NCBI GenBank assembly: GCA_035084275.1
Contig: CM068757.1
Coordinates: 5,952,001 to 6,016,000, forward strand
DNA: 64,000 nt
From: Hydrolagus colliei
Taxonomy: Eukaryota
Reading direction: 5' to 3'
Part shown: positions 1 through 64,000 of the stretch, in pieces
How the letters are laid out: the number at the start of each line of letters is the position of its first letter
Numbering within the stretch: the stretch's first letter is position 1
The notes under the pieces: model-generated
What the model was told of the DNA's origin: nothing
Seen by the model: the letters and a program-made list of their open reading frames with translations, nothing else
Databases searched by the model: none
Translations under genes and position numbers: made by a program

Positions 1-1008
1 GATTTGAGCACCAGCCACTGCACCTCCCACGTGCTTCCAGAGATCAATGAAGGGTTTTCATTCCACGTGTCGGTAGCCAAAAATGATACTATCTACATAT
101 TGGGTGGTCATTCCATAGGAATGAATCACCGTCCTCCACGACTGCTTAGCCTACAGGTCGATCTGTCAGACCCACATCCGATTATCAGCTGCACAGTCCT
201 CAACAACGGCATCTCAGTATCAAGTGCCATCGTGACCCAGGCTGGCAGCAATGAGTTTATAATTCTGGGGGGCTATGAATCGGAGACTCAGAAGCGAATG
301 GCTTGTAACACCATCCGGCTTGAAAACGACAATATTCAGATCTTGGACAAGGAACCCCCAGCGTGGACCAGTGACCTCAGAGCCAGCAAAAGTTGGTTTG
401 GCAGTGACATGGGAAACCGAGCGGTATTAATAGGCATTCCAGGGGAGAACAAGCCGGATATGGGTGAAGCAAATTACTTCTACATTGCAACTTTCGGACA
501 GCCAGAGGGGAGAAGACGCATCCTTTCCAGCCAGGAATCCTTCACTGATCCAGAGGAGTCTAGCGCATTCGAGGATTCCGAAGAATTTCGCTTTGTCGTT
601 GAAACCCATGATTATAGCGACGACGAAGTTTACTTGGATAACGGTGATGAGGAAGGTTACTGGATTAAATGCATTGTAACCTGTAGCATAAACGTCAACA
701 CTTGGGTCCCTTACTACTCCACAGAACTCAATAAACCGGCTATGATCTTCTGCTCCAGTGGAGGAGGCGGTGGGCACTGGGTACACGCCCAGTGTATGGG
801 TCTCTCAGAGTTAGAGCTGATACAGCTTTCTCAGGAGAAGACCAAGTACTTTTGCAATGTTCATTGTATTGAGAAAGGACTTGAAACCCCGCAGAGGAAG
901 ATAAAGATAATGAAACGGACGCCAATGAAATCCCCGCGTAAAAAGTCGCCGGCCAGTCTGAAGAAGACGCCGATGAAGAAGAGCTTTCTGAAGAGACTAT
1001 TTGAATGA
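1..1008 (+). CDS. RAG2: V(D)J recombination-activating protein 2, 5'-truncated by window edge (C-terminal kelch blades, acidic hinge, PHD finger)
   Basis: Frame open from base 1 to TGA 1006-1008. Motifs SFHVSVAKNDTIYILGGHS, FEDSEEF, GYWIKC-x3-C, YSTELNKPAMIFC, GHWVHAQC, YFCNVH, the CDK site TPQR and C-terminal KKSFLKRLFE are all typical of RAG2. Confidence 0.99.
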   Translation, partial: DLSTSHCTSHVLPEINEGFSFHVSVAKNDTIYILGGHSIGMNHRPPRLLSLQVDLSDPHPIISCTVLNNGISVSSAIVTQAGSNEFIILGGYESETQKRMACNTIRLENDNIQILDKEPPAWTSDLRASKSWFGSDMGNRAVLIGIPGENKPDMGEANYFYIATFGQPEGRRRILSSQESFTDPEESSAFEDSEEFRFVVETHDYSDDEVYLDNGDEEGYWIKCIVTCSINVNTWVPYYSTELNKPAMIFCSSGGGGGHWVHAQCMGLSELELIQLSQEKTKYFCNVHCIEKGLETPQRKIKIMKRTPMKSPRKKSPASLKKTPMKKSFLKRLFE

Positions 1009-1715
1009 AATTGAGAACTCGTTCAGTGGGATGGCTTCACTTAAAAAATAAATCAACAGCAGAGCAAGTTTGAAAGTGATGTTTAGAATTATTTGTCGGT
1101 TTCCTGAACCCTACTTCAGCACTTAACCTGCACTCGAAATTAAACATAAGTCTATGCATTGTACATGTAGTAGGTTGTAGACAAATGGCCTGTGGATTAC
1201 TGTAAATTGGGTAATTTGCATATGACATCCCACATGTTAATGTAAACGAGAACCTTTAAATATGTGTTGTTTCATTATTTACTAAAGCAAACTGAGCATA
1301 ATTTCTAGTAAAGTCGCTGTTTAGCATAAGGAATTGGATAAGATTCTCAGGATCCAAAGAGCAATGGGATCTATTTCAATGCAATAAATCTGAAATGTTC
1401 TCTCAGTGGGAAAACAATGAAAATCATCTAACTGTAAGGTTTAATTGTTTGGGGTTTGGGCCAAATTTAGTCAGGATTATGTTGGTGCTATTGCCTTGAA
1501 TTTAGTATTGGTGCAAAATATCCAATCATTCAGTGCTAACTTTTTGAAAGAAAGTTTTTACTTTTGGTGCTGTGTGTGTTAAGATGTTGCTATTGTACTC
1601 ATGTTGTGCAAGTACTGTATTTTAAAAGAAATAAAAGTGGCATTTCTGATCGTAAAGGTTCTCCTTTGCCTCCAGTATTTTAAACATTGAAGTGCATTTT
1701 ACAATATAGCAAACA

Positions 1716-1801
1716 AGGAAACAATGGTTTGCAGAAACTGGGATCTAGCTTCTAAAATGTTTTAGACATTAGATCCCAGTTTCTGCAAACCATTGTTTCC
1801 T
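1716..1801. repeat. Perfect 32-bp inverted repeat with 22-nt spacer containing a further 7-bp stem
   Basis: AGGAAACAATGGTTTGCAGAAACTGGGATCTA (1716-1747) is the exact reverse complement of 1770-1801; inner TCTAAAA (1751-1757) pairs with TTTTAGA (1760-1766). Confidence 0.97.
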
Positions 1802-4800
1802 ATGTTGTAAGATGTACCACCTTGCAAGGATGAATTCTTTTAAACTGGTTTCTATTTACAAATGTTAGTTTAAGCATTGTTTTTACAACCCTCTGACTCT
1901 TTATTAGCCGAGTGAAAGAATAATTCGATTGTTTGTTTGGAATGCTAGAATAAAAACAAGAAAATTACATTTGCATAGCACCTTTCACATCAGGAGGACG
2001 TCCCAAAGCGCTGAAATAAAGATTACAGATCAAGTGTAGAGATCACTATTCAAAGTGAGCTCGATGCTTCCTCTTCTTCATTGTTTTCCTGTGTTGTAAT
2101 GTCATGGGAGAAAATCCATAAATTATGAACTTCTTTAAAGTTTTGGAGACTCGTAATGACTGTTTCAGTTGTGAAAAATGGATGCCATCACATTTCTGGC
2201 AGTTAATGGGAAAGCCGGTTTAGGGACTGATCAATTCATAGCTTGCACTGTGAAAGGGGAATGCCTTTTAGCAATCCCATTGCAATGCTCAAACTGAGAT
2301 TGTTATGAGCTCCGAACATCTGTGCACTGAAGCTGCAATGCATTTCGGGTGTCTTAAAGTGAAGGAATCATTCCTGCTGTGAGATAAAACAAGGGATTGA
2401 CAGAAACTCATTTCACTTGTGGATGCTTCTGCTCGGCAACCAAGGTAATCCTCCTCCACACAGCCCTGAAACAGACTTTAGCCTAATATTATGGATATTA
2501 AATTGCAGAGATTTGGGTTGGACACAATCCCCTAGATAAGCTATTTCCAAATTCATTTCACTTGTGGTCCTAACAGCATGCAGCAATTGCTTACCCACAA
2601 AGATACATCACAATAATGACAAGCTGCCAACCATGCCTCAGGTTATGCATCTAATGGAGATGTATCAGGCAAATGTCGTCAGTACTGCAGATGAACCAAA
2701 CTTATTTCAGTCGTGTCTTTAAGGAGAAGCCTTTCATACTGTTTTTGACCAATGGTAAAAACAAATGATACCTCCTCATATTTATAATTCACTTATAACT
2801 AAGGGACCCAGGTTGCTAGCAATCTCATTTCATTTTCATATATGTTTTCCGCTCTGTTTTAAGGATATTTTCTCCCCTCCTTTAAATTCCACCCACATTA
2901 TTCCCAGGTGGATGGTCCCAGAGTATACCACTGCCAATCCCACTTCAAACAAATTGTTAGGAAAGTAAAAGTGATTTATCTTCTCTCTCTGTGGAAAGAT
3001 ACCCAGCTGCAACTTGGTGCTTCTCTCACTAAAGGGCCCAGTTGAGTATGAAATCATAGGGTTTTGTGTGTGAGGGGGCACATTACATGTGCAAATTGTT
3101 GTTGTTGCTCCCTGAATTCTGAATTAGAAACAGAAAACCTATGTAATTGAAACAATACGTTCAAAGATTCAAAGATTCACAGATTGCACAACATCAAATG
3201 TTTAGAAGTCTCAAATGTTTATTTTTGAAAACAAAAATACTGTACATCAAGAGTTGACTAAATTCATAAGCAATAAACAGAATTACCAAAAATGCAGACC
3301 AATTAACATCTTGAATCAAGTAGGATACTTTCCAACTGAAATTCATTTTTATGCCTAAACACAAAGAATTGTTACAACCCAACCTGCTTTGCAGTCAATC
3401 AACTTTACATTACATTGTGTGAAGCGCTTTGAAACGTCTCAATGACGTGATAAAGCACTATATCAAATGAAAGCACTATTGTAAGAGTTAATTTGCAGTT
3501 TTTTTGTACATATACATGGCAGGCAAACCTTTATAAAAGTAGGCATTGGAAACATAATATAAAAATTGCAACTACAGTGAATGCAAGTACCACCATCTTC
3601 TAATGTAATAGCCAATAGAATATTGCAAATAACGTATACAGTATTGCAAATAACTGATTCAATTCAATTTTTAAGCCCTCACAAAATTAATAAAAATTCA
3701 GAATGAATTCACAATATCAGAATGATTGTTGTTTGTGAATACAAATGAATGCTTTCAAGTTGATTATGTCTCAATATACAGCAAAAAATGTCACTGTGAT
3801 CTCAAAGTTTAGAAGCTATGTACAATGGTTTTGCAGGAAAAAACAAAAGATGCGTAAACAAAGCCAGTATAGATATCGATGCACAATCTTTCGCACAATA
3901 AAATAGCTTTAGTGAATCTAGAAAATGGTTACAATTTCCTGTTATAATCACTCCTAACTACATTTCCATGCATCACTTAGAAAGGTGAAACAATCCATTC
4001 TTTGCCTGGTTAAACTCGGTATATTGTGTTAAAATAGTCTGTGCTACACTTTGGGATTACCTTTATTCAAAACCTAAAAAGTTAAAAAGCACTTCAAAAC
4101 TTTTTTGTTTTCATGACAAGTTTCAATTTGTCTGTTACTTTGCACAAATATTGCTTGAATGCACAAAGTTTTGCAAAAATTCCTTTATCTTTGTACTAAC
4201 TGTATCATGAGGACTGAGATGCATTGCAGCAGATTGTGAAATTGGCCACTTGGCACTATAAGGTTAATAAACAAACCAATAATAAATGAGGCGATGTACA
4301 TTCATCGTGGAATTTAGTATATCAATACTTACTTTCATACAAAACAAAGTCAAGTCAAATTAGACACTGCATGAAAAAAAAATCCATGTTACCACTAAAT
4401 TGTGATTTATGTTTTACAGGTATCCGGTTTGACAATGAATAGGTAGGTATAGGTAGTGGTGACTACAGTAAAATATCAATTCACTGTACGCTGAGCCAGG
4501 GTTCTCGATGACAATCAGATATTGAAACACCCAGCACAAAATCATGCAAGGCATCTCATCATTGCCTTTTGATTATTTTATTCTTTGAACCTCAACGTAA
4601 GTCAAAGCCTTGAAATCTTTTCATCACTTTGTTGCCTCTCCATTCAAAATATGATGTTATATTATGCTTTACAGCAGATAGCACACATTAATCATTATAA
4701 AAGTGCATTGCTATTACTTATAAAGTTACAAAATAGACAGCTGTAAGTGGTGTAACACAAACACAAAGTTATCATTATTGATATATTAAAAAAAAGAAAC

Positions 4801-5761
4801 ACTGCAACTCATATTTGAATGCAACAGCCACCAACCTATAACACAGAGATGCTGACAAAATAAAATATGCTGATGAGCCATTTTGCTGGTATGCAGCTCT
4901 GAAACAATTCAACATTGAAGCTCAGGGACACTACCCAGTGTGACGGGCAAAATATAAATGCGAGTTGTTGTTGTTGTCTCCAACGAATGCTATGCGATCG
5001 TGACTCGAAGACCTCGTTGATAAATTGGCAAAACCTTCTGACAAATCGTCCAAATCATTTTCAAACTCACTGCAGTTTTTTTCCTTTAAAATAGTGCAGT
5101 AAGCATTCACTCCTACTCTGCTTTGCACATCACAAAATACCAAAGGGCTAAACAGTTAAAGGATTCTCCCACTCACCACTGAAGCTAAATTTTGGGGTAA
5201 GCCCACAGAGCAAGCATTAATACATCAAAATAACAGTGTGAGTCAACTGATATTGAAAATCCCAATAAACAAAGTCCCATTGTTCATTTTGATCCTTTCA
5301 TATTATGCATTCAATACAATGCACCTGTTGATATACAGTCACCACACTTTACAACAAATCCTGCGCAGCACTTTGAAACGTCCTTCTGACGTGAAAGGGG
5401 CTATGTCAAATGTGAGGATTATTATAAGTATTCCTGCCGTTTAACTCAACTGTTACAGAAATCACTTGTTCCTCAAACTGTTGCCTTGCCATTTTTTCTC
5501 TTCTTCTAAAAGTAATATGTCTAAATTACACCTAACATTCTCACCATCTCTGAACGTAGCTACAAACAATCTTGGAAGGCTAGATCACCTCAAACATCTT
5601 TCTACACTGAGCCAATCCAACATAGACCACAATTTCGCTATTGGGGCCTTTTCACCAACGCCAACTCCACCCAAAAAGTTTGGCCATGATAAGCCCAACA
5701 TTCACAGTCAACTGTGGTTAAAGAAAGATATGTAGAACCAATTTCAGCACAACGACCAAAC

Positions 5762-8700
5762 TTAAAAATCAATGGAGTCTTCTGGCTCTGGTGGTGAATC
5801 ATTTTGGGAGCTGCTGACAAATGGTGTTGAAGCAGACTCTGGTTGTTTCAGTGTGTTGTGTTGATTCATGAACCTTTGCAAGTACTTGGAAGTGTACAGC
5901 CAGTGGTGCTTCAGGATATCTTCCAGCTCATAGCTTTTAGACTGCCTTGCATTCATTTTCCTAAAACGTCGGAATAGCTTGTTGCCTGATTCGTTCCCTT
6001 CGCTCGCCCAAGCGCCTATGGAGCCATCTCGTTCGATGATCTCAGGAACATGGGCCAAGGTCTTGTGCAGGTAGTTTGTGATCTTCCCGTCATATCTGTG
6101 CTTGAACTTTGTAGAGAGCAATTCTGCAAACCTTTGGGAATGAAAGCTGTATTGGCACACAAGGTCCGGGCACTCCTTGATAGGAAAAGTGGAGCGCCAC
6201 ACAGGTTTCATCAGGATGTAAAGGGAAATGAGCTCTCTGAGAATTTCTCGCCTCTCCTCAGATGGAATTAATTCACACACCGCTTCGACGGTTTCTTTGG
6301 TCATCAGTTTTCTAGCAAAGTTTCCATTCATCTTCATGATAGGCTTCAGATTTATCCTCTTTCTCAGGTGCTGATCGAGCAGTACTTGCCACCTTTTCCT
6401 ATCCTCTTTGGACGGATTAGGGTTTATGTGGAGCTCCCCAATCTCATCTTGGAAGAGCTTGAAGAATTCTGTTGCGTTTCCAATATCGCAATGCAAGGCA
6501 TCAATGGAGGGCTGAGTTTCAATAAAAGGCTTGGCTGAGATGCCCTTCACTCTATCGCGGAGTAATTCAGGGGCCTCGTGATACGGGTTTGAGCGCCAAA
6601 TTTCATAGCGCTCACAGTTTTCTGTGTGGCTCCTGGTTATGGAATGGAGGGTCAAATTCTCTGAGGCCTCGCTGCGAGTGGAGTCACATAAAGTGCAAAC
6701 GTAGATCGAACCCGAGGCCTCGAGTCCTTCCACTTCACGCACAAACTTCTCATCATACCCTGTGCCTCGGAAGATGAATCGAAAGGACCTGAGCAAGTCG
6801 CCAATTTCAAGGATTAAATGACTTGCCTTTATGGCTTTCCTTTCGGTGATGACTGGCCCGAGCACTGCTGTCAGGATTTCATGATCAGATTCATCTGCCA
6901 GCATGAGGCAAAGAGGTTTGCAGCACAATTCAGAGTTTGGCTTCAATTCTTCAAATACCTTGACGCTCTCATTGTTTTGGTCCATGACGCTCACACTCAT
7001 GATTGTGAAGGAGTACCTCACTGCCTTTTCCGGGACAAGTGGACCGCAACCTTGCTTCTCGCTGACGTCTCCCATTCCATCGCAGGCCTCCTTGATCACA
7101 ACGGTGAATGGCCCACTCTCATACTCGTCCAAACCATGAGATTTCAGACCTTCTAAGATGTCTTCTTCGAGATCTTTTATGGTTGCGGCGAGTGCCACAT
7201 CATACCTAAACCGTCGGGAAATTGTGTTCATCGGATAATCGTCAATACACTGCGGCCAACAACTCAGACCATCTATTATTCCTACTTCAGTGTTAGTGGA
7301 GATATGTTCCAGTGGAGGCTGCCATTCGAATGGAAAATAACCAGGCAACAGAGTTTTCTCTGTAGTTCGGAGCGAATGTAATGGCTGGAAGATCTGCTTC
7401 CCAGTTGTTGCTTTGACCGTCCTGTACATTTTATGGTATTGACTGCAACTCAAGAACGTGTTGACTCTAATGGCAAGGCAGACTGCAGGTAGCAACCCTG
7501 ATCCTCTTCCCTGCATTACAGCCTCTAGCTCGTCTGCCTGTCTGTGTTCGTTTGCAGCTCTCAGAGCAAGTAGAAACAGAGTGAGACAAACCGACTTCAC
7601 GTCGCCCCCCTCTTCTTTCTCGGCAAAGGTTTTGACGTGAAGCTTGAGATCTCGCAGCCGATGCTTTTGAGCTCTTCGAGTTAAAGACAACAAGTGTAGC
7701 CTTGGCCGACCGCCCTTGTTTGTTGGCGAGTAAGCGTACTTTCCCGTGGTCTCTTTGTGGGTTTGGGCATGGATGGAATATTCGTCTAATCGCATCTCCT
7801 CTTTGCAGTCTGCCATTGGGCACTTTACCACAAGGGAGTTCAGAACGTGAGAGAAAGATTTGACGGGGTTTGTGAGCTCTGCCGAACAACAGGGAAACCT
7901 GCAAACTGGGCAATGCTTTCCGAGAACCGCAAGACATTTGAGAATGCACGTTCTGCAGGACAGGTGCATGCACGGTGATTGCACAGGGTCAGCAAGCAAA
8001 TGGTCACAAAGCTGACACGAGACCGACTGGAGAAAGTGGCGGGGATAGACATCCACAAGGAGGTTTGGACTCAGATGGAGCTTCTTGCAGTTGACCACTT
8101 TCTTAGCCAACAGAATGCTTGTGTTGTTCTTCTGATCTCTTCTTTTGACGACTTTCGGTCTGATCGGGAGGTCGACGGCAACCTTTGTCTTTTTGGGGAC
8201 CGGCGGACTTCTTCCCAGGCCCTTTCTCTTGTGAGTTCCTTTCGAAGAGTTGCAAACTCCGCAGTGGTTGGAATGAGGCTTCCAGCGCACAAATTTATTG
8301 ATGGGAAAAAACGCGTCTTCATTGGTTGTATTACTGATCGTCTGAATGGCAATGCGCCAGCAGCTGTGGCAGAAGTGGGTGGGGTGGACGGTCTCTATGT
8401 CTCTCTTGACGTCTACTTTGAATGTGTTATGGATGAGCTCCGGCCAAAAGTAATCCCCGTGTCCCATTTTCCGAAGAACCTCTTGGGTGACTTCATCCAC
8501 TGGGCCACTGACTGCATACTTCATGTCATAGTGGCTGGTGTTAAAGGAAGCTCCGCAAATGCGACAGAGGTTCTGCAAATGCAATCTGTGGTCTTCCAAA
8601 GATTTGGATTCCACTTGGTTGGATTCGGGGAGCTGAGTATTCATTGGGGTGTACTCCAAAGGTTTGCCTATCTGAACAAACTTGTTGTATTGCAGCTTAT

Positions 8701-8929
8701 CTTCCAAAGTCTTCTTGTCCAGAGGCAAGGTCTCCAAAGGGATGGTTCCCATTGTCTGGGTTTGAGATAGACCAGGTTTAAACTGCATGCTATGGGCAGC
8801 CATGGTAACCAAGGGCTCCATCGGGTAACATTTTGCCTTTGACATCTTGTCTTCCCATTCGATTTTTCTGAAAGGCACGGTTTCCGCGCACCTCGCCTTT
8901 TCAGGCATACTGCACGATGGCACCTCCAT
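5762..8929 (-). CDS. RAG1: V(D)J recombination-activating protein 1, single coding exon, 1055 aa
   Basis: ATG at 8929 (the ORF-track start at 8938 is TTG). C3HC4 RING (CQLC..CMH..CRTC..CPVC), nonamer-binding GGRPR, catalytic DDE in [16 protein letters not shown] and GNESGNK, Zn ligands CTLC and LHKTLAH, C-terminal EDSIDF. Confidence 0.99.
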
Positions 8930-9820
8930 TTGTTTCAAATGTTGACACCTACCAAAGGCATAAAAAGACGCTCTATTTAAAACCGAGTGCGTAACAATGC
9001 TCCAAGACTTAAGCTTTACCCATTATAACACACTCTCGTTCATTCCTGAAATCCTCGGGGAATTCTATTCTGCAAACCTCCATTGCAGCAAATTTTATGA
9101 TTCACTCTGCAATGCACCAAAACAGGGTGTTTCCTCCCCACCTGCCCCTGAATATATTGCTGTTGAATATAGATATAGATAACTATCTGAAGACAATTTT
9201 GCCTGTGACTCATTGTGGTATTTAGCAGCCTGTCATGTTCCATACTAATGCTGACCAGGATTTCAACGAGTTTCTTGGAAGAAAAAAGCATTAGCTGATG
9301 CAGCTGCACCATCTAGCTCCTGAACCAGTAACAACACATCTTATGTCTCATATACCGAGGGCTTATCTAGCACACACCGGAGCGTAGGAGGAGTACTGTG
9401 ATTGGAATTACCCAGTTACCACTTTTGAACTTGGCACAGCACAACATGTTTGATGTGAAGTAATCTCTGTCATTTACAAACCGCTTCAGTGAGATATAAA
9501 GGATAGCCAGCAATAGATAGCGACAAAAGGCAAAGATTTAATCAAATCTACTTTCCTTGAGTTTTCAGATGGGGGAATTTGATTTTATCCCCCCATGGCA
9601 TATTCTTCCGAAAGCATGCATTAAAAACCACATCAGTTTTGTTTATATTATTTATAATTATTCTAATATATGTAAAAAGGATGAAATGATATCTATGCAG
9701 TCAACATTGTGTGGATTACAATCTTATATATCTGCTTCCAGCTTACAATCATCCACGTTCTATTAAAAGCAAGCAACAGGAATTAAACTCTTCCAAAAAT
9801 TATCTGTAACTGTAAACAAT

Positions 9821-9998
9821 AATAAATTGGTCATTTCAATCCACGACTGTTTGTGGGACACTGCTGTGTGCAATTGGCTGCCACGTTTCACCCACAAATA
9901 TACAGTCAGTTCATTTTACAATACATTCTGTGATGTGCTTTGAGATGTCTAGAAGATGTGAAAAGCGTTATATCAAATGCAAGGATTATTATGATTAT
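9821..9998 (+). mobile_element. 5'-truncated Deu-domain SINE in the RAG1 5'-UTR intron
   Basis: Core CCACGACTGTTTGTGGGACACTGCTGTGTGCAATTGGCTGCCACGTTTC and tail GATGTGAAAAGCG-TATATCAAATGCAAGG(ATT)n shared with many copies in the window. Confidence 0.9.
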
Positions 9999-10459
9999 AT
10001 CTGCACATGTACATGTCACATGTCCATGTCCCTTCCATCTCTAAAAATCATGCATCACAAGAAACTATTGCTGGCTTTGGTGTTTACAACAACAATATAG
10101 CATTCCTGACAGAAGATCACATCCTAGTGTTTTACAATGGAACCGCAAACTCTTGGAAATAAGTCTAAGATTGTTAAAAAATTATTCTAACCCAGTTTAA
10201 ACATTCTTGTCACTGAGTGCTCTAGTCGATTGTGTTCATTTAAACCACATAATTTTCATACAAAATGAAAGAGATATAGAAGAAAAAATCTAATCGCTTC
10301 ATTTTGCGCAGTATTCTATTGGCACACATCATTTATTGATGTGTGGCTAATAAGATATACGAATATTGATTGGAATTTTTCTACTGTACGCGCTGCGCTG
10401 CATAACATTTAATTCAGGAGTTGAAGAAAGATTAATAAAATTGCCTTTGTGTCTGTTAC

Positions 10460-10680
10460 CTTGCTCTTGCAGTGTGTTTTTCAGAATAGTCGCTCATCTG
10501 CTCGGCTTCAGGTCATGAAGCAAAGTCTGAAATAACAGGAACTGCGTCTGGTTCTTCTAGTCTCTGTCGTGACAGCTGATGTGGTGACCTGCCTCTTTAA
10601 CATGAAAAAGCTAACAGCCACACATATACTTAACCACAGAACAAACTGTGAGTGACACTCGCTTAGCCTGGCCAGGTGGA
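10460..10680 (-). promoter_or_regulatory. RAG1: Predicted RAG1 non-coding exon 1 and proximal promoter
   Basis: Donor GAGCAAG|GTAACA (exon ends 10460) pairs with acceptor TTTGGTAG|G at 8950-8949, 19 nt before the ATG. E-boxes CAGCTG 10573-10578 and CAGGTG 10673-10678; RUNX sites TGTGGT 10580-10585 and ACCACA 10633-10638. TSS not determinable. Confidence 0.6.
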
Positions 10681-12180
10681 CAGCATACTCCCTGTTCTGC
10701 AACATTTTCTGTTGGTTTAGTTCAATGGAGTTAAATTTGCCTCTCGTTCAACTCTGTTTTATTTCCTCATTACTCCTAATCAACAACAACTGCAAAGTTG
10801 CATTTGTATGGCGCCTGCCTTTCAAAATATTTTGCCCACAAAATATACCGTCAATTCACTTTACAGTATATTCCGTGAAGCGCTTCGAGACATCTATAAA
10901 GCGTTGTACCAAATACAAGGGTTATTATTATTGTTATCATTTATACGCTCTTTAGTTCTTTCCTTTATAGTTTTCATTTAATCTTATATTTTTTCTCTCC
11001 TAATTTAAACAATTGATTGTTTCCCTGTTTCTTACATGTTGGGATTCATTTGCCGGTTCTAACCGAATGGGATGCTACCCTACGCCTGAGCGAGGGGCTC
11101 TAGATAAATGCAAATTGTTGGTGAAGCTGTTAATGAATGCTTGGAAACTCTCACTCCATTTCCTCCACTGGTTACATTTTTACAAGTTTCTGCCATCTCG
11201 TGGACAAAACAGACTTCGCAGAACTGTATTTGCCACTAAATTCTTCATCTGTGCATGAGTACAACCACTGAAGCATTGCTTTATGTGTGGTAGATCAGTG
11301 TACATTTCTGCAGAAATCATAAAATATTTTAAAGCTTTTTTTATTTTACATGAAACTCACTGTTGTTCCTTCTCATTTAAAAATGTGAGTCCTGCATTCC
11401 CCCCACCAACACCAAAATAGTTCAAATCCCAAAAGTCATGCTGAATGTTGGTTGCCATTTTTTGATCAAGCCATATCTGATGTGCAGTACTTTGTAATCC
11501 AGGCCACTACATCATAAGGAAGTCTGACACAGTAGAGATGATTTGATCATTAGAGTTAGAAGGATGCGCTTGGGGGCAATAACTAGCTATGTTGGAGCTT
11601 TCTTTCCTCAATAAAAAGATGTGGGAGGGGGGCATTATTGGGAAACAGTAAAGCCAGAACAATACTGTCTGAATCACAAGGGCAGCAGGAAAAGAAGGTT
11701 CAGGCACAGGTTCAGGATTGTGAAGTGCAAGACAAAGACCAGGAAGTATATCTGTACCCAGTGGCTAACCACCAGCTGCAAGTAGTTACCAGGAAAAATG
11801 GTTCATTTGCTTCTTCATTTGTTTAAAAAAACACCTAAGGTTTCAGTAACAGCTCGGATTAGTGGCATTTCACCAGCTTTGTGCTGGGTCCTCTGCTTCC
11901 CACAATATTAATCACCTGAATGTGATGAGTGTTAGAATGTTTAGGTCTGTGGGTGATAAATAAAAAGATCCTTGCATTTGATGTTGAGTCTTTCATGTGG
12001 GGAGGACATCTTAAATAGCTGCATAAAAGATTTGTATTTTGTCTAGTTTGTAGACAAACATGACAGCTAATTTGCACACAGAACAAACTATAGTAAATTG
12101 AGTGACCACCTTTTTTTAAATGGATTATTACCCCCCAGAAAGCAATCCGCTAATCGAATAACAACCAGGTTCCTACTTAC

Positions 12181-12303
12181 TGATAGGTGAACAGTGGCAT
12201 GTGGAGAAAGCAAACTTACCCAATGTTTCATCCTGCCTGGGAATCAAACCCAGGTCCTCTCACTTGCGAGGCGAGTGCTCTTATCACGAAGGTACAGGAC
12301 TCC
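12181..12303 (-). mobile_element. SINE 5' (tRNA-derived head) fragment
   Basis: Reverse complement reads GGAGTCCTGTAC..AGAGCACTCGCCTCGCAAGTGAGAGGACCTGGGTTTGATTCC, matching the heads of the full-length copies. Confidence 0.8.
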
Positions 12304-12408
12304 AGATGAATAGCGATTCCAAGTTAATGTTAAAAACTACAAGTTAATGCAGATGGCTACTCAAAATTACAAATAGAAATTAAGAATCTATTTGATGGAA
12401 AAAGTGCT

Positions 12409-12414
12409 TTTATT
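12409..12414 (-). terminator. Candidate ELF5 polyadenylation signal
   Basis: AATAAA on the minus strand about 570 nt after the ELF5 stop, followed by U-rich sequence. Confidence 0.45.
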
Positions 12415-12985
12415 GCTTAAAAATAAAAGTAATTTATAAAACGTTTGTAGCATTCATACATGTTACTATTTTAGAATGTACATTCCTGCAATACCCATGT
12501 GACAGAGAAGTCTCCAGCCATCCAGTGATGTAAACTCTGCTCACATGGACACCGTAAAGACAGGCACTGTGGAATCTGAAAGTTATGAACAGAAGATCAC
12601 AATAATAATAACCAAAATATAACCTAACAAAGTACGAAATACCCTTGCATTTGTTAGTAGGTATTAACACCTGCTATATTTGGACTGTTCAAAGTATCTA
12701 TGATAGTATTTACAACTTGAAATAGGATGCCTGAAATTCTCTTCATAACCAACTTTTTGAATACTTGGGTTCTTCATACGCTATATTCTTCATGAGAAAC
12801 TTCATAATAACAGTAAAACCATAGAGTTAAACTCCATCTCTGTATAACATTCAAGTAGAAAATACGATGGTAGGTGACGGTATGATGGTAGCCGAGGTAG
12901 GTTCGACCATTGCCACCCATTTGTGCCTGGTCTGAAGATGGTACACACTGAATGTCTCTTTACTCAAGTTGTAGTTGGAGGTCTT

Positions 12986-15900
12986 CTATCTCCAGCCATA
13001 AGCATTCCTTCCAAACTTGTACATTAACCTCCTGTCGACTCGGTCCAGAATGCCAGTTTTATAATAATGCCTGAAAAGCAAAATACTGTACAATGAAATT
13101 ACACCTTGATCCAAACAGGATCTGGTGTATGTGTTGTGCCCTTGCGATAAGCCATCTCTCTTTATCACTGTCCCAATCGTGTGTTAATTAATAATAATAT
13201 TTGCATTTGCCTGCCTTACACATAGTTGAGACATCTCAAAACACTTAACAGGATTATGCATATTTTGCAGGCAAAATTTGGAAGTCAATTATATAATATT
13301 ATGGTTTACTATAATTTAAAGATCGTATTAAATACAATTTGTAGAACTTTACATATTCTAGACACTCTGAAATTTTGCATTAATATATAAACCTGAAGAC
13401 ACTCAGCCTCCGCTGCCTACGCACACCATCCCTCTAGGCGCTTTGATCTCAGGTGTAAGAAGTTTCAGCAGAGTTTTGTGTATGAAGGTGGGTCATTGTT
13501 GTAACATTAAATTAACCACATGAGCAATTCTCAAAATATGCAGACATCCCAAGGGGGAAAATTTCCACCTGGGCCCAGATTTTCTCTGTTAATACAGCAT
13601 TTCATAGTTCCAGAAAAAAAATGGAGAATTTGGGAAACATGTTGAATTCAGTTTCACCATCGAAGCTCATTTACTGTAGCTTCTGAAAAGAACTTTTCAT
13701 CAATATATAACTTTTCAGAAGAACGTTTTCTGAAAAAAGAACTTTTCAGAAATCCGGCTTCACAATTTAAAGATCGCATTAAATACAATTTGTAGAACTT
13801 CACATATTCTAGGACACTCTGAAATTTTGCATTAATTAGAGTAATATATAATCCGAGGTAGAAGTTCAACCTATCACTCCATCATCTCTCAAATCCTCTG
13901 CTGACACACTGTAATGGATGTACACTTATTCTTTTCCATGTTAAACTGGACCAAAGGTGCTGCTTGTTATTTGCTGGAGAAGCAAAACACGATTACCTCA
14001 AAGCCCTGCTAAGTTTCTCATAGGTCATCCGCTCGTTCTTTTTTCGCCGGCCCCACAGTTTTGCCAGTGAATCAGATTTTAAAACTTTGAAGATTCCTTC
14101 CTTCCTGTCTTCCCACTTCAGTACGCCATTGTTTTCCTCCGGGGAGAGGAGAAGATCTCGGACAAACTCCCAGAGATGATGACCTTGTAAACCTGAGGGC
14201 GAAACTAGAGATCAGAAACACTGACTGTCCAGCGTCTTGGGACGTCCTCCTGATGTGAAAGGCACTATGCAAGTGTAATTTTGTTGTTGTTGTTGTTGTT
14301 GTTGAGTTGCCGGAGTGACTTGCATGTGTTACATGTCAGAGCACTTTCCAATTAGAAGCAACCAGTGTCAGCATCAACTATTGTACTACATCAATCACTC
14401 CAGGTCAAGGTGTATGCATGGTCGTGTTAAGTGTTTTGAGATGTCTCAACTATGTGTAAGGCAGGCAACAACAGCATAATTATAGCCAGCTTTTCACGTC
14501 AGTAGGACAACCCAAGGCACTGAAATGTAGAATGTAGCACATAGACGGACAAACTGAGGACAGACTAAGGGTCAGACTTAAAGGACCAGTGTGCTAATCC
14601 ACTGCAGCATAGCTACTTAAGTACTATACGAAGCGCTCCAAGATGACGTCCGGCGTGAAGGGCGCTACATAAATGCAAGTTGTCGTGGTTGTTGAATACC
14701 ATGGTCCACAAACCCGGCTGCTTGTATTCAAAGCTCTGCTTTTCAGGTAAATTTTATAGTCAAGGGTGGCTGTAGTGTTGATCACTTTATGATTTTCTCC
14801 TTCCCAGCCTCCTCTTCCGCGCCTGAGTCCAGCGTATTGTAGACCTACTACTGCTCCAGGCTAACACTGCTCACACCAGGCCGTGGCTTGACCGGCCGAA
14901 TTGAGCTCATAAATGCAATTAACAAAATGAGCCACAGCATGCAACTTTTAGACCAGTGGTTCTCAACCTTTTTCAGTAATGTATCCCTGGTTCATTTTCA
15001 ACATTATCGTGTACCCCCACCCAACCACACACACACCACCACCCTTATTCCACTTGCATTTTCTGACCAAGCTTTTCTTATACCTGTACAACAAAATATA
15101 ACTAGCACATACAAAACAAGGGGAATAACAATTAAATATACAATTTGGAAGGCTACTAAACTCTAAATAAGAGAGCTAAAAAAATCAACCTGTACCCATT
15201 GGAAGTAATTTTGTACCCCCTGAAGTACATGGATCCCTGGTTGAGAATCACTGTTTTAGACAACAGAGTGACCAACCAAATGCAGTGATGCCTGGTGGCA
15301 ACTCAGGACTGACGTATACCAGGATGTGCAGTTGTGGTGCAACCGATATTGCGAATGTTAAGAGTCCTCATCACATTCTTTATTAGCTTCAAAATAAGCT
15401 AAATCATGTATTTGTTTACCAATTCCTTGCAGCAGAACTGCAGCAGGAGCTGGTCTATTTTTAAAAAATGTATTTATTAATTTAGTTGACGGAAGCCGCT
15501 TATTTTTCCTGGGGGGGTGGGGGTTTTCGCGATAAATTTCTTGGAGCTGTGCTCGAAGCCAGAGAGAAACCATTTAGGACAGGAGGAGAATAGTGGAGGA
15601 GCCGCAGCGAGGAGAGTCAATGTGGAGAGCTGGTTGACTGTGTTGTCGCCGAATGCCCTCGAAGGGGTGAGGACAATTACTCGATTCAAATATGTGTCAA
15701 ATCACCTCTACGGGGAAGCCATTAATCTCATGTATCAGTTTCCTCCAGAAAGGCTGATATCTAGTCATTCCGGGCAAAAATTCCATTTCGACAGAATTTC
15801 ATCAATCGCCTGAAGGGGAGTGGTCGACGGGGAAATAAAACTAAGAAATAAACTGATATTGAGATCCAACGAGGGAAGAGGAAGGGTCATTTCTTATGTG

Positions 15901-18900
15901 TTTATTGCTCATGGAGTCTGCACGACAGTTCATTGTTTTATCTCAATTAACCAAACCAAATGTAAAACCGCATTCCACTTCCTGAAACACGATATAGCAG
16001 GCCAGGTTTCTCAATCAGAAACAGTCCTGAGGTACAAAACTAGGTTGGTTACTGTTACAGTTTGTAAGATACAATACAAGGCTGGTTTACCCGGTTTATT
16101 GGTTTAGGTCATGCAAGGTCTGACATCTTCTGAGATAAGATAGGAGGGAGACTATTTAAGGCTCTGCAGGAACTGACATATCCTGAGCAGTTGTGGGTGT
16201 AAAGTCGCAAACAGAGATTTAGGGTAATCTGCTGCTACAGTGCTCAAAATAGTTAAATTCGATCCTCTACTTCTCTCGTAACATTTTATTTCATAACTAA
16301 TCTGGTTTATCTCTTGTACTTCAGCTAAAACAATGAGCTTTCTGAGGAATGTGGTTTGCTTTCCACAACAAGGTGCAATTGTTCAGGTGACAGGAGTAAC
16401 AGCCAACCTTAGCAACGGGATCAAAGCCTAGCACACAGATTAATAACTGTGCACAGACACTTGGGCTGCCCAGTTACATCAGTCAGCATAATTACTGTCA
16501 GATTCAAAAAATGTGAAAACTCTTGTGGACATGTACTTTGACTTGTTTAACAAGCTTTCGTGACACAACCAAATCTGCAAGGTGAGGCATTACAAAAGAT
16601 CCAGCTATCGAAACAAACGTGTGATTGAAATCTAGCCTAATAGAAAGCTTAATATGCTTTACCATCCCTCCAGATTTTTTACTTTCCTTGGCACAGGGTT
16701 ACTGAGACGTTAGCCTGACTAAATTGGCAGCACTCAGAGTTGGTGAGGGCTCTGAGTAGTTGGAGGTGTTGTGCTTCATTTACCAATAATAATAATAATC
16801 CTTGCATTTGATATAGCGCTTTTCACATCTCCTAAGCATCTCAAAACACTTCACAGAATATACTGTAAAGGGAATTGACTGTATATTTGTGGGCAAAACG
16901 TGGCAGCTAATTGCACACAGCAGTGTCCCACAAACAGGCGTGGATTAAAATGACCAATTTGTCATTATTAGGTTTGAGAGATTATTATCAGTATACGGAG
17001 TAAGGAAACTTGCCCAAGGTTTCACCCTGCCCTGGAATTGACGCCAGGTCCCTCGCTTGTAATGCGAGTGCTCTAACCACCGAGCTACAGAACTCCATTA
17101 TGAAACATTAACCCAATATCCTATTTCTCTGTTCACGTCAACATCAAAGATCCCCTAACCTCTCCATTATTATGAGCTTTACAATATCAAAACAAAGATT
17201 CAGATGATTAAGATGAGCTGCAAACTATTTTTGCTGAGACAGTGTTTCCAGCCAGCATAAATACAGTTCATCAATTTGTACAATGTTCCAAAAGACTCAC
17301 TCACCAGCGTGTTTTTTTGCAGAAATGCTCTGCTCTTGGCTTCCTTTGAAACATCCTGCATTTTGTTCCAAACTGACTGTCCCTTAAATTTAAGTTTTAA
17401 AAAAAAGGTTCAGTGGAACATTCACTAGGATTGACTTCAAATAAAATATTTTTGTCCCTTTTAATCCAACATCCTGCTCACTGGACTCCCAGGCACCTAC
17501 TCGCACAAGCTGCAGACCATCCAGAATTGTGCAGCTTGTGTCCTCTCCCACAATCAAATTAAACCCATCCTCCCTAGGCTTCAATAGTCTGGCACCCTCC
17601 AGTCCCATCTTCCCTTGGCTCCACTGACTCCCTATTCACCCCACCTAATTCCCCATTCCTCATTCATCTCCACTGGTTCCCCATTCCCTCTGTCAAAGTG
17701 TTTTTGGAAGAGATTTATGTCCAGAATCCAAACATTTCAGACAAGAGCTTGACTTGTTTACTTACTTTCATCAACATGGGGTTCTTTGTCAACAGGATCA
17801 CATACCAGAGGGAGATCTGCTGAATGAAGGAATGACACCATTTTAATCTACAGATTTAAGGCTGTTGGCTCTAAATGTTTTACAGATGCAATGGCCCACA
17901 AACAAATGGGCTCATTTTCAATATTATTGCAGAATTTGATGTGTCCAGAAGGGTTCCATTCTGAAATAGATGGTGAGATCAGTGGTGTCTGACACACCAA
18001 TACTATCAGTCCATGGCTTTTTGATCTGAGGTTCCCAGTGGCATACGTCTGTAAACATACAAATACCTGTGACAGTTTGCCCTTACATGTTGTGTCTGGA
18101 TCAGTATATTGTGGGTTAAACCTCGCCCTCTAGCTGGCCTCCTTCAAGTGCCACCTCAAGACCCTCCTCTTCGACGGTCCCATCGGTCACCCCAAATCCC
18201 CCCTTCCACTCCACCTTCCTCATCCCCCGACCCCAGCTCAGGTCTGAAACAATGACTGTCCAGCGCCTTGGTACGTCCTCCTGACGGTGAAAGGTGCTAT
18301 ACAGGTGTCATTTTGTTGTTGTTGTTGCATTCTGATTATCAGAAATACCTAGTTTGCTTCTTCCCATTTAATGCTTTTCTTTTCCCTCCCAAAGAAACGT
18401 TTCATCCAGTGGAGTCGCCAAAGTCATCTAATGAAACTGTTACCTTTGCCTTGCAGTTGGTGTAGGATATTGTAAAGGATTTCTCCATAAATTCCAGTTG
18501 CAGAAATGAACTGTAGTTGAGTCATGCTGCACAGCTGTCTGCCATTGACATTGAACTGGGCAAAAGGGATGCAGTTTGCGTCCAGTTTATGCTGATCACA
18601 ACAGAACTGCAGCCACTCCCAAACATGCCTGTTGCTCCATTCCTCAGGAGGAATTGAGGACCAGGATTTGTTGGAAACTGAAAACAAAATTCATCTTATT
18701 TCAATGTACATCAGGAGCATAAACAAACATTCTCTCTCAAAATCCCCAGAGTTTATGCCACGCCTCTCTAATCTTTGAACACGACAATTACATTTTTTTT
18801 AAATGAATAACCCTTGCAATTTGAATGCAGCATCTTTCACATTGGGAGGATGCTTCCAAAGATAATACCATAAAGTGTAGTGTCTGTTTATTCTGTAGGC

Positions 18901-19512
18901 AAACTTTCTTGGCTTAGAGCATTCTCATAGTTATTCACCTTGTAACATAATAACAGCTAATCAATTTAAGAGCAAATGCATGGAATGTTCTACTCTTCCA
19001 TTGCTTAGAATGCCTTTAGCTCCTGCCAAAATCATGCTGTAAGATGATCGGTGGGGGAAACAAAAACACCTATTTCTTCCCCCTTCCTTATCTCTCCATC
19101 ACCTCAATGAGCCTAGCAGGAAAGTCTGTGTTGGTGAAAACAATGAAGCTTGTGATGGTGACTGTAGGCAAATAGCCGGCCCACAGTCACTGTCTACACT
19201 CACTCACTGCCACAGCTCTTCAGTGAAAAACATAAAATACAGACGTTGAAAAATTCCCTCTGGTGTAGGCCATCTGATATAATCTCCAGCATCTACTTCC
19301 CCTGGAAGAAACCATTTTTGACCCAGATGAACTCCATCTATGATAGGTAAACTGGATAATCTTGTAACCACCATCAAATGCAAAAGAAATAGTACAGTAC
19401 CTCCATAACCATCTGTATTGGGCCATTCCAGCTGTTCATAGAGCATTGACCAACTCAAGGGGCTATAAAGAATGAGTCCAGGTCCACAACTGCTGTCATA
19501 AGTGTCCAACAT
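12986..19512 (-). CDS. ELF5: ETS factor ELF5 (PNT plus ETS domain), 248 aa, 6 coding exons
   Basis: Exons 19512-19401, 18677-18444, 17816-17766 (or 17819), 17373-17305, 14192-13997, 13070-12986; all GT-AG and phase-compatible (747 nt). PNT: [24 protein letters not shown]; ETS: [60 protein letters not shown] and MLD..PLSW favour ELF5 over EHF. The exon 5 acceptor is weak, so that exon is less certain. Confidence 0.9.
13313..13836 (+). repeat. Approx. 72-bp direct duplication (13313-13384 and 13764-13836) in ELF5 last intron
   Basis: AATTTAAAGATCG(T/C)ATTAAATACAATTTGTAGAACTT(T/C)ACATATTCTAG(G)ACACTCTGAAATTTTGCATTAAT occurs twice with 2 substitutions and 1 indel. Confidence 0.9.
14954..15253. 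mobile_element. 300-bp non-autonomous hAT (Charlie-type) MITE
   Basis: TIRs CAGTGGTTCTCAACC (14954-14968) and GGTTGAGAATCACTG (15239-15253), 14/15 match; perfect 8-bp TSD TTTTAGAC at 14946-14953 and 15254-15261. Confidence 0.93.
16785..17096 (-). mobile_element. Full-length tRNA-headed Deu-domain SINE (approx. 310 bp)
   Basis: Head GGAGTTCTGTAGCTCGGTGGTTAGAGC, B-box-like segment, Deu core and (ATT)n tail on the minus strand. Confidence 0.92.
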
Positions 19513-19842
19513 TGTGCTGTAAAATGTGGATAAAAAGGTTTATTTCCAATGCACTACATATTTTCAATGGAGGAGCCACAGAATGAATTCTGGTCGTGTT
19601 TAGTATGAGGGAGAGAGGGAAATCAGGACCGATGCCAATGTACGAGGTCAGCCAGACAGGCAACCTCACATATTTTATTAACTGGTTCAGGGAGGCGTCT
19701 TAGACTGCAGGAGAATCGTAGTTCTTATAATGGAACAATAGTGGGAAATAAAATAATACAATTAAAATTGCCGGTGAATACACCGGTGCCATGCTCGGCA
19801 AAGGATGAGATTCTCCCATCGCAACAGAAGCGTTGAGTCCTT

Positions 19843-20137
19843 TCAACAACAACACTTATAATAACACCCTCCATGCAAAATAATGTCTCAGTGCGCTTAA
19901 AAGTGACTCCGAGCTGGGGTGAGGGTGGGAGTAAGTATGCTTGAAGAGGAAGGTCTTCAGGTGGGACTTGAAAAAGGGGAGGGGCCAGGAGACAGTTGAC
20001 CGGAGGGACCAAGTGGATTGTGGTGTGATGAGGTCGAACGGGTAGGGAGGTGCCAAGGAGTGAAGGGATTTGAACACAAGTGTGAGAATCTTGAAGTCGA
20101 TCCGTTCGGTGTTGGGGCGCCAGTGAAGCCTGGCCAG
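19843..20137 (-). mobile_element. L2 LINE 3' fragment
   Basis: Minus strand encodes LARLHWRP..ERIDFKILTLVFKSLHSLAPPY..FKSHLKTFLFK (L2 ORF2 C-terminus), followed by a (TTG)n tail. Confidence 0.85.
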
Positions 20138-20154
20138 AACTGTTGAGAACTGTG

Positions 20155-20475
20155 CAGCTCCTATAGCTCAGTGGTTAGAGCACTTGCCTTACAAGCTTGA
20201 GACCTGTGTTTGAATCCAGGCAGATCAGGGTGAAACCTTGGGCACGTTTCCTTACTCCACACGCCTAATAATAATCCGTCCCCAAAAAACACAATAATAA
20301 ATATTGGTCATTTCGATCCACGACTGTTTGTGGGACACTGCTGTGTGCAATTGGCTGCCACGTTTCGCCCATAAATATACAGTCAATTCACTTTACAGTA
20401 TATTCTGTGAAGCACTTTGAGACATCGATAAGATGTGAAAAGCGCTATATCAAATGCAAAGATTATAATTATTAT
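20155..20475 (+). mobile_element. Full-length tRNA-headed Deu-domain SINE
   Basis: CTATAGCTCAGTGGTTAGAGCACTTGCCTTACAAGC head, Deu core and tail. Confidence 0.92.
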
Positions 20476-20800
20476 ACTATCATATGTCATTGTCATATTG
20501 CCTTATTTGGGTTTGAAGAAACTGCTCTGTTTTCACAGTTCTATACCTCACATTTATCTGTAAAGTGCATGATTCGGCAAAGGTTTACCGCATCTGTGGA
20601 ATGAAGCTGATGATGAATGTTAGCAAAACAGAAACAAATTCCCATCAGTACTTTCACACACAGGTGCTGAATACGAGCAGTAGGAACCTCAACCGATAGC
20701 CCTTTCCAAGAGGAGTGAAGCTAATTGTAGTGTATCCAAGGCTACCGTGACTAACTTAGAATAGGGAGCTAATGTTATACTAATGCTAATGTTATACAGT

Positions 20801-21113
20801 AATAAAATAATATTCCTTGCATTTGATATAGCGCTTTTCACATCTTCCGGACATCTCAAAATGCTTCACGGAATATATTGGAGAAGTGAATTCACAGAAT
20901 TGAATGTATATTCAAAGGGGGGAAACACGGCAGCCAATTGCACACAGCAGTGTCCTACAAACAGTCGTGGATAGGAGTGACCAATTTTGTTATCTTGGGG
21001 GATTAATATCAGGCATGTGGAGAAAGGAAACTTGTCCAAGGTTTCGCTCTGCCAGGAATCAAATTCAGGTCTCTCGCTTGCAAGGCGAGTGCTCTAACCA
21101 CTGAGCTACAGGA
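20801..21113 (-). mobile_element. Full-length tRNA-headed Deu-domain SINE
   Basis: Same architecture on the minus strand; head anticodon loop CTTGCAA. Confidence 0.9.
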
Positions 21114-21885
21114 CAACATAGCTCACAATCTAACCAAATAGAAAATTCTTGTGCTCAGACTTAACCTGACAATCAATTTTCCACAGTTCTTATTAAGAAC
21201 CCAGATTCCAAATTGAGTTTAATTTTGCCTATTCATTCTTAAGACAAAATAGTCTTACTGGCTACGACTGGGTGGAATTTCATGCCATGCTGTATGAGTC
21301 GCCACCTTCAGAAGCAGAAGATTCAAAATTCAAAAGCAACAGACCTTAGAGAACTTTTATTGCTTTCATTGAATACCTTGATTATATTCCTAATCTAAAA
21401 GTAAACAACCCTGATACCTTATCAGATACCAATGTTGAAACATCTGAAAATGCCTCACAGGATTCAATGTAGAGTACAAATACAATGACTATTTGACCTT
21501 AGCAAGCAATTCGCACACAGGAATGTCCCCCAGCCATGAAGTGAATAGCCAAGTGTTTGGGGACCAGTTTTAATCTGGCAGCATTTCCTTCTCTGTTTTT
21601 GAATAGTGCCGACGAGATCTTAAAAGTACTGTACATCTGAATAGGAAGACGGGCGCTTGGTTTAACATCTCAACTGAACGTCAGAACCTCCAATAATACT
21701 GCACTGGAGTGTCAACTTAAACCATGAGCTCAAAGTACCCAATGTGTGAGTTTGAACCGAAAGCCTTCTGACTTGGAGGTGAGAGTGATACCAACCGATC
21801 TAAACTGGAACCTGGCAACCTCGATCAATTCAGAAAGATAGCATGTGATACATTTATACACATTTATAAGTCAAAATCTACTCAC

Positions 21886-22125
21886 CCACGACTGAATAAT
21901 GTCTAGAATAAATCAACTCTGCTCAACCTAGCAAGGAGTATAAATCAACACAAAGAGCAGCACCTCTCTGCTTTCACTGATTTTATATATTACGCACAAC
22001 CACACCCTCTTTGAGCTCACAGAAATATCTACATATCTATGTAAATGAAACTAGGGAAAGTTTTACCGGAACAGGTGTGGCTGCATCTTGTTGTTCTTTA
22101 GCTGATAATTACTAATGCAAATCCG
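21886..22125 (-). promoter_or_regulatory. ELF5: Predicted ELF5 non-coding exon 1 and promoter
   Basis: TATATAAAA on the minus strand (21981-21989), donor GTGG|GTGAGT (exon ends 21886), ETS site ACCGGAA 22065-22071, E-box CAGGTG 22072-22077, octamer ATGCAAAT 22115-22122; acceptor TTTTACAG|CACAATG just before the ATG. Confidence 0.5.
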
Positions 22126-22499
22126 GTTGAGTCTTAGAGTAATTGAACACGTCCAGGTACATAATGAATAAATATGGAAGAAAAAAAGGTCATGAGCAAA
22201 GCAATGCTGGGGTATTTTTCACCCTCAGCGCCTTGGGATGTCTTCCCAATGTGAAAGGCACTCTATAAATATAACTTTGTTGTTGCTGTTGTTGTATAAA
22301 GTGGTAAGAAATCTTTATCATCCTAAGAGTCGACAGTTACAGCCACGCAAGAGCTCCATCTAAAGTTTTAATGTTGATAAGGTTACGGATCACTCATAAG
22401 CTCTCTTAAGACAAATGCTTCAGTTGGAGCCCTTTTTCATATAGCCAAACAATTTCAGGATTTTGTTGGCACTTGGCCCTCTATATTACTCTATACCAC

Positions 22500-22685
22500 A
22501 ATAATAAAAAATGGGTAATTTTCAATCCACGACTGTTTGTGGGACACTGCTGTGCGCAATTGGCTGCCTTGTTTCGCCCACAAATATACAATCAATTCAC
22601 TTTACAGTACATTCTATGAAGCGCTTTGAGACGTCGATAAGATGTGAAAAGCCCTATATCAAATGAAAGGATTATTATTATACTG
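22500..22685 (+). mobile_element. 5'-truncated Deu-domain SINE
   Basis: Deu core and tail match the family. Confidence 0.85.
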
Positions 22686-22922
22686 TACATTATCAAGGAA
22701 ATGAGTAGAGATCACTCCTCTATCATTGGTATACTTTCCCCTCACCCAGCCCAGATCCTCACCCTCTCTGCAATCGCATGCCACTCACTGGTTACCACTC
22801 ATGTTTGCACTCATCCACATACAAGTATTAAATTAGCTATTTATACAGCATGCAACAAGCAGCACATGGTGCATGAATCACAATTTTACAGCCCTGCTTT
22901 CTGGTGAGATTACTTCCTTGTA

Positions 22923-23050
22923 AATCATAGAATCATAGAATTTGACAGCACAAAAGGAGGTCATTCAATCCATCGTTTCTATGCCGGCTCTTTAAAAAGA
23001 GCTATTCAAAGTCAATCCCATTCCCTGGCTTGCTCTCCATAACCCCACAA
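22923..23050 (-). mobile_element. CR1-type LINE 3' end fragment
   Basis: (CATAGAAT)n terminal repeat followed by TTTGACAGCACAAAAGGAGGTCATTC, typical of a reversed CR1 tail. Confidence 0.6.
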
Positions 23051-26000
23051 ACCCATCCTCACCAAGTAAAGGAGTACCTTTGACAGTGTTTTGTTTGGGT
23101 TGTGCTGGTCTCACCAGGTCATGTGAAATTCTTGGGTCAGAAATATTTGTCAGAGCCATCAAGTTAATAATAATAAGATGAACTGACAAAAGTAAGCAGT
23201 GCAACACATAAATATCTTACACTAATTCTGCCAAGTATATTAATGTTATACTTTATGTAAGGTCCAGTCTAGCTGTTGCTTATACCTTAAAAAAAACTCT
23301 CACTTGGAAAAATACATTAGCCAATAATCTTAACTCATATAAAAATCCAAGTTATATAAAATAATAAAAAGTCTTATCATGTTGTTGAGTGGTTTCAAAG
23401 CACTTCGCAGCATTTTACAGTAACGTTTACTGACTATGTTTTTTTTGGGGCAAACAGCAGTTAATTTGCACACAGCAAGGTACCACAAGTAGGATTGTTA
23501 GCCAAGACAAGGGAACAAACACCCTTCTCTTTGAATCCTTAATGTCCACCTGGACAAACATACAGGACTTCAGTTTAACATCTCATCCACAGGACGGCAG
23601 CTCTGACACTGTAGCGCTGTCCCAGCCAGGTACTGAAATGCAAGCCTGGTCTATCAGCTCAGTCTCAACTTGGTGCTTCAACGCACAACCTTCACAAAGG
23701 CAAGAATGCTACCAACTGAGCCAGGCTAAAAACTTAAATAGTAAATAGCCTATTAAATTTGCTCTGAATTAGCTGTTGAAATATGTGTAACAGATGCTCA
23801 ACACTTCAAGAAGCAGAAGGGACACATTAATTTTAGTACCTGACTTAGAGCACATCATTGGCCAGATGCCTAAGTATCAACTTGACGAACAAGATCTCCA
23901 GCCCAAGACAACAATAAAGTACTGTACTAGAAGACGTGCCAGAGCTGTGGGAAAATATCCCCACTTGTTCTGATGAAAAATAAATGCTTTAATTGTAAGT
24001 CCTGGAAGGTGGTTTTCTGGTAGATCTGAAATTAGGATTAAAAGTTATCAAAGTCTCGATTGCTTCCTCATCAATGATCTGTGAAAGTTAGTAGTCATCT
24101 TTACCATAGCAGGACTTGAACCTTCCTGGTATTTAGATGGAATATCAGTACCCATTGCCTTCGCTGTACCGGGTCTGGCCTCCTTCTTGTCCCCCAAATC
24201 CTCCGTTCCACGGGTTCTGTTATTGTGAAGCACTCTGAGATGCCGCCTGGCATGAAAGCCGCTATATAAATCCAAGTTGTTGTTGTTGAGTTACTCTAAA
24301 TAAATGGATGCCTTTGACAGTGTTCTGTGGATACAGAAATGCAGCACACTCTCTGAAGACCAGTTTGCAGCTGCTAAAGTCCCAGTTTGGGGGAAAACTG
24401 ATCACAACATGGAAAAACACAGGTCAGCTTTAAATCACACAGGGCACTGGCCAGTAAATTATCTTGTGTCATCAGGGAGTCATCCAATAGCGATAATGTT
24501 TTGGAGGTTGAAAAACCCTTTTTGTTACTCACAATGGATTTCTAGTGTTGAGGACTCTGCCAAATCCTGCCTAGGAGGCTTTGAAGCAGTTTGGGTAGCA
24601 AAGATTGGGAGGCTTATCCAACACAAATCCAATTAGTGTTTACTTATGTTTGCAACATCTCAAATCAAATGCAAGGATTATTATCAATCTGACAAAAATG
24701 CAAAATACTGCAGATGCTATAAATCTGAAACGTTCTGACGAAGGGTCAATCAATCAATGAATCAAAACTTACATTTATATAGCGCCTTTCACGTTGAAAG
24801 GACGTCCGAAGGTGCTCTAGTTAGGTAGGGACAAGAGCGGGGGTGAGGGGTCGGGGCAGGACGAAGAAGAGTAGGAAAATTCATTGTATATTTGTGGGCG
24901 AAACGCAGCATCCAAATTACGCACAGCAATTTGTATTGGAAGTGGGATTAAGGGAAATGGGGTGGAAAAAATGGCAAGGGGAGGGATCGGGGCAGGGAGA
25001 AGGAGAGCAGGAAAGCCGACTGTATTCTTGTGGGCAAAACGCAGCAGCCAAATAGCGCACAGCAGTGTCCCACAGACAGTCGCAGAAATGGGGCCAGGGG
25101 AGAAAGGGGGAAAAGAGGGCAATGGGGAGAGGGAGGGAGAGGGAGGGAAAGGTGCTGCAGAGCAAGGTCAGGGAAGAAGACGGGGGAGAAAGGGGGGCAA
25201 ATGAGAGAGGGACCTGGACCCAAAACATTAACTCATTTTTCCTTTCTCCATAGATGCTGCCTGACCTGCTGAGTTTTCCCAGCGATTTCTGTTTTTTGTT
25301 TATTATAAATCTGACTGCACTTTTGAAATTGATAATTAGATGGTATAGGGCTTGTTCTGTATTTGTGTAAAGGCGCCATTTAAGTGCAAGTTGACGGTGA
25401 TAACTCTGCTATTGTTTTTATCTGCCACCATTTTTAGTTCAGGTTTTTCCTCATTCTTTGAAAATTTGCATAGAACTGTTCCCAGCCAAATTAAACAAAC
25501 CAGTATTTCCTCAAATCTCCCAACAATAGTGCGTGCTAGTCAAAGTATTCTAAGAATTCTGTTTCATAAACAAACCCACCACAACTCAAGCAGTCTATTC
25601 TCAATGTCACTGAAAAAGACCCACCATCTTCCTACTTTGGTAGGAATGTTCTGCAATGTGGATGGGATATGGACTTTAACGTGTACTATTTTTATTGTGA
25701 AAACCAGTCCCAAAAAGGGAACTTGAAACAAAAACTGCTTAGAGGAAGTGATCTGTAGAAAAATACATCATTTCACTAAACATCCTAGTGACTGTAGATT
25801 AGGAGATAAGACTGCTTTCTCATTCACCCATTGTAATATTTTGTCTTGTTCATTGGACAATCAATTGTTTTATCTTTTTAAAATCATTCTGTCTCCCAAT
25901 ATACAAATTGGATTTGCTTGAATTTGCACATAATGCAGTTGATAACTATTGACAAATAGTTTTTCCTTTCCCTCGGGACTAACTTACACAGTAAAAATGT

Positions 26001-26272
26001 TTTAACTTTATACTGTAATTACAAATTTCCATTTAACACTCCCAAATATAACATCAGTGGTAGGATGGTTGGACTTATTCAATGACACTGTGGGAATAAC
26101 CAAGGGAAGGCATACCTGCTTTGTTAAATTTCTATACTTTGAATTGATGTCCAATGCTGTGAAATCTTCATTCTCGAGTCAAAAACTTCTCTCTGAGCGA
26201 CGTCACAGTGGATTTGCTCCCAATTGTCAGCACCACCCTCTGAAATTCTCTTCCAACTGCAAGAAGCCACGT

Positions 26273-26570
26273 GGAGTCCTGTAGCTCAGTGGTTAGAGCG
26301 TTCAAGCTTACAAGCAAGAGACCCGAGTTTGATTCCAGGCAGGGCAAAACCTTGGGCAAGTTGCTTTATTCCACACAGCTATCCCTCAAGAAAAAAAAAG
26401 TTAATTTTCAATCCACGACTGTTGATGGGACACTGCTGTGCACATTTGGCTGCATGTTTCACCCACAAATATATAGTCAATTCACTTGACAATATATTCT
26501 GTGAAGCGCATTGAGACATCTAGAAGACGTGATATGGTGCTATAATCAAATGCAAGGATTATTATTATTA
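26273..26570 (+). mobile_element. Full-length tRNA-headed Deu-domain SINE
   Basis: GGAGTCCTGTAGCTCAGTGGTTAGAGC head, Deu core, (ATT)n tail. Confidence 0.92.
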
Positions 26571-27191
26571 AGAATGTTGCACATACTTTAATAACTCCAT
26601 GTGTATCTGTATGTATCTCTCACGGGAGGGGGAGAATTACAAACAATTGCTCAAGTAAGACAGGATTGCTGCATAAGAAATATTCTTTATGGCTAATGTA
26701 AGCTTTTGCTAACCTGCACATTCATCTGAATCAGAACTGGCACAAGATTACCCTCTGGTGGTCACAGTGTAAACTCTAGTGACAGTTTCAAATACAGTAC
26801 TAAGTGCATCAACACTGGGAAATAGAAATAGTTTCTACTTTGGTTACTCAGGGTCAGCAATGCCTTGCATTTTCAACATTTCAATCCGCGTTATTGCTCA
26901 CCCATCGTCAACACAGAATACAAATGCAATGAACAGCAGCAATATCTTGCACTTTCAACACAGAAATTGCAATCTCAGGCACAAATACTTCTAGTGAGAG
27001 GGAATCTCAGGATCCAACTGTTGTCAAAAGTCCTTTGAAATTAATAATGTACCCAAATGAGTACATATATGCACAGTACAACTGTACTGGGTACGGAGAG
27101 AACCCACTGCTGGTCATGGATTAGCAACAGCGCATGCAACATATGTGGCAGTATTGATTCCGACAACAGGATCGTTGGGTAAATATCAATA

Positions 27192-27197
27192 TTTATT
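27192..27197 (-). terminator. Candidate NDUFS3 polyadenylation signal
   Basis: AATAAA on the minus strand about 105 nt after the stop. Confidence 0.55.
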
Positions 27198-27301
27198 TAC
27201 ATTAAATAACACGTGAACCATTAAGGTATTACAGAAAACAGGTAGGTCCAGCTTCAAAAGCAACATTGGCAAGAACGTTCCCAGATTTTGGCTATCTTGC
27301 T

Positions 27302-30300
27302 TTATTTTGCCTCGGGTTTTTTCTCTCCTCCCTCAAGTTTTGGCAGCTCGGTTGGCTCCCGGTGCGCTGGGAATGCCTCCCAGGGGCTGTTGAGGTCAAA
27401 CTTACGGAATTCCTGGGAAAGCTCAACAGGCTCAGCAACTACACGCTTCACCTCATCATCATAACGGACCTACGGAGGAAAGGAATACAGACAAAATTAA
27501 ACATGGCATTGCTTGTATTGTATTCATGTACTGTTGTGCGCAATTGGCTGCTGCGTTTCAACAACAACTTGCATGAAATAGCCTTGTTTAGGTAGGGCAG
27601 CTTCCTGGAACACTTGGAAGCGGAGTCTGACACTTGGAAGGGGAGAGGGGAGGTGACTGTGAACACAATCAAAAAGGTAGGTTTTCGGGGTGGGATTTGA
27701 AAATGTGGCACGGTGGAGGGATTAAGGGAGAGTTTCAGAAAATACAGTGACTACTACACTTTACAGAGCATTCTTTGAAGGGCTTTAGAGACTTCAACAA
27801 CGTGATAAGGCTCTGGAATCAAATGCAAGGATTATTATTCTTGCTACATTACACGCATGACAAATTTATTCACAATTAAACTACACGATTTGCTGACAGA
27901 TACCCCAGCCCTCCGTAAATGCAACGGGGAAAAGGTCCACAATCACTAAACCGATGGAATTCAGAATTAAAATTCTTGAAAAATAATACCTCAACGTAGC
28001 CAGAGAGTGGGAAGTCTTTGCGAAAAGGATGGCCTTCAAATCCGTAGTCTGTGAGGATCCTCCTCAGGTCTGGATGGTTGGCAAAAAACACACCAAACAT
28101 ATCCCATACCTGGAAATAAAAAACGTAGCAAGTTCCATCTTCATAGCCACAGGATTGAAAGTTTAAGGGAATCATGTGAAAGTTAACCAGTTCCTTTCAC
28201 TTGCACAAATGTCTTTTAAACTGACCAATAATTACCACTAAGGGTGTCATCATTTTTATTTTTAAAACGTAGCCATGTTAACATCCAGTTGTTTCACCTC
28301 ACCTCTCGCTCATACCAATTTGAAGCCTGGAACACTGGCACTGTTGAATCCACCGGGGTCAGTTCATCAGTGTACGTCTTCAGCCGGATGCGGGAGTTAA
28401 AAGGCAGCGACAACAAATTGTATACAAGCTGTTGGAAGGAAAACAATTTCTGAGATGGAATCCAAACAGTAACAGCGGCACTGTTACGTGGAACATGGAC
28501 ATGGAAAGCGCTATATAAATGTAAGGATTATTATTATTATTCTTGTGGCATTTCACAACTGAGTTGTGAAACAGCAGTTGAGTTCATGTGATTTAAAAAA
28601 AATAACAACCCAGTTTAATATAAGTGACTTATAACTTTTGTAAGCTGCGCGGACTGCAAATGTGCGTGGAAAAATCAGTCTACCACTGGGCAAGATGGTT
28701 TGATTGTTCTCCTTCTACTGTCATTGTGGTTAGATTGTGGTGCAGGATAGAAGATTCATGAATCTGAAATGGTTGCTATTTAACATTTCATCATATAGAA
28801 CATTCCTCCACTAAAACACAATGTTGTAGACTGCTCATGAAGATACATTCTTTGAAATAATTGCTCAATTTTACTTTGAAAGTGCATCCAATAGCCTAAT
28901 TTTAACGGTTATAACTGCCCACCCATCCACTGTGTCCATACCCTCTCCGGCTTCCAAAGTTGTTCTCCCCTGAAATAATGCCAATCCATTATCCATCCAA
29001 TACTTTAACTCAGTAATGTTTAGATAATAGTGAAAATTGGTTGCTATAAAAATTTATAGCAAATGTATGCTGTCACTTGCATGTAAGAAGTGTGTAAATA
29101 AGAAGTCTAAATTGTTCTGTTCGTCTGTTTGCCTCTAATTCTGTTTTGTATTTCATTGTAAATACAAATATTATTCACAAACATTGATAAACTGTTATGA
29201 AACAATCCCATGAGGGTTTCGCTCTCACCTCAAATCTATTCTCCCGAGTAGGTATATCCACTGCAGTCAGGTCAATAAGCGACTGGAATTGAGCGTTCGT
29301 GTGATCCCTCAGAAAGGTTAACACTGGAATTATTCCCTCCGGATGGATCATTACCTCCAACTCATTGAAACAAGTTACCTGTTCAACAGAGACACGGCCA
29401 AAGTATTTATGTACATGAGCCTGGACAGTTAAGACAGTTCAGTACATCTAAACGGTACATGGCTTTTTCGAAATCAAAGGGGATTGATTCTTTCTCTGAT
29501 ACCTGACCAGGCACCAGTGAAACACTTGACAGCCTTACCTGCACCTGCTGCACATACTTAGGCAGAATTTCAGCAACATATTCACCAAATGCACTCAGCT
29601 GGTGGTTTAGTAATTTATCACTTGGTCGAACGGTAGCTGCAAAATAAAAGAAGTAATTTTTTTGTCGTCAAATACTTCTTATTGAATTGATTCTCACTTT
29701 CGACTGAGATCCCTCTTTTTAAAAGGCATTAACAGTATTGTGAAATAAAACATTTCACCTTTCAAGTCTAACATTAATCCCTCGTGGAATCTCAGTGCTA
29801 CTCCCGATGATGTGCCTTGGCCACGCAGTCCCTACTTCACAAAAATAACACTTCCACTTTCAATAGCAGCAATCTTGTTTCCAAGAAGACTGACATATTA
29901 CACTTCACAGCATTGCCTAGACATTTATCACTCTTTCACATGCAGACGTTAGAACCACCATATTCTCTAAAAGGTACTTTTCAGATGGTTCCCAAATACA
30001 GTGATGTAAAAGGAGAGCCACGTTATTAAAACATCCACATCAATAAAGCCTTGATTGGCTTTTTACTTACGTTTGGTTTCAGTTGTGCTTCCCTCAAACC
30101 TTGTCTGTGACAGTAGATTGTTGCGGCAAGAGGCTATAACATAGGAAAAGTAATGTCAAACCTTTTACTCCATTGCATTTCACAGAGCATTTGCGTAAGA
30201 AATGAAACATTTGAAAGCATTTTAAACCCATTTTAAAGTGTTTCACAGTAACTATTGTAAATATAGTAACTTTTTTAGGGCACAGGTTTTGCACAAAACA

Positions 30301-31255
30301 AGGCAAGGTACCACTAATGCCAAGAGGTGAATAACAAAGTGATCTGGAGCTGGTCAGGACACCAGTAGAAACTCCCCTTCTCCTTTACAATGGTGCGGTT
30401 GGGAAATGCTCAATATCTATCTACGTGGGGTGGGGGGGGGTGGGGGCCTCAATTCCAGACCCGGCCTCTGTCACCCTTCTCCCCACATCCCAAGGATGAC
30501 ACCTTCATTAATAATAATAATCCTTGCATTTGTTATCATTTGATATAGCGCTTTTCACGTCTTCTAGACATCTCAAAGCGTTTCACAGAATATACTGTAT
30601 ATTGTATATTGATTATATATTGTAATTGGCTGTAGGTAACACACCTCCGACAATAATGCGTTTCACCCACATACATTCAGTCAATTCACTTTACAGTGTA
30701 ATTCTGTGAAGCGCTTTGAGGCGTCTAGAAGTCGTGAAGGCTATATCCAATGCAAGGCTTATTATTCGTAGTACATGTCATTATGTTTCTATTATTGTTA
30801 TTAGTGTCACCCACCCACTCCTGTTAACGGTGTTTGGGTACACCGTGCCCCCCCCCCCCCCCCCCCCCCACACATCACCACCCCCCACCCCCACCCACCC
30901 CAGAAGGGAGTGCCAGCCGCGGACCCTGGCGGCGAGACCTCTCGGGGCGGAAACAACGGGTGCCTCGATTATCACGAAAACGGGACCAGATGTTGTTGCT
31001 GTTGTTGGTATAAGTTGTTGTTGGTTCTGAATCTATCCGAAGGTCAAACCGCGGCTCCCGGTCACACACTTTGCCGAGGGGGGAAGGGGGGGGGGGGGGG
31101 GGGGGGGGGGGGGAGAGGAGGGGGGGGGGGGGGGCGGTGATGATAACGCCCTCCCCCCCCCCCCCACCCCATTCCCACCCCCCGCGTCTCTCACCCAGTC
31201 TCCTGAGGTGACTCGCAAAGCCGGCCCGAGCGAGACCGAGCAGACTGGCCGCCAT
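27302..31255 (-). CDS. NDUFS3: NADH:ubiquinone oxidoreductase core subunit S3 (30 kDa), 261 aa, 7 exons
   Basis: Exons 31255-31195, 30133-30071, 29636-29539, 29378-29229, 28428-28303, 28109-27990, 27469-27302 (786 nt, GT-AG, in phase). [79 protein letters not shown]. Confidence 0.97.
30508..30770. mobile_element. Two inverted SINE 3' halves in NDUFS3 intron 1
   Basis: Minus copy about 30508-30600 and plus copy about 30670-30770, both with the family tail. Confidence 0.8.
30847..31190. repeat. Long poly-C and poly-G runs in NDUFS3 intron 1
   Basis: C-runs near 30847-30900 and 31150-31183; G-runs 31077-31135. Confidence 0.9.
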
Positions 31256-31620
31256 GGCAACGGAACCGGAAAGCAGCCCTTCAGCGTCCGTCCAGCAAAA
31301 GGATCCGGGCGGAGGCGGCGCGTGCTGTCCCCGTGTAAACCTCATCCCCCCCCCCCCCCCCCCCCACACTCCTCCCATCAGACAGTTAGACAGCCGTCTG
31401 GTGTCCCCGTGTAAACCTTCCCCCCACCCCACCCCTTCCTCCTCCTCCTGCCATCAGATAGTCAGTCAGTCAGGCGCCTGGTGTGTCCCCCACCCCGTGT
31501 AAACCTTCCCCCTCCATCTCCCATCAGACTGACAGACAGACAGACAGTCAGACAGACACCTGCCTGCTCTGAACGGGAGGAAACCTTTGGATCCTCAGCA
31601 CAGGCCCCCGGACGCTTTGG
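31256..31620. promoter_or_regulatory. CpG-rich bidirectional promoter region of NDUFS3/KBTBD4 with three imperfect 70-90 bp repeats
   Basis: Head-to-head genes; CCGGAA (ETS/GABP-like) near 31266; CCCCGTGTAAACC..C-run..CCATCAGA.AG repeated three times in 31325-31560; candidate KBTBD4 exon 1 donor TGG|GTGAGG at 31620/31621. Confidence 0.6.
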
Positions 31621-32315
31621 GTGAGGTGAGGGGCGTTAGACCCGGCGAAATAAACCTGATGGGATTCGAATGGAGAAAGAGGGAGGGAAGGATTAAAATC
31701 TCCCCTCCTCCAACCCCGCCCTGAAGTCCATGCTTCTGTCTCTTTCTGTCTGTCTGTCTCTCTCTCTGTCTCTCTGTGTGTGTGTGTGTGTCTCTCTGTC
31801 CGTGTGTGTCTCTTGCCTGTCTCATTTCCCAAGCCCAGTGTAAGGGAGGTTATTTTGTGGGATCTTGTCATGCTTTGTGCAAATTCTGTTACACTGTACA
31901 CACACATTCAACACACCCCTCCACCCTCCACACCCCACCCCCACAAAAAAATATAGTCACTACATCTACAGTAAATACAGTGAAATGCTTTAAAATATGT
32001 TGACTTGAATGCTCATCAAGTGCAATAGAGGCAAAAGGTTTGACAATACTTTTCCCCTTGTCTCAGGCCTTGCTTCCTCCCCAGTCCGGCTCGGAAAGGC
32101 CAAGGCTGTAATGTGTGTGTGCGTGTGAGTGAGAGAGATGGATTTGGTCACTCAATCCTCCACTCACGGTTTGTGGGCCACTAACTGTGCGCAATTGGCT
32201 TCGTCCACAAAATTCGCAGTCACTGCAATTTACAATATATTTCTGTGTTGCACTTTGCTTTGAGATGTTTCAACGATGTGATAAGGTGCTCCTATCAAAA
32301 TCAAGCATTGTTATA

Positions 32316-32600
32316 CCCTCCTCTGGGTCTGGCCTCCTCCGTGTCCCCCCGAATCCTCCGCTCCACCCTCGGCGGCCGTGCCTTCAGCCACTACGCCCCG
32401 AGGCTCTGGAATCCCTTCCTCACTCCCTTCGCCTCGCCCCCTCTCTTCCCAGTTTCAGGTCACAGCTGAAGACCTTCCTCTTCGACCGCGCTTTTGGTCA
32501 CCTTTCTACCCCTGGCTCGGTCCCGGGACCCGCTACTGTAAAGCGCTCTAAGGCGCCGTCCGGCCTGGAGGGCGCTATATAAATCAAAGTTGTTGTTATT
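32316..32600 (+). mobile_element. L2 LINE 3' fragment, preceded by a SINE 3' part at about 32175-32305
   Basis: Encodes GLLRVPRILRSTLGGRAFSHYAPRLWNP-like ORF2 end (frameshifted), QLKTFLFDRAF, tail GGCGCTATATAAAT..(TTG)n. Confidence 0.85.
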
Positions 32601-33257
32601 ACCCACCCCACAAAGACACTGGCAGTAACCAGGGCCCCTGTTTTGTGGCCCTTGGCGTCTCGGCCCTTTCTGGGGCAGCGGCCTCCTCCCCATTCGACTT
32701 GAGCTGTTTCGCTCCAGTTCTCTCGTTTTTTTTAATATAAAATATATATTTATTATTTTTAAATGTATATTTTCATCACCGTGACAACACACGCCAAACA
32801 ACAAAACTGACAAATGTGCAACGGCCCTGACTTTATCCTCTCGCAAAGAAAAACCTCCGTCAAAACAAAATTATCCACCAGCTTTGTGGAAACACAATTC
32901 TATTCTCGCACTCACTGTACCATTGCTTGCTTCCCCAAAGGAGCTTTGGTCATTGACCGCCACGAATAAAACATTGAGCATTTCACGTCACCTCTCATTC
33001 GAGGCGCAGTATTTTTTGATTAATAAATAATTGTTCAACATTAAACAGTTACATTCAGATCTAAGAACAGTGAATGTTGGCAGGCTGCTCAGCCAATGGA
33101 TAACTATAGATGATGTCACGGCATACGTGATATAGTGGATCAGGAATAGCGACGGGATCACTATTTTGCGTAGAAACAAAAGTGAACTTGTAGCCGTAAA
33201 TGACAATGTTTTGAAGAGAACGCTCTTTCCATAGGTTTTCAGATCTTCGTTTGTAAC

Positions 33258-35765
33258 ATGGAGCCAAGTGGAGACGCAGGAGGAGCAACCATTGCTGGTC
33301 CTACAGATGAAAGTTACTTTGTGAGCTACACCTTCACGGATAAGTTACATTCGGCACGCGTTGCACAAAGTATTATGGATCTGTGCCTCGAGGACAGACA
33401 ATTTGCAGATGTTGTTATCTCTGTAGAAGGCAAAGATTTCCAGCTCCATCGGCTGGTGCTTTCTGCTCAGAGCTGCTTCTTCCGCTCCATGTTCACCTCA
33501 AACTTAAAGGAAGCTCGTAATCAGTTTATAGAACTCAAAGATGTGAATGCCAGTGTCTTTCAGCTCCTAGTGGATTATATTTATCGGGGGTCTGTAAAGC
33601 TGAGGGTAGAGGACCTTCAGGACATGTACGAGGTGGCAGACATGTACCAGTTGACCTCACTCTTTGAGGAGTGTTCTCGTTTCCTAGCTCGGACAGTCGA
33701 CGTCAGGACGTGTTTGCAGGTCATGTGGTTAGCAGATCAACACAGCGACCAGAAGCTCTACACAGCAGCAAAGCAATGTGCAAAGACACACCTGTCGCAG
33801 GTTCACCAGACGGAAGACTTCCTGGAACTGCCTTTGAGACTCCTCACAGACATCATCAAAGGTACCAGATTTTTCCATTGCAGTTTTACTTAACAATCAT
33901 ACATGGACATTTGAGGGAGCCTCAAAAGGTTAGAGAGTGTACAGGTCATTTGGGGATAAGACCTGTAGATTTCTCCAAAAGAAATGACTTTAATAATTAC
34001 AATAATCCTATCGCACTTTTCTAGACGTCTCAAAAAGCACTTCACACAATATACTGTAAAGTTAATTGACTGTACATTTGCGGGCGAAATGCGGCAAGCA
34101 ATTGCGCACATCACTCAGGTTGAGTTAAAATGTCTAAATTTCTGCCAAAATAATGCAAGGAAATTGAATAACATTTTATTTCAAAATCCTCTAGATGGTG
34201 TTCCCAGTTCTCAAAAGCCAGCAAAAGCCATAGAAGCTTGGATAGAGCACAACAAGGAAGAGCGAGCAGGACTCTCTGAGACCCTGACATCCAGCCTAAA
34301 GGTGCTGACCTTTAAAGTTTGTGAATGAATGTAAAATGGATGTTTCGTACTGACTGGAGTAAAGTTATCAAAAAATGATCCACATGGGGTTCAAAAATCT
34401 ACATTAATTTCCATAATTGTTGAGGAAGTTTGTGGTGAGATATGAGCAACCAATTAAAATTGCTAGATAAAGGGTTTACTAAATCCAACTATCAAAGCTG
34501 CTATTGGTAAAATTGCAGATACAGTAGTTCATGTAAGATGTTGAAGACTGGGACATTCTATTTTTGAGTCTTTTATTTTTATATCATCAGCCATGTACCT
34601 TTCTTGAAACAGTTGGATCAAAGCTGGTGATATAAACATGGCTTTTTGTGCCCAGTGGGTAAGCAGCCTTTGTCCTGGTTCACCAATTACAGACAGCACA
34701 TTTTGTTTCAGCCTCTCGGTTTTACTGGTGCTGCCAATATCAAACACAAAAATTCAATTAACTCTTTCACTGCTTGATATAAAACACAAACCAATCATTC
34801 TGTCTGAAAAAGAAAAAGCTATGAATCAAGTTTTTAGTCGAAAGAAGATGCAAATTGTATTAAACAGCTAATTTTACTGACCATATTGCAATTTTTGTTT
34901 CAAACAGGAGATCAGTGAAATTGTTCATATCTATCTGATTGGGAAGGAAGACACACGGACACACTCTCTGGCAGTTTCCCTGCACTGCGGTGACGACACA
35001 ATCAGTGTCAGTGGGCAGAATAGGCTTCGGCAGCAGATCACGGCTGCGTGCAAGCACGGCAGCGACCTGTACGTGGTGGGAGGCCCCATCCCGCGTCGCA
35101 TGTGGAAGTGCAATATGGAGACGATGGACTGGGAACAGTGCGCATCCCTGCCAAGAGATCGCCTTCACCACACACTGGTGTCCGTGCCGAGTGAGGGTGC
35201 CATTTACTCACTGGGCGGCAAAACCCTCCAGGATACACTCTCCAGTGCGATCATGTACTACCAAGTGCGTGATAACGTTTGGGTGGAGACCAATCAACTT
35301 GACACGGCAGTTTCATCTGCCGCGGGTGTCAACCTTAACGGGACAATCTATCTTCTGGGCGGAGAGGAGAATGACCTGGACTTCTTTACAAAACCATCCC
35401 GTCTCATCCAGTGCGTTGACACGCAATCGAGGACGTGCCACTTGAAGTCATACCTCCTTCCCTTCGCCGGGCGAATGCACGCAGCCATTCACAAGGACTT
35501 GATCTTTATTGTGGCCGAGGGCGATTCTTTAGTGTGCTACAATCCGCTACTTGACAGCTTCACGAGACTGCGTTTCCCAGAGGTTTGGAGCCGTGTTCCC
35601 TCCCTCTGGAAGATCGCAAGCTGCAACGGCTGTATCTATGTATTCAGAGACAAATGTAAAAAGGGGGATGCCAATACATTAAAACTGAATCCTGCCACGT
35701 CTGTGGTTTCAGTGATACGTGGATTTGAGATACTGTTGACAAATTGGCAGTTTGTCTTGGCTTGA
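33258..35765 (+). CDS. KBTBD4: Kelch repeat and BTB domain-containing protein 4, 522 aa, 3 coding exons
   Basis: Exons 33258-33861, 34195-34301, 34908-35765 (1569 nt, in phase). BTB FQLHRLVLSAQSCFFRSMFTSNLKEA; kelch LYVVGGPIPRRMWKC, GGEENDLDFFTKPSRLIQC; C-terminal LLTNWQFVLA. Confidence 0.98.
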
Positions 35766-36099
35766 CCCTTGACTAATGGAAATGAAACTTAAGTAAAAAA
35801 AAATCTGAATAGAATTATGTTCTGACAAGTTACGGGATAGTATTGCATTGCCGAAAAATTGTAAGTCAGATGTGGCAATTTAAATCAGTATCTCACCATA
35901 ATTGTATTATCTATTTTTCCAGGCAGCGATAGTGGTCAGACATTTACTGTATTCAGCAGACCAACACAAGAATTAGTGACCTGAAGCAACTTGGTATTCT
36001 GTTCACCGGCTGTAGTGAAATTATTGCTTTTTGAAAAGCAATCGATCAGAATCGATCAACCAGGCTATATTATTTGTCTTGTTTTCATTTGCATTACTC

Positions 36100-36105
36100 A
36101 ATAAA
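36100..36105 (+). terminator. Candidate KBTBD4 polyadenylation signal
   Basis: First AATAAA after the stop; alternatives exist downstream (e.g. near 37147). Confidence 0.35.
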
Positions 36106-36814
36106 TATTAGCTACCAAACCATTTTACTTAGTTTCTGTTTGGGATTGTGCTAAATAGGAAGTAGAGCTGTGTAATTCAATGGAGTCAGTACTTTCCATG
36201 TAAACCTTACTTTTACAGCATTAGGATGATAAATTTTTATTTCTAAAAAAATTGCTTTCTAGCATAATATGAAATTTAGAGTCCCCTACATACACAGTTT
36301 GTCAAAGAAAGAGGACAGTGTTTCACTCTTTACGGAGTTGAACCATTTTCCCCCCCAGCAAATTACATAGTGCATTTGAAAAGATCTTCATTTTAAATGT
36401 ACTGTTGTGTGAAATATTTCTTAAACGTGGTGAAATAGTATCGTAATGATTCAAACATTTAAGTATATATTGTTTGCTTTACTGACATATTTTAATGATA
36501 ATGTAGCTGTAATGTATTGGAAACAAAAAATGTAATTGAAAAAATAAGGGTCACACTGCTCTTTTAAGAGCCAGGACCCACACAGTGGACCCTTACTCTA
36601 TGCTAAAAGTTTGATAAAATAATCATCGTTGTTTTATGATATAGCACATTATCACGTCAAAATATCTCAAAGCACTTCACAGGATTTTTCTGTAAAGTGT
36701 AAATAGTGGGACTTTCTCCCGACGTGAAAGGCGCTCTATAAATTTAAATAAAATGTAATTTTGTTGATAGTGTGTATTCTGGTGGTATTTACTGCATTAC
36801 ACAGCTAGCCTGAC

Positions 36815-36865
36815 AGTCTCCCTATACAACAAAAACTGCTATGGTTTTTGTTGTATAGGGAGACT
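36815..36865. repeat. Perfect 22-bp inverted repeat with 7-nt loop
   Basis: AGTCTCCCTATACAACAAAAAC (36815-36836), loop TGCTATG, GTTTTTGTTGTATAGGGAGACT (36844-36865). Confidence 0.96.
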
Positions 36866-38283
36866 ATACAAGTCTATACTGTTGTATAGCTTGCTTTATA
36901 AAATCCATCTTTACTGAAAATCCTTAAGGGTCATTCATGTCTTAGGTGACTGCTCAAACTTGGACAAATCAAAGGGCTACAAATTGAAATAATGTATATT
37001 TGAAGTCTGCGTTCAATTGTTTACTGGTACAGGTTTTGAAGAAATTAAATTGCTACATTATCTCATTGACCATTAACGCAAGGTAATGGTAAAGATAAAG
37101 TCTCTTAGTTAATTAAGTTTCAGTAACACTGTGCATAAATATTTGAAATAAAGTGAGTGGTTAAATGTTTTAAAGCATTCTCCGAAATATTTACTAAGAT
37201 GACAGTTGTCAAAGCGCTTTCAAAGATGCTGCTACTTATACATGCTTTGAATGAACAAAGTAGGTAAAGAATGATAAAAAGCCAAACCTCATCAGGCTGC
37301 TCTACTAATGTTTATTTATATTAATGTTAAAACAGATTCCTTTTTTTTTTACAAACGCATATTCTCCATTGCGTCAAAAGTCTTCAACACCTGAGGCAAC
37401 TATAACATTAAACATTTATATACCAGATTTCACATTGGGTAGATGTCTCAAAATGCTTCACACACCTAAAACAGCATAGTTTTAAAACAGGGCTGGCATT
37501 TTGCTAGTTGGTGAATTGAATTGGTGCCAAATCAATTCAACTAATGATCTGAAAAACTTGGCAATATCTTTCAATGACGCTAGAAGTTTCTTATTCTACA
37601 GTTCAGCACTGATAGTGCCACAGTGACATCTAATGGAAGCAATTCCATCTGTATCTATATTTACTCTAATTATGCAGCATTTCATGTTCAGTGCTCACAT
37701 TCTCAACATCAACTTTATGTATGTTTTCTGCAATTCTTAAAAGAACTTACAGATACCAAGCCTGAAAATAAAGGCTGTATTTAAGAATTTGCCAAAGTGT
37801 GGATGCTCTATAAAGCTAGAGTGTAAATCTATATGACCTGGTCAAATTTCTCAAAGAATTGCATTCAATTAAAATTGTGTTGTTTTATCAAAGTGAATAA
37901 TAGAATAAATAAACAACGCAATTTGTTTCAGTGCTAAATCCTCATAAATTGAGATCTTAACAAAATTACATAAATAAAACATTGAAATGTTGTGTGTGGC
38001 TTCGCCAACTTATCTTCATGAACAGCAAAAACAGTCCAAACAAAACAGAAGTTCAAAATGGTCCAATTTCCAAATCAAACCAACTTTAAAACCATCTTGC
38101 CATTGCTGGACAATAAGGAATTAAGAAACAAACAAAACAAATGAACAAATTGATCAGTGCCAAAAGTTAGTGCTGAAAATGTAGGCTTCAGTCCAGTTCC
38201 CACTGGGTGGTATAAGAGGTGAAATCATGCCCAGCAATGTTACATATTAAGGAAATCACCACTCGAAGCTTCTCAGTTCTGGT

Positions 38284-41200
38284 CTATGGTGTGCTGCGAG
38301 ATTCCACTAAACACAGTTCTTCATAGTAATGATTCAGGACTTTAAACTGGCCATGGTGAACAATGATGTGAGGTCGGATAGAAGCAATATAATCGCAGGC
38401 CTTTTCTGGACTCCAAAGATGCAGCTGAAAGGCAGGCAGGCAGGACAGGAATTAACCTTAATTAGAAGTGATGGGAAACCCTCGAAAATCTTTTTATTCA
38501 GAAAAAGTTTGATTTCCTTAAAACGATTGACACATATATACTGATATATTTTAGTTGTGTTGCTGCTAGGAGTCTAATGAGACCCCTTCCCCACAGCTGC
38601 TGGTGTACATAACAAGCAAAATCAGCAACCGCTTTGAGTCAAGTCCAGATGAATTCACATTTTTATTTGAGAACTCTGCAACTGCACAAAATCACGAAGC
38701 CGGTGGCTTTACTGTGACTGATATTTGAATCACGAATATAAAAAGTGGGAGCAGTAGGCCATTCGGCCCATCGAGCCTGCCCCGCCATTCAATCATGGCT
38801 TTTGGTTTCTCCAACCAGGGGAAACAATCTCCCACTATCAACTTTTATTATTTTATTTTATTGTCCCCTTAATAATCTTATAGGTTTCTATATATTAAGG
38901 AAATATCTAATTATATTATATCTAATTCTTCTATATTCCAGAGAATATAGGCTCAAATTAATCAACCTATCATCATAACTCATCTCCCTCATGCCAGGAA
39001 CTAACCTAGTAAACCTACGCTGCACTCCCTCCAAGGCAAGTACATCCTTTCTTAAATAAGGAGACCAAAACTGCACACAGTATTCCAGGTGCGGTCTCAC
39101 CAGGGTCCTATACAGCTGCAGCAAGACTTCCCTACTCTTATACTTTAACCCTTTCATAATGAAAGCTAACATACCGTTAGCCTTCCTAATTGCCTGCTGC
39201 ACCTGCATACTAACTTTCTATGTTTGGTGTACAAGGACACCCAAGTCCCTCTGGATGGTAACACTTTCTAATCTCTCCCCCTCTAAAAAATAACCCGCTC
39301 TACTGTTTTTGCCACCTAGGTGGATGACTTCACACTTAAAGAGTCTTCTGGAGTGATTTTTAATGTTCAATGTAAAATTAAACAAATATCTTTGATCGAA
39401 TATTTCTCAATTGCTTTAGAAATATTCATTCAGGTCTAAATTCCAAAAGCTGATTGTCAAGATCAGCTGCTATTGAAAATACCTGAATTAAATATGCTGC
39501 CACCATGGTGGCACTGCGGGATCGGCCAGCCTTGCAGTGCACATACACACTGTTTCCATCTTTGCGGTGTTTTACAAGAAAATGGACACCCTTCTTGAGA
39601 TTCTCTAATGTCGGGACTCCAGTGATATCAATGGTGCTGAGACGCAATTGCTCCACACCAAGCCCATGCCATTCCTGAAACACAAACTTAAAATCAGGCT
39701 TCAATACAGAAAAAAGACAACTGACAAGAAATTGTTATCCTGTTAGAAACTGTGGAGCAAAGTGAAGGAATTTCTTTGCTTAGAGGGTTATTAGGGTTTG
39801 GTATATATTACCACAGGTGGCTACAGAAGCTAGATTAATATTCAAATTCAAAAGGATATAAACTGGATAAGCACCTGAATAAGACAATTGTTACGGAATA
39901 TGGAAAAGGTGCTGGAAAGTGAGATTTATTAAAGAAAACATGATTTATAAAAACTGCAGTAGTGCAAAAATAATAATGGAAATCCCCCAGGGCTGAAAAT
40001 GTGTTTCCAGTCAGTTGACAGCACAAACTCTGCCATGTTAATTTCAGTTCAACAAGCTAAAATGTCAACAAAAATATAAATCCAATAGTAAGGAGTAAGC
40101 AATTACATCCAGAAAACGTGCAGGGCATAAATCATTCAACTAAAAGCTTAAGCAGTTTCCACCTGCTTTTTAAATCCACTGTCTATGTTATACTTCTCCA
40201 CATTTCTTAAGACTTTTTTGTATTATTCGGCAGTGATTTTGTGTTTAGACACTTGGTTCATCCCACAGTCCCTCCGCCTCGCCCCCTCCCTGGCCTCTTT
40301 CAAGTTGCTCCTCAAGACCCTCCTCTTCGACGGTCCCTAGTCACCCCAAATCCCCCTTTCCCTCCACGTTCCCAACTCGACAGCACCTTGAGACATCCTC
40401 CTGACGTGAGAAGTGCACTATAGAAGTGTAATTTTGTTATTGTTGTTCATGATTAGTGTCTCAGATCAAGTGGTACATGGAACTGACACTACAGTAGATG
40501 ACAAAGTATACCTAATAATAATATAGGCCTCAGTAACAGCAGGTCAATTACTAATGCAACACAATTGGGGGTAGCAGATGAATAAGAAATAACAACATTT
40601 ATGCGCATAATAATCACAATGTTTGCACGTTTTACAGTTCACGTCAGCAGAAAAAGCTCCCCAAGGCATAGGTCCTTCAACTGATGAAGAACGTCTGCTT
40701 TAATTTGGTTTCAGGCAACTATTGCTTCCATTTGATTTTGCGCCTTCATGTCTGGTAGATAGTCTTACCGTAAAGTGTAGTGACTGCATGCAATAGATTT
40801 CATTTGTTTTAAGCTCACCTCAGCTGAATTAACGAAGAACTTGGTTTCATATTCTTCATTCATGGTGATCACTCCTCGCACATTCTCATTTTTTACTAAC
40901 TAAAAAAAAGACAAAAAACGTAGTTAGTTCTCTTTGTTCAAAGAAAATTAATATATTCCATTACATCTGAACACAATTCCCTAAAAAATGTGTTTTGCTG
41001 CATAATAATCTTTGCATTTGATAAAGCAGCTTTCAAGTCAGGGGAGCGTCTCAAAGCGCTTGACTGGATTTTACTGTGAAATGTAGTGATTGTGTATTTT
41101 GTAGGTAAACACTGTCGCTAATTTGTGCGCTGCAATACCTCACAAACAGCTGGGAATTGAATGATCAATTATTATTTCTGGGGGCTTTCTAGCCAGAATA

Positions 41201-41870
41201 CCAGAAGTTCCCCTTCCATGTGTCTGTGTGTGTGTGTGTGTGGAGGGGTGGTGACATTAACCAGTGTGTGTATGTGTGTGGGGGGGGGGGGGGTTGACAT
41301 TGACCTGTGTCTGTGTGTGTGTGTGTTGGGGCTGTGTTAGTGTGTGTAGGCAGTGTGTGTGGGGGGGGGGGGGGGGGGGGAAGGGACTGTGTGGTGGGGG
41401 GGAACTGTGTGTGTATGGGAGGAGGGACTGTGTTAGTGTGGGGGGGCGGGCGGAGGGGACTGTGTATGTGTGTGGTGGTGTGGGACTGTATGTGTGTGGT
41501 GGGGGGGAAAGGACTGTATGTGTGTGTATGGTGGGGGGGGGGAAACTTTGTGTGTGTGTTGGGGGGGGGACTGTGTATGTGTGTGGTTGGGGGGAGGGAA
41601 GGGACTGTGTGTGTGTGGTTGGGGGGAGGACTGTATATGTGTATGTGTGTGGTTGGGGGGAGGGAGGGAAGGGACTGTGTGTGTGTGTTGGGGGATGGGG
41701 CAGAGGCTCAGCCTGGCTCCTACCTCCTGGGTGAGGGAGCGGAAGGGCAGCGCCCCCAGAATCACCGTCTCGTCGATCCTATCGTACCAGTGTCGGCCGT
41801 AGACCTTGGTCATGAGGACATTGTACAGGAGAGTGGGGTAGAAGACAACCCGAGCCAGGACTCCCGCCAT
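38284..41870 (-). CDS. PTPMT1: Mitochondrial phosphatidylglycerophosphatase / protein tyrosine phosphatase 1, 186 aa, 4 exons
   Basis: Exons 41870-41724, 40899-40819, 39674-39483, 38424-38284 (561 nt, in phase). [35 protein letters not shown], intact active site [22 protein letters not shown]. Confidence 0.96.
38735..39290 (-). mobile_element. CR1 LINE 3' fragment in PTPMT1 intron 3
   Basis: ORF 38888-39208 [53 protein letters not shown] is the CR1 ORF2 C-terminus; 3' end GGGCCGAATGGCCTACTGCTCC near 38745-38770. Confidence 0.92.
41221..41700. repeat. GT/G-run minisatellite in PTPMT1 intron 1
   Basis: About a dozen variable units of GGGACTGT(GT/AT)n..TGG(T)TG-run. Confidence 0.9.
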
Positions 41871-42019
41871 CCCCCGGGCCCCGCATCCCGCCCAAAACAC
41901 ACTTCCGGTGACAAGCCAGGGACCCCGGATGAGTCCTCGGAGCATGCGCAATGTCGCTCCCCCCCCCCCCCCCCCCCCCCCACCCGCATTGGCTTGTCAT
42001 TGGATCCTGAGCATCAACA

Positions 42020-42910
42020 ACAATAATAACAACATGATAACCACAAGAACAATAATATCAACAACAACATAAATAACAATATCAACAATATCAATAATAT
42101 CAACAATAATAACAACAATAATAATAACGACAACAACAAAATTACATTTATGGAGCGCCTTTCACCTCGGGAGGACGTCCCAAGGTCGGGACCCGAGCGG
42201 ACGATTGCGCACAGCGGTGTCCCACAAACTGTCGTGGATTGAAAGGAACTATTTATTATTGTTTATGTTTCTTTTCCTCTTGAGGGATATATCGTAGCGC
42301 ACCCAGGTTTCTCGCTTGCGAGGCGTGCGCTCTGACCACTGAGTTACAGGCCTCCACATGACATTTGTATAGTGTGTTTCACGTTGGGAGGATGCCCCAA
42401 GCTGCTGGATGGTCAGAGTTTTGGACCTGAACTGGAGATCAGGGAAGGTGGAGGGGAGGTGGCGAGGGGGGGCTGTGGTGGAGTGGTTTTGAATGATAGC
42501 ACGGTCAAAGTGGAGGGTTTTGAGGGGGGACTTGAAGGAGTTTAGGGAGAGGGCTTGTTTTCTTGTCTCCACATCCCTCCACTTACCTCTCTCATCTCTC
42601 TCCTCACAACAGTACCCATTGCCTTCGCTCTACTGGGTCTGGCCTCCTCCTTGTCCCCGAATCCTTCGCTCCACCATAGTGCCTTCAGCCACTACGCCCC
42701 GAGGCTCTAGAACTCCCTTCCTTACACCCTTCACCTCGACACCTTCTCTTCCTACTTTCAGGTCTCGGCTAAAGACCTTTCTTTTTGACCGCGCTTTTGG
42801 TCACCTTTTTCCCCTTTCCCCTGGCTCGGCCCCGGGATCCGTTATTGGGAAGCACTCTGAGACGCCACCCGGCATGGAGGGCACTATGTGAATCCAAGTT
42901 GTTATTGAGG
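42020..42910. mobile_element. Cluster of SINE/L2 fragments upstream of PTPMT1, including a long (AAC/AAT)n tail and inverted L2 pieces
   Basis: (AAC/AAT)n 42020-42140; L2/SINE tail to 42240; SINE head about 42297-42357 (-); L2 about 42400-42560 (-) and 42615-42907 (+). Confidence 0.8.
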
Positions 42911-45811
42911 CAGAGTGATTGCAGGATCCAGCGGTTGGAGGCAGAGTGGCTGAAGGCTGACCCATTATTGGTGGGCAGGTGTTTTGGGGACGTTGCCTGG
43001 AGCTTTTACTTAGCAAACTAAGTAAAATAGGAAAGGATTAGGCCATTCAGCCCCTTCAGCCTGTTCCGCCATTCTATAAGATCACGGCTGATCTGAACCT
43101 CAAGTCCAATTACTTGCCCTTGCCCCATACCCATTCCTAATACAGCAATTAGGACCCATTCCTAATACATTTCTCTCCACCTTAGGTGAATAATAATAAT
43201 AATAATAATAACCCTTGCATTTGGATTGGCTTATCATTTCTTTGAGATGTCTCAAAGCGCTTCACAAGGTATACTGTCAAGTTAAATGACTGTATATTTT
43301 GTGGACAAAAAGCAGGAACCAATTGCACACAGCAGTGCCCCACAGTCATGTTATTTATTTACTTGTTGGATGAGTTCATCGATATTGGATCCCCTTTCCC
43401 GAACACCCTCACTGGACCCAACGTCGGTGCCAGGCACATCAGCAGCAACAAATTAAGCAACTCATTATATTTGTATAGAGACTATCACGTCAGGACAATG
43501 TCCCAAGGCACTGGCAGTCCTTTCAGATCATGGACACATTGGGCTAATGGTCTCCTGTGCTGAAGAATCTTCATGATTGCAACAGTGTATCATGATTGCA
43601 AAAGCACTTTCTAACACACGTTCTACGAGAATGTTCTCATTCTCCCTTAAAACAGCAATTGTCCTGTTCCTGTATAATGACCAACTTACTGAGACAATAG
43701 ACATTGAATGAGTTTTATTTTTCACATTTTGTGTTTTTTTTAAACATAATGAGGTACAGAGAGTCAGGTTCCATTCCTGCAAATATGTGATGTACATTAC
43801 ATCATGTCAGACTAGTTCTAACACAATAACTACAATATTTAAATTACGTTTGGGAATGTTTTCTTCATACGATGCACAAGGTGAGGGTAGCAGCTCACTG
43901 TTCTCTCACCATCTTAGATTTCTGAAATATCACTTTAAAATGCCAGAAAATTCACACGAATATTCAATACTAGCATAATTGCCCATTTTATTGGAATACA
44001 TGTACAAATATAGCAGAAAGTGACAACAACTTGCACTCATATAGCACCTTTCACGTAGTAAAACATCTTTGAACATTTCACAGAGTCAGCAGTCAATCAA
44101 CAACATGAAGAAAAAAATTACATTTATTGAGCGCCTTTCAAGTTGAGAATTCATCCAAAGGCAGCATGGTGGAAGAGAAGTTGGCAGAAGGCACATCAAA
44201 GAGGTAGGGAGTTTAGGCTGTGGTGAGGATTGGACAGAGATGGAGGCAGGTAACACTGCATATATTGTACAAATACGATTCCCCACTTAAAATACCAGTT
44301 AAGAAAAATTAATCCGTCCCATATGTATTATATAGCACCTCCACGCATCTGGTTATGCACAGTGCGACAATCACATTTTGCTAGCCTTCAACACTTGGCA
44401 TCCCTCCTTCACTCAAACTGAAAACATCTTTTCCTCGCACTTTGCAGATCACCGCTACTGCAATCCCCAGAATTCACTCGCATATTTTTGGTTGAAGGAT
44501 TTAGTGCTTCGCAGTTAGTTCATAATATTTCAATAATTGTTCACCAGTTTAGTTTGGACCTTTAGCTTCAAGGCCTGAGGCTTGAACACGTAACCTTGCA
44601 GACCACCAACTGAGCCGAGCTGCGGCCTATAACACTGAAATACTGTAAACAATTTACATTCATAAAGCATCCTTTCACATCAGGGTTGTCTCCAATGCTC
44701 GACTCTCTGACTGGATAGCCAACAACAACAACAACAACAACTTCAATTTATATAGTGCCCTCCACGCAGGGTAGTGTCTCAGAATACCTCGGCCGAAATA
44801 GGAATGTGAGTCCAAATTGGTGGGGAGGGCAAAGGTGACTGAAAGCGGCGTCAAAGAGTTGCATCTGGAGAACGGGCTTTCAATGAGGGAAGACAGAAGC
44901 AAGTCAGAGGGGCTCACAAGTCAGAGGCGCTCTGTTTGTGGCCATTTCATGATTAAATGGGTTAATGAGATTATCTACCCTCCAGTGAAATCTTTGAACT
45001 CTGTACTTGCAGCTTCGAATTTTCCTTCAGATATCCTCAAATATTTTGGAATGTTAAGAACATGATGTCCTATACAGTTCAGCACACTGTACACTGGTAC
45101 ACGCATTCAGCCTGGCAACCCACCCCCTCCTCACATAGGCACACCTGTCAGCCCATGTTTTTGGGGGGCATATTCATATCCTGATTGGCTGTAACACTTT
45201 GCCAAAGCTGGATATAATACTGTTCCCTCTTATTCTTTGCAACAAAGAGAAAGTAAGCAGTATTCTATTAGGAGGCAAGCTTGATCCCAACCTCCTTAGG
45301 GTAAGTTGTAAAGGGATCCGTTAATCCTATAGGACTCACAGTTTTCTTGGCAACTAGCCATGTGGTGGAACGATTAAAATCAGTTCTGACTGAAGAACTG
45401 TAGAACAGGCTGGTTAGAGCACTGCTCAGAGTGGCCCTTGAGCAATACACTGCTTTGAATTATGCCCCTCGAAGAGACAATTAGCCACTAAGACTGCTCT
45501 GAGTAATGATAACTTGGCTTTGGATGCTCCTCAAAGCATTAGTATCGTAAGTTCTAGTAATGAACAGCATTGTTCAGTTAGAAATCAAATCTTTCCCAAT
45601 TCAGAATTCTTTCTCTGAATTTCTGGGCTTAGTCCAGGTGCAAAGACAATCAGCTTTGTTTTATACCATCATGAATCCTGAAACCATGCCATGTCGTCAC
45701 AGAAACACTAAACTTCATTCACATATTTATGGAACAATAGCACCATGATTGGGCCAATTCAATCCTGTTGTACTATAATTACTTGGAGCCTCATTTTCTC
45801 TTCTGCCTCTT

Positions 45812-48790
45812 TCAGAATTCCTTGAGTAGTCCTTTAATTAGCTCTGGGAGTGGTAGAGCATCTATGTGGTCTTTGTCCTTGAGGTTCTGAAGGACCGTGT
45901 ACAAACACCATTCCTGTAGTGATCGGAAACGGCACCCCCTGACCCCAAGCTGAAGTTCTGTCTCGGCTGCTGTTGAACTGGCGATGGGATACAAGGATGT
46001 TCCAACCTGAGAATGGTTCAATAGAAAACTACTGTTAGTGATAGGGCAAATCCTGGTCATTAAATTACCTGCTTTGTAATCTGTAGTCAAAGGATAAAAC
46101 TAACCCACTCATCAAAGTAGCTCAGTCTTGGCTACTATGTTTTATTTAATCATACAGCCTAATGCTAGATAGTGAATGGGTGTTTGTGATGGGAACTTAA
46201 ACTTTCCAGCCGTCTTGTTTTCAACCTAAATGAATGTATTGTATTACCATTCTTATTATTCTCATTCTTTTGTGAATGTTGGCTCACTGACCAGTGCTAG
46301 CAAATTAACACCTTTTCATCGCTTGGCACCCATTGTCAGCATTAAGCATGGTCAAATGCAGAATAAAATTTACTGTACTCAGTAAATTTACTGTTAACAC
46401 AACTATTGCATCAATATACAGTCGATTCACTTTCCAGTGTATTTTATGAAGTGCTTTGAGACATCTAGAAGACATGAAATGAGTGAGATTAAATGCAAGG
46501 ATTATTAATATTACTATTATTATTATCATTACCACCAACACAATTTATTGCACATTTCCCACACCATCCACCATTGTGGCCAGTTGTGCAAACCTATTTG
46601 GGATATTTGTATATTTGCCTACAAAATACACAGTCACTACACTTTACAGTTACCTAATTAAAACTTGTGAAATGTTTTGGGACATCCTCCTGACATGAAA
46701 CACATTATATCAAATGTAAGGGTTACTATTATGTATTTTTCATGTCACGAGGATACCAAATGCTTTAAGTTATCTCTTAAATGCATGGATGATTTCTGTT
46801 TAATATAAATGGAGCACTCTGTACTTAACCTTGTGTCCCAGAAGACAATAAGTGCACAAAACAATTGTCTACGCCAAGGCAATCAGCATTGGTTACCTTA
46901 TTGAGGCCAGCAAATGCCACCCCCAAATTCTGTCCATTCCTGTAAAACGTCATAGTGCCAGCGTACAGGTTCAAGTTGATTCCTATGATTGTGGCTTGCT
47001 CATAGAACGGTTCAGTATACTGCCTGCTCTGCCCATCATGCCAGATCGTACCTTTGTAAGACAAACCCCAGCTTTCAGAATCCATTCCTGTGGGAGGGAA
47101 GGAAATAACCTTTTAATTTTAGCTCATTGTTATGGTGGGTTGGTTCCCCGCCACCCCCCACCCCACCCAACTAGTTTCCTGGTTTGGGACTTTGGGCATC
47201 TTTCTCACATCGACGGCTCAAAATAATAATCCTCACTATCCTAATAATAACTGGGATACAATGAGTCAGTCCTTCAATTACATCTGTGTGGTCCTGAAAG
47301 GTGTGAGATGCTGTAGCACCTTGGGCCCATCAACACATGAAGAAATCACCGACACTGCCATAAAAATGCTCCCTTTAAGAAAGGACATTCCCCAGGCACC
47401 CAGAGGAATGTGAGGGGGGGAAGCTGCATTTTTGCAGATTTACTTTAAAATCAGAGCTCTGTAACTCTCTTGGGATATATAGCACTACCCTACATTGGAA
47501 TAGAATTGAACAAGACACTCAAGTGTGATTTTAGGCATGTTGTTTCCATGTCCTCTTGATTATGAGGGACTATTGTGGAATGTAGAAATGTGTGCTCACA
47601 TCCAGTTACGTTTGTATGTTGACAAGTAATACACACATAACCCCAGAACAGTAAAGGTGCTTGGGGAAGACTGCATCTCAGGCCAGATTGGGTCCAGTGA
47701 AACCCAAGAAGGGAAATTCTCAAGCAATGTTGATTGTGACCTGAGGCAAGCATATGCTGTGCAAACGTGCTAAACCTCAACTAGTTTGGCACCCACAAGG
47801 CCGGGTTATGGACCGTATCATGCAATACGGACCCATACAAAATTCTTCCCCATTGTATATTGAAAGCTACTTACCGAGCATATTTATAAATTGATAATTG
47901 CCGGTATGCAGAAGTGCTCGTTTGGTTCCGGCCCCCACCATGACAGAAGTGCCGTAGGGAGGTTCTAGAAACTCAATTTCCCAGTAGTGCTCCCCGTGGT
48001 TGAAACCTACAGCAACAGGACAACCGTGAACACAAGGATGCATTTCATTACGTCTGTATTGACAATGTTAAAAGGCCACAATTATTGTCATTTCCGTTAC
48101 AACAGAGCTACACTTGGGATATATCTCCGTGCTTGAACACGATGAGAACTGCGCTACTCGGCACCGCATTAATTAACTGTGGAGTCCTGTAGCTCACTGG
48201 TTAGAGCACGCGCCTTATATGAGTGCGAGACCTGTGTTCGAATCCAGGCAGGTCAGGGCGAAACCTTGGGCAAGTTTCCTTACTCTACACATCTAATAAT
48301 AATCCCGCCAAAAAAAGCAATAATAAAATTGGTCCTTTCAAACCATGATTGTGTGCAATTGGCTGCCGTGTTTCACCTACGAGTATACAGTCAATTCACT
48401 TTACAGTAAATTCTGTGAAGCGTCTAGAAGATGTGAAAAGCGCTATATTAAATGCAAGGATTATTATTATATATGAGAATCATATTCTAAATGAACAGAT
48501 GCTACTGCAAGGTCTATGACTGCAAAATAGCAGATAATTTAACTTTTCTTTCAGCAAATAAGCCTCTAGTATTTCTAGCGTGAACACAACGAAAGTTTTA
48601 AGGAATAACCACCTTTTGTTCCTCTCACTCCTGCCGTACCTACACTTTTTAGGACTGGGTCGATGTGAAAGTAAACCGCTCTCCGGCAGGGAGAAAGTTG
48701 TGCCGCTGGTGACTTTGCATTGATGTCCCACTCCCAGCAATCCTCAGCAAAGCCATCTGAAATGGACTGAGGTACGGAGGAAGGCACCAT
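45812..48790 (-). CDS. SPRY domain plus SOCS box protein, SPSB3-like paralogue, 231 aa, 4 coding exons
   Basis: Exons 48790-48613, 48006-47875, 47087-46897, 46006-45812 (696 nt, in phase). WEWD..GTAGVRGTKGFNHGEHYWEIEF..PYGTSVMVG..SWGLSYKG..IIGINLNLYAGTMTFYRNG..LYPIASSTAA; SOCS box SLQEWC..LPLPELIKGLL. Confidence 0.9.
48181..48470 (+). mobile_element. Near full-length tRNA-headed Deu-domain SINE
   Basis: GGAGTCCTGTAGCTCACTGGTTAGAGC head, shortened Deu core, tail. Confidence 0.9.
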
Positions 48791-50079
48791 TCTTGGTCTA
48801 GAAGCAGAAACAGATCACGATAAGCTTCGGTTCTTGCAGTCAACTGTATGACCATTTCTACGTTAAAAAGAAATCCTACGCGTTGGGTAACAGGAGCGAG
48901 CTGTAAATAGTGAAATGTTCCTCGCCTCCTTCAAGACCCACCTCTCAAGACCCTCCGCTCCAAACAATCTCTCCTATCCCGAACCCTCTCCGCCCTCCAT
49001 CCCTCCCGATCCCAACCACCAGCTCGGGGGGGCTTTGGGACATCCTCCTGAAGCAAAAGGCGCTATACAAATGTCATTTGTTGTTGTTGTTCTTCAGGGA
49101 GGGGGAGAAGGAGCACAACCCGATAATAAGTGTATGCCGGTATTCCAACTGGATCAAATTAATCGCATTCTCGCTTCTGTTCCAGAGAGAGAATAAATGA
49201 TTTGATTGGGATGAAATTGAACTAAAGGCGTTTGGAAAAATGACGTCAAGATAGTTTCGCAAAACTCAAGCCTGGATCCACTTTTACAAGATTTAAAGCT
49301 ATTACACAAGGATAGGTAGTAACTCACAGGCTTGTGAATTGACAGCCATTTTCTACTTCTGATAATAGCTTACTGTTATTGTGCCTGTATCGATTGCAAG
49401 GATTAGTTTTTTTTTAGTTATTACTAAATACCAGCATTTGAATCATTGCTTAATTGACATAAATCGTTGTTTGAGCTGCCAACACAGCTCCACCTTCTTG
49501 CCCATGTGATTTGGGTGTAGAGAATTTTTTTGAAAATCGCAGTTGAACACATCGAATCGACGCGTTATTTCCTTGTTCGGGGGGTGGGGGTCAGCACGGG
49601 CATCGTTATAACAAGTCAAGGGCTGCAGTTATTATTGCTTCAACCAACACTCAAACGTTTCACTCGAAAGAGGATTGCTCACCCACTCGACCCTGTCTCA
49701 GGTTGGTGTGTGGGGCTGGCTCCTGTTGACAGTCGGATTTGGGAAGTTTGTGAAAGGGAAGGTTGGCTGTTGTAAACACACTACTCTCGCCAATGAAACG
49801 CCACAGATTGCAACAGCCCCCCCCTCCTTCCTCCCACCCACCCAGCCTCCCAAAACTCTTGTTGCCATAGGCTGCAGGTCAATCGCTAACACACAGCACC
49901 CCCCCCCACACCCACACACACAGCTCAGTCTCTCACGACAATCATGGCAATGTACAGGGCTGTACAGTACTGAACTTCAGGGCAAGTCTTTGATTCACAG
50001 TGGGAGCAAAACTCATTGAACGCTTTACCTTCACTGCTTTAAACATCCAGCAAGCAGACTGTCACTTGGTGATTATTAT

Positions 50080-50465
50080 TTGCAGATTACACCTCAAACC
50101 CCCCCCCCCCCCCCTCCACCCCCCCCCCCCCACACACACACACACACACACACACAAACTCTCTCATGTCACAAAAGTCTGTGTTTCAATTGCAGTGACG
50201 TCCAGGACATTGACATGCAGGATTTGCTCTGTGTTGTCATATCCACAGCTTCACTTCCCCCCCCCCCCCCCCCCCCCACCCCAGGAGGGAGATGTGAGCT
50301 TTGCCTGGGCTGTTGTGATGATTCCCATTGATCTGCGCTCACACTCACTCATTGATACACTTCTACTTGTATTTCCTTCAGTTGCACACAGAGTATGTTT
50401 GCCAAGAACCTTGGTGTGTGTGTCTGTGTGTCTGTGTGTGTGTGTTTTGGGTGGGGGGGGGAGAG
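50080..50465. repeat. Poly-C, (CA)n and (TG)n simple-repeat cluster
   Basis: C-runs 50099-50130 and 50257-50283; (CA)n 50130-50156; (TG)n-like 50413-50445. Confidence 0.9.
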
Positions 50466-51925
50466 GGAATCACAAACTCTGAAACTCTTAACTCCTAAAT
50501 TGGTGAAAGGGACAATTTGTTCTGCACAGCAGCTGAAGATCTCTGACACCAGGAACAAATTCGGGATTGAGACCATGTTTAACGCCATCAAAACACCCAG
50601 TTTGCCACATCTCTGGGATGAGCTGTGTCTGTGGGATGTTGGCAATTAGCCCATAAATCTATTCTTCTTAATATTATGATTACTATTTTGTTTAACCAAT
50701 TGACAAGGCTCCCACGAAGGAACACAATAATACATCATTGATTGGCACTTCGATTTTCTCGTTCTCTTGACTTATTCTAATTTGACTTTTTAAATATATG
50801 TATTGTATATATAGGTGAACGCCTAGTGATTATGCTAGAAATAAATCCCCCACGAGTTTCATGCCCTGAGGTGCTTTATCGCGTCATTGAAACGTCTCAA
50901 AACGTTTCACAGGATATATATTTTTGCAACCATGAAAAATGTATCTCGCTGGTCTGTCTGTCTGTCTGTCTGTCAAAACTGCAGTTTGTGGGTGAACTGA
51001 GCAAAGTATTTGCGCTTTGCATGATCCATTTTATATGGGGGGTGGAGGGGGGGATTATTAACTGTGATGGTAAGATTTCACACAACATCTGTATTAACCT
51101 CTGGATTAAAGGTTATGTTTCAACGTTATAACTGGTCTGGAAATACTGTGTTGGGGTCCCAACCAAATATAACCAACTGGAATTGGGGGGGGGGGGGGGG
51201 AAGGTCTGTTTGGACCAAATAGATGATATCAGTGACAAACGAGAGGTGACAGTGGGCTGATTACTCACTTGCTCTCCATTAACTCCCATTGACTGCAGCC
51301 TCCCTCCCTCCCTCCCTCTGCAGCATTCACAACAGTCAGGGTGGGATTTGATGCTTGGATAATGAAACTGTTTTTCCTCTGGCTTTTATTCTGAATTCCA
51401 ACCCTATTCACGCACAGTGATCGTGACATAAACTCAGGGATTTGCCCTCGGCGTGAAGTGGGTGGGGTGGGGTGGGGAGCAATTCTCAGACACGTTTGTT
51501 ATTCATTGATCCAAATGTTCACTGGCAATGGCAGGACAGGGAAGGGTTGCCTCTCGGGCAAGCCCATGGTAAGAGCAGGCTACCCTGGGCTGTGATTATT
51601 GCTGCTTTCAATAGGCGTGCACCTCAACAAGAGGCGTTTTCACAGGACACAGAGAGATTGCCAGCGTGAAACATGAGAGAGAGAGAGACAAATGAATGCT
51701 TTGGAGCTATTTTAGCTTTGGTGTCTGATAGTGGTTCCAGTGTTTTTTTTTAAAAAAGAAAAATCAGACCCAACCCAAGAGTTACAGCACAGGAAGGTTT
51801 CGAGAGATTTCACAGATTGTAAGGAATCAAAGTACAATCTGGGTTTGCTTTACTGCACCGGAATTATGTGTGGAATTAACTAGAATTAACTTTGGGTTTG
51901 CAGAATGGCTTTGGCTTCACACACA

Positions 51926-51956
<31 letters not shown>

Positions 51957-53804
51957 TATTAGGTGTAAAATAGAATTGCCCATTTAAAGCTAGTTTCACA
52001 GCTTGTAATCATTTGAATTTGTTTTATGGCGGGAGTGGGGGGGGGGGGGGGATGGGTTGGGGGAGAAGAGCTGGAGAAAGTTTCAGAGTTTTTGCTAATG
52101 GTTAGGAATCATTCCCAATCCACCAAATACACTTTTTTTCTAAAAAAAACAGAGACATGTGCAATAAGCAAGTTAAAACAATTATCATTTTCTTTTGATT
52201 TACTTGAAAAATTTTGTATTGTATTTTCACAATTAAGTGTGTTTTCCCTCCCCCCCCCCACCCCACCCCTACCGGCCTTTCCTGTCTTGAAAGTGCCTTA
52301 TTATTATATAACCTAGGTTGGTGTGTAGCCCTACAGATAGCAACACCCCTCTTCTTGTACATTGCCAATTGCCGACCTGGACAGAGATAGTTTGTGGTCA
52401 ATGTTTAATAATGATAATAATAATCCTTGTATTTGACATAGCGCTTTGCGTGTCTTGTAGGCTGTGGGAAGGCGGTTCAGAGAGGGTTAGAAGTCACCAG
52501 AGCCAACCTTGGTGTTCTGATTGATTGACACCAACATGCCTTTTCTTGAAAGGGCTCTTTGGATAAGAATCAGAAGCCAAATTCCTCACTTACTATGCTG
52601 GGAAAACACAAGCTGATTGGTAACCCACCCACTTTGTGGTCCCCTGAGATCAATTCACTCACCACAAACCACACACCCAACCTGACTGATGGCTTCAAAT
52701 CCTCAAAGTACTGCATCGGTTTGACCCACTGAACAGTCAGGAATGTGCAAGAAAGCAGCTGCCAGCAGACAATTATTACCAATTATGAGCAAAAATGCAG
52801 AGGGTGTAGGGAGCTGCTTATTATTTGCAGTAGCACAATATTATAATCTTTTATTTTCCCTCAGAATGCCCCCAAATCAGAGCCAGGGTTCTACGTGCTC
52901 TGTGTGGTTCTGATCACAAAACACGCACAGGTAAATCATGATGATCTACTGTAACACATGGGTGGAATGCCTTGTACTGTATACAGCCTCAACATGTTCC
53001 CAGTTTAATTCTGGAATGCTCGGAGTACCTGTGAGTGATAAATCCAGATCTTATATTCATATCTTACGTTCATATTTTATTATAAGTCTTGATTCATCAA
53101 GACGTCCTGCAACCCCGCAAAACATTCAATTCAAAAGCTATGGTAACAATTTTGTATAATGTGAAATTACTACTGAGGTGAATGTGAACCATGTGTCCCT
53201 CAGTGCATTCTTGAGGCCAGCGAAGCCGTCGCTGCATAAAATGTATCTCTAAAGCATGCAACAAACCCGAATGAGTGTGGATCACCATCTGAAAATACGT
53301 GAGACTGTGTTGCTCTGTGGTGCTGAACCAAAACATGGCCACAGGACTGTCTTAATTAATTATGCCCATTTGCTCGATTTCATTATCACGCCACATTCAA
53401 TGACAGAACAATATGAGAGTAAAGAGGAGCGGTCTCTGACATTCTGTTCATTTCCCAAATGTAAAAACGAAGCAGTTGTATGTGCATTGCTCCAAAAATC
53501 AAATGACAAAATCCAGATGTTGCCTCTCCCATTGGAATTATCTGCGCATTGTGAAGCATTTTGCAGGCAGATTGTATATTTTTTGTGTACTAAATATGTG
53601 ACCAGTGAAATTGATGCATTTTGCTCCATTTCATTGATGACAATTTGTGGACAATTTTATTTTTAACCATTCTGATGCACGCTTCCTACATTCAAAACAC
53701 TTCAACGTTATTGTGGTCACACACGTTGTTATTGTGCAACAATAAAACATATTTTTTACATCAAGGAAAACTTCCAGTACCGGTTCAGGGTCAGGTTTTC
53801 AGAA

Positions 53805-54240
53805 CTTTGATAGTAATCCTGCATTTGGAATAGAGCCTTATCACGTCAGAAGGATGTCTCAAAGTGTTTCACAGGATCATTATTATTATTTACTGTGGAG
53901 TGATGGTGCATTTGCAGGCAAATATGGCAGCACGATTGTGCACAGCAATGTCCCACAAACAACTGTGGAGTGGGTGACTAATTTTATTAGGGGGATTGTT
54001 GGCGAGGACACTGGAAGAGAGAAACTCCCTTCTCTTTTCAAATAGTGCCAAGGGATCTTCAACATCCACCTGAACAGGCAGATGGGACCACCATTTAACA
54101 TCTCATCTGAAGCACCTTCAACATTGCAATACCCCCCAGCACTGCTTTGTATTTTAGACTAAGTGAGTTCAAGGCCCAACTTGGGATTCGAACCCACAAT
54201 CTTCTGACTCTGAGGCGAGGTAACCAATGAGTCAAGCGAA
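53805..54240 (-). mobile_element. Longer (approx. 430 bp), more decayed Deu-domain SINE subfamily copy
   Basis: Tail, Deu core and an extra internal segment (GGATCTTCAACATCCACCTGAACAGGCAGATGGG..TTTAACATCTCATC), ending in GAACCCACAATCTTCTGACTCTGAGGCGAG; related pieces at 21640-21805 and 23540-23725. Confidence 0.75.
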
Positions 54241-55374
54241 GGCCTGAAATTTCACTTTGTTTTTTGTAAGCGTGTCCTACTGACTTAGTTTGAAAGTCTG
54301 TGTAGAATTGTGAAAAATTCTTAATTTAGAAACAAAAAGACTTCCAAATTGAGACTGAATTGAAAATATTTCCACAATTTTGTGCTATCTAAAATTTTGA
54401 AACAAAACTGCCATGAGACTAAGTGGACTTTCAGGTCAATGGAGTCAACATTAATTTTCTCAGAACTACCATCATTGTTAAACTGCACAAACAAGCATAT
54501 ACTGCACCCCAGTTCACACACATCAAACTCGCTCTGATTTGGAAATTATCAGTACCAATTCTGAGGCAAGGCAATTGGACGGATGAAACAAATAAGATAA
54601 ATAGTCTTGGTAAATTGTGGATTCCGAGCAAGACTAAATGAGTTTAAGAAGGAATTTGTGAAAGTGGCTGAAAGTTGCTGCCAATAGGAATAAAAATTGG
54701 AAAACAATGAAGACAATGATTATGTAAAGGATGCAATCACATTATGTTATGAAGACAGGATAGAAATATTTTACATGTATAAGACCCTGGCAGTGGTAGC
54801 AATGTGTCTGCAGGTGACAACTGAAGCCCAATTATTTCCCACAGGATATGAAGAAGATTGCAGCAGTTCAGTGGTTCTGGATCTCCAGACTATATCTAAA
54901 TAACCAAGGTTCATACCTTTCTGTTACACAAATAGATGGACAAAGTCCAAATCTGCCTATTTCTGAGAGCTGCACACCTCATTACTTCCAACTCTTATGG
55001 ATAATGTTACTTAGGATGCAGAAAATCCAACTAAAATAATTGGTAACAATAGAAGCTTGTCAGTAAAGTTGATGCAAAGTTTCTTGTATAAACATCTGCA
55101 AACAACTAGTGGCTTTGCTTTTTCTTCTTGCCTATTACTGCTTTTTCCCAGATCTGGTTACTTTGCGGTGATAAGATTACACAGAAAATCGTTTTTAATG
55201 TATAAACTACAAATATCGTTTTTTCCAGAGAAGTCTATATTTCATTGTCTATTATTACAAACAATGCAATAAAAAAGCTTAAGAGGATATTTCAGCAGAA
55301 ACACAACAGCTGATTTAGATTATTATATCAATCCAGTTTTGGTGTTTTTTTGTGGTTCAAAGCAAATATTTTCA

Positions 55375-57726
55375 CTATAAAGTTGTCTCATATTCTACAA
55401 TTCTCTGGTTTCCAGCTACGCAGGGTGAGCTCCGATCAGAGTACCTCTGGTTATTCTCCCTTTGCCACACTTCGCCATTTGTGGAATTAACGTCAACTTT
55501 GATTTCATCTTCCGTGTCATACTCAGTTAAGACTTCTTCACCATTTGCCTCAAGAATACATTCAGATCCTTGCATTGTGTGACTTTGCTCCGTGGTTTGC
55601 TGCAAGACGTATAAAACAGCATCGTGGACACTGTTGAAAGTAAAGGTTTGTTTGGTGGTTTTGAAGTAATCGTGTTCTCTTAAGCCATTTAAAACTGCGT
55701 TAGAACAACTGGTGAGGACAAAGTCAATCCCTTTACATTGGTATTCCTTAAACAAGCATATTAGACCTTTAGCCCCTGCATCATCTATAAAACTAATTGA
55801 TCCACAATCCAAAATGACAGTATGTACGTTAGCAATATGTATGGATCTTCTGTGTCTGTACAGCGCTGTGTGACTAATCCGCCTCAGTGCATTTTCATCC
55901 AATGCAAGGAATTGCGTGGATTCCCGTAACATATTATCTTTGTCTTCTTCACTGTACGCGGCACTCTCAGCTCTCGAATTCCCGCTGGGCAGAAGCGAAC
56001 TACTCACTTTGCGTTTCACCCAGGCCAAAAAAAAATCAACGTTGCCATAATAAACAGAATCGAAGGTTTTTATCATTTTAATTCCCAGTATCTCTTTGGC
56101 GGACTTCTCGAAGGACAAGTCGGTGTAGGTCTCTGTGTTGGGAATGTGGCCCAATATGGCAATCGAAGGTCTTTGAAGTCTGTGGAGAGCGAGCAAAAGG
56201 GAAAAGAATACACCAACTGCTAAACCAATATCAATCCCGAGGAGACACACCGAGGCAAATGTAACAATTCCCGCCAGAAAATCGTATTTGTTCCTCCTGC
56301 ACACAAAACAGTACTTCCTGAAGAACTCAAAGTAACAACCCAGGTTTGCGATTACAATCGCACCGAGGACAGTTTTGGGCACAAGTGGAAGGAAGAATTG
56401 GCCGCAGCACAGAGCAGTAAGGCAAAGACTTGCCGCTACCAAGCCTGAGCCTTGGGTTTGACCCCAACCTTTTCCTTGCACCACTGTTTGCTCACAAACT
56501 CCAGAGACGGCAAAAGCACCCAGAAACGAGAGGACCAGGTCACAAAACCCTAAAACCACAGTCTCGCGATGCGGGTGATAACTCTGACTGTGCTTTTTGG
56601 AGATCTCATTCCCCATTGAGGAACTCACGACAAAAGTCACCAATGCAATGGAAACAGCATCTGCGATAACACTGGCTATTAAGGAGAGCGAAGGGAGGAC
56701 GAGCTGCGGGGCAGTAAATGGATGGCTGTTTATCAGCCGGAAATTATAGTTGTCCTCCAGATCCAACCAGAATGTCATCCCGATGGCGATAGCCATGACA
56801 ATGAACTCTATGGGTAAGAGATGCCTACTGTAATTATAGTTTATTACCTTCAAAGGAATCAGAAATGCTAATGTGGCTATACCAGTAATGAGAGAGCCAA
56901 TGTTTATTTCATCACTTTCAATGAGATCCTTGAGAGTGTAGACAAGTGCCAACGGGCCATGATGGATTGAACCGTCAACACCAAGCAATATGGTCAGCAG
57001 GATGATTATTAAATTAATAGCCGTCCCTGCTTTGAAGCCATCCATGACGGGCTTGGAGATGTACATCCGCAGGAAACTCAGGCGGAAAATCCCCATTAAA
57101 ATCAAAATCGTTCCAGAGACACAAGTGAGAGTAACCACATGCAGCTCCCTTGAGCATTTTGGAGAACAGTCGCTGTCAGAAACAAGCTCCTCGGATTCCA
57201 TGTGGCCAACGTGTTTGGCAACGAGCAAAGCAGTGAATGCAGACGCACCGTAGGACATGTGTTGCGTTGTTCCAAGCAAGCAATATAAGACTGTAGTGAT
57301 CAAACTTGTGTAGAGTCCATTAATAGCTGGCTGCCCTGCAATGACTCCATATGCCAGGGATAACGGAATAGTTAAAAGGCCCACACTGAGTCCCGACAAT
57401 AGGTCGCCCAACAACCATGTTTTGACTTTGTACCCATAAAACCAATTAAGGAAAGGGAATGTGCTCCAAACCAGCTTCTTTACATTGTGCGAGACCGGTA
57501 AATTTAGCTCAGAAATCCTGCTCTCATATTTGGCCAGTTTTTCTTCATTATGGCCATCTAAGCGTTCACAGTACGGGATGCTGAGAGTGAATGACACTCG
57601 ATGTGCTGTCTTCTTATTGAAGTTGTAGTTCCTGTCGGTTCTGATCAGAGGGACACTCGAACCGGACGGATCTTGAATGACATCGCTGGACCAGAAGGAT
57701 TCTGAACTTCCCAACGTATTTGCCAT
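55375..57726 (-). CDS. Intronless divergent SLC26 (SulP) family protein with STAS domain, 783 aa
   Basis: ATG 57726 in strong context (ACCACGATGG). FPFLNWFYGYKVKTWLLGDLLSGLSVG, GLYTS..LYCLLGTTQHMSYG, QTQGSGLVA, VPKTVLGAIVIANL, DFLAGIVTF..LLGIDIGL, LQRPSIAILGHIPNTETY; STAS HTVILDCGSISFIDDAG. Subfamily not assignable by eye. Confidence 0.93.
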   Translation of the reverse strand: MANTLGSSESFWSSDVIQDPSGSSVPLIRTDRNYNFNKKTAHRVSFTLSIPYCERLDGHNEEKLAKYESRISELNLPVSHNVKKLVWSTFPFLNWFYGYKVKTWLLGDLLSGLSVGLLTIPLSLAYGVIAGQPAINGLYTSLITTVLYCLLGTTQHMSYGASAFTALLVAKHVGHMESEELVSDSDCSPKCSRELHVVTLTCVSGTILILMGIFRLSFLRMYISKPVMDGFKAGTAINLIIILLTILLGVDGSIHHGPLALVYTLKDLIESDEINIGSLITGIATLAFLIPLKVINYNYSRHLLPIEFIVMAIAIGMTFWLDLEDNYNFRLINSHPFTAPQLVLPSLSLIASVIADAVSIALVTFVVSSSMGNEISKKHSQSYHPHRETVVLGFCDLVLSFLGAFAVSGVCEQTVVQGKGWGQTQGSGLVAASLCLTALCCGQFFLPLVPKTVLGAIVIANLGCYFEFFRKYCFVCRRNKYDFLAGIVTFASVCLLGIDIGLAVGVFFSLLLALHRLQRPSIAILGHIPNTETYTDLSFEKSAKEILGIKMIKTFDSVYYGNVDFFLAWVKRKVSSSLLPSGNSRAESAAYSEEDKDNMLRESTQFLALDENALRRISHTALYRHRRSIHIANVHTVILDCGSISFIDDAGAKGLICLFKEYQCKGIDFVLTSCSNAVLNGLREHDYFKTTKQTFTFNSVHDAVLYVLQQTTEQSHTMQGSECILEANGEEVLTEYDTEDEIKVDVNSTNGEVWQRENNQRYSDRSSPCVAGNQRIVEYETTL

Positions 57727-59644
57727 CGTGGTGATATTCCCTTGGTTTCTTCTTCTTTGTTCTCTGATGCATAGATCAGAGATGCAATCCAGTGAACTAA
57801 ACACAAGACAGAGAAAAGTAAGCTTTACCCTTTTCAATTCGTGTTTTTAATTTTTTTGCAGTAACGACAGTACAATATTGTTCAATATTGTTATTGAATA
57901 CAAAGGGTTTCAAATTCTGATTGGGGAAAGGTTTCCACTGTTGACGCAAATAACATTTGTGTCTGCAGTGTTGAGAGATAAAGCTCTGAGAAACTATCCT
58001 GGGTGATGGACGCTATATAAGTGCAAGCTGTTTTAGAACACCTACTGAAAAGGGGTGGTGGGGTGGAAATGGGAGGGAATATACTACTTTCTACTTTCAC
58101 ATGTGGCAAGACAGTAGAACAAGAGGAAGCAGAGTTAAAGATACAATTTTAATATAAAGCAATTTCAAGATAGACACCCATGCTATTTTACCTGGGTGGT
58201 GGTGGTGGAGGGGAGGGGGTTGGGCAGGGTGGGTGGGTGGAGAGAGAGATTACAAAGAGCAATTAAGTGAATACTTTTTTAGTGGGGAGATCTCTGGATC
58301 CGCAAGTTCATCAAACACAATAAGCCCTTTCAGCTGGAAATTTGTGATAAACTGGGCCTGTCAGACTCTCGGGAACTCGAGGCAAATGGTTGTGAGAAGT
58401 TTGAATGTACTGGATGTACATTTAGAAAGCAAATGGTGAATAAGCCACTGTGTTGTCATGCAAACAAACAAGTAAGAGAATCAGACAACAGCCATAAAAT
58501 AAAAATCACAACTTAACTTCCAGGCACAGCTTTCTGTTTATAACACTGCAGCTGCAAAGCACAGCACGGTGCAAAGGCTTAACATGCAACAGGACAAACA
58601 TAACAGACTCCCATTAGCCTGCTGGAACTATCAATCCGCCCTCGTAACCAATTAATCTCAAGTCATATCTATAGGGTTTATTTAATATTTTATATTGGCC
58701 CCGTTATAGGAGTGGAAATAGTAATAATGGAAACAATTTTATTTCTTCAATAAACAGTAAATCTCTTAGCAGTAAAATTTACTTTTAAGAAGAATACATT
58801 GTCAACAGCAATGCCCCCTCAGTGCTCAATCGTGGCGGAGTATGTTATTACGATCTTCAGCAAGGGTGAAAGAATTGCCAGTAATTTACAGTCCCCAGTG
58901 ACAGATTCTATTTGCCTCATACATATGATAGAAGCCAAAGCTGCCTAATAAATTGTGCAAACACTTGCAAACACATGTGAAAGAATACTGTTGTGCATTA
59001 TGAAATCACCACTTTACCAAAGAGCTGGAAAACCGTGCACTCGAACTCTAGTTGTTAACCCAATGAATAAAGGATTTTCACAATCTAAAGGAATTAAGTT
59101 GCCAGTTATGAATAAAATACCATCTGTCACATTTTTGACTCCTTTTTTCCCCACTTACCCACTTTGCTGGATTTCTATCTGCTGTGTTTATGCTCATCAG
59201 GGCGGCTGAGGTGGTGTGTACGTTAATGCAATGATAGCCTGGAAGATGAGTCTCAGAAAGAGAGTTTTGAAGATCAATTGTAGTATCCCTAATAAGGGCT
59301 AATGTGTAGGCTCCAATCTCTGCCAGAAATAGACATGATATCTTAGGCTGTTCGTAACCACTTCTAGAACAGCTGGGGTTTCCTATCAACTGTCTGCTGC
59401 CAAAGTTCCACTCTCGGCATTTAAGTATCGCTCAAACAGGTTAAATGTCTGTGGGTTGTGTTTTTGAAAAATATATTAAGGATAAATCAAATAGTTCATA
59501 TGTCAGGAAAATGCATAACCTATTACAGTATATTCATACTTGAACACAATTAGCCTTGCCATATTCAATTATTCCATATTTTGAATGTGTTGTTATAATT
59601 TAGCACAATTTAAGTAAACAAATAAAAACAACTTTACGCTAAAT

Positions 59645-59785
59645 AGTAATAATATTCCTTGCATTTGATATTGCACTTTTCACATCTTCTAGAAATCTCA
59701 AAGCACTTTGCATCCTGTAAAGTGAATTGACTGTATATTTGTGTGAGAAACGTGGTAGCCAATTGCGCACAGCAGTGTCCCATAA
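59645..59785 (-). mobile_element. 5'-truncated Deu-domain SINE
   Basis: Tail and Deu core on the minus strand. Confidence 0.85.
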
Positions 59786-61581
59786 AAGGCTGATCTGCTC
59801 TCAAGGGGTTAATACAGGAACTCTGGAGCCTAAAATAGATCAGTTCATAAGCAGTTCACCCAGAATTTGTTTCTCCTCTGCATGATGGTTGCTTTGTGCA
59901 ACTCAAGTTGGTTGAATCGAAAACAGCTGCACCCAGCATCACAGTGCTTTGTGTTTTGGATTGACTTCTCATCCCTCTGTTTCTGCCCCCACATACTCCG
60001 TTGGCTGATAAATACAAAGAAAGAGGTTTTCAGATGGATGGTAAAGTGTCTGCACTATTAGCACCTCAGCAGAGACTCACCATTTCCCAGACATCAGCCA
60101 CAAGCTGAATGCTATTGTATCCTGTGCTCCTGTTTGGATTCAAAAATCAGGAGAAAGGAGTAAGCCAGCAGATATTGTCACCAATTCCTGATTTTCCGCA
60201 CTATGTGATGGAACCATATTAACATCAACTTGCAGTATGTTTTTGATTACACCACAGAGCACACAGGTTTCTAAAAAAAAACAGGGATGGCTGGACTGCA
60301 GGAATATGTGTGAATTTCCTTCAATGGATAATTTTTTTTGCTGAGTTCCATGATTAATGCTGATGGTACTCGATCCTCTGGTAAATTTAAAAATAAGTAG
60401 GTCACACCGTGTAGGGGAAAATAAGCAGGAAACTATTAGGGCATTCAATAAAACCTGAGCAATTTTTATTTTGTGTTGTAAATAAAAGAATAATAATTTG
60501 GTTCAGTCGATCCATGACTGTTTGTGGAATACTCCTATATAGAGAATTGGCTGCTGCGTTTCGCACACAAAATATACAATAACAACTTTGATTTATATAG
60601 CATCCTCCACGCCGGACACCATATACAGACAATCCACTTGATAATATATTCTGTGTAGCGCTTTGAAATGCCTCAATGACATGGTAAGGTGCTGTATCAA
60701 ATGCAAGGATTGTTATTATTATTGTTGCCTGGTTTCATTGATATTATTTAATACCTGTTAACTAGAAACAGACTCTCTGAGGTCTAACCCAGGAGTCCAG
60801 TATCCATCTCCGTTACTTATAAACTGATTGCGAAACTCACATTTTATCAGCTATGTAATTTTCGTACAACAGCAATAATGTGCATCTCGATTCAAAGGGC
60901 TTGCAAAGCCTCGATTCAAAGGCGAATCACTACACCACAAATGGGAATGACCTCGCTGTTCCTCGAGACTCGAGACTGTGTCCTTTGCTATTTCACTAAC
61001 CCGCCAAAGGACTCTACTTATTCCCAAGACTATTTATACACAGAAGAAGATCATATGCAGTCGGAGATCATTGACAAGAATTTCACAGAGGCGATGGATT
61101 GAGTTTCTTACAAGCTCTGACTTGGATTGCAGCCGTGTCACGAGATTAGTTTGGAATGAAGAAGCTCCTCTGACCTATTTGATCTCATCCTTCCACCTAT
61201 TCTACCGTCCAGTTCAGTCTAGTCCAGTCATGTAGGATAGCATATCAAAACCTTACAAAGATCAAGTGTATCACCAGGAAAGGTATAGTGGTGGGGGGAG
61301 AAATGTACTCTGAATACAAGACTACTACACGATAGACAATGGAGAGGCACAGAATCATCTATACTGACCAAGGACAGCTGAGGAATATCCTGCAAGACTG
61401 TTTTAATCATTGGATTGGATTGCATTATCAGGAACTCTTTTACAGGTTCCACTCTTCTGCACATTGCAACCATTATATTTAATTGCTTATTCAGAACTCA
61501 ATGTGCTTGACCAAATGTGCTTGGCACCCAAGCAATGGGTTGGGATCAGAGAGGGGTGATGTGCAGGTGGGGTGTGGGGGG

Positions 61582-62137
61582 AACAACAACAACAACAATT
61601 TACATTTATATAGCGCCTTTCACGTCGGGAGGACGTCCCAAGGCGCTGAACAAGAGGCGTGTGACCCGAGCTGGGAGGGGAGTGTTTGGGAAGGGGTGAA
61701 ACACGAAGGGGAGGTAAAAGAGTTCGGGGTGGAACAAAAGGCACGATCGAAGAGGAAAGTCTTCAAACCGGCCTTGAAAGAGGAAAGGGAAGAGGCGAAA
61801 CGGAGGGATTGAGGGATGGCATTCCATAAGGTGGGAGCGGAGAAACTGAAGGCCCGGCCTCCGATGGTGGGGCGGTTCGGGCGGGGGGCTTGGAGCAGGC
61901 CAAGTCCTGTTGAACGGAGGGTCCGGGTGGGCGTGTAGGGGTAGAGTAGATCGGTTAGGTAGGATGGGGCAAGGCCGTGTAAGGCCTTGTAGGTGAGGAC
62001 GAGGATCTTAAACTCGATCCTCTGGAGGATGGGGAGCCAGTGGAGACGGGCGAGGGTGGGGGTTATGTGGTCACGGAGGCGGGTGCGGGATAGTACACGG
62101 GCTGCAGAGTTTTGGATGGCCTGCAGCCTATGAATGG
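61582..62137 (-). mobile_element. 5'-truncated L2 LINE with uninterrupted ORF2 C-terminus
   Basis: 171 open codons 62135-61623: HRLQAIQNSAARVL..RDHITPTLARLHWLPILQRIEFKILVLTYKALHGLAPSYL..GGRAFSFSAPTLWN..FKAGLKTFLFDRAF; TGA 61620-61622; (TTG)n tail. Confidence 0.93.
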
Positions 62138-62714
62138 AGGAATGGAAGAGGGTTAGGTGAGGGGGAGGAGGTGGAGGTGACTGAGGACACGGTCAAAAAG
62201 GAAGTTCTTGAGGTGGGCTTTGAATGAGGCAAGGGAGGGTGCAAGGAGGAGAAGCTCTGGGTTGGAGTTCCAGAGGGTGGGGGCAGGCAGGCTGAAGTCC
62301 TGACCGTCGATAGTGGACCAGACAGAGCAGGGGATGTGGAGCAAGCCAGAACCTGCAAGGTATTAAACAGAGTACTGCATTAAACTTGCCCACTCTGGTG
62401 GCCTTTAAAGATCTCCTGGCACTATTTCAAAGAAAATCAAGGAATTCTCCCTGTGTTCAGTCCAACTTTGTTCCCTCATCCACCCAAATAATTGGCCATT
62501 CATTCGATTGTTTGCAAGAATTGTCTGGTGCAAATTGGCCGTTATGGTTTGGTTACATAATAAGTGTTATTACAACTAATATCTCATTTTGCGAAGGTCT
62601 TTGAGATGATTTCAGCATGATAAGCATGAAATGTCTCTGATTTGCACAATATCATTATCTAAAATAAGGCAGTTTTTTTTTAACTAGTTAATAAAAGCTT
62701 GATGTTTTACTTAC

Positions 62715-62807
62715 CAATGGAGATGTGATCCAGAAAACTATTTTTTCTCTCTGTTGAACACCAACAGTAAACGATATGGCTCATAAATGAAGTCTTGTGA
62801 TTTGCAG
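62715..62807 (-). other. Candidate 93-bp exon of unknown transcript (possibly SLC26 gene 5' UTR)
   Basis: Strong acceptor TTCTTCTCCCGGTCTCCCACTCAG| and donor TTG|GTAAGT; open only in phase 1 (ANHKTSFMSHIVYCWCSTERKNSFLDHISI); no homology recognised. Confidence 0.3.
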
Positions 62808-64000
62808 CTGAGTGGGAGACCGGGAGAAGAATTTTGCTAAATTGTTGTTCTCAAAAATCCAAATGAACTTAAATCTACAATGATCGCATTCTCAGTAACA
62901 GGATCTTCAGAAGAACAAAGTAGCCTCAAGCACAAAGATGAAACTGAGTTTGGCCAAAGGACAGCTAATTTTAATTTGTCTTTGTTTATTTATATTTTGT
63001 CCATTCAAGTAGGTCATTTCAACCCTTGGCTGATTTCATTCTCCGATCAAATTGGCGTGTTTACTCATGGGAAAAAATTTAATGGAACAGCAACAAGTCT
63101 TCTCTAAAATTTAGTGGGTAGAAATTCCACTAAGGTATCTAGGAACTAGCAACTTGTTGCATTCAGTTCTAATTTTGAAGTCAGTTTTCTACAGTTTCAT
63201 AAAATAACTCCGAGGAAGCAGGAGTTTGAAATTAAGAATTTGCAGAATTCTGGATGTGTTCAATGTTGCTTAAATCTAGACCCAAGTGGAATTTCTTCCC
63301 ATGGATATTTATTTCAGGAGTATCAGTGCCACAATCACCGAGTTTTCAGGCAGGCACAGTAGGCGCAGGCATGGCCAAAACGCTCAGCCAAGGATTTTGT
63401 GGAAGTCTGTCAGCTTAGTGACCGGAGGTTAGCACGCTGTGAAGTTCTGCCAACTTATAGCTGCTGCAATTTCAATGCAATTTATCATCCCTTGCGTTCC
63501 TTCACTTTCTCCTTCCCAATTTACCGTTCCTCTCCCACGACAACAGCAAAATTACATTTATAGAGCGCCTTTCACCTCCTGGATGTGCTGACTCACTTAT
63601 AGTTCCGTGGGCAAAAGACCAAAGTTGCCATGCTTCATGCTTGAGCGAGACAAGGAATGTCGGTAGGCTGGGCGACTGTAAGGCAACAGATCAGAACTGA
63701 GCCCATTCCTACATCCTGTTTGCACCAAGCTTCCAGCATGCACATTTTCCAACAGACGTTATTTGATAATGATCAAGGCGAAGTGACCTGGCAGATTGCA
63801 ACACTCCCTGACCCTAGAGGCAACGTCTCCCGTTCTTATCCACCGCCCTGACCAAGATCAGCACGCAGCAGACACCAGGGCTTGGACCTGGTTAGACCTG
63901 ACCACAACTGTCAATCAAGCACTTTTATTTTAAATTGCCATTTAAGTTTGGATTGATGTTATAGACCATAGAAATTTACAGCTCAGAAGAAGACTCTTGG

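Follow-up and report, generated by a model that had tools for sequence, protein, structure and literature searches.

Jawed-vertebrate RAG1 carries an arginine at position 848 (mouse numbering; R851 in human) that has been described as the 'gatekeeper' against transposition, as highly conserved and, among the adaptations that suppress transposition, as the only one still regarded as peculiar to jawed vertebrates (PMC10629977). The 848-855 loop belongs to the ZnH2 region and is located at the active site and the target-DNA pocket; methionine, but not arginine, at 848 promotes the target-DNA bending that is required for transposition (PMC10629977). According to structural work summarised in PMC6854553, the contacts that R848 makes at the heptamer and the scissile phosphate are electrostatic and of the cation-pi type. 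A further residue, E649, has a role in coupled cleavage and in a modest suppression of transposition (PMC10629977). In the engineered mouse RAG1 R848M and in the RAG1-like/ProtoRAG transposases, the same structural position is occupied by hydrophobic methionine, whereas in the RAG1 of the chimaera Hydrolagus colliei we found a cationic lysine. The closest described relative of this gene is the RAG1 of Callorhinchus milii (XP_007886047.1), an ortholog with the same domain order and, as in H. colliei, a convergent RAG2 downstream. Callorhinchus has Arg (AGG) at 848 and His at 609, while H. colliei has Lys (AAG) and Gln (CAA) at these positions.

The window analysed here is a stretch of 64,000 nucleotides from H. 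colliei (GenBank assembly GCA_035084275.1, contig CM068757.1, positions 5,952,001 to 6,016,000 of the forward strand), and all coordinates below refer to it. Two genes are of concern:

5762..8938, minus strand: RAG1 coding ORF, uninterrupted, with 1058 codons if the first in-frame TTG is taken as codon 1, and with its first ATG at codon 4
1..1008, plus strand: C-terminal 335 codons of RAG2, clipped by the window start and convergent (tail-to-tail) with RAG1 (Pfam, translation)

The RAG1 ORF (3.2 kb) is free of frameshifts and Ns; translation may in fact begin in an exon further upstream, which is how the Callorhinchus gene is annotated. A Pfam search of the ORF returned RAG1 (PF12940, E=0, 1215 bits) along with the RAG1 importin-binding region, zf-RAG1 and a C3HC4 RING (PF12560, PF10426 and PF00097). 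In a phmmer search against the PDB, it matched full-length mouse RAG1 (6oem_A/9jpu_A, 1040 aa) over mouse residues 100-1012 with 1443 bits. The nonamer-binding domain opens with the GRPR/K motif, which is identical in the alignment to mouse GGRPRQHLLS. A distance of 4.75 kb separates the end of the RAG2 fragment from the stop codon of RAG1; the fragment was assigned by Pfam to RAG2 (E 1e-77) and RAG2_PHD (E 3e-39), and aligns to residues 191-527 of mouse RAG2 with 367 bits.

The most similar protein is the RAG1 of Callorhinchus milii, with 91% identity in the core and 89% across the 1058 aa. In a maximum-likelihood (ML) tree built from 49 RAG1 proteins, in which well-supported branches are starred, H. 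colliei RAG1 is sister to that of Callorhinchus (support 100, starred) within the chondrichthyan clade (support 100, starred), bearing out the holocephalan origin proposed for the sequence. Terminal branch lengths are similar (0.075 for H. colliei versus 0.068 for Callorhinchus), and dS between the two genes is 0.32. The gene is thus best explained as the orthologous and, to judge from its sequence, presumably functional RAG1 of a non-callorhinchid chimaera.

The residues that matter for catalysis and for the suppression of transposition were located by alignment to mouse RAG1:

6332..6334, minus strand: AAG codon of K869, the counterpart of R848 in mouse and R851 in human, i.e. the 'gatekeeper' against transposition (sequence, phmmer, MAFFT)
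7079..7081, minus strand: D620, equivalent to catalytic D600 (MAFFT)
6752..6754, minus strand: D729, equivalent to catalytic D708, in GTGYDEK, with F at the position of mouse L711 (MAFFT)
5990..5992, minus strand: E983, equivalent to catalytic E962 (MAFFT)
5987..5989, minus strand: S984, equivalent to S963, adjoining E983 (MAFFT)
6929..6931, minus strand: E670, equivalent to E649, in the context KPNSELCCK (MAFFT)

In the same MAFFT alignment, E683 corresponds to catalytic E662, and the H795 equivalent is conserved as well. The minus strand within 6360..6301 reads CTG AAG CCT ATC ATG AAG ATG AAT GGA AAC TTT, the AAG in the middle being 6334..6332. We equate K869 with mouse R848 because both lie in an ungapped phmmer block in which residues 815-914 of the query pair with mouse 794-893; a separate MAFFT alignment with the mouse and human proteins also places K869 opposite mouse R848 and human R851. 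The first-pass annotation had read the AAG codon at this place, had taken it for the R848/R851 equivalent and had described the DDE triad and E649 as canonical. On all of these points it was right: the codon is residue 869 of an intact ORF, the two alignments agree on its equivalence, and D620, D729, E983 and E670 align as expected.

It had also stated that this residue is Arg in jawed-vertebrate RAG1 and Met in the RAG1-like (RAG1L) transposases, which agrees with the wider sample. Column 848 was read from a MAFFT alignment in combination with a looser motif, a strict motif regex having lost half of the sequences. The site is covered by 272 further RAG1 sequences from jawed vertebrates, of which 264 have Arg and eight have Lys; no other residue occurs. 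The distant relatives were taken from an exhaustive HMMER search with the H. colliei RAG1 core against 1.84 billion representative proteins and defined as those with less than 50% identity that cover the column. Met is found in 52 of these 66 RAG1-like sequences, the remainder being scattered (three Q, two K, two D and singletons), and the sea-urchin RAG1-like protein likewise has Met opposite K869.

H. colliei RAG1 does not resemble the RAG1L group at any of three diagnostic positions. Instead of a non-charged residue at 649 it has E670, its acidic C-terminal tail lacks CCGHC or any other motif of Cys or His, and the residue at 848 is Lys rather than a hydrophobic one. Together with S963 and the acidic hinge of RAG2, E649 and the acidic tail without CCGHC are recombinase-type features that set H. 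colliei apart from RAG1L. RAG1L elements are further characterised by terminal inverted repeats on either side of the RAG1L-RAG2L pair; the window, which opens inside RAG2, lacks the flank on the RAG2 side. A strict Arg at 848, as in most jawed-vertebrate RAG1, is absent, but strict Arg does not define the family, because eight of 272 undisputed vertebrate RAG1 sequences have Lys; the family is defined by a cationic R/K at this position, which H. colliei has.

A lysine in an early-diverging gnathostome, being neither Arg nor Met, could be regarded as a relict or intermediate on the way from Met to Arg, or as a sign of relaxed domestication, as the first-pass annotation had suggested. Holocephalans are indeed a deep gnathostome branch, and a codon path from ATG via AAG to AGG is possible. 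The polarity in the tree, however, is the opposite. Arg is present in Callorhinchus, in six elasmobranchs and in all sampled non-avian bony vertebrates (coelacanth, lungfish, ray-finned fishes, amphibians, non-avian reptiles and mammals). The coding DNA of Callorhinchus, Heterodontus and Amblyraja has AGG at 848 versus AAG in H. colliei, with the flanking codons otherwise conserved, and the site context NLKPIM-x-MNGNF is identical in H. colliei and Callorhinchus. By parsimony, Arg is ancestral for the Holocephali, the Chondrichthyes and the gnathostomes. Since sister, shark and skate all have AGG, Lys is derived and goes back to a single G>A transition in the H. colliei lineage once it had separated from that of Callorhinchus; this polarity contradicts a retained Met/Arg intermediate. 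The alignment across holocephalans, elasmobranchs and bony vertebrates that the first-pass annotation had proposed as a check therefore places Lys as a secondary state on the H. colliei branch. A CpG-driven mutation was considered as the source of the transition and ruled out, the mutated G being in an A-G-G context.

Relaxation of constraint, the second part of that proposal, finds no support either. NG86 omega between H. colliei and Callorhinchus is 0.161, against 0.095-0.137 for other chondrichthyan pairs, and with elasmobranchs as outgroups 25 amino-acid changes fall on the H. colliei branch and 26 on the Callorhinchus branch (12 and 10 in the core). Relaxed selection on H. colliei RAG1 was rejected on the basis of this omega and of the near-equal numbers of changes on the two branches. 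Such purifying selection is consistent with a function of H. colliei RAG1 as V(D)J recombinase. The protein deviates at seven of 164 near-invariant columns, 848 among them, which ranks it eighth of 121; in the same sample Narcine deviates at seven, Hemitrygon at eight and Amblyraja at nine. R848K is real in the assembly, and it is no statistical outlier. As selection on the gene is ordinary and purifying and the seven deviations are in the range of rays and skate, R848K is not a matter of decay; judged from the sequences compared, it is one of a few private substitutions, with no sign of decay. With constraint not relaxed, Arg in all other non-avian gnathostomes sampled and Lys gained independently in two bird lineages (see below), we consider a relict or relaxed state extremely improbable. 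Incomplete domestication is not supported, and the notion of a half-domesticated RAG preserved in a chimaera is removed; what is left is of modest interest, namely a gatekeeper that is R/K rather than strictly Arg.

The codon differs by one base from the AGG of the sister lineage, and here it is known from one assembly, so that one has to weigh whether the base was wrongly sequenced or assembled, or whether the animal sequenced was heterozygous or carried a rare allele that is not fixed in the species. An exact-protein look-up of H. colliei RAG1 gave no record from another assembly, and searches with RAG1 fragments of 317 aa and 112 aa, aimed at partial and Logan-derived sequences, matched no other holocephalan. 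On the other hand, the 3.2-kb ORF is intact, the transition is outside any homopolymer, and the identical change in independently assembled bird genomes indicates that it is tolerated. An error or a rare allele thus seems quite improbable to us, and we take the lysine as a genuine substitution of the H. colliei lineage in what follows.

The eight lysines outside H. colliei are all from birds. Seven belong to oscine passerines, in which Lys was found in all seven species sampled (Lamprotornis, Prunella, Ptilorrhoa, Lanius, Callaeas, Corvus and Haemorhous), spanning the Corvides and the Passerida. The eighth is that of the jacamar Galbula dea, whose sister Bucco has Arg. In the suboscines, Arg was found in three of three (Pitta, Formicarius and Willisornis). 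The codons at 848 are AAG in Corvus and Galbula and AGG in Pitta; oscine RAG1 (e.g. Corvus hawaiiensis XP_048163425.1) and that of Galbula dea thus resemble H. colliei in having a natural Lys at 848 by AGG>AAG, with independent origins in birds, apart from that in the chimaera; these are animals whose immunity depends on RAG. The oscines also have Leu at 847, which they have in common with Pitta, and both bird lineages have kept His at 609, unlike H. colliei with its Gln. Oscines make up a very large share of living birds.

To explain the R/K states on the ML tree takes three independent R>K changes, and for each of them a well-supported branch leaves no alternative; the overlap of the three Lys lineages at 848 reflects ascertainment, and evidence for convergence goes no further than this count on the tree. 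R848 is accordingly not invariant, Lys having been gained at least three times (in the chimaera lineage, on the oscine stem and in Galbula). The first-pass annotation had noted that the novelty would be lost if Lys were already common and characterised in vertebrate RAG1. Common it is, in view of all seven oscines and Galbula; as for its characterisation, a full-text search of the accessible literature for an R848K assay or for other R848 substitutions in RAG1 returned nothing relevant. The natural Lys variants, together with H609Q, offer ready material for a test of R848K.

Met is absent at 848 from the gnathostome sample, although AGG>ATG is a single step, as is AGG>AAG. That only R and K occur, with Met one step away but not taken, argues that selection keeps a long cationic side chain here and excludes the hydrophobic residue that permits transposition. 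The requirement at 848 would thereby be not for arginine as such but for a long cationic side chain, with the permissive hydrophobic residue excluded.

According to our proposal, a single AGG>AAG transition swapped the gatekeeper Arg for Lys after the split from Callorhinchus. With Lys, the side chain would remain long and positive, and the electrostatics around the scissile phosphate would be retained; the hydrophobic contact by which Met stabilises bent target DNA would be lacking, as it is with Arg. The other layers of suppression are in place as well, that is, E649/S963, the acidic hinge of RAG2, the B6-C6 loop and the PHD. Because Met but not Arg promotes DNA bending, we infer that Lys continues to suppress transposition and to support V(D)J cleavage. 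We consider it likely that R848K is a conservative, near-neutral change without material loss of function, in which Lys would act as the equivalent of Arg; suppression has probably been kept. The caveat in the first-pass annotation that Lys is conservative and may suppress just as well was sound in so far as the positive charge is kept. Nevertheless, Lys may not be fully equivalent, because Arg has been kept in 97% of the sampled sequences.

This raises the question if the lysine could be functionally meaningful, partly loosening the block on transposition or retuning heptamer or hairpin chemistry, perhaps in concert with a second change in the same protein, while the hinge, loop and PHD of RAG2 compensate in vivo. 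The second change is H609Q:

7052..7054, minus strand: CAA codon of Q629, which takes the place of mouse H609 (alignment, motif match)

H609 is listed among the residues that position the heptamer (PMC6854553). The motif around it was matched by 266 other gnathostome RAG1 sequences, all of which have His at 609, so that Gln is unique among 267; the codon is CAC in Callorhinchus and CAT in shark and skate. With this unique substitution in an adjacent heptamer-contacting loop, the active-site region of H. colliei RAG1 is not entirely ordinary. R848 and the 608-611 loop are both at the heptamer and active site (PMC6854553), and the H. colliei lineage has changed both.

The features of RAG2 that bear on compensation are the following:

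442..471, plus strand: region of the B6-C6 loop of kelch blade 6 (approximate; GENKPDMGEA), ungapped against mouse RAG2 at about 333-342 and of equal length
505..654, plus strand: acidic hinge, 50 aa with 18 Asp/Glu (36%) (translation, mouse alignment)
655..891, plus strand: PHD finger (Pfam RAG2_PHD, fragment residues 219-297)

The B6-C6 loop has a role in the suppression of transposition (PMC10629977). Under the same delimitation the hinge of mouse RAG2 has 62 aa with 40% Asp/Glu, and the published range for jawed vertebrates is 52-62 aa with 39-44% acidic residues (PMC10629977); at 50 aa and 36%, the hinge of H. colliei is slightly under this range, being a little shorter and less acidic.

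The shorter hinge and the paired changes at the heptamer thus speak for a functional effect of the lysine, as does the strong preference for Arg (264 of 272), which leaves room for Lys to be slightly inferior or different. In the oscines, moreover, R848K is one of only two changes that were fixed in the RAG1 core on the stem branch. Against such an effect, the charge is conserved and there is no acceleration of rate. A compensatory change shared by the three Lys lineages was sought, but no column besides 848 had changed in all three, so that there is no sign of shared compensation. Oscines, finally, have normal V(D)J-based immunity. On balance we regard a functionally meaningful lysine as unlikely, and the stricter claim, that K848 alone or with H609Q would measurably weaken the suppression of transposition or alter heptamer or hairpin chemistry, as very unlikely. 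If it were true, the RAG that carries out V(D)J recombination in H. colliei (and, for K848, in all oscines) would be a leakier transposase, restrained only by the acidic hinge, loop and PHD of RAG2.

H609Q is in itself rarer than R848K and is located in the neighbouring DNA-contacting loop. The Phe at the position of mouse L711, beside catalytic D708, was looked at as another oddity and set aside: Met is frequent at this position, and Scyliorhinus and Bufo have Phe as well.

At the site equivalent to mouse R848, where the Hydrolagus RAG1 carries Lys, the same residue (codon AAG) was found in all seven sampled oscine passerines and in the jacamar Galbula. Arg is present in the three suboscines and in every other sampled bird, the Pitta codon being AGG. 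The bird sequences listed for this position are:

Coding DNA at R848: L004 (Corvus hawaiiensis locus), L005 (Galbula dea locus), L006 (Pitta sordida locus)
RAG1 proteins: P0055, P0139, P0140, P0142, P0145, P0148, P0149, P0046

The oscine stem carries nine fixed RAG1 changes in total, including R848K, and only two of them, A630S and R848K, fall into the RAG1 core. Lys was also seen in two invertebrate-type RAG1-like fragments (proteins P0372 and P0418, 29-30% identity), where it occupies the usual RAG1L Met position in the context L/F-K-MPGNY. In a few further distant RAG1-like sequences this site is occupied by Q, D, E, A, G, T, S or F.

A second substitution, rarer than R848K, was found at the position of mouse H609. 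Here the window encodes Gln (CAA, positions 7052..7054, minus strand; RAG1 residue 629), and the lineage stands alone among the RAG1 proteins checked, as His occupies this position in 266 of 266 other gnathostome sequences. The corresponding His codon is CAC in Callorhinchus and CAT in Heterodontus and Amblyraja. H609 belongs to the RAG1 608-611 loop, which is named among the elements that position the RSS heptamer (PMC6854553).

The region around the upstream end of the RAG1 ORF (8920..9000, minus strand) contains a tract rich in pyrimidines that ends in TAG/G. The ORF opens just after this tract, at a point that coincides with the splice point (…LKQME…) to a 40-aa upstream exon in the Callorhinchus annotation; an upstream exon, and not the ORF's first ATG, may thus hold the true start of RAG1. 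In Callorhinchus, an ETS/SAM_PNT gene lies upstream of RAG1.

The acidic hinge of RAG2 (505..654, plus strand) comprises 50 aa with 18 acidic (36%) and 4 basic residues. With the hinge limits as drawn in this analysis, both its length and its acidity fall a little below the values given for jawed-vertebrate RAG2 (52-62 aa, 39-44% acidic; PMC10629977).

Two further coding regions and two stretches of low-complexity DNA were recognized in the window:

33258..35765, plus strand: exons of a KLHL-type gene, ORFs with BTB/BACK and kelch repeats
55375..57837, minus strand: SLC26 anion-transporter family ORF, single and uninterrupted, 820 aa, with Sulfate_transp and STAS domains
30848..31809 and 41311..42139: low-complexity intergenic DNA, homopolymers and tandem repeats

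The best solved relatives of the SLC26 ORF, located ~46 kb from RAG1, are prestin, SLC26A6 and pendrin. Since vertebrate SLC26 genes are multi-exon as a rule and this ORF is uninterrupted, it may represent an intronless paralogue or a retrogene. In the low-complexity stretches, long homopolymers of G or C (57 G; poly-C tracts) occur together with tandem repeats of 25-34 bp that are rich in GT/GGGG; an (AAC/AAT)n array follows.

What the first reader, a model, noticed from the sequence alone, without database searches (positions are those of the whole stretch)
56488..57363. The SLC26 anion-binding pocket is rewritten: Q to L, F to S, S to E, R to Q
Seen, by gap-free alignment to recalled prestin motifs: TM1 P-L-SLAY (Leu 57361-57363, prestin Q97); TM3 G-A-S-AF (Ser 57241-57243, F137); TM10 FAVSGVC-E-Q-TVVQ versus FSISCSL-S-R-SLVQ (Glu 56491-56493 = S398, Gln 56488-56490 = R399); the TM9 NQE motif is HRE. 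Established: these residues form the anion site, and acidic substitutions at S396/S398 have been used to mimic a bound anion in prestin. Inference: not a conventional Cl-/HCO3-/SO4 exchanger. It could be a non-transporting STAS scaffold (e.g. CFTR regulator), an anion-independent voltage sensor, or a carrier for a neutral or cationic substrate.
Basis: partly seen in the sequence, partly recalled or inferred. Interest (0 to 1): 0.7.

Follow-up and report, generated by a model that had tools for sequence, protein, structure and literature searches.

The report
Shark-lineage SLC26 transporter with rewritten pocket
This chimaera gene encodes an SLC26 membrane transporter found only in sharks, rays and chimaeras, whose anion-binding pocket has lost its positive charge and gained a built-in negative one, so it probably no longer works as an ordinary chloride/bicarbonate/sulfate exchanger.

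Summary
Window 55378-57726 (-) is one uninterrupted 783-codon reading frame for an SLC26 protein (Sulfate_transp + STAS). Gap-free alignment to solved prestin structures gives Q97->Leu122, F137->Ser162, S398->Glu412 and R399->Gln413.

Glu at position 412 occurs in 0 of 228 other SLC26/SulP proteins. All five residues are invariant in 25 cartilaginous-fish sequences.

The gene is not prestin. It is a paralogue known only from cartilaginous fishes (every other protein <=34% identical) on a very long stem branch (about 2 substitutions/site). Its coding sequence is a single exon in all five genomes checked, against at least 14-16 exon blocks in prestin and SLC26A6. dN/dS is 0.15-0.27, and the pocket-bearing core domain is as constrained as STAS.

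An AlphaFold model (TM domain pLDDT >90) keeps the SLC26 fold. Ser162 and Glu412/Gln413 sit at the starts of the TM3 and TM10 half-helices.

Best reading, inferred: a working elevator-type carrier whose site holds a tethered carboxylate, so it is not a coupled inorganic-anion exchanger. A scaffold role or a pH-gated/uncoupled anion path remains open. A prestin-like voltage sensor is disfavoured. No paper describing this clade was found.

The parts
55375..57726 (-). Complete coding sequence of the SLC26-like protein: 783 codons from ATG 57726-57724, stop at 55377-55375, no intron
   Evidence: ORF list; Pfam Sulfate_transp 4e-62 and STAS 4e-10; 90% identical to Callorhinchus 'prestin-like' XP_007885825
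56263..57414 (-). Transmembrane (Sulfate_transp) domain, residues 105-488
   Evidence: Pfam; AlphaFold block pLDDT mostly >90 with 14 TM helices; Foldseek to prestin, SLC26A6 and pendrin, TM-score (target) 0.78-0.84
57361..57363 (-). Leu122 (TM1), the position of prestin Q97
   Evidence: Gln in 181/228 relatives and Leu in 11; invariant in 25 cartilaginous-fish sequences
57241..57252 (-). Tyr159-Gly160-Ala161-Ser162, strand-to-helix turn at the start of TM3; Ser162 = prestin F137, Ala161 = P136
   Evidence: DSSP strand 159-160 then helix from 163; Tyr159 and Ser162 invariant
56488..56499 (-). Val410-Cys411-Glu412-Gln413 at the start of TM10 = prestin S396-L397-S398-R399
   Evidence: Glu 0/228 and Gln 3/228 in relatives; DSSP strand 408-409 then helix 411-419; V, E and Q invariant while 411 is C or W
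56563..56571 (-). His386-Arg387-Glu388 in place of the family's N-Q-E motif (TM9 start); Glu retained, Asn->His across the clade
56539..56541 (-). Asp396 in TM9, a second acidic residue new to the core domain (Asn in 72% of eukaryotic relatives, Asp in 2%)
55618..56100 (-). STAS domain (residues 543-703) with a disordered insert at about 581-631
   Evidence: Pfam; model; dN/dS 0.15
55378..55395 (-). C-terminal E-Y-E-T-T-L; EYE[T/S]xL is invariant. It has the form of a class I PDZ-binding end (S/T-x-hydrophobic)
   Evidence: the PDZ reading rests on the established motif definition and was not tested
57556..57726 (-). N-terminal 57 residues, predicted disordered yet conserved
   Evidence: pLDDT <50; dN/dS 0.16
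57727..57798 (-). 5'UTR part of the coding exon, preceded by a polypyrimidine tract and AG (57798-57797): probable splice acceptor
   Evidence: sequence; similarity to Heptranchias continues 43 nt upstream of the ATG. Inference
59157..59382 (-). Conserved upstream block ending in TGG|GTAAGTG (GT at 59158-59157): probable non-coding exon 1 with its splice donor
   Evidence: blastn window 59143-59341 to Heptranchias L001 5830-6027, 73%; the donor heptamer is identical in both species. Inference, no transcript evidence

Best explanation
SHOWN. The gene encodes a full-length SLC26/SulP-fold protein: a 14-TM domain, a STAS domain and a PDZ-type C-terminus. It belongs to a paralogue group known only from cartilaginous fishes, has a single-exon coding sequence, and is under purifying selection. 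Every side chain that defines the family's anion site has been replaced and then frozen: Q->L (TM1), P-F->A-S (TM3), S-L-S-R->V-C/W-E-Q (TM10), with an extra Asp in TM9.

INFERRED mechanism. The Glu412 carboxylate sits where the transported anion normally sits, at the focus of the TM3 and TM10 helix dipoles. It acts as a tethered counter-charge, a natural version of prestin S398E. With the arginine gone, the core domain's site changes from electropositive to neutral or negative. The protein therefore no longer binds and exchanges Cl-, HCO3-, SO4 or oxalate in the coupled way of SLC26A3/4/6. Because the elevator architecture and the pocket itself are both tightly conserved, I take it to be still a working carrier, with the carboxylate site serving a proton- or cation-linked or uncharged polar substrate. 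It would probably sit in an epithelial membrane, held by PDZ scaffolds.

How likely: identity and 'not a conventional coupled anion exchanger', about 0.75. The specific 'still a carrier, with a non-anionic or H+/cation-linked substrate', about 0.4.
For: Family and fold: Pfam, PDB phmmer, AlphaFold pLDDT >90 in the TM domain with the half-helix geometry kept, Foldseek to prestin/A6/pendrin/A9/A2.
Uniqueness of the pocket: 0/228 Glu at 412, 3/228 Gln at 413, unique combination.
Fixation: L122, Y159, S162, V410, E412, Q413, H386 and D396 are invariant in 25 sequences from chimaeras, sharks, skates and rays, while only 43% of TM-domain columns are invariant.
Selection: dN/dS 0.15-0.27 in all pairs. 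The core domain (0.16) is as constrained as STAS (0.15) and more than the gate domain (0.21). 95 of 122 family-conserved columns are retained, including the structural Gly/Pro and the NQE glutamate.
Literature: the TM10 Arg is needed for antiport in A4 and A6. S398E substitutes for bound anion in prestin.
Restricted distribution and long stem branch, pointing to a change of function.
Against: No functional or expression data exist; the only transcript-like contigs found are colinear with the genome. Invariance of Glu/Gln is equally expected if the carboxylate is purely structural, stabilising the TM3-TM10 gap, in a protein that does not transport. No candidate substrate is indicated by anything tested. 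SLC26A9 shows that a site without Arg can still pass Cl- rapidly, so anion conduction is not excluded. Model coordinates could not be inspected, so side-chain orientation, pKa and proximity of Asp396 to the site are unknown. Divergence is spread over the protein (27/122 conserved columns changed), not focused only on the pocket.
Confidence: 0.4

Rival explanations
1. Non-transporting regulatory or scaffold subunit. The tethered carboxylate simply keeps the TM domain folded. The protein acts through its STAS domain, conserved disordered N-terminus and PDZ-type tail, for example as a partner of CFTR or of other SLC26 proteins in secretory epithelia.
For: The anion site is dismantled. The EYE[T/S]xL C-terminus is invariant. 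STAS and the disordered N-terminus are strongly conserved (dN/dS 0.15-0.16). Anion occupancy is reported to fold and stabilise this site in prestin (PMC10699807), so a built-in anion could be purely structural.
Against: The TM core is as constrained as STAS, and several pocket and pathway positions are frozen for no obvious anchoring reason. No interaction data exist.
Confidence: 0.27
2. Still an anion pathway, but uncoupled and/or pH-gated. With the Arg gone, as in SLC26A9, anions pass without exchange. Glu412 competes with the anion for the site and releases it when protonated, by analogy with the gating glutamate of CLC exchangers (analogy from established knowledge).
For: SLC26A9 (Val), an Anolis A8 (Thr) and cod A10 (Thr) also lack the Arg. 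R399V or R404V confer small uncoupled Cl- transport on prestin and A6, and A9 needs Val393. The helix-dipole geometry is retained in the model.
Against: All those Arg-less paralogues keep Gln (TM1), Phe (TM3) and Ser/Ala at 412. None has an acidic residue there. Here Q, F and both Ser are gone as well, and a second acidic residue (Asp396) is added to the core.
Confidence: 0.2
3. Prestin-like voltage sensor or motor that no longer needs a bound anion.
For: Best PDB sequence matches are prestins. Prestin S398E keeps nonlinear capacitance and becomes salicylate-insensitive.
Against: Not a prestin orthologue: the ML trees place it outside A5, and the AU test for a sister relation to A5 is borderline (p 0.056). 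R399V abolishes NLC. Voltage dependence is reported to need both the negative and the positive charge, and the positive one is Gln here.
Confidence: 0.05
4. Decaying retrocopy with no function of its own.
For: Intron-less coding sequence; dismantled family active site; no expression evidence found.
Against: Intact full-length ORFs in 25 sequences across all major cartilaginous-fish lineages. dN/dS 0.15-0.27 with dS up to 1.6. A conserved upstream block with an identical splice donor.
Confidence: 0.02

Closest known systems
Prestin (SLC26A5), including the engineered S398E / S396E mutants
   Same: Highest-scoring solved structures (E 6e-99 to 7e-87, about 27-32% identity). Same 14-TM + STAS architecture. 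Glu412 is the natural counterpart of the S398E 'fixed charge instead of bound anion' mutant.
   Different: Not an orthologue. Single coding exon against at least 14 exon blocks. Lacks R399, Q97, F137 and S396. Has a PDZ-type C-terminus.
SLC26A6 / SLC26A3 / pendrin (coupled anion exchangers)
   Same: Same fold. The tree places the clade next to the vertebrate A3/4/5/6/8/9 group. The C-terminal S/T-x-hydrophobic end resembles the PDZ-binding ends known for A3 and A6 (established knowledge).
   Different: The exchangers keep Q/F/S/S/R, and their Arg is required for antiport. A sister relation to A6 is rejected by the AU test (p 0.004).
SLC26A9 (uncoupled, channel-like Cl- transporter)
   Same: Also lacks the TM10 arginine (Val393), showing that the family tolerates loss of this charge.
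   Different: A9 keeps Gln (TM1), Phe (TM3) and Ser at the 412 position. It has no acidic residue in the site.
Cation-coupled members of the same 7+7 fold (bacterial SulP such as BicA; NAT/SLC23 nucleobase carriers with Glu/Gln at the start of TM10)
   Same: Acidic or amide side chains at the TM3/TM8/TM10 substrate site go with Na+/H+ coupling or uncharged substrates (recalled knowledge). 29 of 228 surveyed relatives carry Asp/Glu at the TM3 position 162.
   Different: Those SulP proteins keep the TM10 Arg. No sequence relationship to NAT proteins beyond the fold. This is a resemblance only and was not tested.
slc26a12 (the most recently named vertebrate SLC26 member)
   Same: Another lineage-restricted vertebrate SLC26 paralogue with few introns, recognised only from genome comparison (PMC11145369, PMC12357937).
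   Different: slc26a12 belongs to the A1/A2 branch, is absent from cartilaginous fishes and has two coding exons. Those papers do not mention the clade described here.

Membership tests
SLC26/SulP superfamily | Sulfate_transp (PF00916) membrane domain | tested here: met
   E 4e-62, profile positions 1-379 of 380
SLC26/SulP superfamily | C-terminal STAS domain | tested here: met
   PF01740 E 4e-10; matches prestin STAS structures
SLC26/SulP superfamily | 7+7 inverted-repeat fold with TM3 and TM10 half-helices meeting mid-membrane | tested here: met
   AlphaFold model with strand-helix breaks at 159-163 and 408-411; Foldseek TM-score (target-normalised) 0.78-0.87 to SLC26 structures
SLC26/SulP superfamily | Canonical anion-site residues (TM1 Gln, TM3 Phe or hydrophobic, TM10 Ser/Ala followed by Arg/Lys) | tested here: not met
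   L122, S162, V410, E412, Q413; combination not seen in 228 relatives
SLC26/SulP superfamily | Anion transport activity | not testable with these tools
   Needs flux or electrophysiology
Prestin (SLC26A5) orthologue group | Groups with A5 in phylogeny | tested here: inconclusive
   ML trees place it outside A5 on a branch of 1.6-2.1 subs/site; constraining it with A5 costs 20 lnL units, AU p 0.056
Prestin (SLC26A5) orthologue group | Multi-exon gene structure shared by A5 | tested here: not met
   One tblastn block in shark and skate loci, against 14 in a teleost prestin gene
Prestin (SLC26A5) orthologue group | R399 and S398 in the voltage-sensing site; nonlinear capacitance | tested here: not met
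   Residues are Gln and Glu; capacitance itself cannot be tested here
SLC26A6 orthologue group | Groups with A6 in phylogeny | tested here: not met
   AU test rejects, p 0.004. A separate Callorhinchus protein (P0087) with the canonical Q/F/S/S/R pocket falls in the A6 group
Retrogene (processed copy) | Coding sequence without introns while relatives are multi-exon | tested here: met
Retrogene (processed copy) | Identifiable parent gene, poly(A) remnant, target-site duplication | tested here: inconclusive
   Parent not resolved. Poly(A) remnant and duplications were not looked for and are expected to be erased at this age. A 5'UTR intron appears to have been acquired

The most novel reading that the evidence does not exclude
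This is the first SLC26 protein whose substrate is not an anion: a carboxylate-centred site (Glu412, Asp396, Gln413, Ser162, Tyr159, with Leu/Val/Trp lining) that carries a cation or a small polar osmolyte. Because the gene is known only from cartilaginous fishes, it could be tied to their urea/methylamine (TMAO) osmotic strategy or to ammonium/proton handling. It would also be a 400-million-year natural experiment on the 'tethered anion' idea from prestin research.
Probability: 0.12. Interest if true: 0.85.

Novelty: new variant of a known kind. Interest (0 to 1): 0.62.

Why it matters
SLC26 proteins are defined as anion transporters. Their substrate site (two helix dipoles plus Gln, Phe, Ser and Arg) is the basis of current models of exchange, uncoupled conductance and prestin's electromotility. 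Here evolution has swapped every side chain of that site, installed the Glu that experimenters use to mimic a bound anion, removed the Arg, and kept the result unchanged across chimaeras, sharks and rays.

Characterising the protein would show what an SLC26 elevator does when its site carries its own charge. That bears directly on the open question of how anion occupancy, R399 and voltage sensing are linked. It could also uncover a transport or regulatory function specific to cartilaginous-fish physiology. In addition, it adds an undescribed, retrocopy-like member to the vertebrate SLC26 family, currently labelled 'prestin-like' by automatic annotation.

Tried and rejected
1. Prestin orthology. 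The 'prestin-like' label reflects best-hit similarity only; the trees and the AU test do not place the clade inside A5.
2. Pseudogene. Rejected by intact ORFs and dN/dS.
3. 'Loss of Arg proves loss of anion transport'. Rejected, because A9, an A8 and an A10 lack it too.
4. Orthologues outside cartilaginous fishes. A word-index search and an exhaustive HMMER scan of 1.84 billion representatives found nothing between 34% and 90% identity.
5. Canonical cartilaginous-fish prestin. I searched with a teleost prestin, but the 120 rows listed were all teleost, so this was uninformative. P0087 (Callorhinchus, A6 group, canonical pocket) stands in instead.
6. Transcript evidence. Two Logan contigs from skates are colinear with the genome and retain the putative intron, so they say nothing about expression.
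7. Literature searches for this clade found no description.
8. AU tests for a sister relation to A1/A2 or A10 did not finish in the time allowed.
9. Model coordinates are not exposed by the tools, so pocket distances, the Glu412 rotamer and the position of Asp396 relative to the site could not be measured. Only DSSP boundaries and Foldseek scores were available.
Full report
**What is at the coordinates**

The minus strand of window 55375-57837 is one open reading frame. From the first ATG (57726) it encodes 783 residues with a Sulfate_transp domain (E 4e-62, residues 105-488) and a STAS domain (E 4e-10). phmmer against all PDB chains gives prestin as the best match (E 6e-99 for the thermostabilised human construct, 3e-90 to 7e-87 for human, gerbil and dolphin prestin). 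SLC26A6, pendrin, A2, A1, A3 and A9 follow.

- Leu122 (57363-57361) = Q97
- Ser162 (57243-57241) = F137
- Glu412 (56493-56491) = S398
- Gln413 (56490-56488) = R399
- His386-Arg387-Glu388 = N-Q-E

I checked each codon in the raw sequence.

**Is it more than chance?**

I aligned the protein with 239 relatives: 11 close ones, 150 representatives from an exhaustive HMMER scan, and bacterial and other eukaryotic SulP proteins. I then tabulated the pocket columns. The register is anchored by Pro121 (209/228 others), Gly160 (218/228) and Arg at column 413 (203/228).

| Column | This clade | 228 other proteins |
|---|---|---|
| 412 | Glu | never Glu, Asp once |
| 413 | Gln | Gln in 3 |
| 122 | Leu | Leu in 11, Gln in 181 |
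| 162 | Ser | mostly Phe (118); Ser not among the eight commonest residues |
| 410 | Val | Val in 1 |
| 386 | His | His not among the eight commonest residues; Asn in 175 |

No other sequence has the combination. Named paralogues all keep Gln and Phe (Tyr in one A8, Met in the amphioxus protein): A4, A5, A6, A8, A9, A10, the A1/A2-type sulfate transporters, an amphioxus and an acorn-worm protein. SLC26A9 (Val), an Anolis A8 (Thr) and a cod A10 (Thr) do lack the arginine. The unusual features are therefore the glutamate and the completeness of the rewrite, not the loss of Arg alone.

**What gene is this?**

It is not prestin. The close homologues are all 'prestin-like' predictions from cartilaginous fishes: 90% identity to Callorhinchus milii and 62-70% to sharks, skates and rays. 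The next best proteins are only 27-29% identical. A scan of 1.84 billion cluster representatives found only that one cluster; everything else is at most 34% identical. The window therefore comes from a chimaera other than C. milii.

Cluster look-ups extended the set to 25 sequences from about 23 species, covering holocephalans, hexanchiform, squalomorph, heterodontiform, lamniform, carcharhiniform and orectolobiform sharks, skates, stingrays, mantas and a sawfish.

In a FastTree of 162 proteins and an IQ-TREE (LG+C20) of 48, the clade has 100% support and follows the species tree. It sits on a stem of 1.6-2.1 substitutions per site. It attaches weakly (80-86) beside the vertebrate A3/4/5/6/8/9 group. 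Paralogues were identified by source names.

AU tests gave:
- sister relation to A6: rejected (p 0.004)
- sister relation to A5: borderline (p 0.056)
- sister relation to the A5+A6+cyclostome group: not rejected (p 0.27)

The parent lineage is unresolved, and the long branch makes any placement unsafe. A separate Callorhinchus protein (P0087) with the canonical Q/F/S/S/R pocket falls in the A6 group. Chimaeras therefore have conventional members as well.

**Gene structure**

The coding sequence is a single exon in the window and in Heptranchias, Amblyraja, Carcharodon and Mobula; the gene range equals three times the protein length plus the stop. tblastn gives one block in shark and skate. It gives 14 blocks in a teleost prestin gene and 16 in a bat SLC26A6 gene.

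Just upstream of the ATG there is a polypyrimidine tract and AG (57798-57797). About 1.4 kb further upstream, a block conserved with Heptranchias (window 59143-59341, 73% identity) ends in an identical TGG|GTAAGTG. I read this as a non-coding exon 1 spliced to a single coding exon. This is an inference; no spliced transcript was available, and the two Logan contigs from skates are colinear with the genome.

An intron-less coding sequence in a family whose nearest relatives have many introns is the hallmark of a processed retrocopy. The long stem followed by a slow crown fits rapid change after such an event. The alternative, an ancient paralogue that lost its introns and was lost elsewhere, is not excluded.

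**Is it functional?**

Nei-Gojobori dN/dS is 0.15-0.27 in all ten pairs of five species, with dS up to 1.6. By region:

| Region | dN/dS |
|---|---|
| Core domain (TM1-4, TM8-11), which carries the pocket | 0.16 |
| Gate domain | 0.21 |
| STAS | 0.15 |
| Disordered N-terminal 57 residues | 0.16 |
| C-terminal tail | 0.25 |

In 25 sequences, L122, Y159, S162, V410, E412, Q413, H386, E388 and D396 are all invariant, against 43% invariant columns in the TM domain. Neighbouring positions vary: 161 is A/M/T, 411 is C/W and 414 is T/S. The C-terminus EYE[T/S]xL is invariant.

Of 122 columns conserved at 70% or more in eukaryotic relatives, 95 are retained and 27 are changed and fixed. The changed ones include Q122L, R413Q, N386H, N396D, S242I, G421W, W476C and W486G. 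They are enriched in TM5 (6 of 12) and TM9 (4 of 8). The pocket rewrite is thus part of a broader remodelling, but the scaffold of the fold is kept.

**Structure**

An AlphaFold2 model built on a 60-sequence alignment has mean pLDDT 78, with the TM domain mostly above 90. It has the family's characteristic strand-then-half-helix elements. Strand 159-160 is followed by a helix from 163, so Ser162 lies at the N-cap of TM3. Strand 408-409 is followed by helix 411-419, so Glu412 and Gln413 lie in the first turn of TM10.

Foldseek against the PDB returns prestin, A6, pendrin, A3, A9, A2, A7 and A11 with target-normalised TM-scores of 0.71-0.87. I could not inspect coordinates, so side-chain orientation is untested.

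**What the literature says about these positions**

Q97, F101, P136/F137, S398 and R399 form prestin's anion site. S398E keeps nonlinear capacitance while abolishing salicylate sensitivity, and S396E behaves similarly (PMC8755724). S398E is described as a fixed charge that stands in for the bound anion. Prestin's voltage dependence is said to need both that negative charge and R399, and anion binding folds the TM3/TM10 termini (PMC10699807).

The TM10 basic residue is required for antiport in pendrin (R409) and A6 (R404). It is Val in the uncoupled A9. R399V abolishes prestin NLC, and R399V or R404V confer small uncoupled Cl- transport (PMC11078650). The two recent papers on vertebrate SLC26 gene content (slc26a12; intron turnover in slc26a1/a2) do not mention this clade. 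Searches for a description of it found nothing.

**Mechanism**

Shown: an SLC26 fold with the elevator architecture intact, and a substrate site whose net charge has moved by about minus two (Ser->Glu, Arg->Gln). The shift is about minus three if Asp396 is near the site. The polar and aromatic anion ligands are replaced by Leu, Ser and Val, all frozen under purifying selection.

Inferred: the Glu412 carboxylate occupies the dipole focus as a tethered anion. Coupled exchange of inorganic anions is lost. The protein remains a carrier because the core and pocket are constrained as tightly as the regulatory domains, and the carboxylate site serves a proton- or cation-linked or uncharged polar substrate. 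The PDZ-type tail suggests an epithelial membrane complex.

I put about 0.75 on 'not a conventional coupled anion exchanger' and about 0.4 on the carrier-with-new-substrate reading. The rivals are:
- a non-transporting STAS/PDZ scaffold in which the carboxylate is purely structural (0.27)
- an uncoupled or pH-gated anion pathway with Glu412 as a protonatable competitor of the anion (0.2)
- a prestin-type voltage sensor (0.05, disfavoured by the missing Arg)
- a functionless retrocopy (0.02, contradicted by selection)

**Novelty and verdict**

The protein passes every membership test for the SLC26/SulP superfamily except the one that defines its chemistry, the anion site. It is an undescribed lineage-restricted paralogue, not an orthologue of any numbered SLC26 gene as far as the data can tell. 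I class it as a new variant of a known kind. It is of real interest to transporter and prestin specialists, because it is a natural, long-fixed version of the mutants used to probe the role of the bound anion. Function remains to be measured.

Noticed in passing
window 4-1008 (+) and 5762-8938 (-): The RAG locus. The C-terminal part of RAG2 (Pfam RAG2 3e-77 plus RAG2 PHD) runs off the window start. A complete single-ORF RAG1 of 1058 aa (Pfam RAG1 E=0) lies convergent with RAG2.
   Followed up: partly
window 33258-33893 and 35073-35765 (+); 41433-41951 (-): KBTBD4 exons: BTB/BACK, then Kelch repeats; PDB KBTBD4 3e-92. Also a probable first exon of PTPMT1 (only PDB hit is PTPMT1 3rgq, E 0.009, weak). 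The SLC26-like gene therefore lies about 13 kb from a KBTBD4-PTPMT1 pair and about 47 kb from RAG1.
   Followed up: partly
window 53999-54086; Heptranchias L001 19371-19457: A short non-coding block conserved between chimaera and sevengill shark (78% over 90 nt), downstream of the SLC26-like gene. It lies 1.3 kb after the stop here and 7 kb after it in the shark. It could be a 3'UTR end or a regulatory element.
   Followed up: no
window 57556-57726 (-), protein residues 1-57: The N-terminus is predicted disordered (pLDDT <50), yet its sequence (MxxxLGSSESFWSSD..DPSGS..PL.RTDR) is strongly conserved across cartilaginous fishes (dN/dS 0.16). This suggests a short linear interaction or phosphorylation motif.
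   Followed up: partly
window about 57154-57177 (-), protein residues 184-191: The TM3-TM4 extracellular loop carries invariant D184, S185, Cys187 and Cys191, where prestin has its N-glycosylation sites. This may be a clade-specific disulfide or metal site. A nearby invariant His255-His256-Gly257 sits in the loop after TM5.
   Followed up: no
window about 55840-55870 (-), STAS insert: A basic R-R-x-S-type site (YRRRISKQ in most sharks, YRHRRSIH here) lies in the otherwise disordered STAS insert. It has the form of a PKA-type phosphorylation site (motif reading from general knowledge).
   Followed up: no
window 41200-42050 and 30875-31432: Long GT/G-rich low-complexity tracts give spurious Gly/Cys/Val-rich ORFs on both strands around the PTPMT1-like exon and upstream of KBTBD4.
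   Followed up: no
window about 61600-62400 and about 63560: Repeated SINE-like elements end in '...GGCGCTATATAAATGTAA' followed by (TTG)n, upstream of the SLC26-like gene. Related ORF fragments recur at 32187-32582 and 42493-42891 ('...LKTFLFDRAFGH...').
   Followed up: no
L007, L008 (Logan contigs SRR17051962, SRR089296): Two skate contigs of about 3 kb carry the orthologue and are 98.7% identical to Amblyraja radiata. They are colinear with genomic DNA, including the putative intron, so they are genomic or unspliced and give no expression evidence.
   Followed up: yes
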